Assembly (NCBI RefSeq): GCF_006345805.1
Contig: NC_043003.1
Location: 91,884,001-91,948,000, forward strand
Source: Octopus sinensis
Lineage: Eukaryota
Direction of reading: 5' to 3'
Length of the DNA: 64,000 nt
In this document: piece after piece, positions 1 to 64,000 of the stretch
Layout: each line of letters opens with the position of its first letter
How positions within the stretch are numbered: the first letter of the stretch is position 1
Position numbers and translations under genes: made by a program
Notes under the pieces: generated by a model
Databases searched by the model: none
Seen by the model: the letters and a program-made list of their open reading frames with translations, nothing else
Told to the model about the DNA's origin: nothing

Positions 1-1844
1 AATCTTTCTTTAATGTGAATATTTCTGAGTCTTAAAAAAAACAAAAACAACAACAACAAATCAACAATATAAGGGTAACATGAATAAACAGCCAGCTTTA
101 TCTACTTAACATATTTATGTATTTAGTTGACAGTGATGCTTTTTAACTCACTAAAGTTTCATATTTATTTGTAGATTAAACTGTTTTATTAGTTTCTGAG
201 TAATTTGGCTTTAGTGTGAGCTGACTGCTGTTGCAGTTGGATTCTCTTTAATAGCATAAAAGATAATTCTTCTTTCAAAATTAAGGGGGAACAATACCTC
301 TAGAGATATGGTAAAAAAAAGATTCTGTAATATCTGCTGGAATTGATTCATCATCATCATTGTTTTTACATCTGCTATTTTGATACGGTATGGGTTGGTT
401 GAGACATGTTGATCAGTGTTCAGTGTTTGGATACCATTCCTGTTGCCAACTCTTGTTTGCACGTAAGGTACTTTACTTCTCATCTTCATTTGTTGAACCA
501 CTGAGCTAGTAGAGCTTTTGCTTACGCATGACACAGACAACATTGCTGTCTAAGTATCTTCAATGGAAAGACATATGAATAAAACACATGAATACATAAA
601 CACTATAAGACACAGTCACACTCACACACTAACTAGGCTTCTGTATAGTCTCCATCTATTAAATTTTACCCTCAAGACATTGGTCATTCTGACGTTATAA
701 AAGTGCCACATAAAACAAACTTCTTAACCACACAACCATATATGTACTTAATATATAAATGAAATGAAAATATTTTAACTGCAAAGTTACGATGTCTAGG
801 TTTTTGTTGTTGTTGATATGACTCTATCTATTTAAATGTAAAGTATTTCACTTTAAAACATTAAAAGTAAAATATCAAAATTAGGTTGGTTTATATAAAA
901 GCTGTATTTGTGTTAATCAGAGAAACGATTTGGCAAGGAGAAACCAATTTCTTTTTATTTACTGTTGACAATGTGCCTGTACAATTTTTTGGGTAAAAAG
1001 AAGAACTTGTAGACATTTTCCTCTATATTAGCATGTAACAATGTAACTACTGTAATAGAAAGAAGGATGTTTAGTACAAGTTTATATGGTAAATAACATT
1101 TCTAAATGACATAGTTGAAATTTGAATTGGAAAAGTAAGTATACTGCTAAAATAATGACAACAAAATAACAAGGATTTTGAACTTACATTCTGGTTGAAG
1201 AAATTATATATTGGAAATAGAAAAGACATGATGGTATATAAAATGATGGCAGCAGTGGCATATAATTGATGGCAAATTTTGAATTTATATCAATGGTTTT
1301 ATAAATCAGCTTTGTTGTTGAATTGTTGTGATGGAGAACCTGATGTGGTAATAGGTTGTTGGTAGAGCGAGCAAGTTATCCATTCTGTTCTTTCTTGTTT
1401 AAACCTTCTGTTAACATATTTGTGTTGAAATACACTGTTTTTGATTTTATTAGTTTTGAAAATACGGAAAAATTTAGTAAAACAGCTGCCATTATTAAGC
1501 TGACATTTAGAGCATAGATTAGCATGAAATTTAGATCCTTTATAATAGCAAGTTTGTATCATAGAACCCGAGGCAAACTCAGGAGGATTGGTATTAGAAT
1601 GGTTAAACTGTTGTTCTGCTTAAACTATCAAAGCTTTTTGGAGAAGGTATCTTTTGTCCCCATCCCCCTCACATTCATTCTCTTCTACCTTGGGGGTATG
1701 TCCTGCCACCTCATCACCACCATCTTTCCTTTTCTAACTGGGGTAGATATGCATCTTCTCTAGAGCAACACACCAGTTCCTATTTCACTATCATACTCTT
1801 GCCTTCCAATACCTGGTATAAAGTCACCTCATCCTCTCTCTCAG

Positions 1845-2070
1845 GTAAGGCATTTTGTCTTGCAAGCTGTTTGGCAACCTCACTAGTGCTGGTGATACAA
1901 AAAAGCACTGAGTACACTCTATTAAGTATTATCATTAGGAAGGGCATCCAACTGTGGGAACTTGGCCAAAACAGACATTGGAACTTGACATGGTCCTCCG
2001 ACCTGTCGGATCCTGTTAAATCATCCAATCCATGCCAGCAAAGAATATGGATGCTAAGTGATGATGATGG
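1845..2070 (+). mobile_element. Non-autonomous retroposon, here called family C, with (ATG)n 3' tail
   Basis: Recurrent motif ttaggaagggcatcca...ccaacccatgccagcatgga...gatgatgatg. Related copies near 13790-14010(-), 15830-16100(+), 24338-24540(-), 25545-25775(+), 40367-40635(+), 46440-46630(+), 54600-54795(-), 55355-55560(+), 59973-60310(-). Boundaries approximate. Confidence 0.75.
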
Positions 2071-2486
2071 GGATATGAATGTCATGACATCCTACCACTG
2101 TATAAGTACGACATTTGTTGCCTTGTAGACATTCATAATTATATTTCAATGAGAATCAGAAGTAATTTTCAATGAATGGAAAAGAATAGGAGAGTTACCG
2201 AATTTGAACTTCTCTTCATAGCTTTTAAACTCTGTTGATATACCATCACACTGCAACCACTTCTGTAAATTACATGAAGATAATGTTTTAGCAATGATTT
2301 AACAAAGACAGGCATAACAAGCATTATAGAAGAGAGGATAAACATTTTTGTGTGTATTTGTGTCCACATTTTTCTGTATGTATGTGTCTCTGTAGATGAG
2401 TATGTGTGTGTGTGATTCAATCATGTTTTATCATGCTTCTGAACCACATTAAACATAATTAAAGTGGATGTTGCAATTGTCTGCAG

Positions 2487-2658
2487 GTTGGTTATGATAC
2501 CATTAACAACAGTGAAGACCAGATTCTCAAACAAGATATGCCACCAGCGCTCAGCCGTGTCGAAGATGCTTCTATTCTGCTCCTCCAGGCTTCGGATATG
2601 CTGCGGGGAGACCCTTTTTCAGCCCCTGCTAGGAAGAAGCTCATTGAAGGATCACGAG
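2487..2658 (+). CDS. VCL: Vinculin coding exon, first in window (head D1): VGYDTINNSEDQILKQDMPPALSRVEDASILLLQASDMLRGDPFSAPARKKLIEGSR(G)
   Basis: ctgcag acceptor, GTAGGT donor; 172 nt, phase 0 to 1. Aligns by eye to vinculin [21 protein letters not shown]...DGSRG. The first coding exon is not in the window. Confidence 0.97.
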
Positions 2659-2849
2659 GTAGGTTTTTCTCTTTATTCCATTTCTTTTTTCATAACCAAT
2701 TCTGTGTGAACTTTGCACTATTTTGTATTTTGTTTTTGTACTCTACCCTTATCAGTTGCCCTTGTGGCAAATAAAAACTTCTTTTTATTCAACACTCTAA
2801 TGATTCTGCCCATCTCAGAACTTTTATACTATATAATAATTCTTTCTAA

Positions 2850-3531
2850 TTTTGGCTTAAGGCCAGCAATTTAGAAGGAAGTGGGCAAGTTGATTACAAT
2901 GACCCCAGTACTTAACTGGCATTTTATTTTGTCAACCCCAAACAGGGGAAGAGCAAAGTCAACCATGGCAGTTTTGAGTTCAGATACTGTTGTGATCAAT
3001 TTTGCTTTTCATCCATTTAGGGCTGAAAAATAAGTACCTGTTGAGCACAGAGGTAGGGGTGTAATTGAGGTAATTGACTTCCCCCTCCCCTCAAAAGCTG
3101 CTGGTCTTGAGCAAAAATGAGAATCATCAATATTATTATTATTATCCTCATCATCATCAATAAGGTGGTGAGCTGGAAGAATTGTCTGCATGCCAGGCAA
3201 AATACTTAACAGCATTTTGTCCCATCTTTAAGTCTGATTTCAAATTCTACCTTTCATCCTTTCAGGATTGAAAAAAATAAGTACCAGTGGAATACTAGGG
3301 TCAATGTAATTGACTAGTCCCTCCCCATTAAATTTCAGGCCTTGTGCCTATAGTAAATAAAAATTATTATTATCATCAATATGCCAGCATTCTGGCAGAG
3401 TTGTTTACACACCAGACAAAATTTTAGTGGATGAAAGGCAAAGTCAATCTTGGTGGAAGTTGAACTCAGAAGGTAAAGACAGACAAAATGCCACTAAGCA
3501 TTTTGCCGGAGTGTTAATGACTCTGCCAGCT
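2850..3531. mobile_element. Cluster of about five tRNA-derived SINE family B copies or fragments in both orientations
   Basis: gagctggcagaat...gagttcaaat (B box)...ctttcatcctt...aataagtaccag...ggggtcaatgtaat...(ATT)n. Copies at about 2850-2990(-), 3005-3125(+), 3165-3375(+), 3392-3430(+), 3432-3531(-). Confidence 0.8.
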
Positions 3532-3849
3532 ACTGAATGCTAATTTAATTATTTATGACTTGTTGGGACACAGTATTTTGTTGTGCAACCATAATATACT
3601 ATAAAGTGTATGAAACGTTTTTATAAGTCAATACTGTGTTCACAGTTCTCTTTACATCACCTGTTAATGTTATCTCCACAGATTTTCTATAGAAATTACA
3701 GCCAGCACTGATTTTCATTATGGCATTTCGTATCCAAGCCACCTGATGTAAACAAGCAATGAGACCAAAGATGAAAAGTGGGTAATGGGCATATATGCCA
3801 TATATACCCATTACTCATTTTTCATCTTCGCTAATTTAATTATCCTAGT

Positions 3850-4030
3850 GTTTGGTGACAAGTCTCCTCAAATCTCAAGAATCTTTCTTAGGATTCTTGC
3901 ATGTCAACAATCCATTTCAATTGTAGTATCCTTCAGCCTCTTAGGTAGCAGTTTGGGTGTTGTGCTTAGTACACCAATTACCACAGAAATAATTATTACC
4001 TCCATCTTCCACAATCTCTTCATCTAGGTC
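3850..4030 (-). mobile_element. 3' fragment of a LINE with restriction-like endonuclease (R2 superfamily, R4/NeSL-like)
   Basis: Minus strand reads LWKMEVIIISVVIGVLSTTPKLLPKRLK...ARILRKILE, resembling the usual LW.MKV..IPIVIGALG...ARILRKVL C-terminus; degenerate. Confidence 0.55.
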
Positions 4031-4074
4031 CTGACATTTCTCAATTTCTTTGATATCCATTCTACTATCATATA

Positions 4075-4471
4075 CTCTCTTTTACTCTTTTACTTGTTTC
4101 AGTCATTTGACTGTGGCCATGCTGGAGCACCGCCTTTAGTCGAGCAAATCGACCCCGAGACTTATTCTTTGTAAGCCTAGTACTTATTCTATCGGTCTCT
4201 TTTGCCGAACCGCTAAGTGACGGGGACGTAAACACACCAGCATTGGTTGTCAAGCAATGCTAGGGGGACAAACACAAACACACAAACACACACATACATA
4301 TATATATACGACAGGCTTCTTTCAGTTTCCGTCTACCAAATCCACTCACAAGGCATTGGTCGGCCCGGGGCTATAGCAGAAGACACTTGCCCAAGATGCC
4401 ACGCAGTGGGACTGAACCCGGAACCATGTGGTTGGTTAGCAAGCTGCTTACCACACAGCCACTCCTGCGCC
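4075..4471 (-). mobile_element. Full-length tRNA-derived SINE family A (about 400 bp)
   Basis: Minus strand: A-box-like GAGTGGCTGTGTGG, B-box-like GGTTCAGTCCC, ttgggcaagtgtctt core, internal TA/TG microsatellite, and a tail ending gactgaaacaagtaaaagagtaaaagag. Confidence 0.9.
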
Positions 4472-4521
4472 TATGGTATTGTTAAATCAATGAGCTTACA
4501 CTGTATTATTAAAATCATTAG

Positions 4522-4737
4522 CCCTTTAGCATTTAAACTGGCCATATCCAGCCAAAATGTTCTGCCTGTTTCAGTTCAAACTGGCCAGATCTAGTCTCTC
4601 ACATCTACTCTACAAGATCATTCTGAAAATAAACAGTCACATCATCAAAATCTCAGTTACAAGATATTGCATGATTAATTCAAAACAGTAAGAATAAATA
4701 AGTGTTACTTTCACAGAGTAATCTGAATGCTAAGGGG
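4522..4737. mobile_element. piggyBac-like MITE, second copy
   Basis: Ends ccctttagcatt ... aatgctaagggg with degenerate TTAA flanks; same internal sequence as 30735-30913. Confidence 0.65.
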
Positions 4738-6189
4738 TATCTTACAAAAGGTATTTTGTCAAGGTATTTTGCTCTTCCAGGTCTTTACAATTTGAGTTCA
4801 AATCAAGTATTTCTTTGTATTTACTAAATTAATTTTCACTACATTTTATAATTTACTGTTCCATTGAAAGTGGAATTGGCAATCAAAATAGCTTTTAATT
4901 ATAGACTAAAGATATTTCATAATTTATATGATCTAAACAGGTTAAATATAAGAAACATTCAACGCTAGTCTATAATTTTAGAAAGTCATATATCTTCATA
5001 AACTTGTAAACATTTGATATCACTAACTAATACAAAGTAAACTTTATTCATAGTTAAAATGATCATAGTGTGGAAGACACATTATTAGTCATTCAAAAAC
5101 ACACAAAGACTGTTAAACTTCACTTCAACATTTATGTCAAAATTTTTGTTACACTAACTGCAACCTAGGTACTAACAGGATTTCACTGCATATCTTAGTT
5201 TCAATACATGGTCTCAGATCAAATTACTTGCCTGGCAAGTACACAATCTTTATTCATGACTCATTTCCAACAATATTTGGAATTTGGTGTTTCTTTTTCC
5301 TCCTTTCATCAGGTGTTACAGGTCATAATTACATTTTGAAACAATCTATTTTAATTAACTTGACAAAAATCTGTTTTCTGTTTAAAAAGACCATTTTACT
5401 TCTCATTCAATGTTATTTTCCTTAGTTTTGTTGGTTTGTTAAGTTACCCCAAAACTACTTTCAACCCCTGCAAAATGTTCTGTGTGTTATGGAAAAGTGT
5501 CAAATATTCCTACTTCCCTGTTTAAACCACACCCTTGGGTGAAGCAAAATATATTTTTTCTGACTCATGGTTATTGATTAGGTATTTTTATTCTCAGAGT
5601 TCTTGCTTTGAGCTCTTTATTCTGAATGGCCTGACAATTCTTTGAATCTATCATCTTCATGAATATTCATTCCATTCTTTATCAGTGAGAAATATAAGCA
5701 CGTTCCTTTTTTTTTTTTTTTATATCGACAGTTGAAGTAAAACACAGAGTAATCATCTAATAATTTAATTTCATGAATCAATATAAATAATAGTAGAAGG
5801 AAATTTTATCTTTTTCAGTAGAGATTTTCCTATTTCTAAGGCTCTACAAATGTAAACAGAATAAAACAGAAAAGTGTGTGTATTCTGTGTCATGGAGGTA
5901 GGGAAAGTTAGGTGATAAAGAGTATTGATGGAGATGGAGAGGAATTCAGTGTAGGAGAACATAGACATGAGAAAAGAGTGGAGGGAAGGACTTTGAAGCA
6001 AGTATAAGAGGATGTATAAAATAAAAAAAATACATACTCTGTAAGTTTATCTTACATTTCTAAATAACACACACAAACATACACATGCACACATATACTT
6101 ACATAAAACTTGTGTAAACACATAAACATGTGCATACACAAGTAGACATGCATATACACACATAAGCATATATATATCTTTTCTTTTTT

Positions 6190-6862
6190 TTTCTTTTACT
6201 TGTTTTAGTCATTAGACTGTGGCCATGCTGGGGCACTGCCTTGAAGAATTTTTAGTCAAATGTTTTTATTTTTCCTTTAAGCCTGGCACTTATTCTATCG
6301 GTTCTTTTGCTGAACCATTAGGTTATGGAGACATACACACACACCAACACTGATTGTCAAGTGGTGAGAGTGGGGACAATTTCCATCTTCCCCATCCACT
6401 CACAAGGCTTTGGTCAGCTCCAGGCTATAGTAGGAGACACCTGCCCAAGGTGCCATGCAGTGGGACTTGGAAGCAAGCTCCTTACCACACAGCCACTCCT
6501 TAAAAAAGGGAGAAAAATGTCATTGTGGGTTTTTTTATCATTTACTCTTTTACTTTTTTTAATTGTTTCATTTGACTGCTGCCATGCTGGAGCATCGCCT
6601 TTAGTTGAGCAAATCGACCCCAGGACTTATTCTTTGTAAGCCTAGTACTTATTCTATCGGTCTCTATTACCGAACTGCTAAGTTACAGGGATGTAAACAC
6701 ACCAGCATCGGTTATCAAGCAATGTTGGGGGGACAAACACAGACACACAAACATATACACACACACATACACACATATATACATATATACGATGGGCTTC
6801 TTTCAGTTTCCGTCTAACGTGGTTGGTAAGCAAGCTACTTACCACACAGCCACTCCTGCACC
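6190..6862 (-). mobile_element. Two head-to-tail SINE family A copies: older 6190-6499, and 6541-6862 with an internal deletion
   Basis: Same head and tail motifs as 4075-4471. The second copy jumps from gtttccgtct to the gtggttggtaagcaag head segment. Confidence 0.85.
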
Positions 6863-7781
6863 TATTCATTTAATGTGGAATTTTGTTCAAATTTAATTTT
6901 CTCTGTGTTTGTGGGTTAGTTTGAAAAGATGTAACATTTTAGATGTGTGTGTGTTTTAGTTCTTTTCTTTTTTTTTTTCCTCCTTTGCTGTAACTTTGGT
7001 GGAAAACATATCAAACCCATAGTAATATTTCAGGCTCAGCCACTACACATCCTGTGGAGAGATGATAATGATAGAAAGATGGGGTAGCTCACTGAGATAA
7101 CCTAGTTACAAGGAAGTGTAGGAGGTGTTGTCATGTCAGTGTGGATGATGACTTTCAAAGGTGGTAGGGAGGGCATTGGAGGAGTTAAGGTGGTGCTTGT
7201 TCTGTTCTTTTGTTCAGTTGGGCATGGGTGGGCGTGAGTTTTTAAATTTCTTTTTCTGTGTATGTGGGTAGGTGTCTACTACCAGCCTTAGTCTCTTAAC
7301 ATTGAAAGAAAAAGACACCATCCTATTTTTTAACTCCCTCCTTCCCTCCAATTGGGAGCAATTTGAACCCCTTACCAAATTATGAGAACCCTTATTTTCC
7401 TATTCTTTTATTAGTTGTTAGTATTTTTACCAACTGTAAGTATGAACACCTTCCCTGTTGTTATCTGACATTTAAAGGAATTTCTTTCTAGCCTTCTCTG
7501 CCCCGCCCACACTCCTTCACAGTAAGAGAGAGGCTGATTATATGAACATCCCTCACACTGCCTTACAATAATCCCTTGCTCTCTTGCCCCAGCTGTAAGG
7601 AAAGGATTCCTCTTTGCACCCCTTCCCATCTCTCTTCAGTAAGTTATCCTTCTACTTAAAATATTAGAGATTACAGGCAATAGTCTTATTGCCAACAGGA
7701 GCTAAATAGAGAGACAGAATGAGTGTATGTGAAAGAGAGAGATGGTGAGGAATAGAGTGCAGGTGTGTCAGTGCATGTATT

Positions 7782-7827
<46 letters not shown>

Positions 7828-8408
7828 CAGAGAGAGAAAGAGAGAGTGTGAGTGCATGTGTGTGAAAGAGAGATTGATTCTCTATCCAGCTGTTTCTTGT
7901 CACCAATCTCTTGTTGAAAAGGGAAGCTGAAGTAACTACCCATCATCTCCCTCCAATGTCTATGTTATTCCTTTAAAAAAAGATAGAAAGGGTGGGCTTT
8001 GGTAACTGACCCATTACTGTTCTATTGCTTACATACTTATTATAACAGAGCCCTTCTTATCAGTGAACAAGTGTGAATATTACATACCTGCCCTCCCCTG
8101 TCTCTCTCCCTATTCCTCTCTCTTGTCTATTAAAGGAGGCTTCTGTACTTTTTGGCTGACATTTTTCAGGAATTTTTTTGCTCTATTTTGGAAGGTATAA
8201 TAGTATTTGGTGCAAACTTCTCAGAGTTGCTCATTCTTTTCATTCTGTCTGATTAGATACATGTTATTTAGTGTTGTAAAGTGGGCTTTTGTCACTGTTG
8301 TATCTGTCTTTTGATGACAGTTGTGACTCTGATAGATATTGTTATCATCCAAAGTCAGTGATAGAATGTTTCTCTCTGGCACTGTACGCCCCCCCCCCAG
8401 TCATACAG

Positions 8409-9670
8409 TGTTATTATCCTCAAAAGGTTGGATCTTTATAACGCCCACTCAGTACCACAATATAATTACTATATCGGCACAGACATGACTATCAACACAG
8501 TCTACATGTACTCTCGACTTTCCTGATCTTCTCCTGTCGACCGGCTACTGGTTTATTTATAATGGCTGGCTACTACCACTTTTTACCTGGGGAAGGGTGT
8601 ACAGTTTCACTATATAACATCTCCCTTACACTCTCTCTTTACTTGTTTCAGTCATTTGACTGCGGCCATGCTGGAGCACCGCCTTTAGTCGATCAAATCG
8701 ACCCCAGGACTTATTTTTGTAAGCCTAGTACTTATTCTATTGGTCTCTTTTTCCAAACTGCTAAGTTACAAGGACATAAACACATCACTATCGTGAAAAG
8801 TGTCATATAGCCAATCCATCAGTATTTCTACTCTTGTTGGTTGCTTTTCTATGACTCTTTCCTTAAGCTGATTTCTATGTCTCCTTTTCATTCCATTTCT
8901 GCTTCTTACACCATACATCATTCTTCCTATGTATGTTACAGTTTCTCCTTCTTTCCAGTATTGCTTACCATTTTTGTACATTCTTATATATACCTTATCG
9001 CTAAATTTAAGGAATTTTGGTATGTCTTTACGAGTATGTATTTTCTTCTTCACTGGTAACAAATACTGACTTCACCTTTCTGGCAAACATTAATTCTGCT
9101 GGGGAACTTCCTTCTGGCACATTTGGATTCGGAGTTACCCTGTATACACTTAAGAATTGTTGGATTGTGACCTTGTCTGTGGCTTCTTTATTAGCTTTCT
9201 TTAAAGTTCTCTTAAAAGTGTCCATGAACTGTTTGGCCCTTCCTTTTGATTTAGGCTGATACGGTGCTTTAGTTTTATGTTCTAATGTGAACATCATGCA
9301 GAATCTTTTAAACTCACTGGATACAAACTGTGTTCTGTTATCAGAGACAATTGTATCTGGTACACCAAATCTTGTGAACAGCTTGTGTAAAAAGTTTATT
9401 ACCGTGTATGAGGTCGGTCATTTACACATTATGACCTCAAGCCAATTTGTGTAGCTAGCCACTACTATTAAGTAATAATATCCATTTACTGGACCTGCAA
9501 AATCGGAACCATGGTGTTTTCACTTCCAGCCAAGGTTCACATTTAGTAGTAGGTAGTTTTGCTGCCAGTGCACATCCTCTGCAGCCTTTTACCAGGTTTT
9601 TAACTTCCTTGTCCATGATTGACTACTACCACTTTTTACCACGGAGAATGTACAGTTTCACTATACAACA
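8409..9670 (-). mobile_element. Internally deleted Gypsy/Ty3 LTR retrotransposon: partial 5' LTR (9621-9670), integrase remnant (about 8790-9620), PPT and 3' LTR (8409-8619)
   Basis: Minus strand: DKEVKNLVKGCRGCALAAK (zinc finger), DFAGP, RFGVPDTIVSDN, APYQPKSKGRAKQFMDTFKR, SPAELMF. Both LTR copies begin TGTT[AG]TATAGTGAAACTGTAC; purine tract AAGGGAGA directly precedes the 3' LTR, which ends ...ATAACA. Its far boundary could instead be 8340. Confidence 0.85.
8632..8787 (-). mobile_element. 5'-truncated SINE family A tail nested in the Gypsy element
   Basis: Matches the tail half of 4075-4471; lies between the integrase remnant and the PPT. Confidence 0.85.
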
Positions 9671-11739
9671 TTTAGAATGGTCTTTATACCTTACTTGGAA
9701 TATTTTGTAGTGCATAAATTATGTGGTCATATGGTAAGAAGTTTGCTTCCCAACCACATGGTTCTAGAATCAGTCTCACTGCATGGCATCTTGGGCAAGA
9801 GTCTTCTATAGCTCTGTGCCATCCCAAGCCTTGTGAGTGGATTTGGCGGATGGAAACTGAAAGAAGGGCCATCATATATATAATAAAAATATTCTATAAT
9901 TATATACATAATTATAATTAGGGATCAGCTAAGTGCCTCGCCACATACTGAATTAGAAATAGACACTAATGTCTTTTCAACTACCATAAAAATCTCTGAG
10001 ACAAAAACACACTTTTTATGTAGGTAAAAAGAAAAATGATGAATCCACATGGCTTCGGTTAATCACAGATGCATTTTGAACTTCAGGTAAATTATATTTA
10101 CCTATTGTTTTCCTCAGTGTGATACTCCAATTTATAAATTTGCGATGATTAAATATGTACATGATCAAGCGTCATTGCATAACTAATATTCAACCGCACT
10201 CCCAAAAATATACAGCTAAATGTGATACATATTTATCTTTTATACCCATATGTGTGTTACAACCTATCCCACAGCAATGGAGTAAATCGATCATGGAGTA
10301 AATTATATTATTATTAAAATAATAATTAATTAATTAGTTTTTACCGTATATTATTAATATATATATATATAATAGAAGCAATGGACACTAAAGATAGAAT
10401 ATACTGGAAACTTTATTTATCACAACGATTGTTTCAACACATTTTGTATTGCCCCCTTGCAGGTGGGAAACTATACAATGAATTTTGGTATACTATTAGG
10501 GACAAACCCAACACATAAATTTTAATTGAAACTTTAATTTCAACATATATATATATATGTGTGTGTATTTTACTGTCTCCTTGCTTTGACATCATGAGAC
10601 AGCTATAAATAAGTGTCACCCTTAGGCAAATACTGTCTTTTCAATCTTTTATGAAAACATGTCTGGTTGTTGGGAAATATTACCTTACATGGAAACAAAT
10701 GACAAGAAGGGCATATGGCTGTAGAAAATCTGCTGCAATAAATTCTATCTGATCAATGTGAACATGAAAAAGTGGATGTTAAAACTGAGAAAAATTAACC
10801 GAAGCAAAAAGCAGTGTGTTTCAATAGAAATATGGTAACAAAAAAGTTAAAGTATTTCTATAAAGTTAAACTCACCAGGACAATTGATAAAAACTGGGAG
10901 CCCAGTTTTTGTGCTGAAATTAGGGAACTTGCTAAAAGTGTACATCTTTTGCAATAATAACCAGTTTCAAAGTTATTCATGATACTGTACACTGTTAGAG
11001 AATAACCATCAATTATATAGGATGGTTGTTAGATTACCAGCAAGAAGCTGTCTGACCATCCACCCAGACATTACAGTATCACCTACTGTTATATGCAACA
11101 TTCCAGGCATAACTTCTGATAGCAATAAATGAAGAATATGAGTGTTTCTTCACTTTTTTTGGCAAATTGATGTCTTCTATTTCTGTATAGAGTGGGCCAA
11201 AAGTCAGGAAAGAACTTCAATATTTAATAACTCCTTTATCTTATTTTTTGCTTTTGTTGTTTTAAACTTACAATATTGTAGCATATCATACAGTATATTT
11301 AATAAATAAATGTATGCAAGGTGTGAACGATGACAAATTGTAAATACTATAGATAAATGAATAAATGCAATAAATAATAGGTACAAGCATGGCTGTATGG
11401 TAAGAAGTTTGCTTCCCAACCACATGATTCTGGGTTCAGTCCCACTGCGTGACACCTTGGTCAAGTGTCTTCTACTATAGCCTTGAGTTGACCAAAGCCA
11501 TGTGAGTAGATGTGATAGATGGAAACTAAAAGTAGCTTATCATATATATATATATACCAAGAAAGTTAGGGGTTGTGGATCCAACCCACTAAGGGATAAT
11601 ATTTATCCAATATACTGTTGGTATAATACCCAATTATTAATACACAAGTGTTTTTGTTGTTATGATAAATAAATAAGTCAACATTTTAATGTCCTAAAGT
11701 TGATGAACCAACTAATGTGCTTCTCCATTTTCTTATTTG

Positions 11740-11779
<40 letters not shown>

Positions 11780-12691
11780 GTATGTGTTTGTCCACCACCT
11801 CTGCTTGACAACTATTGTTAGTGTGCTTACTGTTTGACTAAAGAGACCAACAGTAAGTGCTTTGCTTTACAAAAGAAAAATAAGATTCATTCAGCTGAAG
11901 TTCTTCAAGATGGTTTCCTCTGCATGGCTGCAGCTAATGACTGAAATAAGAAAAAGAAAAGATAAATAAAAATACATAAATAAAATAATAATGGATATAT
12001 TTATGCAACTTTCAGACCCCTTCATGACTTTTAACTTGTCCTGTATATTAAACAAATTGCTTTCTTTTTGCACATGTATTTGCACATGCTTTGAGTCAAG
12101 ATTTGGATCCTACTCTTGGATAGGAGTTTTGTGTGTTATGATTAACTTTCAGAAGAAGCTTGGCACCACCTATTCTTACTGCGATTCAAGAATCACTCTG
12201 TTATGTGGTAATGGCTCATGGTAAAAACACGAGAGTTGAATAATGGAATATATTTGGAATTATAATGATAGGAGGAATTATTAATTAGAAATAATATTAT
12301 GGAAGTCAGGAAAGATTTTATGCAGGAAGAAATAAAACTAAAAAAAGAGAAAGAGGTTGGTTTAAAATTGTTATAAATAATAAAAATGATAAAAATATAT
12401 CTTGTCTTACACAAAGACCAGAAACACACACACTGGTTCAATATCACTTTTTTATTGTTAGTCAGTTGGTTTAATATGCTGCTTGTCAGTCAAAGTCCTT
12501 TTGTCAGTGACCTCTTCAATGATTTGCCTCTAAATATGTGTGTATACATTTGTGTATGTGTGTATATGCAAAATAGAACCCTCACATTTAATGTAGTAAG
12601 CTATTAAACACACACACATGCACACATATATAGAGAGATACATACCCACATTAACAAGTGTACAAAATATAATTTGTGTGTGTGTGAATAT

Positions 12692-13088
12692 CTCTTTTAC
12701 TCTTTTACTTGTTTCAGTCATTTGACTGTGGCCATGCTGGAGCACCGCCTTTAGTCGAGCAAATCGACCCCAGGACTTATTCTTTGTAAGCCCAGTACTT
12801 ATTCTATCGGTCTCTTTTGCCGAACCGCTAAGGGACAGGGACGTAAACACACACCAGCATCGGTTGTCAAGCAATGCTAGGGGGACAAACACAGACACAC
12901 AAACACACACACACATACACATATATATATATACATATATACGACAGGCTTCTTTCAGTTTCCGTCTACCAAATCCACTCACAAGGCATTGGTCGGTCCG
13001 GGGCTATAGCAGAAGACACTTGCCCAAGATGCCACGCAGTGGGATTGAACCCAGAACCATGTGGTTGGTTAGCAAGCTACTTACCACA
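12692..13088 (-). mobile_element. Near full-length SINE family A copy
   Basis: Differs from 4075-4471 by only a few substitutions outside the internal microsatellite; CpGs retained. Confidence 0.9.
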
Positions 13089-14016
13089 TATACATACATA
13101 CATACACACGTGTGTGTGTCTATGCATAGACATCTCTATATATGCAAAAACATACATAGAATAATGGTAAAAATCAAAGACACAACAGTCCTTATGATAC
13201 CAAAAATGGTAAAATGTTGTATACTAAATATATTAATTATGACCATATATTGTAAACATAGACAAGGATAAATATGAAAATTGAGAGATATAATATGTAC
13301 AAGAGTATATAGTAAAGCATGTGGACTATATGGAACCGCTGTTATGCGTATTAGTTAGATAGAAGTACTATCAAGGCATTAAACAATTAATAAATCATTC
13401 TCTCAACAAATATACAAAAACATATAATCAGAGTTAAATATAAATGTATGCACACATAACACACTCACATGTACATATATGCATACACACACACACACAC
13501 ACTTGCATACCAAAGCTGACATAAGAGGTCAATGCAGCCCTGCAGCTTACTGGATTCTGTCAAATTATCCAGCTCATGCCAACATAGAAAACGGATGTTA
13601 GATGATGATATATGTGTATAATGTCTGAGATTGGTTCAGTCAAAGTTGATTACTTTTATATGTAGTACTTAATGCAAAATATGAATATGGAATTTTAATT
13701 TCTTTTCAGTAATTTGTTTTATGATCATAGTATGAATTATGATATATATGTGCATGTATGTACATATACATATATGTATATATGTATCTTCATTATCATT
13801 GTTAAACGTCTGCTTTCCATGCTGGCATGGGTTGGATGGTTTGACTAAGGACTGGCTATCTGGGAAGCTGCACCAGGCTCCAATCTTATCTGGCAAGGTT
13901 TCTACAGCTGGATGCCCTTCCTAATACCAGCCACCCTGCACATTTTCTGATTTTCATTCAAATAGTGCTTTTTATGTGCCACTAGCACAGGAGCCAGTCA
14001 GGCAGCACTGGTATCT

Positions 14017-14048
<32 letters not shown>

Positions 14049-14316
14049 AAATCCATTCTGTGTGTGTATGTGTATGTCTTTTAGGATCTTGGGCATCCTC
14101 CATCCGATTGTGCTCAAATTTGATATGTAGATACTGACGGTATCAGAGCCTGTATAAGTCTTGAAAAAATTACAAAAATCGATTCCAGGTGAGAATGCGA
14201 TTGATAAAGCCATGGGAACGTGCATTTGTATGCGCAAGTACATCAGCTGTTGCGATTGATACTATGTGTACGTGAGAAAAATGCACGTGCAGTTTGCACA
14301 AAAAAGTTAAGGAGCA

Positions 14317-14508
14317 GGGGATGTTGTTTTTATTTCCCGCATGCCATTGATTCCGTCGGACTGTGTTTATCCGATGAAACACGTTCAATTCCCTATTTGC
14401 CTGAGCTTCGTGATGACCATCAACAAAGCACAGGGGCAGCCATTGAAAGTCATGTGGTTGGACCTCAGCACTCCCTGCTTTTCGCACGGACAACTGTATG
14501 TGGGCTGT
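14317..14508 (+). mobile_element. Helitron PIF1-type helicase C-terminal fragment
   Basis: GDVVFISRMPLIPSDCVYPMKHVQFPICLSFVMTINKAQGQPLKVMWLDLSTPCFSHGQLYVGC matches the RIPLIP...QFP.RLAFAMTINKAQGQ...FSHGQLYVA signature. The CpG-rich stretch 14095-14316 may belong to the same insertion. Confidence 0.9.
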
Positions 14509-15600
14509 TTGAATAAAAAGTAAGCTAAGTTTTGAAGCATGAAATTCATCACAATATATTTCAACAATGTGAAAATTTTATTCATCAAAGTAAGTACCAT
14601 TATAATCAGTACATTTTTGCCAATGAGTTACAATTTTGTTTATTTTGGTGACATAAAAATCTGGAGTTCTGGAGCTGATGAACTCTTTGAATGCACTTTC
14701 AGCATCGGTTTGATTTTTGAACTCTTTCTGTTGATGGAAACCATCATAGAGCTTGTAACTGTGGTAGTCAGTAGGAGAAAAGTTTGGGGAATAAGCTGAG
14801 TGGGGAAGAACATCATAGCCAAGTTCCCTCAGCTTCTGGAGCATCCTTAGTGAAACGTGTTGTTGAGCATTGTCATGAAGGTTGACCGGTCTGGGATGAA
14901 GGAGTAGCAGATTTTTGTTCATTTTGGCAATTTCATGGCAATATGTTTCTGCAGTAATGGTTTTTCTGGGTTTTAAGAAGTTATAGTGAATGATTCCAGC
15001 AGTACACCACCAAACAGTCACCATAACCTTTTTGAAGGTTTAGGGAAGGTTTTCAGTGCTTCATTTTGGTCCAACCACTGTGAAGAACGTTTTCTATTAT
15101 TGTAGAGGATCCACTTTTCATCACAAGTTACAATACGGTTGAGAAATGGATCAGTTTAGTTATGGAGAAGATACAACAAGCAAATTTCATGTCTGCGCAT
15201 TTTCTGATTTTCATTCAAATCATGTGGTACCCATTTATCGAGCTTTTTTGATTTTCCAATCGCATGCAAATAATTGCAGACAGTTTTCTGGCTAATTTGA
15301 AGTTCTTTTGCCAGTTCTCAAGTGGTTTTACATGCATCTTTCTCAATGGCAGGCTTTAATTGACTGTCATTGGTGAGAAATGGGTATCTACTACGCTCAA
15401 GATCTTTAAGGTTCAGGTCTCCACTGAGAAATCGTTTAAACCATTTTCGAGCTGACCACTCACAGGTCATTTGCTCATCAAATGTTTTGTTGATGTTGTG
15501 AGCAGTTTCAGCTGCTTTACGTCCTTTTTTTGAAGTTGAATAGTAAAATTGCTCAAATATCGCGCTTTGACGGTCCCATCTCAGATGGTTGTAACAGCAG
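14509..15600 (-). mobile_element. Mariner (DD34D) transposon with near full-length but disrupted transposase (about 14578-15578)
   Basis: KAAETAHNINKTF (HTH), WVPHDL, TCDEKWILYNN, HDNA and YSPNFSPTDY motifs; 34 residues between the second and third Asp. In-frame stop and frameshifts present; terminal inverted repeats not found. Confidence 0.93.
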
Positions 15601-16102
15601 TAAAAAAAAGTATCAATGTTAATTTATTGATGCATTTGGGCAAGTTTATGCTTTCATTATCAGATAATTGCAAAAATATGTTTATAAAAAATTCAAAACA
15701 CTAACCCCTGACATTATTCTTTCCCATTCTTCACCTTTGTCACTTCCACTCCTCTCAAAATCGGTCATAGGCTACTCTCTTTAGCTTTACAGGCTAAGGT
15801 GTCTCCAACAGTGCTGGTACCACAGAAAGCACTCAGTACATTCTAAGTAATCTGAACTGTGACAACACAGGGCCTGAGAGAACTCTTTAGTCTTGCTGAT
15901 GGCATGACATCATATATTGTGCTGGTGCTGGAAAGAAAAGTGCACTCTGTCAAGTGGCTGGTGTTAGGAAAGGTATCTTGCCATTGAGACTAGGACAAAA
16001 AAAGGGGCATTGGAAGAAAACATTGTCGTTCAACCAGCTAGATATTGTTCAAGCATCCTGACTATGCCAGCATGGAAGCAGTCATAAAATAATGATGATA
16101 TC

Positions 16103-16318
16103 CGAGGGGTTGCTGAAAAGTTCCCAGTTTTAAGGGTATCATGAAAGGCCCGGTTGGAGGCCCAAAGTTCTCAGTTCTTTTACAGGGTTTAGAAAAACTG
16201 AAGAACTGCTGCAATGAGGGTGTGAGTCTGAGAGGGGAATATATTGAATAAAATTCTAATTAACTGATCCTCCTTTATTTTCTTTTACCCAAAGCCAGGA
16301 ACTTTTCAGCATCCCCTT
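16103..16318 (+). mobile_element. Mariner-derived MITE or deletion derivative
   Basis: 26-bp terminal inverted repeats matching at 22/26 (16105-16130 vs 16292-16317, AGGGGTTGCTGAAAAGTTCC...); interior resembles a mariner transposase C-terminus (...LRGEYIE*). Confidence 0.75.
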
Positions 16319-16451
16319 TTAAGGAATGGGTATAAACAATAAAAATATGTAGCAGACGGAACAAACAAACAAAAGAAAAAGAAAGAACATTTAGCCATCA
16401 TTAGCTATCTTGCAAAGGATCCTGGTAGCTTTAACTCCTTGATGTGCATGC

Positions 16452-16490
<39 letters not shown>

Positions 16491-16944
16491 GAGACAGAGA
16501 CAGAGCTTGTATCAACATGCTTTTCAGATAATCCTGTTTGCTCTCTCTATTCATTGTCATTAGCAACAGTGTATACAGTTGGTGGCTGTAATGTGGAGAC
16601 ACTGATAACAAATGTGTAGAGCTGAATTTCTATGATAAAAGTTCTTATAGAAATCTAATCCCCAAATAATCTATCTCTAATTATGAATTACTTTATTGAT
16701 TTCTCAGAGACTGAATCATATCACTTGTTGTTACTGCTATTGTTGTAACTTTGGTTTTATTTCTTCATGTATCCAATCTCTCTTTCTCTCTTCTTTAGTC
16801 TAATATCATGTCTGCTGTTCTGCTGTAAAATCTAACGGCTATTTTTGATAAATTTTATGTTTTAAATCTCAATGATATGCAACAGCTATTTGGTCATCTC
16901 AGATATTTAATGATAATTAAAATGCACATGGCATTCAAGGTCTC

Positions 16945-16970
16945 CTTTCTTTCTTTCTTTCTTTCTTTCT

Positions 16971-17023
<53 letters not shown>

Positions 17024-17115
17024 TGTCTGTCTGTCTGTCTGTCCGTCCCTCCGTCCCTCCGTCCCTCCGTCCCTCCGTCCCTCCGTCCGTCCGTCCCTCT
17101 CTCTCTCTCTCTCTC
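16945..17115. repeat. Compound microsatellite (CTTT)n-(CTGT)n-(CCGTCCCT)n-(CT)n
   Basis: Directly visible. Confidence 0.95.
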
Positions 17116-17664
17116 CTTTTCTTTTCATTTCTTTTTAACTTAGTGTTAAGAGTGGGGGAAAGTGATGAGCTGGCAGAATCATTAGCATCTTGGACTAAAT
17201 ACTTAGTGGCATTTCCTCTGTCCTTAAGTTCTGAGTTCAAATTCTGCTGAGGTTGACTTAGCCTTTCATCCTTTTGGGGTCAATGTAATCGACTTAATTC
17301 CACTCCCCGAAATGCCAAAATGTGAAACCAATATGAAGAGTGAAAGCAGTAGGAAGGGGCCTCTATATAGCTTATTAACCTGCTAGAAATAGTAACTACA
17401 TTTCTCTCAAAGCACACTTTCCTTTTGTAGAATGAGAAAAAGCAGGGTACAATGGACAATGTAGTTTTAGAGACTAATCATGCTCTTCATGAAAAAATGG
17501 GAAGGTCTGCTCAACATCGGATATTCTGAGGTTAAAGAGCAACAACAGCCGTATGAAAACGAAAGTATACTGATTGTCCCAAACAATTTAAAAGGGGCCT
17601 CAAGTATTGTTGATAAAGCTTGAGTAAGTCTATGTTGCAAAAAAAGGTGCGTGCATGGCCATAG

Positions 17665-18035
17665 GATATTGTCGTGTGGTTAAGATATTTGCTTCCAAGT
17701 CTTGGGGCTTTGGGTTCATTCCCATTGTATGACATCATGAGCAACTGCTTTTTCCTTTAGCCCTGAGCTGACCAAAGCCTTATACATAGATTTTATAGAT
17801 GGAAACTGAAAGAAGCCCATCATATGTGTGTCTTGACATTGTATGATGCTTGTAAGTGAACATCATTACCAATCATGTGTTGTCATTCATATCTACTCTT
17901 CCATAAAAGACAGGTTGACCATGGGAAAATATTACTTTGCTAGGAAACAGGTGAGGGTATCTGACTGTAGAAAGTTTGCCTCAGCGAAATTCAGTCTGAC
18001 CCATGATGCAAGCCTAGAAAACTGGATGTTGTTAT
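17665..18035 (+). mobile_element. SINE family A head joined to an alternative 3' body (here called tail D)
   Basis: The head (tcgtgtggttaag...ttgggttcattccc...gatggaaactgaaagaagccc) is followed by aaatattac...ggaaacaggtgaggg...gacccatg...ggatgtt. Similar arrangement at about 22378-22800 and 39655-40080. Confidence 0.7.
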
Positions 18036-21000
18036 GACATCACCCCTGCCACCAAGGAGGAGGATTGTTTAAGGAAAATCCGACTGATGGAACATTAACT
18101 AAGCTGATATCTGGCTAGAAATTGTAGACAGAATGAGTTAGTAAAGAGTAACAAACAGAATCAGAAATTAAACCCGTGTAGCAGAATGAGCTTACATTAT
18201 CTGACACTACTAATACTTCGTGACAAATTTTTGGCCCCAAGTATGGCTATGTGGTCAACAAACCTGTTTACAAGAAAGTGGTTCCACTTTTGATCTCATT
18301 GTGTAATGCTTAGGCTTTCCACATCCTCTAATTGTCCAATGCTTTATGAGTAAAATTTGAGGCCGTGAAAACTGGTCAATGACAGGAAAACCAATACAAC
18401 TACAGCTGGTGTACTTGAACAAAGATACTTAGCATTTATTCCATCTAAGTTACACAGAACACTGTCACTCTCATTATTGGAAATATAGTGAACCAATGAC
18501 TAAGTCATTGGAAGAAAACTTTATAGTGTTTGATGCTTTTGTTCACAAAATGCCTGATAGAAAATAAAAAAAAGAAAGAAAGAAAAAGGAGAGAAATCAG
18601 AATCTTCATTGCAGGGGAAAAAATAGTATTGATGCCTGATGAATATCTTGCTTGTTTTTATGAACATAACTATGGAAATGTACCATCCCACTCAGAATTT
18701 GTTTCTCCATAATTTCATTAAAAATGCAGGTATTTAGATGAAATTCCTCAGAGGTACATTTTAGATGGTGTAAATTACAATTATGTGTGTGTGGGGGGGG
18801 GATTGAAAACATTTTTTAGTAGGATCATTCCCTTTCACTCATTGTTAAATGCATAATTTTTAATGAAAATTTCCAGACATTAATTTTTTGATAGGTAGAA
18901 TGAAGATAAAAAATTCTTTTCAAATTCCATCATGATAATCATATTCTATATCCTTGAAATGTATCTCTGGAAAATTTCCTTAAAATATGCAGTATGAGAT
19001 TTGGAACAGTCCTCTGAGAAAAATAATATTTTTACCTTAATCCTTCTCCCCTCTATGACATAATTGGATTGTACACCATTTAAAACATATCTCTGGAAAA
19101 TTTCATAGAAAAATATGCATTTTAAAGAAATTATGGGAAAGCAGTCAGGGATGGGGCACACATCTGTAGTTATGCTCATTTATGTCCCTTTACATTTGTC
19201 TTCAATCTCTTCTCCCTTCTGGCATTGATAAACTAAGTACCAGTGAACAACTAGGTCAATGTAATTCACCATGCCAAAATGTCTTTGGTTTTGTGCTGAT
19301 GTTAGAAATAATTATTTTCTGTGTGTGTGTGTGTGTGTGGTGTGTGTGTGTGTATGTTGATCAGAAAAACTCCCAAATCAATTGTCAGTTATCTATTAAG
19401 TCTTCTGCACATTTCCCCCAATTATTTACAATATATTTATGTGACATTAAATTCCTATTCCCTTATCTCAGTACTGCTATGCCTATCTTTGTCTTCTCAG
19501 AAATTCTATTTCTCTTAGCTCAGTTTACTGGAGCCAGTTCTCAAGGTATTGAGACAAGAATTAACTTGTCAGGCCAGCTAAAATATCATTAAAACAACTT
19601 GTGTACTTAATGTTTACATGTTATTGAACTCCTGCCACTCCTTTTCAAAACATACATTAACAAGCTGCTTTCCTGTTTCCAGTAGCTTGTTCAAACTACT
19701 AATTACATCTTTACTCTTTATATTTATGTATAATCTTTCTGAATCTCAATTTTTGTTTTTACAACAGGAATTTCTGTTGGAACTTATTTTTTTTTTCTTT
19801 TAATCTCTTCAGTCGCTTATAGAGAAGTTCTCAAGGATATCTTACTCTAGATTTGTGTACCACACTGACTAAAAACGGAACTTAGATGCACTCTGTGGTT
19901 AATGAATAATTTGAAATATGAGTCATTTGAGGTGCCATGTGCTATGAAGAGAAAACGATATGCTTTAAAGTAGAACTCCTTGGTGATGGATACCAACAGA
20001 CTTTATTTTTTCCCTTACTGAATTGATTCTGATGTAAACTATAACTGATCTTTTTTCATCCAGAAATTATCCATCACAATAATTAACCACATATCTGTGA
20101 TTAGTAGCAATCAATGGATGATTAGTATTATTGATTTACTGTGTATTAAAAGAAAACAGAAAAAATGGGAGTTGTAATATTCATACTTTTTACAGCATAA
20201 ATGGCCTTAAAATTTGCCACTGACTTGAGTCACAAGCTTACCAAGAGAAATTCACAAATTTGCAAAGGTAGGGGCTCATAAAGGCTGGGTCACAGCTTCA
20301 CAAAGGCAGAATCATTATCTCACTATCCTGCCAGTATGCAACCACAGAATTAGTTTTCTGCTTCTAAGCCTCTCTCATTCAATACAGAGTTTCTCATTTG
20401 ATCTCAAAAATTAGACATTGTCTTGGCTGCTTAGTGGCTAAATAAGTAACTGCTTGCATAAGACAGATGTTTATCTCTGTTTATTTTTATCCAATTTTCT
20501 TTCAGTTAAAAATAATTACTGAAATTGAATTGAATCCAGGTGTTTGGTTCATTCATTATTGTATAAATGTTGGTTCCTTGGTGTAGTAAGAATATCAGAC
20601 CACTCCTTAATTAGACTTGTCCTTGCTTTACCAGACACTGTCTCATTCAGTTTTATAGACAGTATTCACATTAGCCATTATGATGAAGAGACAAGTGACC
20701 TAGATTGCTATGGCATCACTATTAATTCACTTTAACATCTCAACCTACAGACGTGTCACCCCTTTACTATAACTACCACTGTTCCTTTGTGGTTGTTTAT
20801 CTGTACTGCTTATGATGTCCACTCATACTTCCTGTTATGCCTTTTTATCCAGTTGGGTACTCTTGCTTTCGCTTTGTGTGTTGTGTTGCATAAACAAATC
20901 ATAACAGGCATAAACAATGTATTTCAATGAAAGTTGCATATACAATTTACATGAGGTAATCAAATCTAATCTTTACAGGTATTTTGGAGATTTGAACACT

Positions 21001-21524
21001 GGTTGATATAATTATGCACATTACGCAAGGAAGTCCAATATTGAGTTTATATTGTAGGTATACAAAACGGCAAAAGAAAAGTATCAACTAGCATGGATTT
21101 TAATAGCTCTGTGCAACAACCATGATTTTTTAGGAAAGACTGGGTATATAGCTAAAAGGATATATATATATATACATATATTGCTTAAGCATTGTGATGC
21201 TAATAACCTGGTGTTAGAGCTGCATATACATATGCTTCAGTACAAAGCATCAGTCAAGTACAAAGTGGTAATAAGAAATTGGGACAACAAAGGAATAAAC
21301 AGTTATGTTATGAACTCCATTAACTTACATCTGTTTCTGCTGTAAGGTGCAATGCACTCATAGTTGAGTGCTTGAGCATCACCTTATTGCTCCATCAAAT
21401 CTTCAAACATGAAATGCCAGCTATGAGTGCATTGCACTTAATAGAAACAGGTGTAAGCTAATGAAGTTTGTAACATAATTGTTTATTCCTTTGTCATCCC
21501 AATTTTTTATATATATATAATTAA

Positions 21525-22175
21525 TTTCAGCCCAAGGTTTGTGACCATGCTGGAACACCACCTGTCTGATTGGTGCTACTTCAGTAGTACTTGACTTTTG
21601 GTTAATAAGAACTTTTGATGCTGCTGCTTTCAGTTGCATTTCTTGCTTTGACATTGGTTTGTCTGGAATTAAGGATAGTAGGTTATCTAGGTGCTTCTTG
21701 AATATATCTACAGCCACTCTATGCATATTTTCAGCTTCTTTAGCAAGATATTAAAAAATTTGTGGGCCTTTGAACTGTAGGCTGTTGCAGTAGGTGATAG
21801 TGATTTACAGTGAGAAGGGTGAAGCCTCCAGGACTATGTAGCGATGACCAGTTTGGAGATTGGTATAGCCCTCAATACTCAAGTTTGAAGCAAGCCCTTC
21901 AAGGATCTTCTATATTGAGATTCCTGCATATCTTTCTCATCCTACCCCCATTAGAATAGAGTCTTAATGCTTTCCATCCTCTCCCAGTAGCTTAGCTTTC
22001 CGATTTTAATGTGAAGACAATATCTTGTTATACTGTCTTGTTATAATGTCAAACAGGCTTTGATTGGAAGGGATTATCGATTACAATATCTCTCAAGATA
22101 TCTTTGATTCTCTCTTGTATTCTCTTTGAAGTATCCTGGTTTTAGATCTGATCAATTTTATATTAAATCTATTAT
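21525..22175 (-). mobile_element. CR1/L2-type LINE 3' fragment including the 3' end
   Basis: Minus strand: LSYWERM, KILEGL-like segment, GPQIF and VDIFKKHLDNLLSLIPDKP...AAAS, a typical CR1-group ORF2 C-terminus with stops. Ends ...ccagcatggtcacaaaccttgggctgaaa. Confidence 0.7.
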
Positions 22176-23507
22176 GCTGCTGTTATTGTCCATCACCAGT
22201 ACTATCATGCTTTTATCGAACATAGTTATTTATTTCCATTTCATGACCATGTTTAGTATAGGCTAAACATTGGCAAACATATTTATTGACTAGCTACTTT
22301 CCCAACTTACTGTCTTAAATATTAAAAAAAAATTATCTACTGTTTATAGAACCTATATGGAGCAATGTTTTAGGTGCTGACATGGTTGTGTAGTTAAGAA
22401 GTTTGCTTGCCAACCACATGGTTTTGGGTTCGATCTTACTGCATGGCACCTTGGACAAGTATCTTCAACTATAGCCCCAGGTCAACCAAAACCTTGCAAG
22501 TGGATTTGGTAGACAGACACTAAAAGAGGCTTGTTGTGTGTGTATATATATATATATATAGATGTGTTTATGTCTGTGACAATTTCTTTCATTGTGTGAT
22601 GGTTGCAAATGAGTATCATTGTCATACAAGAAGTACCGTATATTTTCTCTATTCTGCAAAAAGATATCTGGCTATGGAGAAATATTACCTTGCTTGGAAA
22701 TAGTGAAGGTTAGTATTAGGAACCACACCTGGCTACAGAAAAATCTTTCTCAATAAACTCTGGCCTAGGCATGGAAAAATGGCTGTTAAAACGATGATAA
22801 TATTGCATGTTTAATTTGCATTTATCATCAAATATTCATCTTTGGTTATATATATATATATTATTCTGTTACTTGTTTCAGTCATTTGACTTGTCATCTG
22901 AGTTTTTTTTTCTTTTAAGTGACCCTGTTGAATCCAGAACTTTGTCCAGTCTAGTTCTATTTACCCCTATTCATTAAATGGTTAAGTAACCTTTTGGCAT
23001 AAAAGGATACAGTTTGATGCACTGCTTTACACCAACACAGTCACTCATACATGCATGCAGTGATTTTTCACACAATTTATTTCAGTAAATTTCACTCAGG
23101 AGTCATTGGGCAATTCAAGGCTACATTAGAAGACACCTGTAAGAGTTAAACCAAAAAAAGCCTGTTATGCATGTACTGTGTGTTTGTGTGTATGTGCGTC
23201 TCCTTGTCTTGCCAACGTGTGATAGTTGTAAATGAGTATCACTGTAATACAAGCAGTGTCATTCATTTGTGATATTTTGCAAAAACATGTCTCACCATGG
23301 GGAAATACTAGCTTGCTTGGAAACAGGTGAGGGCTGGTGACACAAACGGCATTCGACCATTGAAAATCTTCCACAATAAACTGTCTGATCCATACAAGCA
23401 TGGAAAAGTTGACATTAAAACAATGAAGATTTATATATATATATATATATATAAACATATACTTATACATACATATGTTTAATTGGATTTTTTTTTCTTA
23501 TTTCCAG

Positions 23508-23653
23508 GTATCCTGCAAGGTACTTCTGCTCTTTTGCTGGCATTTGATGAGTCTGAAGTCCGTAAAATAATTAGAGTATGCAAGAATGTACTGGAATATT
23601 TAGCTATAACTGAAGTTGTAGATAAGATGGAGGATTTGGTTACCTATGTCAAG
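23508..23653 (+). CDS. VCL: Vinculin exon: (G)[48 protein letters not shown]
   Basis: tttccag acceptor, GTAAGT donor; 146 nt, phase 1 to 0; follows a 20.8-kb intron; matches vinculin [25 protein letters not shown]. Confidence 0.97.
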
Positions 23654-25027
23654 GTAAGTGGTAATTAACTATGACATGTGAATACATTTATGAGCTACAT
23701 CATCTCTTGCACAGCTGATTTCTCATTACATAAAGAATGTTTACATAAGCTGGGACAAATTCCATTATTACCCTAATGTCATGACACTTGTATAGCTGTG
23801 CACCTGAAAGAGCACACCATATTTGCAGGCTCACTGTTAAGCTGTGTCTTCTCTGTTTTTGTTACAGCTACTACGATAGTGTTTACTCATCTGGCCTTGC
23901 TAGCCATATATCACGATCCTGTCTGAACTCACTTAATGCACCACTTACCTTCCTTCCTTCTTTATACTACATCGGCTATAGGTTACTCATTTCCCTCTTA
24001 AAATTTTCCCCTTGTATCGCAAAGCTGCAATGATTTAAATTAAGCACCAATTGTAACTGAACTCCTTCATATGCATCAAAATATCATGCCATAAAAAGCC
24101 TACAGGTATTTACTTCTCAGACTAACAACAGCAAAATCAAAAAGAACCCTTAAAACATGAAAATTCTTATAAGATTCATTTAATGATGTTATTGGACACT
24201 GTAAGCATCAATCTGAACATCACATTAGATTGAAAATCATTGTAGTTAATCCTTTCATAACATAAGCTATGGGGTTAATTCTTATTATGGATATTGAACT
24301 GTGGTAAGGACTCTTGATATATTGGACAATATTGTATATCATTATCATCACTTAATGTCCATGTTCCATAGTGGCATGAGTTGGGTGGTTTGGTAGAAAG
24401 CAATGAGTTTGAAAAGTGCATCATGCTCCATTGTCTGCTTAGGCATGGTTTCTATAGTTGGATGCCTTTCCTAAAGTATGTACTGGATGCTTTTTTCATG
24501 GCACCAGCACTAGTGAGGTTGTCATTCTACTTGCAAGACTAAGATTCCCCTTCACTGAGTGAGGCTACAATAGAGAGAGAGGTAACTTTATACTTTGGGA
24601 TGAGGGGTTAACACGAGAGAGGACCCAAAGCAGAACAGGTATTTTGCTGTGGAGGAGCTACACAGTTACTCACAGAAGTAACTACTTCCAAAAGACAGGG
24701 TAGGAGTGGCTATGATGGAGGGGAAAGAGATAATGTATACTATTTCTATATTTAATCTGTTCTATTACACTATGCAGCTGATAAAATTAGCACAGTTAAG
24801 AACAAAAAAACAAAAAATTTAAACTCCCAAATTGACGTAGAATTGGTGTAGCAGATTCTCTGTGGTTGATTGGCAAACAATAGATGCATGATTTAAGTCC
24901 GCACTGTAAGGTTTGTCTCTGTTTTCTGTCTTATCTTCTTACTTGTAGTTGTTTGCTAGTACTTTATACTGAAAACCTTAGAGTTGATTTAACCAGCATT
25001 GAAAGATGATATAACGCTTATTTTCAG

Positions 25028-25196
25028 AATCTCAGTCCTGTGCTTACGAAAATCATCAAAGAAGTGGATGCCCGTGAGAAGGAACTGACACACCAAGTTC
25101 ATCGTGATATGTTAATCCGTTCATTGGATCAGGTGAAGAATCTCACTCCTGTTCTCATCAGTGGAGTGAAGATATTCATTACTGCCAAAGAGACAG
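25028..25196 (+). CDS. VCL: Vinculin exon: NLSPVLTKIIKEVDAREKELTHQVHRDMLIRSLDQVKNLTPVLISGVKIFITAKET(G)
   Basis: ttttcag acceptor, GTATGT donor; 169 nt, phase 0 to 1; conserved ELTHQ motif. Not listed in the ORF track; translated by hand. Confidence 0.96.
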
Positions 25197-25874
25197 GTAT
25201 GTTTTTAATAATTATCTAGGATTGTTTTTTTTAATTTCTGGAATAGCATCTTTTATAATGAAAAGTAAGATAATCTAGATGGAACAGCTTTGATCTTAAA
25301 TCTCTGTAATCTGAGCTGGTGAGTGTCTAAACATCAGCTGACTATTTGCTTTTGAAAAGACTAATTATAATGTAACATGTATGAGAATTAATTAGTTATA
25401 AGGCATCTCATCTCTACTATTTTTATCTCTTCCCAGCTCCCATTCATTTTAAAATGTGAGTAGCCATATAACCCCTCTGACCCATTCCCTCGTACTTTAA
25501 CCACTCATCCCCTAGCATAAAGCCACTTCTCACAGGGTTTGTAGTCTTGTAAACTGCATGGCAATTTCAACAAGTACTGGTGGTGTGAAAAAGCACTCAG
25601 CACATGCGGTAAAGTGGTTAGTGTTAGGAAGGACATCCAACCATAGAAACCACATCAAAGTAGATATTGGAGTATAACACAATCCTTGGACTTATCAGAT
25701 CTTGTCAAAGCGTCCAACCCATGCCAGTATGGAACATGGATATTAAATAATGATGATATGGGTAATGATGATTGCAACATGTATAACAATTGTTTAATTA
25801 TAATCCAACACATAATAATCTCCAGAAAGGGAACCTCTATCTCCTGTTCAATATCATCAACAAAAAAAAAAAAA

Positions 25875-26650
25875 TTATTTACATTTGACGGATATTTGTC
25901 CTCATCTTGTTTGTTGTTAACACGTTTTGGCTGATATACCCCCCAGCCTTGTTCAGGTGTCTTGGGGAAATTTCGAACCTGGGTTCTCATTCTTAAGGTA
26001 TTTTTCAATGTTGTTGTTCATGTCACTGCCTGGAATTGAACTCAGAATCTTGGGGTTAGTAGCCTTCACTCTTAACTGCTACGCCATATGCCCATGGGCA
26101 GTTATGGAGTGAATTTTAGGGATTATAAATCTAATATTTTCCTATCTTTCCTTAATACCAGTTCCCATATGCTGCTTATATCTGCACTCAGTCTGCTTAG
26201 GAGGTTGTTGTGTCCTAGCATATGTGCTGCTTCTTTTAGTTTTCGTATTTTCCGGTGGTGTTCTCTGTCTATTATTTTAACTTCATCCCACAGGGGAAGG
26301 TGGTCTCCATTTTTCAATACATGATCAGCTATACCTGATTTATCAATATCTCCTCATGTCACAGCTTTGCGATGTTCCTCTACCCTTATTTTGAGGGGGC
26401 GGCATGTTTTGCCTTTGTATAACCTACCACAGCTGCATGGGATGGAGTACATGCAGTTTTTGGTCATATTCTTTTCTATTGGTGGTTTTACCTGAAAGAC
26501 ATATTTGTGAAGTGTTGTATTGCTCTTGAATACTGTCCTGATGTTATATGGGCCGAATATCTTTTGTAGCTTTTTGGAGAGGCCTTTCACATAGGGTAGA
26601 CAGACTGTAGGCAGTTTATTGGTTTCATCCTCTCCTTTCTTCATTATTAA
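25875..26650 (-). mobile_element. Penelope-like element remnant: GIY-YIG endonuclease region (26123-26650) plus a downstream repeat with a decayed hammerhead-like motif (25921-25960)
   Basis: LPYVKGLSKKLQKIF...MYSIPCSCGRLYKGKTCRPLKIRVEEH...SGIADHV...WDEVKIIDRE...RKLKEA; one internal stop at 26354-26356. A SINE head fragment (about 26020-26095) separates the two parts. Confidence 0.88.
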
Positions 26651-26717
26651 AAAAAATATTTTGTAGCAAATTATATCATATGAAGGAAGATATTTCATTT
26701 GAACTTTCTGTCTTCAG

Positions 26718-26869
26718 GTTCTGGTTTTATCGAGGCTCAGAAGAACCGTGACTATGTGGTACAGAAGATGTCTGATGAAATCCATGAGATAATTCGGGTG
26801 TTGCAGCTCACAACCTATGATGAAGAAAACTGGGATGCTGATGATTTGACTGTGATGAAGAAAGCTCAG
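26718..26869 (+). CDS. VCL: Vinculin exon: (G)SGFIEAQKNRDYVVQKMSDEIHEIIRVLQLTTYDEENWDADDLTVMKKAQ
   Basis: tcttcag acceptor, GTACTT donor; 152 nt, phase 1 to 0; EIIRVLQLT motif typical of the vinculin/alpha-catenin family. Confidence 0.97.
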
Positions 26870-29800
26870 GTACTTATTGATTAAAAGCTAATTTCTCTAA
26901 CATAGAGAAATTGTACTTCTCTTGAGTCACTAAGTCTTGATTTTGACTTGAAATTCAAAGTCATTTAGATTAACTCATCTGTCTCTGGTTCTTTGACAGA
27001 ATTCCACTTGTTTTAAAGCATTTATATTTAAATGACAATCGTATTTAAATTTTTTAAATCATGATTTTATGTAAAGTCTTGTTAACTTTTTTGATACCAA
27101 CATACCTAAGACCCCAGTTCTAGGATATAACCGTTTTAAATTATCTAAATTAAGACCTTTCTTCAAAATTTCATATTTTATTCCAAATAACAGTTTAACG
27201 AGTTATTTGACTAAATTCATCATTATTTTCCATTTTAATTGAAATAAGGGCAGTGTATTTCAATAGAAATATATTAACAAAGGGGTTAGTCTTCAACTAG
27301 TTTTCTTTGGTCCACCAGCCAAATGTTGATTGTAATGTAAATAGCTTGGAATGATCCTATGAAGGAGATGTGAATCAGGCATATTTATTGGTTTCATCCT
27401 CTCTTTTCTTCATATTTAGGCTATTTTAATGGAAGCTACTATAGTGTGGGTATAATGCCACTAGATTATCACAATGTAAACACTCATTCATCTGTGGCAT
27501 TAGGAATATAGATCAAATATCGACAATGGTTTCATGCTGTTATGCTGTCAGCTACCTTTATGTAATGACTGTGGCCACATGACACTTTTAGTCACATGGC
27601 AAGTATTGATAAAAGATACTGCACTTTGTGTACAGAAATGCATTTTGTAGTCAGGTGATTCTTTACCTGATTATCAGATTTTAATAAAATATCATTAAAT
27701 CAAGATAATAGGAAACTGACAAATGATTTAAAAAAAATTGTATTTGTATATTTTCTTTTATATCTTTCCTATTCATCAAATATAGTTTTATTAACTTTTT
27801 GATTTTATGCCTATGCTGGGCCTTGATCAGCTATAAACAACAATCGAGTTTCTCTTAAATAATACTCTATTGTTTTAATAAATAAAAACCATATTTGATA
27901 ATGTAGTTCTGAATATAGTGTGTTAGGGTGGGAGAGGAATGGAGATGAATAGAATATGGTTGGAATGCTTATGCTCATAGGTCCTTTAGATCAAGAAGAA
28001 CATGGATGTAAACAATAACAGTAATTTTTATTTGATTATTATGTTTGAAACTCTTTCAAGAATATTCTTCAGTCAGAAGATAAACCCTTCTACCTTAATG
28101 TTTTTAAAATTTAAATCGACATCTTTGTCTATATATCTAACCTTCTCTATAATGTCATCAGTTGATATGAAAATTATTTATTAATGGAAAACCTCTATAA
28201 ATGGCTGATGATTGCTCAATGTACATCTAAGCACACACTTGTATAAGTATGGATACATACATGCAGATATATAGTCATGTACATGTATATATATATACTC
28301 CCACATCTACTGCCCCTTCCTACTTCCCACATGACCAATTTCTTGTCCACCATGCAGTCAATTTCCTGTCCACCACATGGTCAGTTTCATGTTCACCATG
28401 CAGTATTTTCCAACTAATTGTTGTTGCTGAAATACCAACATCAAGCTGCTATACTGCATGACCTTTCTTGACCAATCTCAGGTTAACGTCCAGTAGTAAA
28501 CATTGACTCTCTTCTCTCAAACTCTCTTTCAGACCCCAATGGCTGAAGACTAGCCACATGCTTGAAACTCAGAGTACTAAGAAGTCTGAATCAAACTGGT
28601 TTGATCTATATATATATATCAATCATATACCATTCATATACATATTTGAATAGTTTGTATGTGTGTTGGTAAATGGTATGTATGCATGTTTGTATGTAGC
28701 CATACATGCATATATATATATATATATATGATTGGAGTACTTTTATACATTGAGAGGTTATGTAATAAAGTTGGTAGTACCATATTTAATACAGACATCA
28801 TAAAAAAGCTAACTAGAAATAATTATACAGAGAGGGAAAAACTATATTAGTCAATGGCTAATATCATTTTAATTATTCCAGTAACTTCAAAAGACTTATT
28901 AGTTAAATAGATTGCTTTTGGGAAGGTTTAAGTGTCTTCAGCAAAGCACGGACTTTACTATACTTGCAGAAGTAATGATAAAAGAATCTACAAGTAGAAA
29001 GAATCTTTAAGTACAACACTTTATACAAACAGAAGTGAAAAATTAGCATATTGTCATGTATTGAACTCCTAATCAATATATAACAAATGCTGTAAATTTG
29101 TTTAAATAATTGAAAACTGCCAGTGACAGGGCATGCACGAGTTTTATGTGAACTTGTCTGTTTTTTTTCTTCTGTATATTGCAATCAAAATAAAGAGGGA
29201 CACACAACTGATTCCATCACTACAGGATCGCAGTTGATGTTGTTACCCCTTCTCATGTTCTGCTGTTGGTTATGCTTCTGCTACAGCGAGATTGAAATTC
29301 ACAGTTTATGGCTATTTGATCTTTGTTCCTATACCTGTGCTTATGAAATAAGAAAATTACAAAACTTGACACATAATTTAGAAACTGACTGAAAAAAAAT
29401 TACTTCTGGGATGCCATCCTCATGGAAAACAATAGTCAAGTTGGTGCTTTCATAGTTTATCCAGTGATTTGTCATGGATTTTGTGAAAGTTTTCTCCTGC
29501 ACAGTTGGATTCCATTTTTCTTATAACGGTTCAGCATTGCTGGATTTTTCTGCTTTTCTCAACTTCTCTTAGATTCACATTTGAAATCAGAGGAAACTAG
29601 TTACAGTCTGCATTGGCAACAACTATTTCATAGAATCCATAGAAGAGTTTACTCTTCATTGAGATGAGGAATAACGATTTTTATATCGGATTCAATTTTC
29701 ATACTTTCACTCATCACAGCAAACAAACTTTATATAATGCTCACAAGAATTTTCCTGTAAGATTCTCTCATTCTTTCTTTGCATCATTTTTGTTTAGTCT

Positions 29801-30734
29801 AGATTGTGGATTAAAACATTGAGTGTTTAATCCAATACTTATAATCTTATTTTCTTTTCCCACCTTCCTCTTTTATCTCTTTTCTGAGGATATAGAAGGT
29901 AATAATATTAGATTAAATTTTGGGTGTTTTCCTTTTAAAACATCCTAAGGTTATTTCTCTTTCTTTCTATTCTTTTTAAATATATGATTTGCTTTCATAT
30001 TTATGTTATCAGCTCTTCACTGAAGTTTTTAAAATTCTTTCAATCTTTTTTTTCTATGTTTATTCCTTTTGATAGAAATTTTATTTTATTCCTTTTTAAA
30101 GAAAAAATTCCTCTTAGGTGAGTTTGCGTGTGTGTTAATTTGAATAAGATCTCATATAGATTATCTCTGTCTGGAAGGGTGTTGTCTGATCTTTCAGTTT
30201 GGTGATACATACATACGCTCACCCATATATATATATAGGGTGTCTCATAAATGATAGGACACATTTTACTTATTATATATTATACACTTTTATCATCATT
30301 ATCGGACACCACGTGTGTGTATACCCTTGTCAAGACATCACTTGGTGTTTGTAAATGTACATCATCATCATACAAACAAACTTGCTTGTTTCCAGTCTTC
30401 CATGAAAAATATGTCTAACTATGAGAAAATATTACCTTGCTTCAAAGCAGGTGAAAGTTGGTGACAGGAAGGGCATAGAAAATCTGCCTCAACAAATTCC
30501 ATCTATGGAAAAATGAATGCTAAATGATGAGAACGACATGTGTGTGTTTGTGTGTGTGTTAATCTTCCGTCATTCTCCCCTCCTTTCTTTCTTCTTTGTA
30601 ACTGTTCTGTTATATGACCTTTTATATCCTCTCTAAAGATTAATTTGTATGTTCATTTTCTTCTTTCACATCTGAATTGTTAATCCTTCCCATGCTCTTT
30701 TTATTCTATCTGTCAATCTTAAAATTTCATTTAA

Positions 30735-30913
30735 CCCTTTAGAATTCAAACTAACCATATCTGGCCTAAATATTCTACCAGTTTTATGTTAAAACTAGCC
30801 AGATCTGGCCTCTCACACCTATCCTACATTGTCATTCTAAAATTAAGCAGTCACAGCATGAAACTCTTGCAGCTAAGCATTACATTTGAGAGAGTTATCT
30901 GAATGCTAAAGGG
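30735..30913. mobile_element. piggyBac-like MITE, 179 bp
   Basis: TTAA on both sides (30731-34, 30914-17); 13-bp terminal inverted repeats CCCTTTAG[AC]ATTC matching at 12/13. Single-end fragments at about 43170-43297 and 50375-50500. Confidence 0.85.
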
Positions 30914-31063
30914 TTAAACTTGAAGTAAATATCCCCCCTACCACAAAGGAAAACCCCATATCCTCCCAGAACAAAAAAGGATGAAAAAATATCTTCCACT
31001 AAACAATATTTGTGTCTTATTCAATAATTACATTTTCTCATTTCTTTCATATCTGTTTTTCAG

Positions 31064-31136
31064 TCAGCAATTGAAGGAAAACTGAAGCAAGCTAGTGATT
31101 GGCTACAAGACCCAGCAGCTTTGGTTGGCAGCGCAG
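31064..31136 (+). CDS. VCL: Vinculin exon: SAIEGKLKQASDWLQDPAALVGSA(G)
   Basis: gtttttcag acceptor, GTAAAA donor; 73 nt, phase 0 to 1; matches SIDSKLNQAKGWLRDP. Confidence 0.94.
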
Positions 31137-31265
31137 GTAAAATTCTTTAAATTTACTATGGTTGTTAATTCATTTCTTTCTACTACTGTTGTTGTTATTT
31201 GTGATCTTTCTCCAGCATGGGTTTTTCAAGGGAGCTGCTGGCTACATGTTTACTCAACCTGCCTG

Positions 31266-31335
31266 AAATAAGAAGTATAACTCCCTCAAATAAGAAGTAT
31301 AACTCCCTCAAATAAGAAGTATAACTCCCTCAAAT
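31266..31335. repeat. Perfect 22-bp tandem repeat AAATAAGAAGTATAACTCCCTC, 3.2 copies
   Basis: Directly visible; units identical. Confidence 0.95.
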
Positions 31336-31368
31336 CTTAAGTAAAGGAAGGAAGGGATATATTGAGTA

Positions 31369-31585
31369 ATCATCATCATCATTGTTCGGCCGTGGTCGAG
31401 ACAATGGAATTTACCATGCTACGCCAGACTTCAAGGTCCATCATAGCATTACGGAAGTCCTGTTGCTGGATGCCTGTATCCCTGGAGATTACATCAGGGT
31501 AGGAGAGTGTGCGCCCTCTGGCATCGCGAGTAGATGGCTTCCAGAGGAGAAGAGTAGAAATTGCCTCGTTTTCAGCTCTACAACA
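31369..31585 (-). mobile_element. 5'-truncated RTE/RTEX-type LINE 3' end with (TGA)n tail
   Basis: Open frame CCRAENEAISTLLLWKPSTRDARGRTLSYPDVISRDTGIQQQDFRNAMMDLEVWRSMVNSIVSTTAEQ* followed by TGATGATGATGA. Confidence 0.8.
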
Positions 31586-32462
31586 ATGTTGTTTACTGCC
31601 TGAAAGAAAAAAATTGTTGGGTGGGTTATGGTTGGATTGTTTTTAACCATATTTTTACTTGATAAAGGCTGACTTAGTGCCAAACAATAGCCGCAACTTG
31701 TGTCAGGTTTTAAGCCCCTTACTGCAAATCAGTGAAACACTTGTGTATTAAACAGTGTTCCTACTGACTATTTTATGTTATATGGCAATTTATGAGCTAT
31801 AGTATCATTAGTTACTGATTCACTGTATTTCTGACTTCAAGATTTACAATGAAGCATTTATAGTTCTGTAAGTCAGCGAATTTAAGCTGAAGAGCATTTT
31901 TCATCTGTTTTTTTTCTATGCTGACATGGGTTGGAAGAGACTTGTTGAGGTAATATTATATAGTTGAGTACTCCAGATCCTGACTCATAACATTATCTTT
32001 TTCCAAGTCAAATAAGATACTCTCTAATGTGTGTGTGTGTGTGTATATACACTCACACACACATGTACATATACATGTAAATACACACACATGTGTATAT
32101 ACAATGGTCTCCCACAGTTTCTGGTCTTTCCAAATATTAGTGAGCTCAAGACTATGACAGAGACACTCGCCCAAAATGTTACACTGTGGGATCAAAACCA
32201 AAACTACACAGTGTACAACCATATGATTCTGGGTTTGGTCTTCTTAACCACACAACCATACCTATGCACAGTGATAGTAAGGGATGGAAGTGTTAGTATT
32301 ACCAATGTTTTGAGCCTCTTTCTACCATTGCTACTAGGAGTTGGCACTACGAGAAGAAAGAACTAAAGAGCTAAAGTATTACTATTGTTGGTATTGTTTG
32401 TAATACTTTATTTTCGTTTCATAAGTATTTAATTAATTAATTTTTTTTGTTATTTACTTCAG

Positions 32463-32611
32463 GTGACAAAGCCCTCCATCAAATTTTAGAAGATGCTCGG
32501 AAAATTGCTGAGAGGTGTGCTGATCCTGCTGAGAGAGATGCCATCATACGGAATGTGGGAGATATTGAATCCATGGCAAATAGTTTGGCTGAACTTAGGC
32601 AGCAAGGAAAA
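32463..32611 (+). CDS. VCL: Vinculin exon: (G)DKALHQILEDARKIAERCADPAERDAIIRNVGDIESMANSLAELRQQGK
   Basis: tacttcag acceptor, GTAAGG donor; 149 nt, phase 1 to 0; vinculin internal repeat. Confidence 0.96.
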
Positions 32612-33689
32612 GTAAGGGAGTCGAATTTAAATTCTGAGTTGATATTTTGATTTTGTTGTTGATAGTTGTGATGGATGGCTGATGTTGTAGAGTGTCAGGG
32701 AAAAGGATTTACAGTATTTTGGTATGTCCCTTTACATTCCCCACTTAAATCTTTCTTGGATCAAATTTATTGTTCATTCTTCTCCCACCCCCAGGGTTGA
32801 TAAAGTAAGTACCACTAAAATACATAAAATACAGGTGAGGATTCACGTTCAAAACATCTGGCCTCACTGCAATATAACAGTTGTATGCCAGACTGATGGT
32901 GGTCTGGTAGGCTGAATAGAAGTTTAATGAACTGAATGGTGGTGTGCTGCATTAAATGTCTTTACATTTTGTTTTAAGTTTTTCCTGGGATTGGCTTCTT
33001 GCATCATAACTTTAGTAAACTAAGTATCATTACAATTCTATATTGCTGAGATGAGGAATTGATATGTATACTGTTTGGACAATCAAGATGATGTCACCAG
33101 TCCAACTAATATAAACAGGATACATAAGTAACATTAATATGGCACCGAGTTCTCAGTTGACTCTGTTGCAAATATTCTGACTGGGAGAAGCCTGAAGATA
33201 ACTTTCTATCTTCTTTCCATTAGCCTCTGAGGTTTTGAAAAAGGATCATGCATACTGCCTGCCAGCATGGAAAATGGACGTTAAAGGATGATATATATAT
33301 ATACACACACACACACATATATATGTGGCTGTGTGGTTGAGAAGTTTGTTTCTCAACCATGTAGTTTTGGTTTCAGTCCCATTGTTTGACATATTGGGCA
33401 AGCATCTTCTATGAACCCAGGATGACCAAAGCCATGTGAGTGGAATTGCTAGATGGAAACTGAAAGAAATCCATCCTAAATATTTATATGTACTTGTGTG
33501 AGTTCTATCATCCACTTTTTTAAACACCTTCCATTCAGTCTATCTATCTTTCTGTCTATATATCTTTGAATAGACTGTAGTAACTATTGTTAGTGCAGTC
33601 ACATCTGTGAATTACCGTAATGCTATGCAGTTCTATATTCCTTTGCCAACAAATGTACCACCTCATACATTTAAATAATAATAATGAGC

Positions 33690-34280
33690 TAATTGTATAT
33701 AGTGCTGAGGTGCACTACATCTCATTAGAAAAGGTAAGAAAATGGGGTAGAAAGCAACCATAAGCCCAATAAAGACAGCTAGAAGTACATGCACAGTACA
33801 CAGGATAAAACAGAGAGAGAGAGAGACCATTAAAAGAGCCACAAAGAAGAAAAGTTGCATAAGCATATCAGGAATTGTGTTGGCAAATTTTGGAAAGCGT
33901 GGAATTTTTGCAGGATGCAATGCCCTGACAGCTAATGACTGACACAGTTTAATTTATGCTTCAAGAATTCTGAACTTGAAGAAAATGCTTCCAAAAATCA
34001 TGCTACACTGTTTTTTGATTCTATAAGCATGATCCATGAGTGATAAAGGAACTGAATTTTAAAAGGCTGCTGAAGTTGTTGGGAAGATGGTGAATAATCT
34101 TGTGACCTCCTACCAAGTAGCTACTAGATGTGAAAACTCTAGTGTGTTGATTCCTAGAGAAGCATGACTTTCAAGATATGGGTGGCCGACCGGAAGGTAT
34201 TTGTCTGGTTGTGTGTCTCTTGACAGTTTCCAGCAGACTAATATTCTGAATAAAATGCATTTTCCAGACTGTTTTCATCA
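33690..34280 (-). mobile_element. Degraded CR1-type LINE 3' fragment
   Basis: Minus strand: LLETVKRHTTRQIPS and FFKFRILEA*IKL resemble LENVQRRATK and FF..RV...WNKLP. The tail gtgcacctcagcactatatacaat...(ATT)n also occurs at about 38370-38420(+). Confidence 0.55.
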
Positions 34281-34773
34281 TGTGTATAATGAAGGCAAAA
34301 ACCACATTCAGGTCAGGAGTAAAACATTCTCAGAGTTGTTTCCCTTACTTACCCCGTCCCCCAGTGCAAATATTGAGTGAAAATAATATTAGTCAATAAT
34401 AATGATATTTACTGTCTATTTTTCTTTACCACATTTTGATAAAATTTTTTATGCTCCCTGATTTGAGTATATTAACACTAACTTAACCGTTATTTCACTT
34501 ATTAGTCTATCTATTTCTCTTTGCATCCATTTATTCGTCTCTTTTTCTTTTGCCTTCCTTCTTTCCTTTGTGTGTGTGTTACACATACACATACATATGT
34601 ATCTGTCCATTATCTGTGCATTTACATGTCAGTCTATTGCTCTGTGCAGCTATAGTTCTGTCTGTTCACCTCTCTGTCTTGTCCCACTATCTGTTTCCTA
34701 TTTTTTTTCTCCCTGTCCACCTTTCTGTTCCTCAGACAATCATACTCAGTTAAAAATATTATTATTAATTATT

Positions 34774-35460
34774 GCAAGCTGGCAGAATGTTAGTACACCG
34801 GGCAAAACACTTAGTGGTATTTCATCTGTCCTTATGTCCTGAGTTCGAATTCTGTTGAGGTCAGCTTTGCCTTTCATCTTTTCGGGGTTGATGAAATAAG
34901 TACCAGTTGAATACTGGGGTCGATGTTATTGATTTACCACCTCCCGCAAAATTCAGAAAGGATTATTATTATTATTATTATTATTATTATTGTTATTATT
35001 AAAAAGGCAGTGAGCTGGCAGAATCATTAGCACACTGGGCGAAATGCTTAGCGGTATTTTGTTTGCCCCTATGTTCTGAGTTCAAATTCCGCCAAGGTTG
35101 ACTTTGCCTTTCATCCTTTCGGCGTCAATTAAATAAGTACAAGTCACACACTGGAGTCGATGTAACTGACTTACCCCCTCCTCCCAAATTTCAGGCCTTG
35201 AGCTTATAGTAGAAAGGATTATTATTATTATTATTATTGCAAGCTGGCAGAATCCTTAGCATGTGGACAAAATGCTTAGTAACTTTTTATCTGTCATAAT
35301 GTTCTGAGTTCAAATGTTGTTGAGGTTGACATTGCCTTTCATCATCTTGGGGTTGATAAAATAAGTATCAGTCAAGTGCTAGGGTTGTTATAATTGATTA
35401 GCCCCCTCCCTCTAAATTTCAGGCCTTGTCACTATAGTAGAAAGGACTATTGTTATTATT
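34774..35460 (+). mobile_element. Head-to-tail trimer of SINE family B (34774-35000, 35006-35238, 35239-35460)
   Basis: Three successive gctggcagaat...gagttc[ag]aat...ctttcatc...aataagtac...agaaagga(tt a)n units. Confidence 0.9.
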
Positions 35461-35737
35461 GACTGAATCAGAAGGGTATCTAGTCCTGTCCATTTACATT
35501 GTGAATTCAAACCTAGCCAATGTCAATTTAGTCTTTCATTTTACCAGGAGTGAGGAGGTGTTAGTAAAATAGGTACCAGTTGAGTAATAGAGCTGACCTC
35601 CCCCAAAGTTTTATATATATATATATATATAATATATATATATATATATGTGTGTGTGTGGGTATATATATATATATAAAATCAATTTTATAATCATTAT
35701 TAAAAATTTAATTTACATATTGTTATAAATTTTTCAG

Positions 35738-35930
35738 GGTAGCAGTCCACAGGCCATGGCTTTAGCCAGAGAAATCCAGAATAAACTTGGCAGTTTGCAG
35801 CAGTTAACCCAGATGGGAATTGTTAACACAGAACGTAGTGGGATCCGTAAACCTGCTCCTACAGTATCTGGCAAGGTAGAACAAGCCCAGAGGTGGTTAG
35901 CTAATCCAGGACTTGATGATAAAGGACTTG
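35738..35930 (+). CDS. VCL: Vinculin exon: GSSPQAMALAREIQNKLGSLQQLTQMGIVNTERSGIRKPAPTVSGKVEQAQRWLANPGLDDKGL(G)
   Basis: tttttcag acceptor, GTAAGG donor; 193 nt, phase 0 to 1; GK[VI]EQAQRW motif. Confidence 0.97.
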
Positions 35931-37003
35931 GTAAGGACATGTTTTTACTTATTTTATTCAATTTGATGTGCAACACTAACATTAACCTAATATATTTATT
36001 GTAAGGGCTGCTATTTAGTTAAATTGGACATACTTAATATTGTTGGCTTTGGTAACTTGGAAACTCTCATTGAATCAGGTGGCTTAGCTCCAGGTTATCT
36101 TAAGTTCCATTTTTTTCATCAACCTTATAGGAATATGTTTGTCACTATTAGTATTATTAATGCTGAGAGTAAAGCAACAATACTCTGTGGTATGTGTCTC
36201 TACGGTGTAAGTTCAAGTCCCTTGATATCAACCTTGCCTTTCATCTTTTAGGAATCAAAATAAATTTCCTCTCAAGCACTGTGGTCAATGGTATTGGTTT
36301 ATTCATTCCCTTCTTCTCTCAAAATTGTTGGCTTTGTGCCTAAATCAGAAACACTTATTAATACAGAAAGAAAGATGGTGGAGTTTCGAAATGTTGGACT
36401 CAATAGCTAAATATATTTCATTCTGTCCCCTTAAGTTTAACTATCATTGGGATGTATTTGAGCTTTCATCTTTCTCAGTTACCCTAGGTCAGTAAATAAT
36501 CATTAATCATACTAGTTATAAACTGGTGTTGATTGAATTGTCTGTAGCTCTCATTTATAAATGTATGGCTTTGGTATCATTATTGATGCTAACCACATTT
36601 TCATTGAAATGCTTCTGTTTTCAATTAATATTAAAAATAATGAGCAATTTAATAAACTAACTTTGTCATTATTAACCTGAAGTTTGGAACATAAGTTAAC
36701 ATGAAATTTTGATAGATTTAAAATTTAGATCACTTTAATACAGGAAGTTTTTATCATAGATCTAAGGATAGCCTTAGGTGTTTGGTATCAAGAAGATTAA
36801 CCATTTTGGTACAAAACTTTAAAATTTATTGTTTTATCTTCAGTTTATTTTAATTTGTTTTTAACTATTTTTTTATACTGCTTTAAGTCTCAAGCTCTTT
36901 AATTTTCTTTCCCTTTCTGTAAGGCCTGAGTCACATTGTTTTATGCCTGAGTAACAATTTGCTTATGGTTTTATGTTATTTATTTTCACTTTGTGTTATC
37001 CAG

Positions 37004-37149
37004 GTGAACAAGCTACACGCATGGTTGTTGCTGACGGGCGCAAAGTGGCAGAATCCTTGACTGGACCACAAAGAGCAGAGCTCCTTCGTCTTTGTGATGA
37101 GACTGAAATATTAACCAATCAGTTGGCAGATATGATCCGAAGGGGACAG
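37004..37149 (+). CDS. VCL: Vinculin exon: (G)EQATRMVVADGRKVAESLTGPQRAELLRLCDETEILTNQLADMIRRGQ
   Basis: ttatccag acceptor, GTAATG donor; 146 nt, phase 1 to 0. Confidence 0.96.
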
Positions 37150-37873
37150 GTAATGATATGATCTGGAAATCTTGCCTTTAATATTTTTATAATATTCTTC
37201 TGTGTGTTCTTCTTCGTTTTTTTTTTTTAATCTCTATGACAATCATTTAACTAATCTACCACCCTAAGCCTACTTTGGGTAGTTGAAATAATCTGTAGCT
37301 TGAGTGCCGTTTATGGAATCCATTCTGTTGCAATCATTCAGGGCAGAGATCTCCGGTCTGGAGATAACTTAATTGTGACTCTATATCTATGTTAGAAATC
37401 ATTATTAGCTTTGTCAGGGTAGTGGATTAGCTGAATCATTAGAATATTGTAAAAAATGGCTTGTGGTATTTCTTTTGGTTCCTTGTGTATTGATTCAAAT
37501 CATGCTGAGGTCACCTTTGCCTTGCAGTTGATAAAAGGAAATACATACCAAGTACTGGGATCAGTGTTATCAATTAACACCCTCTTCTTTAAAGAATTGC
37601 TGTCCTTGTACCTAAATTAGAAACCATTATGCCATTATTAGCAAATTGATAAAAAAATGGGTTCTTTTGGGGTTTCACATTTCATAAAAATTATGTTAAA
37701 TTCTTTCTGGCCTTAGGCTACTTTTCTGGAAGATAAAAAAAGCAACGTCAAACAGATAAAAATACTAGTTGTAATCAGATTTAAATTCAATTTTCACATA
37801 TTTTTGTATGTTTTTTGTTTTCAACTTAAAAAAAAATTGACATTACTAATATTTATTTATTTTAATCAATCAG

Positions 37874-37966
37874 GGTAATACTCCCCAAGCTCAAGCATGT
37901 GCACGCCACTTATCTGAGAAGTTACATGCTCTGAAGAACAAAATTGGTGAAGGCCTTGTTAATCAG
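37874..37966 (+). CDS. VCL: Vinculin exon: GNTPQAQACARHLSEKLHALKNKIGEGLVNQ
   Basis: aatcag acceptor, GTATTG donor; 93 nt, phase 0 to 0; matches GESPQARALASQL. Confidence 0.93.
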
Positions 37967-38689
37967 GTATTGTCAGTTATTTATTTATATAAAAAATACA
38001 ATTGTTAAGCTTATCATCATCCTACCTGTAATCACAAAAACTAAATATTAATTTAAACTTTATCTCCAATTAATTTAAACTCATCTCCAACACAATCCTT
38101 AGAATTTATTTCTAAAACCAAATGGAATATTTCAAAACACTGATATCAAAATAAATGTCATATATTTGAAAGTAATAATGTTAAGTACAATAATATTATC
38201 TGAATGTAATAACATCAAGTTGCTGGAGCATGGAACAAACTACCTGCATCAGTTGTTAGTCGCCCTCCATATGCATGCACACATATATACCATGACTCAT
38301 ACACTGTTCACTTTCCTGACTTTTGTACATAATTCTATGTACTGTACATGCACCTTTGATAAGTTGTAGTGCACCTGAGCACTATACACAATAATTTCAT
38401 TATTATTATTATTATTATTTTATATATATATATATATATATATAAAGGTAACAACATCACATGGTAATCTGCCCCTTCTATGACAGTGCCTCCTTCAAGA
38501 AAAGCAGTGCACCCTTCTAAATAATGTTATTATGCCCTTTTCTCCTGGAATTGTATTCCCTTCTGACCTTGTACCCTCCCTTTGAAAAATTCCTGGGACC
38601 ATGCCTGCATACCATAGCTTTCAGACATTTTACCAATGAATTGGTTAATAGTAATAATTTAATATTTTCTTTTTGCTTTATTACAACAG

Positions 38690-38759
38690 GTGGCAGAGGA
38701 CTTCATTGATATGACCACCCCTCTGAAGCAGTTGAGTGATGCTGCAATTGTTCCTCTTG
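38690..38759 (+). CDS. VCL: Vinculin exon: VAEDFIDMTTPLKQLSDAAIVPL(G)
   Basis: ttacaacag acceptor, GTAAGT donor; 70 nt, phase 0 to 1; matches VSDVFSDTTTPIKLL. Confidence 0.95.
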
Positions 38760-39224
38760 GTAAGTTCTAAGAATAGCTGTTGAATCTTTCTGTGTGTGTG
38801 TGGGGTATTTCAACTGGTCAGTGAATGCTTGGTATAATGGCTTGCATTTTGATAAGAACTGCTATAGTTGTCTCAGGAGGGGTACAAATCAGAACTGTAT
38901 CTCATCTATGCTAATTTTCATCCCAATTAGTTGTTATATAATCCTTTGTTATTAGGTTTGCTGTGTGTTTAAGAAACTTGCTTCCCACCCATGTGGTATT
39001 GCATTCAGTTCTACTGTGCTGCACCTGAACAAGTGTCTTCTGCTATTGCTCTGGGCCAACAAAAGTTTTGTGAGAAGACTTGGTAGATGGAAATTGAAAA
39101 AAAACAGCCTCTCTAGAATTGGGAATAATTTCAATAAATCGGGAATATATCTTGTGTGGTATTTAATATACTCACATTTCTCTTTGCTATATTTTCTACT
39201 GAGTTATTTCTCTGAGATCATTTT

Positions 39225-39259
<35 letters not shown>

Positions 39260-39435
39260 AAAAGTAAAAGTGGAAACAACACAAAAGCATGTTTAAAAAT
39301 ATTAAAAAATTTTTTACTTTCATTGACTTTTATAAAAATCACTTAATCTTTAAACATACTTTCGTGTTGTTTTCATTTTAACTTTTTAACTATAACCTTT
39401 GATTTGTATCGATTGTTAACCCCCTCTCAACAATA

Positions 39436-39478
<43 letters not shown>

Positions 39479-40191
39479 ATATGAATATCTTGATTCGGAA
39501 TTGATGCATGCAATAGCTTATTCCGTCTTTTACAAGAAGAAATATCTTAGAGATGTTGTTCCTGGTTTATAAAGTATGTCAGACAGTAATAATATCTTGT
39601 GAAACATTTGAATTCGTCACTGCCAAGTGATAAATCATACATCAGTGTATAGTTTAGTGGTTAGGGTGTTCGGTTCATGACAGTAAGGTCTTGAGATTGA
39701 TTCCCAGTGACACATTGTGTCCTTGAGCAAGGCACTTAATTTCTCATTGCTCCAGTCTGCATAGCTGGCAAAAACGTGTGTGTGACAGATATATATTCCA
39801 TCACTCCTTGCATGCATGTATATGGGTGGGAGTCTGTTTGTGTCTCCTTGCTTTTATATAACATGATGTTTGTAAATGGGTATCACTGTCATACAAGCGG
39901 TGTGGTTGTTTTCCAATCTTCAATCAAAACATGTTTGACTATAGGAAATATTACCATGCTTAGAAATCGGTGGTGGTGGGTCACATGAAGGGCATCAAGC
40001 TATTGAGGATCTCTCAAAACATTCTATCTGATCCATGTAAAGATGGAAAAGTGGGTGTTAAAACAATGATGATGATATTAGTATGCTGTCATGTTGCCTA
40101 ACTGAAACTTCAATTTATCTAATATTCTGGATTAAATAATTAATATAATAATATCAATTTTTAACTTGGATTCTCATCAATATGTTTCTAG

Positions 40192-40343
40192 GGGTCCCTG
40201 GCCGAGAACAAAAATTTGAAGAAAAGTCACGTAACTTTTTAAGTCAGTCAGCAAAACTTGCTGAAACTGCCAACATGGTGGCAACTGCTGGTGGCTGTGC
40301 AAACAAGAAAACTGTTGAGGCTATTTTTAGTACTTCTGCTCAG
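40192..40343 (+). CDS. VCL: Vinculin exon: (G)VPGREQKFEEKSRNFLSQSAKLAETANMVATAGGCANKKTVEAIFSTSAQ
   Basis: gtttctag acceptor, GTAAGA donor; 152 nt, phase 1 to 0. Confidence 0.96.
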
Positions 40344-41198
40344 GTAAGACATTTTTTTTATTCATGAAAAAAGCACCCTGCTGGTACCACATAAAAAGCA
40401 TCCATGCTGGTGCCATATACAAAGCACCTGTGCTGGTGCCATGTAAAAATCACCCATGCTGGTGTGACGTAAAAAAGCACCCAGTACATTCATAATGTGG
40501 TTGGCATTAGGAAGGGCTTCTGGTTGTGGAAACCCTGCCAAAACAGGAGCCTGGTGCAGCTCTCCAGCTTGCCAGCTCCTGTCAAACTGTCCAACCTATG
40601 CCAGCATGGGAAAAGGGATGTTCAATGATGATTATGAGGATTCTCATTATGCTAAAGTATTTTGGAACAACTTAGGGTAAATTAAAAATCCCTTATTTGC
40701 TTTGTGTATAGTGGAATCTGGATGGATTTTTTGTATATATTTTTAATACATTTAGGCAGGTTCAGACTCAAAACATGCTGGTGGATGTTGGGTACTTCAT
40801 AGGAGAATAACATCTCTCTTTTATGACAATAGTGTGTTAATGCACTTGGCTCATTGGCACATGAGATTCTGCGGCACCAGTGTTTCAACATGGACTTCCA
40901 AATATCTGGAGACAGTTATACTTGAAACAATGTGTTTTAAAAATCATTTGTTATAGTTGAAGTTTATTGAAACTTTAGAAATTGTTTTCAAAGATTTTTT
41001 TACACTACGTTTTCCATTTTCCTTGGTTTAGCCACTGACTGTCTTCAGATGTCCTCTTCATACCTGTGTACTTTATTTCTAATGTAGGTTAACATCAATA
41101 TTTTAATGAATACACCACCATTGCATAGCATCTATTTTAGTGCAGATCTCATCCATGAAATATATGTTCAGTATGTGACTCTATATTGTTTATTACAG

Positions 41199-41376
41199 GC
41201 CAATGACTTGTCTCCTCAAGTTGTAAATGCTGCCAAAATAGTTTTGATCAATCCTACTAACCAAGCTGCTGTTGACCACTTTGATCTTCTGAAGAAACAG
41301 TGGACTGAGAACATGGAGCGTCTACGGACATTGGTCGATGAGGCCACTGATACAGAAGCTTTTATTCTTGCCACTG
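41199..41376 (+). CDS. VCL: Vinculin exon: ANDLSPQVVNAAKIVLINPTNQAAVDHFDLLKKQWTENMERLRTLVDEATDTEAFILAT(E)
   Basis: tattacag acceptor, GTCAGT donor; 178 nt, phase 0 to 1; matches [25 protein letters not shown]...LVDEAID. Confidence 0.97.
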
Positions 41377-42039
41377 GTCAGTTAAAGACTTTCATCTAAT
41401 GTGTTCATATTACATGCCGTTTCTGTGTTCAAGTGAAGATTTACCTATTTTTTTTTGTATTGAAAATACACATATTCATTATTTGATCTTCATCATTACT
41501 TTAAAGTTTGGTTTTTATGCAGATAGGAACTGGATATGTTTGCAGTATTGCTGTTTTACCTCAATGTTTCAACTTGTTAATGTTTACACACACACACACA
41601 CACGCACACACATACATACATAAGGGTGTATGTAAATGAATGACAACACTTGTATGAAGGTGACACACTCACATATGTGTGTATGTGTGTGGCATTTGAT
41701 ATTGTTTCTGGTTACATTTTTTTTTATGAGGTGGTGGCTGAAATTATTGTGATTAGATATACTCACTACAATGAAGTCAGTGACTCTAATACTAGATTAT
41801 CATATTACAAAGCTTTGAGCACTCACTTATCCTACTTTGGCTTAATCCTCTACACTTCATTGAAACATTATCCCTGTTCCTTTTTAAAATGCTATTTCTA
41901 AAATTAGTCACATGACATGTTTGAGATATGGCCAAGTTTAATATGACATAAAGTATGCATGTGCACATGTGTGTGCCCCCACTTGTGAAATTAGTTGTGC
42001 TAAGTTTTTGAGCCCATAGTCCATACTTCAGCTTTGCTG

Positions 42040-42420
42040 AGACCCTATGAAGCTCATGTTCTATTCACATCAACCTCCATAGGATGGTTCTACTGCTATG
42101 CACAACCATTCTAGGTTACATCTAAAAGAAAGCCTTTCAGCTAATTAATAAATATACACTCATCAACGTACTTCAACCATAAGCTCACAGAGATGTTATT
42201 TCCTATCTCTATGTCTTCAATTTCTACCCTAACAGCCTGTGCTTCTCTGAAATAACTAATTGAATACCCAGGATCACTGTCTTTCACTGTCCCATCACCG
42301 CTATTATCCCATCCTCTTCTCTCTTCTCCTGTCTCTCATCTCCCTTCCTAATCCTTCCTCTCCAGAATCATAACCCTTCAGAATCTCCTATGCCCCCACT
42401 TTGCATTTTTCATGCAGACA
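42040..42420 (+). mobile_element. Degraded CR1/L2-type LINE ORF2 C-terminal fragment
   Basis: KAFQLINKYTLINVLQP*AHRDVISYLYVFNFYPNSLCFSEI resembles RA.RLIN...LQPL.HRR.VASL.LFYRYY..CSSEL; related fragment at about 23810-24000. Confidence 0.5.
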
Positions 42421-42882
42421 TTGACTTCCAGATATTCAAACCAGATACTGGCTGCATCATTACCACCAAATCTTCTTTTGCTTGCTTTAACTAAATTATT
42501 AAAGGGAAAAGTTTTCAAATATTGTTGGTTAAGTATGGCTACTGTTTTTTTTTAAATGGTAAGCTCATCCATTTGATAAATAGAGATCAATAAAAAGAGC
42601 ACCTGACTAAATACTGGGGTCAATAAGGGGGTCACTAAAATCTTTGAAGGTGTTCCCCAGCTTGGCCAAAATCCAATGACTGAGACCAGTAAAAGAACAG
42701 AAGAATCTTAATTTGGAAATGTAGAATAAATATTTTAGCAATGTTTGGAGATCATCATTTAGCTACCACAATAAAACTGTTTTTAATGATTTAGCTAGCA
42801 CAATAACAATTGTGCTGGTTACACACACACACACACACAATGCCTACATGCTGTTATTTAAATATTTTCTCTTCTTTTCCAG

Positions 42883-43080
42883 AACAAGGAATTCAGAAAG
42901 ACAAAGAAAAGGTTGAAGAAGGAATTCGAACCATCAATCCTCCAATAATCGTTACTAATGCTTCCAATATTGCTCGGCGTGCAAACCGTGTACTGCAAGT
43001 TGCTCAACAAGAAGCAGAGAACAGTGAAGATCCACAGTTTGTGGAAAAAGTTAATTCTGCTTCTGATGTCCTGAAATCTA
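42883..43080 (+). CDS. VCL: Vinculin exon: (E)QGIQKDKEKVEEGIRTINPPIIVTNASNIARRANRVLQVAQQEAENSEDPQFVEKVNSASDVLKS(T)
   Basis: cttttccag acceptor, GTACGT donor; 198 nt, phase 1 to 1; IARRANR and ENSEDP motifs. Confidence 0.97.
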
Positions 43081-43850
43081 GTACGTTCAAATTAGCATTT
43101 TGATTACTCTTTCAAATGTAATGCTTATTTAGTCACATTATTTTGAATTAATCATGCATTATCTTGTAGCTTTGAGATTTCAATGATGTAATTGTTTATT
43201 TTTAGAATGATATTGTAGGGTATGTATAAGATGTCAGATCTGACCATATTGAACATAAAACAGGTAGAATATTTTGGCTGGATATGGCTGGTTTAAAGGG
43301 ATGTCCTTTACTTTTCATTTTCTTTCTCAATACCAATATTGTTTGTTTCTTAAACTTATATAATCATGAGAAATTGAAGAGAATAGCTGTGATCGATACT
43401 GGTATTTTAGATATTTCTTCTCTCCATGATGTACCAAATAACTGAAATTTACTTAGCTTTTTTATGACAAAGTTTTTAATGTTTGGTTGCCTGTAAAATT
43501 TACAATCTTTGTACATAACATTTAATAATAACGCTATCACATTACCAAAGATTTGATTGTTGTATTCAGTTGTACTGTGTGCCACACTAGAATATTTATC
43601 CTCACCGTGCACACACATACCACTTTTAATTGCTGTCAGGCTTTATTGGGTAAAACAAAAACCCAACTTTTTTTTAATGAAGAAACTGCAAATTTCAGTT
43701 TTACTCAGGGCCTCAGTTTTCTTTTTAGAACAACTCGACAAAAAATTTCTCACTCATGCCTTTTTATTGTTATTGTAAGTGTCCTTGCTTGAGCAGAACT
43801 TATAGTTGACTGAAGGAAGCTTTCAATTTTTACATATAGCTATAGTTACT

Positions 43851-43911
<61 letters not shown>

Positions 43912-44161
43912 TACATATACATATATATATATCATCCATCACCCTCTTGCACTGTCTTATATTCCTTCCCAACACTACAAACTCAATACCACTATAAAAT
44001 GGTCAAAACTTTTCACACAGGAACTTAGTTTGATTTGAAAACCCCACTAGAATGGGAGAAAGCACTAATACATGATCTAAGTTATATGATGTATAAAAAA
44101 TGTAATATACAAATAAATATCTGTAAATATAAACCATCCGATTTCCTGAGTACCTCATTTC

Positions 44162-44204
<43 letters not shown>

Positions 44205-44334
44205 GCATATTTATTATATACATACATATACATATATATAAATAAATATATATAACTAATGATGATGATGATATATATAAACATATATACATACACACAC
44301 ACACATATATATATATAAAGTTAATCCAAACATG

Positions 44335-44490
44335 AAAACACAATGAGAAAACACAACAACGCTAGGACATGGAACAAATATAGTATTATTGGATGCTCAG
44401 GAAGGAAGGGAAGAAGGAGGGTTTAACGTTTTGAGCGGAGCTCTTCGTCAGAAACATAGGAAAAGGAAAGATCCAGAGAAGGGAAGACGA
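44335..44490 (-). mobile_element. Penelope-associated repeat fragment containing a minimal hammerhead-like motif (44421-44455)
   Basis: Minus strand GTTT-CTGACGA-A-GAGC-TCC-GCTC-AAAA-CG-TT-AAAC. Confidence 0.6.
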
Positions 44491-45407
44491 TATACATACA
44501 TTAAATATTCATAGCTACAATTGTTGCTGATTGCATCTGAAATTTGATAATAATAACAATAATATTTTGGTGTGTATCAGCACAGACTCTGTATATTTAC
44601 CAGTGTTTAAAACTAATATTTAAGAATCTTTAAATAAAAGTGTTATTGTTGCTGAGGTTAATAGACCAGTTACTTAAGACTTCAGACCTGAATGGTAAAA
44701 TGAATGTTTCAAAATCAATCCTCGATCAAGGTTAGGAGTATTATTTGATACCATATTATATATGATGGCATCATAGTGAACCAAGTCTGTGACCTAAGGT
44801 TGATTCTTAATTGTGGCTATTTTATGTATTCTGCTAATGTCTTTTGAAAAGGCATAGATATTCCAATTCCTATTTCCCCAACTCTAAGGCCTGATCACTT
44901 TGAGAGATACCTATGATAGTGTGCTTGGAATGTATAAATATTTAAATCCTTATTTTATGAGTTGTATGTGAGTATGTGATGAAATCTTAGTCCAAGTTCT
45001 CTTTGTTGCTTTCCATGCACTTTAAAAAAATTTTTGGTTGAAATTGAGATGTTTTCATGAATAGAAATGAATGAGATTGCTTATTATTATGAAGTAGGTC
45101 TAAATTAGAAAATAGAATTTAAGTCCATTATAAAAGGTAAATGTTTGCAAAAAACCTTTGTGTAATGCAGATGAGGTGATGTCAATGAATGGAAGCCAGA
45201 AGAAAAGATATTCTATTGCTTTACATACCCTCAAAATTGCTGGCTTTGTGCCAAAAATTTAGAAAGAATTATTGTTATTGTTTTTGGTCTAGATTATTCA
45301 GTTCTGATTGTGATTTTTGAAAACATCTCAAATTGAGAATTTATGAATTTGAAGTTAACGATGTTATGTTTGTATAATTTGTGTTCCTTGATTGCATATT
45401 TTAATAG

Positions 45408-45499
45408 CAATTACCCCAATGGTACAGGAAGCGAAGTCAGTCTCTATCGACCCCAAAGATCAGGTCGCTGCAAACAACTGGCGCAAAGCAAACAATTCA
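45408..45499 (+). CDS. VCL: Vinculin exon: (T)ITPMVQEAKSVSIDPKDQVAANNWRKANNS
   Basis: ttttaatag acceptor, GTATGT donor; 92 nt, phase 1 to 0; matches TISPMVMDAKAVA. The ORF track shows this segment in a different frame. Confidence 0.94.
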
Positions 45500-46691
45500 G
45501 TATGTATCTCTCTTTCTCTCTTATTCTCTCCCTCCCCCTCTCTCTCATGTTGTTAGAGAGGAGATCCAATTTTTTAAGGGCTCAGAAATTTAGAATGAAG
45601 ATTTTTCTCTGCCCCTTCTAACTTGTCTCCTCTTACAGTCTATCTCTTCCCACATGTATGTACTGTAGAATTGTAAAGTTAAAGAAGTATTATATAAAGG
45701 TAGACAGGTATGAGGACCCTCTCTGTCTCAACAGAATTATCTTTCATTGTCTCTCACCACTGATAATGGTAGATCATAACTGATAAACCTGAAAATAAGG
45801 AAGCTGTCACTAAAAACTCTTTTACAATAACGATTAAATCTGTATTCCTTGTTCTACACTCTGAATAAGGCCAACTTTGAAAGTTCACTCAAATGGTGTC
45901 AATGTTGTTATTTTTGTTGCTTACCTCTGTCTAGTTCAACCCTAAAAACACCGATTTATGATCAAGAGCATTCTAGCTTTGAGCATTTGTCTCTTTAGGG
46001 TATCAAGAACTATATTACCATATGTGTCCTTGTTTTTAGGGAAATTTGTAGCTGGTTGAGTAACTAGATAGATGGCACCTTGTTGGCTCTACTGGCATCA
46101 ATGAGTAAGAAGTGAAAATTTTTGTCATTTACATTAACTCCCTATGCAATCTACCCTGTCACTTTTACACTCTCTACCTCCCTTTTTCCTCAATACCCCC
46201 TGCCTCTAATCCCTTCCTTTCCCCATGTTCCCTGCTCACTCTCCCAGGAGTTTTAGTAGCTACTCTACTATTATTTTACTTTCTCCACTATCACCCTATA
46301 ATACCTATAAATCTGTTCCTCTCATTTTGTTTTATCCTTCCTCATCCCTTTGCCTATAATTATTGCTCATCCTGTATTCTCCTTCAGTTATAGGGATTGC
46401 TTTAGGCCCTTAACCTTGCAAGGTACAAGGTAATCAACAGTATTGGTGGTACTATGAGAAAAGCCTCCAGTATTCCCTGTAAAGTAGCTGATATTAGGAA
46501 AGGCATCTTTCCATAGAAACCATGCCAAAGTAGACATGGAACATGATGCAGTCCTGCAAACCATCCAATTATGTTGAGCCATCCAATCTATGCCAGCATG
46601 GGACATGGATGTTAAATGATGTTAATGATTTATCATTGAATCTTATTTGCATGAATTTATTTTCTTTTTGTTTCTCTTTTGTTTGTTACAG

Positions 46692-46806
46692 TTAATATCT
46701 GCAGTTGGCCAGGTGAGAAAATCTGTTATGGTAACACCAAAAGAGGACAACAGATACACTCAAGCCTTCCCACCCCCACCAGATATGTCTCAACTGAGTA
46801 TCTCAG
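46692..46806 (+). CDS. VCL: Vinculin exon, end of head and start of proline-rich hinge: LISAVGQVRKSVMVTPKEDNRYTQAFPPPPDMSQLSIS
   Basis: ttgttacag acceptor, GTAAAA donor; 115 nt, phase 0 to 1; FPPPP corresponds to the Ena/VASP-binding DFPPPPPDLEQL of vertebrate vinculin. Confidence 0.96.
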
Positions 46807-48231
46807 GTAAAAATATCTCAGAATATCAGATATGGGCAATATTATTTTCTGAAGTTTTAAACACCTTCTTTATTTGTATTACTGCTGGTTATAATGTCTT
46901 TGTATCTCTGATGCATATATTATTATTCCACACACATATAGTTGATGATACACTCTGTTTTCTGTTGCTGTAATTTTTTTTTTACATTTAAGCTCTTTTT
47001 ATTTTGTTTTCTTTGTACACCTGATACCACTTTTTTGGTTTGCATTTTAATAGTTTACTCCGTAGAAGAATCTTTTCTACAATATCACATTTATATTTGT
47101 GCATGTAATATATCTTCTGTACCTCTATGGCATATATATATAAATATATGCATGTGTTTGTATGTATATATCGATACTATGTATATATTATGTGTATTTA
47201 TGTGTATATAACTACTACATATATGTATTTTAAATGCTCATATCTGTGTTTGTATATGTACATAAGTGTGTGTGTGTGTTTGTAAGTGTACATATGTGTT
47301 TAAGTATGTCATGTATGTGTGTGTATATCTATATATCTATCTTTTTCTCTCTCTATATATATATATGTATATTATAATTGTATTCTGGTAGTCACATTGA
47401 CCATTTAAATCTAACATCTGTTGCTATATTTATTTATATTAGTATTTTGTAACATAAATTTACATAATCACATCATTTCTATTTTTATAAATTCATTATT
47501 GCTGTCTATATTGTATGTTTGAACCCCAAACATTATAATGTATTACCTGGATTTTCTATCTTTTATAGGCATTACTTTTTTTTTTATTTCTGTGTTCACT
47601 TAAAAAATTTTTTTTATTATTTTTCTCCACAGCATTGCATGAATTGTTTTATCACGTATCTATAATATAATTCTCTAATTAAACAGATGGAAACAGAATA
47701 GTACTCACATATTAACATATATGTGTACATATGCATACATGTGTACATGCAGTTTTATATATCTGTTGGTAATACAATCATATTTTGGTAGCCACATAAA
47801 CCAATTAAAACAACTATATGCTGCAATATTTAATTTTTATTATATTAGCATTTTGCAGTAAATATATCATCATTTCACATCCAGCTTCCATGCTGACATA
47901 GGTTCCTGATCTAATGCAAGTTTTTAACCACCAATTGTTAAAAGATGACAATGATGATATATTTGCAACCAAATGCTGTTCAAAGTTGATGATTACTCCA
48001 TCATTATTCAGTTTCTCACCATAAAACGTCTTTCATGCAGCAAAAATATATTCATAGTAACAGACTGAATTATAACTTCTGAAGTATTGGTAGAAATTCT
48101 ATAATCAATTGTGTCACTCATAGGAATAGGAGTATTGCTTCTATTAGTTTAGTAACAGAAGGTTCCGAATTTGAGTCTAGTCTGGAATAATAATAATAAT
48201 AATAATAATGATAATAATAATAATATTAATA

Positions 48232-48579
48232 ATGGTTCTGGGTTCAGTCCCACAGCATGACACCTTGGGCAAGTGTCTTCTACTATAGCCTCGGGCCAAC
48301 CAAAGCCTTGTGAGTGGATTTGGTAGACGGAAACTGAAAGAAGCCCATTGTATATATATATGTATGTGTGTGTATATGTTTGTGTGTCTGTGTTTGTCCC
48401 TCCAACATTGCTTGATAACTGATGCTGGTGTGTTTTTGTCCCCGTAAGCTAGAGGTTCAGCAACAGAGACCGACAGAATAAGTACTAGGCTTACAAAGAA
48501 TAAGGCCTGGGGTCAATTTGCTCGACTAAAGGTGGTTCTCCAGCATGGCCACAGTCCCATGACTGAAACAAGTAAAAGA
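48232..48579 (+). mobile_element. 5'-truncated SINE family A copy on the + strand
   Basis: Begins just before the B box ggttcagtccc and ends gactgaaacaagtaaaagaa; preceded by (AAT)n. Confidence 0.9.
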
Positions 48580-48586
48580 ATAATTA

Positions 48587-48890
48587 GAGCATAACAAACC
48601 AGACCTAGTGGTGGTGGGCAAGGTGCACCACATACTATATAATTGATATTGTGTGCCCCTTTGACCCACGATTAATCAAGAATGAAGGTGGAAGAATAGA
48701 CATATACAATCCTCTTAAGTACAAAATAGCCCAGTTATGGAAAATGAAGAATGTGAAGATAGTGCAATGTATCAGGAGGCATCAAGAGGAATATAAAGGA
48801 AATCTGAATTGAGTGCCCAGTAGAACTGTTACAAAAGGCTTACCTCCTTGGCACCAGAATAATAAAGGAAGTATTAATTTGTTGAAAAGA
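48587..48890 (+). mobile_element. Restriction-like endonuclease fragment of an R2-superfamily LINE
   Basis: HNKPDLVVV and, after a frameshift, IIDIVCPFDPRLIKNEGGRIDIYNPLKYKIAQLWKMKNVKIV: a PD...D pattern. Confidence 0.65.
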
Positions 48891-51104
48891 ACAGATAACA
48901 TGGTACTGTTGGCTGCAGGTAACAAGCCTGGTGCACATGCAAGACTCCAGGATTTCCAACAAAACCTGAGTTAAAAAGAATAATAATGATAATAATAACA
49001 ATAATAGTAATACATTTGATAATGGCCGGTGTTAACCCAGTTGAAATGTAGTATAGATATAAATATTAAAATATGTTTGTTTGTTTTTATTATTAAAGAT
49101 GAAGTTAATGAGCCTACATGTCTGAAATCTCCACTTATCTACAAATTATTTGACCAATTTTTTTCTTTCTTTTTCCATTTCTTTTTTCTTTTTTTTTCTA
49201 ATTCATTTCTGATTTTTAGAAAACATCATCAGCAGCAGCAATAACAAGTGCAACAATGTTATGAAATTTATTTTCTATTTGAGTTTATTTATTTTCATTT
49301 CAGATGCTACTTGTGTGTGTACATACATATATGTATGTGTTGTTTGCTTGTCTTTGTTGTACTTAATAATTTATGCTCAAGGCAGTGGATTGGCAGAATT
49401 GGTTGTGTCGAGCAAAATATTTGGTGGTATTTTGTGATAACTCTTAAGTCTCGAGTTCAAATCCCACCAGGGTTGAACTTTACCTTTCATCCTTCCATGG
49501 TTTAATAACATAAATACCAGTCTAGTAAGTACTGGGGTCAATGTAATTGACTATAGCCAACTCCTAAATTTAAGTCTTGTGTGCCTATGTTTCAAATTAA
49601 TAATTAAGTTATGCTGGTGTCCCTTTATTCCAGTCCTTGTGTACCTATGTTTCAAATTAATAATTATGTTATGCTGGTGTCACTTTAGTTTGTTGTCTGT
49701 TTGTGTTTTAAATGTGAATGTGAATTAAATGTGAATTTAATTAACATGCAATATTTGGTTGTAAGTGACAATGTATTGTTGTTTGTGATTATCTTTTTTT
49801 TTTACATGATAAAAAGGAGTGGAGGAACACAGCTCCTCATCTCCTCCAACTAATTCAACTTTTTTAGTACTTAACTAGAATGTGAGTTAAACATATGGAT
49901 AAGAAATGAGATTGAAACAACTTCATTCAAGAGCTATTCTCTGCTATTCCATTTTTGTGTGAGAGCAGGGTTCAGTCCTTAAACCCCAGACTATCAACTT
50001 GTTCATTAGTTATTTCTGTTTTCACTGACCAGCTAGACTGATTGACAGATAAACAATTGGTCCAACTTATCTAAAGCACACTCTGACCCAATCTTATTGG
50101 AAGTAGCAGGATGTCTATTGTAATTCTTGTCAGTGATACAAATACAAACGTCTGTGATAGTTATTTATTTTGAAGAATAGTCGTTGAGAGAATGGCTAAA
50201 ATATTGAACTATTGCCCTTCAATCCCTTGAGTTTAAACACTACAGCCAACACTATTTTTGTCTCCTTGGAGAAAACAAACTCACTTTACTTTAGCATACA
50301 CCAGCTGACCATAGATATTATATTCATATATTTATATATGAATGTGTGTGTGTGTTAGCTGGTGGCTTTGAGATTTTGACAGCATGATTATTTATTTTTA
50401 GAATGACATTCAAGGGTGTGATAGGCCAGATCTGGACATTTTTGAAGATGAAATGAGTAGAATATTTGGGTTGGATATGGCCAGTTTAAATGCTAAAGGG
50501 TTAATGTCAGCAGATTATTTAACTAATGCTAGTTTCTAGTTATATCTTCAAGCATAAGCATAAGAGCAGTTACCCTGGAGCCCCATGAGTCTAGAGGACC
50601 CAGTGTTAATCTATGTTTACTGGTGGTTGTGTAAGTTGGGACCTTCCAGTGTATTATTTTGCATGGAGGATATATAATGTTCCATATTAACATGTTAAAT
50701 TTTACATGAAGTGAGCTGATAACTTTAGTCCACATGAAGAGAGCTGTATTTACCGTCATAAACTTTATAGAGGTTCACCATCAGTTTGATGATGTAGAAA
50801 TTTAATATTGTTTGAGCTTTGATAAGATACTGAAACAGTTTTACACTTCTAAAGAGTTGATCCTTGAAATGCTACTGTATGAGGGAGAGATAGAAAAAAA
50901 GAAGAAACTGAACTAGCTGGGTTGAAAACAAAATTAAATTGAATGTCTGCCATTGTAAATAACAAAGAACTTTCCTGTCTGTCTTGTTGTCTCTTTTAGT
51001 TGGTTGCTCTCCTTCCATTTTGATCCTCCCACATTTTTTTCTTCCACCTTGCTTATTGTTATTGGTACTGCTCTAATACAACCTAACGTTTCTGTTCCCT
51101 TCAG

Positions 51105-51305
51105 CTAAGGGTGGCAGCCCTAAAGCTCCCCTGTCTCCACGCAGGGTTAGAGTGCCTGTTCAGATGGCACCTCCAACAACAACGCTCACCTTTCACAATA
51201 GCGCTTATGACCCACTTACACCACTTATCAACCAGCTGTCCAGTTGTGTCCCCACACCTCCAAGTGGTCCTTCCAGAGATGACTGTACATACATATATAA
51301 TAGAG
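51105..51305 (+). CDS. VCL: Candidate cassette exon in vinculin hinge: (A)KGGSPKAPLSPRRVRVPVQMAPPTTTLTFHNSAYDPLTPLINQLSSCVPTPPSGPSRDDCTYIYNR
   Basis: CTAAC branch point at 51083-51087, pyrimidine tract and ttcag acceptor; open in phase 1; AG|GTAGTA donor gives 201 nt. An alternative weak donor after 51284 gives 180 nt, also in frame. GC-richer than flanks and Pro/Ser-rich. No homology evidence. Confidence 0.7.
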
Positions 51306-51613
51306 GTAGTAAACTAGTCAAGTGTTGTTTGCATGGAGTTTAAGCTCAGACACCAAATGTCTTTTTTTTCTCCCTTCTTTCAGTTGCACTCACTCCTCAA
51401 GTTCACTTGTCCACTAAGTTAATTCAAATTAGCAATTGTATTATCATTTTTATTATTATTACTACTAATACTACTACACATTAGGTATATTTTTGATTAC
51501 TTTTTATGTAAATTATATCATATTATCATAGTTGTATCACAGAGGAAATTTTCCATGCCTAAATGCAAGTGTTTTTTTTTTACCTTGTTTATTCTACTTC
51601 AACAACATTTCAG

Positions 51614-51649
51614 ATGAAGGAATCCCTAATCTTCATCCCATATTAAGTA
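51614..51649 (+). CDS. VCL: Candidate 36-nt cassette micro-exon in vinculin hinge: (D)EGIPNLHPILS
   Basis: Long T-rich tract and atttcag acceptor; GTAAGA donor at 51650; open in phase 1; length divisible by 3. Confidence 0.45.
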
Positions 51650-51659
51650 GTAAGACATG

Positions 51660-53030
51660 TCGGGGATATCCGGGCAAGAGAGTTTGGAAATAGCTTGAGA
51701 ATTTATTTACTTTCAAGTATGATGAGTCGCACAACTTATTGGATCATAGTCACTTTTGAGCAGATTGTCTTCATACAGCATATCTTATGAAACCCATAAA
51801 TTATAGCTAATATAACTCACCAATACAAGCTACTAAATCACAGAATGATCTAGTTGAGTAACCTTTGGGATACCATGAAAAGACCAGTGAGAGCCATTTT
51901 CAAACAAAAGCCAAAGAGAATGAGGTGTAGGAGGTGAAACAAATCTTTCAAGATTGAGTTGAGGACTGTGGTGGAGGACTTGGGAGATATGAGCATAACT
52001 GGGCCTGGGAGCAAACTCACAACAGGACTTTCAGCGATGCTGGGTGGAGATCTTGTCATCCAGTCCAGTACTACATGGAGAGCAGGAGGGATTAAAAATA
52101 GGAAAAACTACTAATTTTAGAGTCTTCAAGCTATAAACTGTATTTACTTTTAGTAGATTGCTGAACTTGAGGAAACATGAATGTGTGATATTGTATCCAA
52201 GGAAGAAATCATTGCATATATTTATTTTGTTTTATGTGACTATGGACAAGTGAGCCAATAGTTTCCTAACTTCAGCTAAGTTTTGTTTCCCATGATGAAT
52301 TTAAAAAAAAAATTTGTACTTAATATTTTTTTGAATGCATGTAGCATGGTGTTGAAAATGAGAAATTCCATAATTTTTTCTTTTATCATATTATTTCAGA
52401 AGTATGTTTAATTAATAACTCATTCTGTTTATGTAAAACGTTTATCTCTCATGATATTTCAATTGAGCAAGCCTTTTACAATAATTATTAATGCTTAATA
52501 CATAGTAAAATAATAATAGTAGAATGTAAACATATATACAAACTCATGTACATGGACCTTATAGGGAAAGGTGCAAAGGCTAAGCGTACTGAAGTGTACT
52601 TTCAATATTCCTGGTAATATTTGTTCATTTTTAAGTATGATGACTCTCACAATCTATTGGGTCAGAGTCACCTCTGATTTTAATCTCCATGCAGCATATC
52701 TTATGATACACATAAACTATAGCCAATGTAGTCACTTGTCAACACAAGCTACCAAATCATGGAATGAGCCAGTTGAATAACCTACAGGATACCATCACTC
52801 TAGAATGGTAGAATATGCTCATTTATGTGGTACACATGTCCATGAACAGATCAGTGGTAGGCTGTTTCAAATGGAAGCAAGACAGGGAGTGCAGGAAGTG
52901 AAACAGATCTCTCAAGATAAGGTTAAGGACTGTGGAAGAAGACCTTGTTGGTATGGGTGTAACCTAGCCTGGAAGCAGGCTCATAACATGTAGAGTTTGC
53001 AACCATGCTGATAACTCTTGTCATTCAGCT
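51660..53030 (-). mobile_element. Two diverged CR1-type reverse-transcriptase fragments covering the same segment (about 51660-52070 and 52560-53030)
   Basis: Mutual similarity (aagtatgatga, cagcatatcttatga, gtgaaaca.atct.tcaagat, aggactgtgg). Minus translation SPVVSLLP...TTVLNSILKDL...GIPKV resembles RPIALL...VIN..L...DISKAFD. Confidence 0.5.
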
Positions 53031-53328
53031 GGTAATAATTAGTAGATTATTAATCAATTTCTGTTTATTTTCATGCCAATAAATAATTACTTATAGTCCT
53101 TTATTTGGCTAAAGACAGTCATGTATAGAGGACTTATAATAATTTGTAAATGAAACAAAAATCTTTTTGGGTACTCAAGCAATATTTTCAAAACCTGATT
53201 GTGGTTAACAGTAAAAGAAAAGAAAAAAAAAATTTAATATCCTTGTTGCATTTATATATTCTTAATTATGACAAGAATTTCAAGGGTGACAGGTTGCCTG
53301 TAAACTATAAGTTAGGTCTCTTGTCTCA

Positions 53329-53370
<42 letters not shown>

Positions 53371-54313
53371 ATATATATAAACTTTTCTGTAATTATATTA
53401 ATTGTATAACTTTTCTGTTTTCATTATTAATATCTGATATTTCACCTGTGTCTCTTCTTTCTTACTATTGTATATCAATCATCAAATCTGTTTTACAATG
53501 AATGACTCTGGCTAATATATTGAAACCCTTCTGCTTTGAGAAATATTTGAATGTTTCAGATACTGGTTTACTGATTTTGTTTGTTTTGCTTTCATTTCTT
53601 ATCTATAAATATATATATATATACACACACATATACACACACACACAAACATGCACACAGATATGTATTTTATATATATTATACATTATACATATCTATA
53701 TGTGTGTGTGTGTGCTTGTGTGTTACTTCACATTTATCTAATGCATATGTTTAAAGTACATATACACAATGACTAGAAGGCTATGATAATTCATATAAAA
53801 GATAGCATTTAATGATATAAATAACTCCTGGCTATCTCATCAAAAATTATAAGAAGACAATAATGTTTTATGCATATAAATGTATACAAAAAAAAAAGAA
53901 GAAAAAGAAAGATATTCCTTCTTTCTCTCTGTACAGAATTAAAAATATTACTATTTAATGTTAATTTATTTTAATTTAAAACAAGCTGGTCCACCAGTAT
54001 TTTAAGTTAGAGCAATATCATTCTTTTTTCTTTCTTATATCCTGAACTATGCATTAGATAAAATTGAAAATATGCTGTTCTTGCAAATGGTATTAACACT
54101 TAAGCATATTTCAAAGTATTTTTAATACCATTTGCATCTACGATATAATGATTACTGCAGAATGGTTTGCATTCTTCATGTATTCATGTTTTCAATGTTT
54201 AAAATAACTTTCCTTGTGTGACAGGGTTTCAAACCCTCCCTACCTTTTTTCATTGAAAATTCATTAAATATTGATATTTCTCTTGTTTATTTCAAACAGT
54301 GTTTCTTCTTACA

Positions 54314-54314
<1 letters not shown>

Positions 54315-54387
<73 letters not shown>

Positions 54388-54526
54388 CATATCTACCTAT
54401 CTATCTATCTATCTACATATCTACCTATCTATCTATCTATCTATCTATCAACCTACCTACTTATCTATCGATCAATCAATCGATAGATAGATAATTTAGA
54501 TAGATAGATAGATAGATAGATAGATA
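54315..54526. repeat. (TCTA)n array followed by an inverted (TAGA)n array
   Basis: Directly visible; switch point at 54462-54489. Confidence 0.95.
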
Positions 54527-57057
54527 CACACACACACAACATAGATGAATGATAAATTCATACACATATGTTTATAGATACATACACACACACACGTATA
54601 TCATCATCATTTAATGTCTGTGTTCTATGTTGGCATGGGTCAGGTGCTTTGACAGGATCTGACAAGGAGCCAGACTACATTGAGCTTCAATATCAGCTTT
54701 GGCATGGTTTCTATTGCTGGATGCTCTTCCTAATGTCAATCACTTTACAGTGTGTAGTGGGTGTTTTTTTGTAACACTGACACTAGTGGAGTTGCAAGAC
54801 AAACAAAAAACACCCCCCACCTTCCTGCAACAGAGTAGGAATCAACAGCCAGCTTTGTGCCAGGTGTTGACAGGCTAAAGTATGATGCAGACACACATAC
54901 ACAAAACCAAGAAGCAATATATGGTATATTTATTCAGTGTGGATATATACTATTTGAATTTGTTAGGCCTAAGGATGGTGAATTTGATTAAAATCTTTTT
55001 CTCAAGATATCTTCTTCTGTGAGAGGGTTCATAAATACATACACACAGGCCCACATATATAATCATGTATAATTATTTACAATTATTTCTCATCTGATAA
55101 TCATTTGAAACACTTCCTCTTCATTAAGGCATTTTATCATAAACATCCTTGCAAACAGGGTGGGAGGTGGCATTAGGAAGGGCATCTAGCCATAGAAAAT
55201 TGTAATTAATCTTGTTGGATTTCTGCAAGCATGGAAAGGTAAACATCAAAGTGATGATGATGATGGTAATGATGATGCATTATGGAAGAGAGCGCAATGG
55301 TCTTGAAGGATCATTGTAAAATGTTCACTCACAAATTTTGTTTTGGTTGTACCATGTAGAAAGCACTGGTGCTGATGCCATGTAAAAATCACCCTGTACA
55401 CTCTGTGGAGTGGTTGGTGTTAGGAAGGGCATCCAGCCATAGAAACCAAGTCAAAGCAAACTACGGAACTTGGTGTGGCCCCTGGCCTTGACAATTCCTG
55501 TCAAGCAACCCAACCCATGCCAGCGTGGAAAATGGATGTTAAATGTTGATGATGATGAGGGTATATATAGAAACCATGAACTAGATACGTGCTAGTGAGA
55601 TATTTTTATAAATACAGTTATTTTTATATCTGCAACATACAATAATAATCAACCTGACCATAATCATATAATACAACTAAGATTTTACGCAAATAATTAA
55701 TAATTATTTTACTATCATACATGGTTGATAATTTATGATATTGCTTCAAAGGTTAAAATTTTATATAAATTCTGTGATTTCTGTGGTTAAGAATGTAACT
55801 GCCTCACACAATACATTTTGACTGAAACTAATTTCCTCATGGCTGGAGGGAATTCATATGGATTATTCTGAATGGTTCCCTCTACAGCATAAATCTGCTG
55901 AAGTAAGCTGATCAGAACTGCTTAGCAAGAACAAACAACTGCAACTGCAAAAGAATAAATTGCCCTCTCACTGTATTTGAACTGTTACTCTGTACATTCT
56001 AAACTTTCTAGTGTAATACTCATAGATTATTAAATAGCATACCAATCATGATATGGAAGATCTTGATTTGCTTTTATTAAAGTATTTTTTCAAATATTAT
56101 TAACTTCTATTTTGGTATGTGAATATTTTGTATGTTTTCAGGAACACTGGTACTTTTATTCTGCACTTGCTTCATACTCACAAATGAGTTCTTTTTTTCT
56201 TTTTTTTTTATCCTGTTTCCTTCCCTCTTATTTTGTATTCAATTCATTACTTTCAACTTACTAATTGTACTTAATTATTATTTATTTCATAATCATTTGT
56301 TTTTTGTTTTTTTTGTAACTATTTTCCAAATTATTTTTATAACTTAATAATGATAATATTAAAAGTAAAAAAGCAAACTGCACGATATCAATTAATTGCT
56401 AAGATTTTAATCTGAATCATATTAGGTATAATTAGTACAAAAGTAGAAAATTTAGACAGAAATGAGCAACAGACCTACTGACAAGGTATCTGCTACACAT
56501 ATTTTCCTTGTGTGCTGCTCTTTCTGTCCCAAATTTGTGTTTATAATGTCTAATGGTCAGCTGTGAAGTATATTAAAAATTTGATCTTTCTTTAAATAAA
56601 AATTATAGTAACTAAAATTTTGTATGTATGCTAAATATGAGCACAAATTTATATATTAATAACTGAAAGGCCAACGTGTACAAGCTACTGATCACTTCTG
56701 TTGATACAGACACCTGTAAGGTAGAGGTAGTAGAATAGTGCAGGAAAAAGAAGTCTGTAAATGCTAAGAGATAATCATGATAAGCATGGGAAAAAGGGGA
56801 GAATTAGAAATAATACTCATAAACAAGGTAGGAAGCAAGTTGATGTAACAAACCATGAGATAATCTGAGATAGGAAATTTTTCTAATATTCTGCACTGTG
56901 AGAATTCGAAATTTGCAGTGTTCCTAACTTCACAGTAGTGAATTGGTATAAAGTAGTATGTCACCAAAGAGAAATGTGTCTGAAAAGAGCTATGTTAATC
57001 ACATGTTAGTTATTCAATTAATTAGGTAGTACAGTATGACATTATCATTCTTAATAT

Positions 57058-57349
57058 CTAGTTAAGCAGATCAGGCCGAAAATGTCGCTAGAAGCTAGGA
57101 TCACCAAGCATAGATTCGCATATTTTGGTCATATTATGCGGAGAAAATCCTTGGAGAAGGACATCATGCTCGGAATGGTCAGTGGCAAGAGAGGGAGAGG
57201 CCGACTAAGAACCCGCTGGCTTGACACCATCAAGAGTGATACCGGAATGGACATAGCCAATCTGAAAGAAGCGGCCCAGGATAGAACTGACTAGAGGACA
57301 CTGATCCATCTAGTAACCGAGAGTCGACTTCGACTGAGTGGATAGAGAG
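57058..57349 (+). mobile_element. 5'-truncated RTE (BovB-like) LINE 3' end
   Basis: LVKQIRPKMSLEARITKHRFAYFGHIMRRKSLEKDIMLGMVSGKRGRGRLRTRWLDTIKSDTGMDIANLKEAAQDRTD*RTLIHLVTESRLRLSG*; a single TAG where Trp is expected. Confidence 0.9.
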
Positions 57350-58021
57350 AGTAGAGCTGTATTGTTAAGTGCTAAAAGATTTTAATGCGTTGGGGAAAAG
57401 CTATTATAGAAGGCCTGAAACTGATGGACAAAAATTTCAAAGTAGCTGAGAGAGTTTTCAGCAATGTGGGTTATAAATATGATTACCCTGCATAAAATGT
57501 TAAAAACATTTTAGTAAAGTCACTAAATGAGATGTTTGGCCAATTGACTGTAACATAATTTCGTATATGACAGATATACAAGGAGTCGTTAGCAGTAAAT
57601 ACAGATATGAGACCAAGTCCATGATCAAACTCAGCTGACATGCTAGATGTGGTTGAGAGTTTCTGTTACACATGTGATATAATTTTTGCTACATGTAAAT
57701 ATTGCAAATAGTTATTAGAGTAAGGAAAGAAGGTAGGATTGTTGTCGAGAGAGATATTACTTATAGCATTCAAAGATTAGAAAGGATAGGTAACAAATGA
57801 CCGAGACATATCAGTAATATACTTTGCAGCAGAAGTGTTCGAACTATGCCGACATTAAAAGCAGAAGATAAGGACAATAACAATCAGGAGTAACTTGATG
57901 AAATGTCAATATTAATGTAATTCTAAACTTTGGCTGCTTCTGTATTTCATTACTGTTACACTTGAGTTCATATAAATACATATATCCAGGCATATCTATA
58001 GAGATACACATAGCCAGCCAA

Positions 58022-58061
<40 letters not shown>

Positions 58062-58162
58062 GGATACACACACAAGCATACATACATATACATTGTTGAG
58101 CACTTTCCCCTTTCCTATTCCCTTTGTATGTGTATGTATTTTTGTGTACATCTGTATATCAG

Positions 58163-58201
<39 letters not shown>

Positions 58202-58209
<8 letters not shown>

Positions 58210-58582
58210 ATATTTTGGAATGGTCATTTTGCCAGTTTAGCCAATAAAAACACACGCACTATATATTTGGTGTTATTTTTCTTCAGTGTTATTTATTTTT
58301 TACATTAATCTTAATCTTATTTCGGCCAGAGTTCTTTCGAAACACTCCTGTATTAGAAATACAAAATGGCTGACGGTTAGTAAGGAGAGACACAAATAAG
58401 TAAGAAGAAAACAAATGACCACTGATGCGGTCACAGCGGTGTGACAAAAGAACTCTGGCAGAAATAAGATTAAGATTAATGTAAAAAATAAATAACACTG
58501 AAGCAAAATAACACCAAATATATAGTGCGTGTGTTTTTATTGGCTAAACTGGCAACATGACCATTCCGAAATATAACAATAT
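58202..58582. mobile_element. Foldback/MITE-like element with 136-bp terminal inverted repeats and a 109-bp spacer
   Basis: 58202-58337 matches the reverse complement of 58447-58582 at 132/136 by manual alignment; (TA)n on the left. Superfamily not assignable. Confidence 0.9.
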
Positions 58583-58618
58583 CTGTTTCAACACACGACT
58601 TCACATAAAAAATCTTGC

Positions 58619-58624
<6 letters not shown>

Positions 58625-58662
<38 letters not shown>

Positions 58663-58737
58663 GTATGTATGTATCTGTGTGTGTATATATATATGTGTGT
58701 GTGTGTGTATATATATATATGTGTGTATATATATATA

Positions 58738-58777
<40 letters not shown>

Positions 58778-58835
58778 GTGTATATATATATGTGTATATA
58801 TATGTATATATATATATATATATATGTATAAATAA
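58625..58835. repeat. Long TA/TG low-complexity tract; similar tracts at about 7780-7830, 11745-11780, 43855-43935, 44165-44320, 53335-53380, 62995-63045
   Basis: Directly visible. Confidence 0.95.
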
Positions 58836-59456
58836 TAATAATAATAATATAAAGGGTAAAATCATAAATGATTTTTACCAAGTGGCCAGTGTCTATTTTT
58901 CAGTGTTTGGTGAGGCGCAAGCCAAGCCCTTGTTATAATTCTATATATATATATATATATATTGATGTGCTTACATCAATATATATGTTCACATATGTGC
59001 ATATGTATATACACAATATCTTACCCATAACTACAAGTTGAACAAAATACAAGTTTTGTTGGATATATTGTTAGGGATAAAACTTTATATATGCATGTGT
59101 GCGTACTCATACACACATGTATTTAATACTTTCGTTGGTAGTAACTTCAAAGTTTGGCCTTAAATGTTTTAATAATAATATTTTAATAAATTATATACTA
59201 CATAGCATTATAAAACAACATCAATAATTATAATTATTATTATTATTGTTGTTGTTATTATTATTATTATTGCAACAATAATCTAAAACTTACTTTTCCA
59301 GTGTATCTTGTAAAATAAAGTAGTAAATGTAAATAAACAAAATTTAAAAAATACATTCACAACAAAATGTTTTTCCAATGAATTTAATAAATTGTTTTTA
59401 TTAATTTTAATATTTTTCTTTTCATTTCATAAATTTGATTTGGTTACTTTTTACAG

Positions 59457-59501
59457 TCCCTGATCAACATGCTATGGATGGAAGAAGTGAGGTCCTAGAA
59501 G
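59457..59501 (+). CDS. VCL: Candidate 45-nt cassette micro-exon in vinculin hinge: (V)PDQHAMDGRSEVLE
   Basis: Pyrimidine tract and tttttacag acceptor; AG|GTATTT donor; phase 1 to 1, stop-free; balanced composition within very AT-rich flanks. Confidence 0.6.
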
Positions 59502-59571
59502 GTATTTTAGTAAAAAACTAATCTATGTTTTACTTGCACTAATCTATGTACCTGATGAGGTGTGTGTGTAC

Positions 59572-59615
<44 letters not shown>

Positions 59616-60962
59616 ATTCCAACATACTTATATAGTTATCTACATAAATGCATGTGTAGAAACTCCATCAAATTGATACTCACATGCAAAAGGAACCATA
59701 TGGAATGAAACATCTGTATGTCATTGGATTAAACTGGCTTATGCTTGTACATGTGTTCCACTCTCTAAATATCAGTAACTGAAATCTAGTGACAAGCATT
59801 GCAAGATGACTGAAATCAAACAAGCAGTTGGTGTAGCTGCCAGAGTACCTTCTCTTAGACTTTTCCCATCAGAGATTTGAACAAAGCATATTTACACACA
59901 ACTGGATAACTGTTGACTCTCAGGAGTTCATTCTCACTTTAACAGGCCTTGTTTTTTGATCCTGCAACATCATCATTTAACGTTTGCTTTCCATACTGTC
60001 ATAAGTTGGACAGTTTGACTGAGGACTGATGAGCCAGAGGCTGCACCAGGCTCAATCTGATCTGGCAAAGTTTCTACAGCTGGATGCCCTTCCTAACACC
60101 AACCACTCTGAAAGTGTAGTGGGTGCCTTTTACATGCCATCAGCACGAGGGCCAGTCAGGTGGTTCTGGCAATGACTATGCTCAAAAGGTTTTTTTACAT
60201 GCTACCTGCATGGGAGCCAGTCTGGTGGCACTGGTAATGACCATGCTCAAATGTTGTTTTTCACGTGACACTGGCACATGTGCCAGTAAGGCAACATTGG
60301 CAATGATCACGTTCCTCACCAAGCAGGCTGATGGAGTTGTCACTGACAAACCAGTCATACAAGTGGTCCTAGATTACACACACAAAAGTGCATGAATAAA
60401 TACATTTCTTAGATATCAGTTGTATTATTGTTATGCACTCAGTCTTAGAATTAATTTTTGAACTGATAACCAAACTCTAACAAGATTACTTACTGGGACA
60501 ATCTTTTTCAGTTATGTTGAGAGAGAAAATTGAAACTCTCTCTATTTTGTTTTTGTTCTTTTAAATAATTTAATGAGGATTTCTCTAAATTCAATTTTTG
60601 TTTTGTTAAAACTTTTTCTGTAAATTTCAATGTTTATCAATTAATTGTTATTAATAATGATCATTATAATTCTTATTGTTACCAACATTTGATTGCTATT
60701 ACAATTATACGGAGTTACTAATTATCTGTTTCATTTAATTTTGTTTTTTCTTCCTTTTTCTATAGTTTAATTTGTTAATTGGATAAAATAATTTAAAACA
60801 AATTTATCACAAAATATTCTTTCACCGAATGAATTCATTAATCAGTATGTTTGTTGTTGTTGTGTGTATATATGTTACATATTATTTGTGTTGATGTTTG
60901 ATATTGCGTTTCTTTTTGCTATTAATATTGCACTTCAATTTGCTGACTCCATTCATTTGCAG

Positions 60963-61082
60963 CTACCGTACAGAGGGAACAACATTACGCTCCAGAGCAG
61001 AAGAGTCCCATGTTTGTTCCTCCTCCCCCAGTGCTGCCACCACCACCACAGGATAGCTACAATTATGGATATGATTACAGAG
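60963..61082 (+). CDS. VCL: Candidate 120-nt proline-rich cassette exon in vinculin hinge: (A)TVQREQHYAPEQKSPMFVPPPPVLPPPPQDSYNYGYDYR
   Basis: CTGAC branch point at 60943-60947 and tttgcag acceptor; AG|GTTCTT donor (weak); phase 1 to 1; two PPPP runs. The ORF track shows a different frame. Confidence 0.75.
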
Positions 61083-62765
61083 GTTCTTTAGCACTTAGTG
61101 TTCCTTAGAATGGCCTGAGTGTGATGTTTGCATGTTAGCTCTTTCAAAATTCTTTCTTACTAAAACTGGCATACTCATTTTGAAAAAAAAAAAATTCTTT
61201 TGAAATTACCTTTCAAGCAAAAAATGAATTAACTACCCCCCCCCCCCATCAGATCCCTTTTTATTACTTCTACTACCATTATTACTCTTACTACTATTAC
61301 TGCTGTTGCTACCTTAACCTGTGCTCCTTTTTCCTCAAAATTTGTGCTCAAGTAATTCTTTGGAATTCCTTTACATCTTTGAAATTATTTCCATTTTTCT
61401 CATTACTTTTTGTCTTTAAACAATCTTTTTATTTTTTCCCCAATTTTTAGTTTAATTCATAGAATGACAGAAGTAAATTTCATTGACAGGGCAAAATAAT
61501 GAATCATAATATATTCCATTTACCAACTGAAGCTCATACATGTTTTGTGACTGAGTACACAAGATGTGAATTTACATACTTGCTAGATCTATAGTTTGCT
61601 GTCAGTGCTGCACTCATCTTTTAGAACAAGCACTGCTCATTTACATGTTTAGTAGTCCTTAAGATATGAATCTACCTACTTCAGTCTCTCTGAACTTAGG
61701 CCTATAGTTTGCTATCAGAGCTGCACTCATCTTTTACAGTGAGCATCATTCATATACATGTTCGGTGGTTGAGTGCTTATGATATGAATCTGCCTATTGC
61801 AGTCTCAAATCATAGGAAAAATAAAAAGAGTTTATATTTATCCATAAATATCTTCTAGAACATCTGCATATTCTAAATCCCAGTTTCTTCGTGTAAATGC
61901 AATTGCCTAACTTAGTTGTGTGGTATGGTTGCCAAAATACTTCCCAAGTGAAATGGTGGAACCTCCCTTCTTCTAGGTTTTATTTTACATAACCAAACTG
62001 TATGGATAGGTAACTAATACTAGTTCCATTTAATAGTTGAGTATTTAACCTTTAAAATACATGCATAAAAAATTTATCCTCATCATCATATCCCCCTTAC
62101 CATGCTTGCAATAGAAGGCACTTGTCCAAGGTACAATGCAATGGAACTAAACCTGGAACCATGTGGTTGACAAGCAAACTTCTTAACTAGATAGCCATGC
62201 TTGGAAATGATTCGCTTCATTTTCCAGTTTTTTGTATTTACTATTTGCTCTCAAACCATTTATAGATTTCTTGGTTTCTCCTATTTCATCTGTCAAAATT
62301 AATAGTAGCTTTAATTATGTTTTGAAATTGAAATAATGGGGATAATATTTAAGTAGTCTTTTTTACTAACCAGATGATGTTATCCCTGAAGGGGATATAG
62401 TTTTTACAAGATAGTGTAGAAATCACTACTTCTACCATCACTCTCTCTCAAGAAAAGCAGACTAAAGATATAAAGCTATAGGTGACTTATAAACATTTCA
62501 AAGATGTTGATAAATCTAATTGATCAATCCATTAAATATTTTTCTGTTCTTAAGAGGGCGTGTCCCATAACACTGAGAATGAATAATATATATAATGTCA
62601 GTACAAGACATGTTGTTATATGATATTATCTTGCATGTTAGTGTACATCAGAATAGAATTCTATATAGATATAATAGAACTCTTCTTACTTACAAAAAGT
62701 GTATAGGTACATCAAAAGAGGTGATGTCAATTCAGTTATTGACTGCTTTATGTGTGTGTGTGTGT

Positions 62766-62804
<39 letters not shown>

Positions 62805-62997
62805 AAATACTGTTTTGCATGTTGGAGAATACATCAGACTTAGAATTGTATATAGATATGGTGTAACTCTTTACCCTCACACATATTGGGATGTGTACTG
62901 AGAAGTTATATCAATAACAATATACTTAATTATAAATAGTAGTTGAATTTGGTATGTCTCACATATTATACCAAAACATTTATTACACATTATATAT

Positions 62998-63043
<46 letters not shown>

Positions 63044-64000
63044 TATTCCATAGAATATAGATGCATTTTGTTTTTCATAGTTTTTTTTTTTACTTTTTGC
63101 ATACTTAGCTGTTGTATGAGTGAATTAGTTATTTTTTGTAAATTTTAGTTCTGAAAATTCATAGTAGAAAGTATATGTAATGATGTACTTACATATTAAA
63201 TGTTGTATTTATTACTAGTACCCTTCTTGTGAATAGTATGTTTTATTTATTATAAGTTTATGTAGATTTATTAGCATTTATATAGATTTATTATTTGTAT
63301 TTTAACATTGATTGTAGAAGTTAAATGGTGTTATGTAACTATTATTAGTTCAACCCCTTTTTCATATTCAACTGTCCTTGAATCAGTAAATCAGGTCCAT
63401 TGTTAATACATTTAAAAGAGAGTGTTCATAGATTAACAAATTGCAAATATTTGAGTTGAAAGAATTTTTTTTATTAATAGATCATAGGTGTGTATCTTGT
63501 CTTTGGCACAACTCTGTATCCTTAACAAAGAAATTTAGCTCCATCAATGCCTCTGTCCACCTGGCCACAGCTATTTATGTAGCTTGCAGTAGTGAGCTTA
63601 CATTCCCTTCTACCTTGGCAAAATCTATAATAAACTGATAATGTTCCACCTCTAGGAGAGAGTGTTACATCTCGCTGATGCTTAATAACACAGAAACTAA
63701 TATAATTTCTCTCGTCCTTATACATTTTTGTAATATGTTTGATTCAAGTATACAGACAAATATCACTAAATCTGACTATTGCTGATTGCATAACCAAGCC
63801 CTAGTGTTGTTCTCAGCAAGATCTATTTGAGAGAGTTACAAGAAGTGATCTATAGTCTAAGGTTCAATCCCTTACTCCAACATTGTCAGGTTAAACATGT
63901 AGCATTATTTATTTAACATTTAATTCCTAAAACAGTCTGCTCTTGTGGAAAGTTTCTTTAGGCATTTCCGTTTTGTTTTTAGTTTCAACTGGAAAAATCT

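Follow-up and report, generated by a model that had tools for sequence, protein, structure and literature searches.

Results

Vinculin gene and constitutive exons

The window analysed here is the whole stretch of 64,000 nucleotides of Octopus sinensis DNA, and the gene on its + strand is identified by homology as an invertebrate-type vinculin (Pfam PF01044). In a tblastn search with human vinculin as the query (an approximate sequence), residues 49-855 aligned in order to positions 2463-46806 of the + strand, and one vertebrate vinculin repeat was missing from the gene. The head-domain homology ran over successive exons of a single strand, and PF01044 was carried by many exon ORFs orthologous to exons of the window. 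The head of invertebrate vinculin consists of six bundles (PMC5201009). An Rfam search over the whole window gave no match. The constitutive exons that lead into the hinge and the four candidate segments downstream of them are listed in Table 1.

Table 1. Vinculin exons and candidate hinge segments in the window
Feature	Position	Strand	Length (nt)	Phase (entry/exit)	Encoded sequence	Basis
Constitutive head exon	42883..43080	+		/1	EQGIQKD...SASDVLKS	tblastn against human vinculin, junction search
Constitutive exon	45408..45499	+		1/0	(T)ITPMVQEAKSVSIDPKDQVAANNWRKANNS	tblastn, orthologous exons of L003/L007 (E ~8e-6)
FPPPP exon	46692..46806	+		/1	LISAVGQVRKSVMVTPKEDNRYTQAFPPPPDMSQLSIS + G	sequence reading, junction search
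Candidate a	51105..51305	+	201	1/1, open	AKGGSPKAPLSPRRVRVPVQMAPPTTTLTFHNSAYDPLTPLINQLSSCVPTPPSGPSRDDCTYIYNR	splice sites, composition
Candidate b	51614..51649	+	36	1/1, open	DEGIPNLHPILS	open frame, AG/GT sites
Candidate c	59457..59501	+	45	1/1	VPDQHAMDGRSEVLE	homologues in L001/L012
Candidate d	60963..61082	+	120	1/1	ATVQREQHYAPEQKSPMFVPPPPVLPPPPQDSYNYGYDYR	homologous exons

The boundaries of the second exon in Table 1 were taken from the sequence; this exon was absent from the initial annotation. The coding sequence of the FPPPP exon runs ...AFPPPPDMSQLSIS with a single base (G) left over ahead of gtaaaa, which confirms the phase-1 end previously assigned to it. Its orthologues, ending in ...FPPPPDMSQLxI(S/A) and the same single G, were present in L001-L007 and L011. 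A protein search with exons l, m and FPPPP returned only exon-sized ORFs of invertebrate contigs with at most 79% identity, and no cephalopod protein or transcript was among the matches. The ENA assemblies behind the conservation among invertebrates are ERZ25069870, ERZ25069866, ERZ25074796, ERZ26859061, ERZ26273219, ERZ25084522, ERZ26696836 and ERZ22147071.

The constitutive exon that follows in related loci encodes APPRPPLP...PPRPPPPETDDE...NQPIM, is entered in phase 1 and ends with ...ATG before gt in five loci. It was not found within the window. As the initial annotation had noted, neither a tail exon nor a canonical APPRPPLP hinge exon was detected in 46807-64000 by tblastn and exon search; the window stops short of both, and the APPRPP exon of this gene is placed by homology past base 64000. 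Even in compact genomes, the FPPPP and APPRPP exons lie unusually far apart (8.4 kb in L011, about 23 kb in L007 and L008), and the 17 kb 3' of the FPPPP exon would be the first part of a long intron between two constitutive hinge exons. Comparison of 46807-64000 with L001 and L002 by tblastx gave microsatellite noise only, and that of L004 with L005 gave low-complexity matches only.

Open segments and the chance background

The initial annotation had described four stop-free, phase-1/phase-1 segments flanked by splice sites in this interval, and all were found. Each is preceded by AG and followed by GT, has a length divisible by 3 and is free of stops in the phase-1 frame. Phase 1 is also the exit phase of the upstream exon and, in five related loci, the entry phase of the APPRPP exon.

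Using a rough, approximate splice-site matrix with a threshold set to admit all four candidates, we counted 27 symmetric phase-1-open AG..GT segments in the interval, against 28 in phase 0, 23 in phase 2 and 24 on the antisense strand. Splice sites (AG/GT) and openness in phase 1 alone mean little, because such segments are equally numerous in the wrong phases and on the antisense strand; the earlier caveat that symmetric pseudo-exons also arise by chance was borne out. With the same matrix the donors of the candidates scored 1.3-4.7 and those of 13 confirmed exons 4.5-11.8, all but one of the 13 lying above the candidates. These equal numbers and low splice scores speak for a chance origin of the four segments as pseudo-exons of a long, repeat-rich intron, against which the homology of c and d is set below.

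In composition, a and d are the first and fourth highest GC peaks of the interval, and lie outside the repeats detected within the window; no other long proline-rich open segment occurs in the whole 64 kb. No tandem repeat overlapped any of the four candidates, and no Pfam family was found for a or d.

Candidates d and c have homologous exons in related loci

Candidate d matched L004 19442-19540 (E = 1.2e-8) and L010 5605-5733 (E = 1e-6) in tblastn. Its phase-1/phase-1 homologues share an identical structure (cag before the exon, a last G before gt) in L004, L008, L009, L010, L011 and L012, and a d-type insert occurs in the mRNA-derived protein P0079; the d-type sequences were aligned as A1 and the c-type as A2. 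In shuffle tests p was below 0.0005 for L004, L010 and P0079, and the overall range was < 0.0005 to 0.02. Homology thus identifies d as a conserved frame-preserving vinculin hinge exon of a polyproline-tyrosine type. Its donor is weak (score 1.3), and an internal acceptor-like site at 61032 is likewise in phase 1. The exon contains VLPPPPQD, a pattern match to the EVH1 class I ligand motif [FL]PPPP with an acidic flank.

Candidate c has its counterparts at L001 17973-18035 and L012 3003-3065, which encode VPDQFADETEGPPIER(A/V)(R/H)GLE. It shares with them the start (ag before T(T/C)CC(A/T)GATCA), the end (...LE and a last G before gt) and the phase, and the shuffle test against them gave p = 0.0065. 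The segment is 15 residues only, and its sequence similarity is significant against this one exon lineage only. Shorter VP(D/N/P) exons lie at the equivalent relative position in L008, L009 and L011; their resemblance to c is confined to position, phase and the two initial residues. In L008, L009, L011 and L012 the order is VP exon, d-type exon and APPRPP exon, which agrees with c before d in the window. By homology c is assigned as a conserved frame-preserving hinge exon of the VP type (VPDQ...LE). With the alternative donor at 59486, which is the stronger of the two, c would shrink to 30 nt and stay in phase 1. As a separate observation, the VP exon of L008 carries DLPPPPPDFFD, a pattern match to the EVH1 class I ligand motif.

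That all four segments arose by chance is therefore very improbable: d aligns with exons in orthologous positions at E values as low as 1e-8 and has the same phase structure as these, which refutes this explanation for d, and c agrees with L001/L012 in start, end, phase and order.

Candidates a and b

For b, the acceptor score of -0.7, the donor score of 4.3 and the GC content of 0.33 did not differ from the background. Its matches in other loci were at chance level only, and chance alone would yield about 25 segments of this kind; b is probably a chance pseudo-exon.

Candidate a has an acceptor score of 5.1, a donor score of 4.6 and 18% proline. Only two further places in about 62 kb (two strands, three phases) carried comparable segments (acceptor at least 5, donor at least 4.5, length at least 150 nt). 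Besides phase 1, another + frame and the - strand are free of stops across candidate a. The 180-nt alternative in the initial annotation (51126-51305) was not borne out and was rejected for its poor acceptor (-5.8).

For a and b, neither twelve loci nor 1.84 billion representative proteins yielded a match above chance level. The four phmmer matches of a in this protein set were judged spurious, being multi-stretch matches in long unrelated proteins, and the similarity of a to the inserts of the L013 and L015 mRNAs was not significant. A third conserved exon type, H1 (DPYTTGPTKTMPPPPLVPSQDY...VYNSP...FVPSQ), is present in L001-L004. Its profile gave nothing significant against all reading frames of the window (top match d, E = 2.3), and a was rejected as its counterpart (shuffle p ~0.4-0.6). 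Small conserved blocks of L001/L002 downstream of H1 were rejected as exons because of many stop codons.

It is plausible that a is a lineage-specific hinge exon. Being without a homologue and open in several frames, it may instead be a GC-rich non-coding patch.

The tblastn conservation check suggested in the initial annotation spoke for c (L001/L012) and d (six loci), and not for a and b, which had no match above chance in the twelve loci. Independent cassette use of the whole set of four, with as many as 16 hinge isoforms, would agree with the phase 1 preserved by all of them and with the fair splice sites and distinctive composition of a. We consider it improbable, since b is no different from about 25 chance segments and a is without a detectable homologue. 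The proposed cassette array is thus supported in part: c and d belong to conserved phase-1/phase-1 families, b is chance-like, and a is a plausible member with no homologue in the loci and proteins searched.

Skipping and inclusion of hinge exons in other invertebrates

The FPPPP-type exon is joined directly to the APPRPP exon in P0086, P0063 and L014; P0086 is a predicted protein model of the gastropod Bulinus truncatus and not a sequenced mRNA, and P0063 and L014 are transcripts. Inserts between the two exons were found in P0079 (d-type) and L013 (a different insert of 27 aa), and P0079 has no VP-type exon. These records of skipping and inclusion stem from different species, not from one animal. 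Judged from such sequence records, the exons between the FPPPP and APPRPP exons are optional in other invertebrates, and we infer from these animals a cassette use of c and d in O. sinensis.

An alternative is that c and d, perhaps with a, are real exons that are constitutive in O. sinensis and always included together in a long hinge. Conservation of the d type across loci suits any functional exon, including a constitutive one. The direct joining of FPPPP to APPRPP in one protein model and two transcripts of other invertebrates argues against it, as do the d-type insert of P0079 without a VP-type exon and the weak donor of d. In the cassette exons, conservation among related loci extends into the flanking introns, unlike in constitutive exons, where the alignments between related loci end at the exon borders; this conservation suggests regulated splicing. 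Constitutive use thus appears rather unlikely.

Discussion

In this study, we consider it likely that the vinculin gene of O. sinensis has a long hinge intron with c and d as conserved optional exons, that a is perhaps a lineage-specific third one and that b arose by chance. The intron would hold small phase-1/phase-1 exons, each ending in G, so that any subset could be spliced in without a frame shift. Candidates c (VPDQ... type) and d (polyproline-tyrosine type) belong to a conserved set of such exons in conserved order, which a may join as a lineage-specific third member; b most likely arose by chance as a pseudo-exon. If included, such exons would be expected to lengthen the disordered linker between head and tail. 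Exon d would add a PPPPVLPPPP stretch with an LPPPP-acidic motif, with a presumed effect on ligand binding, and its insert would fall between the Ena/VASP-binding FPPPP site and the SH3/Arp2/3-type APPRPPLP/PPRPPPP sites.

A more far-reaching reading, which we put forward only tentatively, is that the VP mini-exon and the polyproline-tyrosine exon form a two-exon optional module kept in the hinge across distant invertebrates, where it would switch linker length and docking sites in a regulated manner, with a as a third exon and at least 8 isoforms. If this were true, the module would provide extra docking sites for Ena/VASP, profilin or SH3 domains and would be a hinge counterpart of metavinculin.

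Metavinculin results from exon 19 of vertebrate VCL, which inserts 68 residues within the tail, after ...KWSSK and between tail helices. To our knowledge, it is the only well-studied vinculin splice variant, and it alters the tail. It is a muscle-enriched isoform (PMC3365496, PMC6726196). Like the metavinculin exon, the putative hinge exons are frame-preserving optional vinculin exons that would leave the head and tail folds undisturbed. Unlike that tail insert, they are located in the proline-rich hinge and precede the APPRPP...NQPIM exon; they share no sequence similarity with it, occur in an invertebrate taxon and are several small exons instead of one.

The vertebrate vinculin hinge (FPPPP, APPKPPLP, PPPRPPPP) contains the same kinds of motif, EVH1-type FPPPP and polyproline/SH3-type, in a disordered linker, and the invertebrate FPPPP and APPRPP exons are homologous to this constitutive hinge. 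It differs from the invertebrate hinge, in which exons of the polyproline-tyrosine and VP types are added between the two constitutive exons that bear the motifs. No optional vertebrate hinge exon surfaced in the literature searches, which targeted topics other than vertebrates. Full-text literature searches gave no relevant paper on hinge splicing of invertebrate or cephalopod vinculin. Isoform models in genome databases may already include these hinge exons.

Small optional exons in disordered regions also generate combinatorial isoforms of Enah/Mena, a focal-adhesion actin regulator (PMC2898656). The gene is different and the exons are unrelated, and the likeness is an analogy of mechanism only. 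Short tail-only isoforms of invertebrate vinculin are annotated, such as the 221-aa C. elegans Vinculin CDK13448.1 (P0096). Like the candidates, they arise from the long hinge intron, with a start immediately ahead of the APPRPP-type exon. Such isoforms depend on an internal first exon or promoter, in contrast to the candidates of the window, which all have acceptors and would be internal exons.

The vinculin hinge is the docking region for Ena/VASP, vinexin/CAP and Arp2/3, and its length sets the maximal separation of head and tail. Conserved, frame-neutral optional hinge exons would give invertebrates another way to tune vinculin, and would supply natural variants in linker length and motif number with which the role of the hinge in activation and adaptor recruitment could be probed.

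Vinculin exons and other elements in the window

Human vinculin residues 49-855 (approximate query sequence) aligned collinearly by tblastn with 2463-46806 of the + strand. One vertebrate head repeat had no counterpart in the gene with this query, in agreement with the six-bundle head described for invertebrate vinculin (PMC5201009). The boundaries of 12 exons, from 23508 to 43080, were set by junction search. A further constitutive exon ((T)ITPMVQEAKSVSIDPKDQVAANNWRKANNS, ITPMVQEAK...), located after the exon that ends at 43080 and before the constitutive FPPPP hinge exon, gave no match with the human query and was revealed only by orthologous invertebrate peptides. The FPPPP exon ends in ...FPPPPDMSQLSIS with one G left over, confirming the phase-1 end at 46806 given in the initial annotation. 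Search of 46807-64000 revealed no tail exon, nor the hinge exon that canonically comes next, as had been stated for that interval.

The 21-kb intron contains two transposon-derived fragments. A 79-codon open frame (…FGHIMRRKSLEKDIMLG…GRGRLRTRWLDTIK…) had no Pfam match, and we take it to resemble the C-terminal part of ORF2 proteins of non-LTR retrotransposons. The dispersed repeat family (up to about 10 copies in the window) has long open frames (…HGHSQMTETSKRVKE…) and was the source of several chance 'pseudo-exons' in the control counts. Rfam, searched on both strands of 1-64000, gave no family at gathering score.

Features of the window and of vinculin loci of other invertebrates (L001-L012)
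Feature	Sequence	Position	Strand	Remark
Vinculin exon	window	23508-23653	+	junction search
Vinculin exon	window	25028-25196	+	junction search
Vinculin exon	window	26718-26869	+	junction search
Vinculin exon	window	31064-31136	+	junction search
Vinculin exon	window	32463-32611	+	junction search
Vinculin exon	window	35738-35930	+	junction search
Vinculin exon	window	37004-37149	+	junction search
Vinculin exon	window	37874-37966	+	junction search
Vinculin exon	window	38690-38759	+	junction search
Vinculin exon	window	40192-40343	+	junction search
Vinculin exon	window	41199-41376	+	junction search
Vinculin exon	window	42883-43080	+	junction search
Constitutive vinculin exon	window	45408-45499	+	orthologous invertebrate peptides
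FPPPP exon	window	46692-46806	+	phase-1 end
Candidate a	window	51105-51305	+	
Candidate b	window	51614-51649	+	
Candidate c	window	59457-59501	+	
Candidate d	window	60963-61082	+	
Retroelement integrase fragment	window	9031-9417	-	21-kb intron; Pfam rve, E = 2e-8
Mariner-type transposase remnant	window	14581-15039	-	same intron; Pfam Transposase_1, E = 2.3e-15
79-codon open frame	window	57055-57291	+	
Dispersed repeat	window	48232-48583; about 4111-4260, 6545-6682, 12726-13268, 55349-55558, 62108-62247		
d-type exon	L004	19442-19540		phase-1/phase-1
d-type exon	L010	5605-5733		129 nt, phase-1 symmetric
d-type exon	L012	5671-5778		108 nt, phase-1 symmetric
d-type exon	L009	7206-7286		81 nt, phase-1 symmetric
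d-type exon	L008	4558-4662		105 nt, phase-1 symmetric
d-type exon	L011	8375-8452		78 nt, phase-1 symmetric
c-type exon	L001	17973-18035		phase 1 both sides
c-type exon	L012	3003-3065		phase 1 both sides
H1 exon	L001	12568-12747		
H1 exon	L002	18272-18448		
H1 exon	L003	16616-16789		
H1 exon	L004	about 13742-13920		
Tail exon, two copies	L008	13570-13641 and 16789-16878		one divergent

Candidate exons compared with chance

Each of the four proposed hinge exons (a-d) is bordered by AG and GT, has a multiple of three nucleotides and stays open in phase 1, properties without discriminating power. Using a rough splice-site matrix, with thresholds chosen so that a-d all pass, 27 phase-1 symmetric open segments were counted in 46807-64000, and the same interval and thresholds gave 28 in phase 0, 23 in phase 2 and 24 antisense; another large intron showed similar densities with the same matrix. 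Donor scores were 1.3-4.7 for a-d versus 4.5-11.8 for confirmed exons, placing the candidates below all confirmed exons except one. Among the GC peaks of the interval, a ranks 1st and d 4th, other peaks including repeats and the retroelement-like frame at 57055-57291; both were free of repeat copies within the window, and no other segment of the 64 kb was at once long, proline-rich and open. Candidate b (36 nt, GC 0.33, acceptor -0.7) had no distinguishing feature.

Conservation of the hinge exons in other invertebrates

No cephalopod vinculin was found in the protein databases searched, which contain exon-sized vinculin ORFs on long invertebrate contigs. Twelve genomic loci fetched around these ORFs formed the comparison set, L001-L007 surrounding the head end of the hinge and L008-L012 the next hinge exon. 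The FPPPP exon, with the end ...FPPPPDMSQLxI(S/A) + G, was present in all eight loci reaching it (L001-L007 and L011). The next constitutive exon (APPRPP exon) encodes (x)APPRPPLP..APPRPPPPETDDEDE..FPxPQxNQPIM, is entered in phase 1 in 5/5 loci examined and ends with ATG before gt in phase 0. Even in compact genomes the FPPPP and APPRPP exons are unusually far apart (8.4 kb in L011, about 23 kb in L007/L008), the other introns of those loci being mostly shorter (about 0.1 to 7 kb).

Candidate d (ATVQREQHYAPEQKSPMFVPPPPVLPPPPQDSYNYGYDYR) matched ASLRRDQHMAPPVPPPPVPPPPQDAFGYYGGYY of L004 with E = 1.2e-8, and both exons begin with C after cag and end with G before gt. In L008-L012 the d-type exon precedes the APPRPP exon by a few kb. 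Composition-preserving shuffle tests of d gave p < 0.0005 against L004, L010 and the mRNA-derived protein P0079, 0.002 against L009 and 0.02 against L008, and the d-type exons share an (A/V)PPPV-PPPP core and, after it, an end rich in Tyr/Phe (alignment A1). These comparisons identify d as a conserved exon. Within it, a CCN-rich coding run produces a strong acceptor-like sequence at 61032 (score 8.8, phase 1 too) that could give a shorter in-frame version.

Candidate c (VPDQHAMDGRSEVLE) resembles exons of L001 and L012 that both encode VPDQFADETEGPPIER(A/V)(R/H)GLE; common to all three are a T(T/C)CC(A/T)GATCA start after ag, an ...LE end with G before gt, and phase 1 on both sides (shuffle test, p = 0.0065). 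In L012 the c-type exon precedes the d-type exon by 2.6 kb, in the same order as in the window. Short phase-1 exons of L009, L008 and L011 occupy the same relative position, with a VPD/VPN/VPP start and LPPPP-type motifs, and resemble c only in position, phase and first residues. This likeness makes it very probable that c is a conserved exon. A donor at 59486 (score 8.0, phase 1 too), upstream of and stronger than that at 59501, could give a 30-nt in-frame version; the donor at 59501 is favoured because the L001 and L012 exons end in "LE".

The initial proposal of frame-preserving phase-1 exons thus gained homologous exons for d and like exons for c; for a and b nothing beyond chance matched in any of the compared invertebrate loci. 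Matches of a in an exhaustive protein search were all spurious. Also counting against a, it is open in a second + frame and on the - strand; in its favour, only two other places in the window, all strands and phases counted, have a segment of such length and splice scores. The chances that a is a lineage-specific exon are about evenly balanced; b is quite improbable as a real exon.

In L001-L004 the FPPPP exon is followed by a conserved hinge exon of a third type, H1 (phase 1 on both sides; about 59 residues, …PPPP.VPSQ(D/E)(Y/F)…VYNSP.SS.(R/K)FVPS); the window yielded no counterpart, and a, tried as one, was rejected as unrelated. In L008 a tail exon (…CERIPTIGTQLKILSTVKAT…) occurs in two copies, one divergent (…CERVPTIATQLKILSTYRCT); the divergent one may be a duplicated exon, may be used mutually exclusively with the other, or may have decayed.

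Possible optional use of the hinge exons

Evidence on optional use came solely from a gene model and transcript-derived proteins of other invertebrates. The FPPPP-type and APPRPP exons are directly joined in the predicted protein P0086 of the gastropod Bulinus truncatus (...FPPPPDMSQLYIS joined to AEGAPPRPPLP...), in Logan transcript P0063 and in JGI transcript L014. P0079 carries a d-type insert, EHRPVFHAPPPPPSPPQDYNPDGDY. In the long vinculin mRNA L013 (JGI contig Ga0170475_116174933) an insert of 27 residues, DPRRRTKSPLTSQAGPDLGRILRESAR, sits precisely at the junction of the two exons and represents a further type of cassette exon, without relation to a-d. L015/P0056 has yet another sequence upstream. 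A relationship of a to the L013 or L015 inserts was also rejected. Since both direct-join and insert records exist, albeit from different species, some mRNAs include exons of the hinge intron and others skip them.

Alignments of constitutive exons between L001 and L002 end at the exon ends; conservation of the H1 exon extends over about 550 nt of the intron upstream, and that of the c-type exon, compared between L001 and L012, over about 90 nt of the intron downstream. These flanks hint at regulated splicing, with which the weak donor of d is consistent. The initial estimate of 16 isoforms and the tissues proposed for them are speculation.

Several transcripts that appear copepod-like by sequence (L019, L020 and L025 from JGI; proteins P0057, P0060, P0112, P0064) have a long non-vinculin-head N-terminal region (…ELDAQIMDIQTQFE.ELESL…SDDEGTYQA.DIVFD…) spliced onto the APPRPP exon and tail; the sibling transcripts L018, P0085 and P0061 have a normal head. 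They suggest an alternative upstream unit using the same hinge intron.

Discussion

Frame-neutral cassette exons in the disordered linker of an adhesion protein are of a familiar general kind. The nearest known case is metavinculin, whose optional exon is in the tail; the exons of the window lie in the hinge and are unrelated in sequence, and are therefore not metavinculin-type inserts. Full-text literature search turned up no account of cassette exons in the hinge of invertebrate vinculin, and isoform models in genome databases may already include them.

All exons of the hinge series end with G and are entered in phase 1, so any combination preserves the reading frame, and they begin with A, V, D or E because each junction codon starts with G. 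Exon inclusion would lengthen the disordered head-tail linker. Inclusion of d would bring in PPPPVLPPPPQD, which has an EVH1-ligand-type LPPPP-acidic pattern, and place it between the FPPPP and the APPRPPLP/PPRPPPP sites. Such inclusion may affect Ena/VASP, profilin or SH3 binding, and autoinhibition.

What the first reader, a model, noticed from the sequence alone, without database searches (positions are those of the whole stretch)
60963..61082. 120-nt cassette adding two more polyproline motifs and a Tyr-rich patch
Seen: it encodes ...EQKSPMFVPPPPVLPPPPQDSYNYGYDYR in the phase needed, with a CTGAC branch point 17 nt upstream. Known: [FLWY]PPPP is the class I EVH1 (Ena/VASP) ligand, and LPPPP fits. 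Inference: inclusion would add Ena/VASP or SH3/WW docking sites to the constitutive FPPPP, and YNYGYDY offers tyrosine phosphorylation sites. The donor is weak; read-through gives GSLALSVP* (stop 61107-61109), a possible tail-less product.
Basis: partly seen in the sequence, partly recalled or inferred. Interest (0 to 1): 0.7.

Follow-up and report, generated by a model that had tools for sequence, protein, structure and literature searches.

The report
Optional proline-rich exon in vinculin hinge
A 120-base stretch inside a long intron of an invertebrate vinculin gene looks like a real, probably optional, coding exon that would lengthen the protein's flexible hinge with two proline runs, but no transcript or cross-species data could be reached to prove it is used.

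Summary
The sequence is as described, with two small corrections. The read-through stop is 61106-61108, not 61107-61109. Only LPPPP fits the EVH1 motif; FVPPPP does not.

The + strand carries a vinculin orthologue: 14 in-frame exons from 2465 to 46806, the last encoding FPPPP and ending in phase 1. The tail exons lie beyond the window.

60963-61082 is 120 nt and phase 1 to phase 1. It has a normal acceptor, a CTGAC branch site and 50% GC against 25-33% in the flanks, and it is not a repeat copy. In the last intron only it and a second candidate (51105-51305, 201 nt, same phases) pass a composite exon filter without being transposon-derived.

The donor GAG|gttctt is poor. Both candidates carry the same 14-mer, GTGWTGTTTGCATG, 25-47 nt past their donors. 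These are the only two copies in 64 kb. It is a GU-rich plus UGCAUG (Rbfox-type) enhancer arrangement, of the kind that drives the vertebrate metavinculin exon.

Best reading (about 0.5): a regulated cassette exon. Rivals: not an exon (about 0.25), a constitutive counterpart of vertebrate hinge motifs 2-3 (about 0.15), a terminal exon (about 0.07).

No close relatives or transcripts were available. EVH1/SH3 docking and Tyr phosphorylation remain inference. This would be an ordinary kind of feature, of modest interest.

The parts
46692..46806 (+). Last constitutive vinculin exon in the window. It encodes ...VRKSVMVTPKEDNRYTQAFPPPPDMSQLSIS and ends CAG|gtaaaa with one spare G (phase 1). The acceptor is either 46692 or 46705.
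60943..60947 (+). CTGAC branch-point-like motif. Branch A is at 60946, 17 nt before the exon. It is followed by a pyrimidine-rich tract with no intervening AG.
   Evidence: pyrimidine fraction 0.71, within the range of the constitutive acceptors
60961..60962 (+). Acceptor AG (ttgcag|CT).
60963..61082 (+). Candidate cassette exon B: 120 nt, phase 1 to phase 1, 50% GC. It encodes (A)TVQREQHYAPEQKSPMFVPPPPVLPPPPQDSYNYGYDYR(G).
61083..61088 (+). Donor gttctt, very weak: T at +3, C at +4, T at +5.
   Evidence: -3.3 bits; all 14 constitutive donors score at least 0.4; U1 duplex -4.2 kcal/mol; 13 of 14 constitutive donors are -5.0 or stronger
61106..61108 (+). In-frame TAG reached if the donor is not used (…YDYRGSLALSVP*).
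61121..61134 (+). GTGATGTTTGCATG: a GU-rich element next to UGCAUG (Rbfox-type intronic enhancer). TGCATG starts 47 nt after the donor.
   Evidence: PMC11874969; PMC11216089
51105..51305 (+). Second candidate hinge cassette A: 201 nt, phase 1 to phase 1, 50% GC, CTAAC branch site, donor GAG|gtagta. It encodes (A)KGGSPKAPLSPRRVRVPVQMAPPTTTLTFHNSAYDPLTPLINQLSSCVPTPPSGPSRDDCTYIYNR(G).
51322..51335 (+). GTGTTGTTTGCATG: the same 14-mer downstream of cassette A. TGCATG starts 25 nt after that donor.

Best explanation
60963-61082 is a genuine but optional (cassette) coding exon of a vinculin gene. It lies in the intron of more than 17 kb between the FPPPP hinge exon and the tail exons, which are outside the window. 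Its acceptor and branch site are ordinary. Its donor is too weak to be recognised well on its own. Inclusion is therefore proposed to depend on the GU-rich + UGCAUG module 39-52 nt downstream, bound by an Rbfox-family protein and partners. That would make inclusion tissue-specific, with muscle or neurons as the obvious guesses. Because the exon is 120 nt and phase 1 to phase 1, both inclusion and skipping keep the frame. Inclusion lengthens the disordered head-tail hinge by 40 residues. It adds a second Ena/VASP-type FP4 motif (LPPPPQD), a further proline run (VPPPP) and a Tyr-rich patch. This would plausibly raise the valency for tetrameric Ena/VASP and for PxxP readers. A sister cassette at 51105-51305, with the same phases and the same downstream 14-mer, probably works the same way. 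Shown: the sequence anatomy, the frame, the gene identity and the rarity of these features in the window. Inferred: actual splicing, Rbfox dependence, tissue specificity and all protein interactions.
For: Gene identity: Pfam Vinculin E 7e-88. Human vinculin scores 122 bits against about 46 for alpha-catenin. A 14-exon, 671-codon model has no stop. Frame: the upstream exon ends in phase 1 and B joins in frame. Exon-likeness: GC is 0.50 against flanks of 0.25 and 0.335, and 1.6% of intronic windows reach that level. B is not a repeat copy. The coding frame scores best of the three, at the same level as the known FPPPP hinge exon. In the last intron only A, B and two transposon-like copies pass the composite filter. 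Across the whole window, both strands and all phases, everything else that passes is transposon-like or antisense to a real exon. Two in-frame PPPP runs are rare. Cassette character: the length is a multiple of 3 with symmetric phases, which holds for only 3 of 14 constitutive exons, and the donor is weak. TGCATG starts at +47 for B and +25 for A, whereas no constitutive exon has one within 290 nt downstream, and only 3.5% of positions have one within 60 nt. The 14-mer GTGWTGTTTGCATG occurs exactly twice in 64 kb, at these two places. Shuffling the two flanks gives p about 0.016. Literature: GCAUG adjacent to GU-rich elements is a conserved Rbfox/LASR splicing module (PMC11874969). Rbfox1 drives the vertebrate metavinculin exon through flanking GCATG sites (PMC11216089). 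LPPPP is a bona fide EVH1 FP4 motif (PMC8789275).
Against: There is no transcript evidence and no orthologous sequence. The protein database and the metagenome scans hold no close relative of this organism. The donor carries essentially no signal beyond AG|GT. Codon statistics cannot tell a proline-rich linker from non-coding sequence: +0.02 bits per codon. A second frame of the segment is also open. CCACCACCACCA and CCTCCTCCCCCA are repeat-like, and the neighbourhood holds other trinucleotide repeats plus a C12 run that also reads PPPP. The UGCAUG test was chosen after looking at the region.
Confidence: 0.5

Rival explanations
1. It is not an exon. It is a GC-rich, repeat-flavoured island inside a long intron that happens to be open in the needed frame and to sit behind a usable-looking AG. 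It could also be a decayed former exon that has lost its donor.
For: The donor is indistinguishable from a random GT: 33% of random GTs score as high. The codon score is about 0. Two frames are open. The proline runs come from CCN-repeat-like DNA, and a C12 run 150 nt downstream also gives PPPP. Trinucleotide repeats flank the segment. There is no external support of any kind.
Against: Several features coincide: the right phase, acceptor plus branch site, a multiple-of-3 length, 50% GC, two PPPP runs at the place where vinculins carry them, and the shared downstream 14-mer with UGCAUG. Non-transposon segments passing the composite filter are otherwise absent from 128 kb x 3 phases. A clearly constitutive exon of the same gene (ending at 43080) also has a very weak donor.
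Confidence: 0.25
2. It is a constitutive exon: the counterpart of the second half of the vertebrate hinge (PPKPPLP and PPPRPPPP). In this lineage that half would be split from the first tail helix by an extra intron.
For: The layout is collinear. Human has FPPPPPDLEQL, about 20 residues, then VPPP-R-PPPPEE. Here we have FPPPPDMSQL, about 25 residues, then VPPPP-VL-PPPPQD. In lamprey an intron follows FPPPPPDLDSLN, and the next exon carries the two further proline motifs.
Against: The donor is weaker than 13 of 14 constitutive donors. Symmetric phases, the UGCAUG module and a sister cassette sharing that module are all typical of regulated exons. The lamprey intron is in phase 0 and lies 2 residues earlier, so it may not be the same intron. 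The similarity is low-complexity and cannot be tested statistically.
Confidence: 0.15
3. It is an alternative terminal exon. The weak donor is ignored, translation stops at 61106-61108 (...YDYRGSLALSVP*), and the product is a tail-less vinculin.
For: A good acceptor is paired with a poor donor, and an in-frame stop follows 8 codons later.
Against: No AATAAA or ATTAAA occurs for 712 nt after the stop, although the window averages 1.9 per kb. The downstream UGCAUG module fits enhancement of a donor better. The A12 run at about 61183-61195 could produce internal-priming artefacts that mimic a 3' end.
Confidence: 0.07

Closest known systems
Metavinculin exon (vertebrate VCL exon 19)
   Same: It is an optional, frame-preserving exon of the vinculin gene in the hinge/tail region. 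It has GCATG sites in the flanking introns through which Rbfox1 promotes inclusion in muscle (PMC11216089). An orthologous copy is visible in lamprey at L002:17381-17446.
   Different: The metavinculin insert is 68 residues and lies inside the tail, after KWSSK. It carries a duplicate of helix H1 and changes actin bundling. Exon B lies before the tail, has no H1-like sequence and adds proline-rich linear motifs instead. There is no sequence similarity.
Proline-rich hinge of vertebrate vinculin (FPPPP, PPKPPLP, PPPRPPPP)
   Same: It is a disordered head-tail linker with an FPPPP followed by two further proline runs in the same order and with similar spacing. In vertebrates FPPPP binds Ena/VASP, the other motifs bind SH3 proteins such as ponsin and vinexin (PMC2148189 was listed but not read), and the region also binds Arp2/3; all of this is from my own knowledge.
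   Different: In vertebrates motifs 2-3 are constitutive and share an exon with the start of the tail (lamprey). Here they would be a separate 120-nt exon with a weak donor. The runs lack the flanking K or R of the vertebrate SH3 sites.
Tissue-specific cassette exons encoding disordered segments with short linear motifs, controlled by Rbfox/(U)GCAUG modules
   Same: A weak splice site, symmetric phases, a disordered motif-rich peptide, and UGCAUG next to a GU-rich element just downstream (PMC11874969).
   Different: Regulation here is inferred from sequence alone, in an unidentified invertebrate.

Membership tests
Vinculin gene (host gene) | Match to the Pfam Vinculin family, and closer to vinculin than to alpha-catenin | tested here: met
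   PF01044 E 7e-88. Human and chicken vinculin score 119-122 bits against 41-46 bits for alpha-catenins.
Vinculin gene (host gene) | Proline-rich hinge with FPPPP after the head domains | tested here: met
   The exon ending at 46806 encodes QAFPPPPDMSQL, aligned to human FPPPPPDLEQL.
Vinculin gene (host gene) | Five-helix actin-binding tail | not testable with these tools
   No tail-like sequence lies in 46807-64000. The tail exons are beyond the window.
Cassette (skippable) coding exon | Acceptor AG with a pyrimidine tract and branch point | tested here: met
   CTGAC sits at -17, the pyrimidine fraction is 0.71 (top 11% of random AGs) and no AG intervenes.
Cassette (skippable) coding exon | Recognisable GT donor | tested here: inconclusive
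   GT is present, but GAG|gttctt scores -3.3 bits and -4.2 kcal/mol against U1. One constitutive exon of the gene is comparably weak.
Cassette (skippable) coding exon | Open frame in the required phase and a length that is a multiple of 3 | tested here: met
   120 nt, phase 1 to phase 1, no stop.
Cassette (skippable) coding exon | Transcripts both with and without the exon | not testable with these tools
   No transcript data were reachable. The protein database holds nothing from this organism.
Cassette (skippable) coding exon | Frame conserved in related species | not testable with these tools
   No close relatives were found in the protein or metagenome collections.
Class I EVH1 (Ena/VASP) ligand, FP4 motif [FWYL]PxPhiP | Motif present | tested here: met
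   LPPPP, followed by QD, matches. FVPPPP does not. Motif definition from PMC8789275, which also notes 4,994 instances in the human proteome, so specificity is low.
Class I EVH1 (Ena/VASP) ligand, FP4 motif [FWYL]PxPhiP | Binding to an EVH1 domain | not testable with these tools
   This needs a binding assay.
Rbfox-dependent alternative exon | (U)GCAUG in the proximal downstream intron, often beside GU-rich elements | tested here: met
   TGCATG starts at +47, preceded by GAGTGTGATGTT. The same 14-mer lies at +17 to +30 of the sister cassette; PMC11874969.
Rbfox-dependent alternative exon | Inclusion changes with Rbfox level or with mutation of the motif | not testable with these tools
   This needs a minigene or knock-down experiment.
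Metavinculin-type insert | Insert within the tail that carries a duplicate of helix H1 | tested here: not met
   B lies before the tail and has no H1-like motif. Compare the lamprey metavinculin exon, VNRPMMAAARSLLMETHRWSSE.
Alternative terminal exon | Polyadenylation signal shortly after the stop | tested here: inconclusive
   The first AATAAA is at 61820, 712 nt after the stop, which is no more than background density.

The most novel reading that the evidence does not exclude
An invertebrate (apparently molluscan) vinculin carries two Rbfox-type, tissue-regulated cassette exons in its hinge. These would tune the number of Ena/VASP and PxxP docking sites. This would be an independently evolved functional parallel to vertebrate metavinculin, using the same splicing regulator but altering the linker instead of the actin-binding tail.
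Probability: 0.3. Interest if true: 0.5.

Novelty: new member of a known kind. Interest (0 to 1): 0.35.

Why it matters
Vinculin's hinge is where Ena/VASP, SH3 adaptors and Arp2/3 dock, and its length affects head-tail autoinhibition. In vertebrates the only well-known splice variant, metavinculin, changes the tail. If this exon and its sister at 51105-51305 are real regulated cassettes, then invertebrate vinculins diversify at the hinge. Cells could then set the valency for actin-polymerising partners through splicing. The GU-rich + UGCAUG control module acting on vinculin would also be older or more widespread than the metavinculin exon itself. If the exon is not used, the finding is just an intronic GC island. 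Either way it is cheap to settle with RNA-seq.

Tried and rejected
(1) Orthologue and transcript search. A spliced hinge query including both cassettes, run against the 5.8-billion-protein collection, gave only three distant vinculins at 48-53% identity. Two metagenome scans gave nothing for the hinge plus B and one hit at 38% identity for conserved exons. These negatives say nothing about conservation.

(2) Full-text search for the peptides: no paper. Searches for invertebrate or cephalopod vinculin isoforms found nothing relevant.

(3) Codon-usage log-likelihood trained on the 14 constitutive exons. It cannot score a proline-rich linker: the true FPPPP exon scores -0.04 per codon and B scores +0.02.

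(4) Exon duplication of A and B. The protein alignment is not significant (p = 0.07). DNA similarity is limited to the downstream 14-mer. Paralogy is not claimed.

(5) Repeat or transposon origin of B: no other copy in the window and no Pfam hit. Genome-wide copy number could not be checked.

(6) Non-coding RNA: no Rfam or tRNA match anywhere in the window.

(7) Alternative donors inside or just after B: none is better. It is not a U12-type donor (by eye).

(8) Polyadenylation signal for the tail-less product: none nearby.

(9) Class I or II SH3 and PPxY motifs in B: none by inspection.

The exhaustive representative-protein search and structure prediction were not run. The collection lacks close relatives, and the peptide is a disordered linker.

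Full report
**What the window is.** The window is AT-rich (about 34% GC) animal DNA full of microsatellites and transposon fragments. Its + strand carries a vinculin gene. The concatenated exon pieces match Pfam Vinculin with E 7e-88. The C-terminal head region scores 122 bits against human vinculin and only about 46 bits against alpha-catenins.

I then fixed the boundaries from splice sites and phase continuity. The result is 14 exons: 2465-2658, 23508-23653, 25028-25196, 26718-26869, 31064-31136, 32463-32611, 35738-35930, 37004-37149, 37874-37966, 38690-38759, 40192-40343, 41199-41376, 42883-43080 and 46705(or 46692)-46806. Together they give 671 codons with no stop.

The protein has two rather than three central repeats. 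This fits the statement that invertebrate vinculins have six head bundles and vertebrate ones seven (PMC5201009). The last exon encodes ...NRYTQAFPPPPDMSQLSIS and ends CAG|gtaaaa with one spare G, which is phase 1. Nothing resembling the vinculin tail lies between 46807 and 64000. The intron after the FPPPP exon is therefore longer than 17 kb, and the tail is outside the window.

**The observation.** The finding is accurate.
- The segment runs from ttgcag|CTACCG... to ...TACAGAG|gttctt, coordinates 60963-61082, 120 nt.
- Joined to the spare G it reads A-TVQREQHYAPEQKSPMFVPPPPVLPPPPQDSYNYGYDYR and leaves one G, so it is phase 1 on both sides.
- CTGAC is at 60943-60947, with the branch A 17 nt before the exon. 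A pyrimidine-rich, AG-free stretch follows.
- Read-through gives GSLALSVP and a TAG at 61106-61108.
- Only LPPPP fits the EVH1 consensus [FWYL]PxPhiP (PMC8789275). In FVPPPP the aromatic residue is not adjacent to the prolines.

**Is it more than chance?** An open frame of 53 codons is common in this DNA, so the frame alone means little. Other features are rarer.
- The segment is 50% GC against 25% and 33.5% in its 200-nt flanks. Only 1.6% of intronic 120-nt windows reach 50%, and most of those islands I recognised as repeat or transposon copies.
- The segment has no other copy in the window.
- PPPP in any of six frames occurs at only three other non-exonic places in 64 kb, one of them a C12 run. 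Here two lie 18 nt apart, in the frame dictated by the upstream exon.
- In the last intron I searched for phase-1-to-phase-1 open segments with AG and GT ends, a pyrimidine tract of at least 0.65 and GC of at least 0.42. Only four loci passed: this one, a second candidate at 51105-51305, and two transposon-like copies.
- A stricter filter over both strands and all three phases of the whole window returned nothing else outside the vinculin exons except transposon-like copies and the antisense of a real exon.
- Codon-usage scoring is uninformative for a proline-rich linker. The real FPPPP exon scores -0.04 bits per codon and this segment +0.02, though the proposed frame is the best of the three.

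**The weak point is the donor.** GAG|gttctt scores -3.3 bits on a generic donor matrix, a score that a third of all GTs in the window reach. All 14 constitutive donors score 0.4 or more. The predicted U1 duplex is -4.2 kcal/mol, weaker than 13 of 14 constitutive donors. However, the clearly constitutive exon ending at 43080 is weaker still, whichever junction is chosen. Weak donors are therefore tolerated in this gene. No better in-frame donor exists in or just after the segment.

**A sister cassette and a shared intronic element.**
- 51105-51305 is 201 nt with a CTAAC branch site, a strong acceptor and the donor GAG|gtagta. It is also 50% GC and phase 1 to phase 1. It encodes a Ser/Pro/Thr-rich peptide that likewise ends in Y-x-Y-x-R.
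- Both candidates are followed by the same 14-mer. GTGTTGTTTGCATG lies at 51322-51335 and GTGATGTTTGCATG at 61121-61134. These are the only two exact matches to GTGWTGTTTGCATG on either strand of the window.
- TGCATG starts 25 and 47 nt after the two donors. None of the 14 constitutive exons has a TGCATG within 290 nt downstream, and only 3.5% of window positions have one within 60 nt.
- Local alignment of the two 100-nt downstream flanks beats 98.4% of shuffles.
- UGCAUG is the Rbfox binding site. Placed downstream of an exon it promotes inclusion (my own knowledge of established work; the passages I read do not state the position rule). GCAUG directly beside GU-rich elements such as GUUGUU or GUGUG is described as a conserved Rbfox/LASR module from C. 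elegans to human (PMC11874969).
- The vertebrate metavinculin exon is itself promoted by Rbfox1 through flanking GCATG sites (PMC11216089).
- I chose to test this motif after reading the region, so the statistics are indicative rather than formal.
- Protein-level similarity between the two cassettes is not significant (p = 0.07). I do not claim they are duplicates.

**Comparison with vertebrates.** In the lamprey vinculin locus (L002) an intron follows FPPPPPDLDSLN. It is in phase 0 and lies two residues earlier than here. The next exon encodes both further proline motifs plus the first tail helix: LCEEEERPPPKPPLPEGDLPPPRPPPPEERDDEF...ARKWSSK. The present segment is collinear with that second half: VPPPP-VL-PPPPQD against VPPP-R-PPPPEE. 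A rival reading is therefore that it is the ancestral second half of the hinge on an exon of its own, and not an extra. The low-complexity similarity cannot be tested statistically, and the deciding exon is outside the window. The weak donor, the symmetric phases (true of only 3 of 14 constitutive exons) and the enhancer-like module tip the balance toward optional use.

**Read-through product.** The first AATAAA or ATTAAA after the stop is 712 nt away, although the window averages 1.9 per kb. Nothing supports a dedicated 3' end. An A12 run about 100 nt downstream could mimic one in oligo-dT data.

**External evidence.** None could be obtained. The protein collection has no sequence from this organism or close relatives. 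Two metagenome scans found nothing useful. No paper contains the peptides. There is no Rfam or tRNA feature in the window. Conservation and expression, which are the decisive tests, remain open.

**Verdict.**

| Reading | Probability |
|---|---|
| Regulated cassette exon lengthening the vinculin hinge by 40 disordered residues, with one canonical FP4 motif, another proline run and a Tyr-rich patch | about 0.5 |
| Not an exon at all | about 0.25 |
| Constitutive exon | about 0.15 |
| Terminal exon | about 0.07 |

The proposed docking of Ena/VASP or SH3/WW domains and the tyrosine phosphorylation are inference. There is no PPxY and no basic residue flanking the proline runs. FP4-type motifs are very common: 4,994 in the human proteome according to PMC8789275. 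This is a new member of a well-known kind, namely tissue-regulated cassette exons encoding disordered, motif-rich linkers. It is of modest interest, raised a little by the parallel with Rbfox-controlled metavinculin.

Noticed in passing
window 51105-51305 (+): A second candidate hinge cassette: 201 nt, phase 1 to phase 1, 50% GC, CTAAC branch site, strong acceptor, donor GAG|gtagta. It encodes a Ser/Pro/Thr-rich peptide (KGGSPKAPLSPRRVRVPVQMAPP...CTYIYNR) and looks a better exon than the one in the finding.
   Followed up: partly
window 51322-51335 and 61121-61134 (+): The identical 14-mer GTGWTGTTTGCATG (GU-rich + UGCAUG) lies 17-39 nt downstream of both candidate donors. These are the only two copies in the window.
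   Followed up: yes
window 43049-43084 and 46692-46705 (+): The junction between the last two constitutive exons is ambiguous. 43080->46705 gives ...DVLKSIGQVRK, and 43067->46692 gives ...NSASDLISAVGQVRK. Every possible donor is weak (U1 duplex -1.6 kcal/mol at best), and there are tandem acceptors 13 nt apart.
   Followed up: partly
window 14578-15024 (-): A mariner/Tc1-type transposase fragment (Pfam Transposase_1, E 1e-12) inside the 21-kb intron.
   Followed up: partly
window about 4250-4600, 6325-6640, 9684-9875 (-), 11204-11464 (-), 12715-13165: Several copies of one short GC-rich interspersed repeat, whose translations share ...DTCPRCHAVGLNPEPCGW.../...LGSKLLT.... These copies account for many of the GC-rich islands in the introns.
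   Followed up: no
window 61183-61195 and 61236-61248 (+): An A12 run and a C12 run just downstream of the candidate exon. The A run could cause internal oligo-dT priming, and the C run reads as PPPP in two frames.
   Followed up: no
L002 17381-17446 (lamprey vinculin locus): An exon-like copy of the first tail helix (VNRPMMAAARSLLMETHRWSSE|gtaacg), preceded by an acidic stretch, lies between the KWSSK exon and the GNDIIAAAKR exon. This is the position expected for a metavinculin-type exon in lamprey. It is not part of the deposited protein P0002.
   Followed up: no
window 2465-46806 (+): The vinculin encoded here has two central repeats instead of the three found in vertebrates: the exons at 32463 and 37004 both align to all three human repeats. 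It also lacks about 30 residues before FPPPP relative to human.
   Followed up: partly
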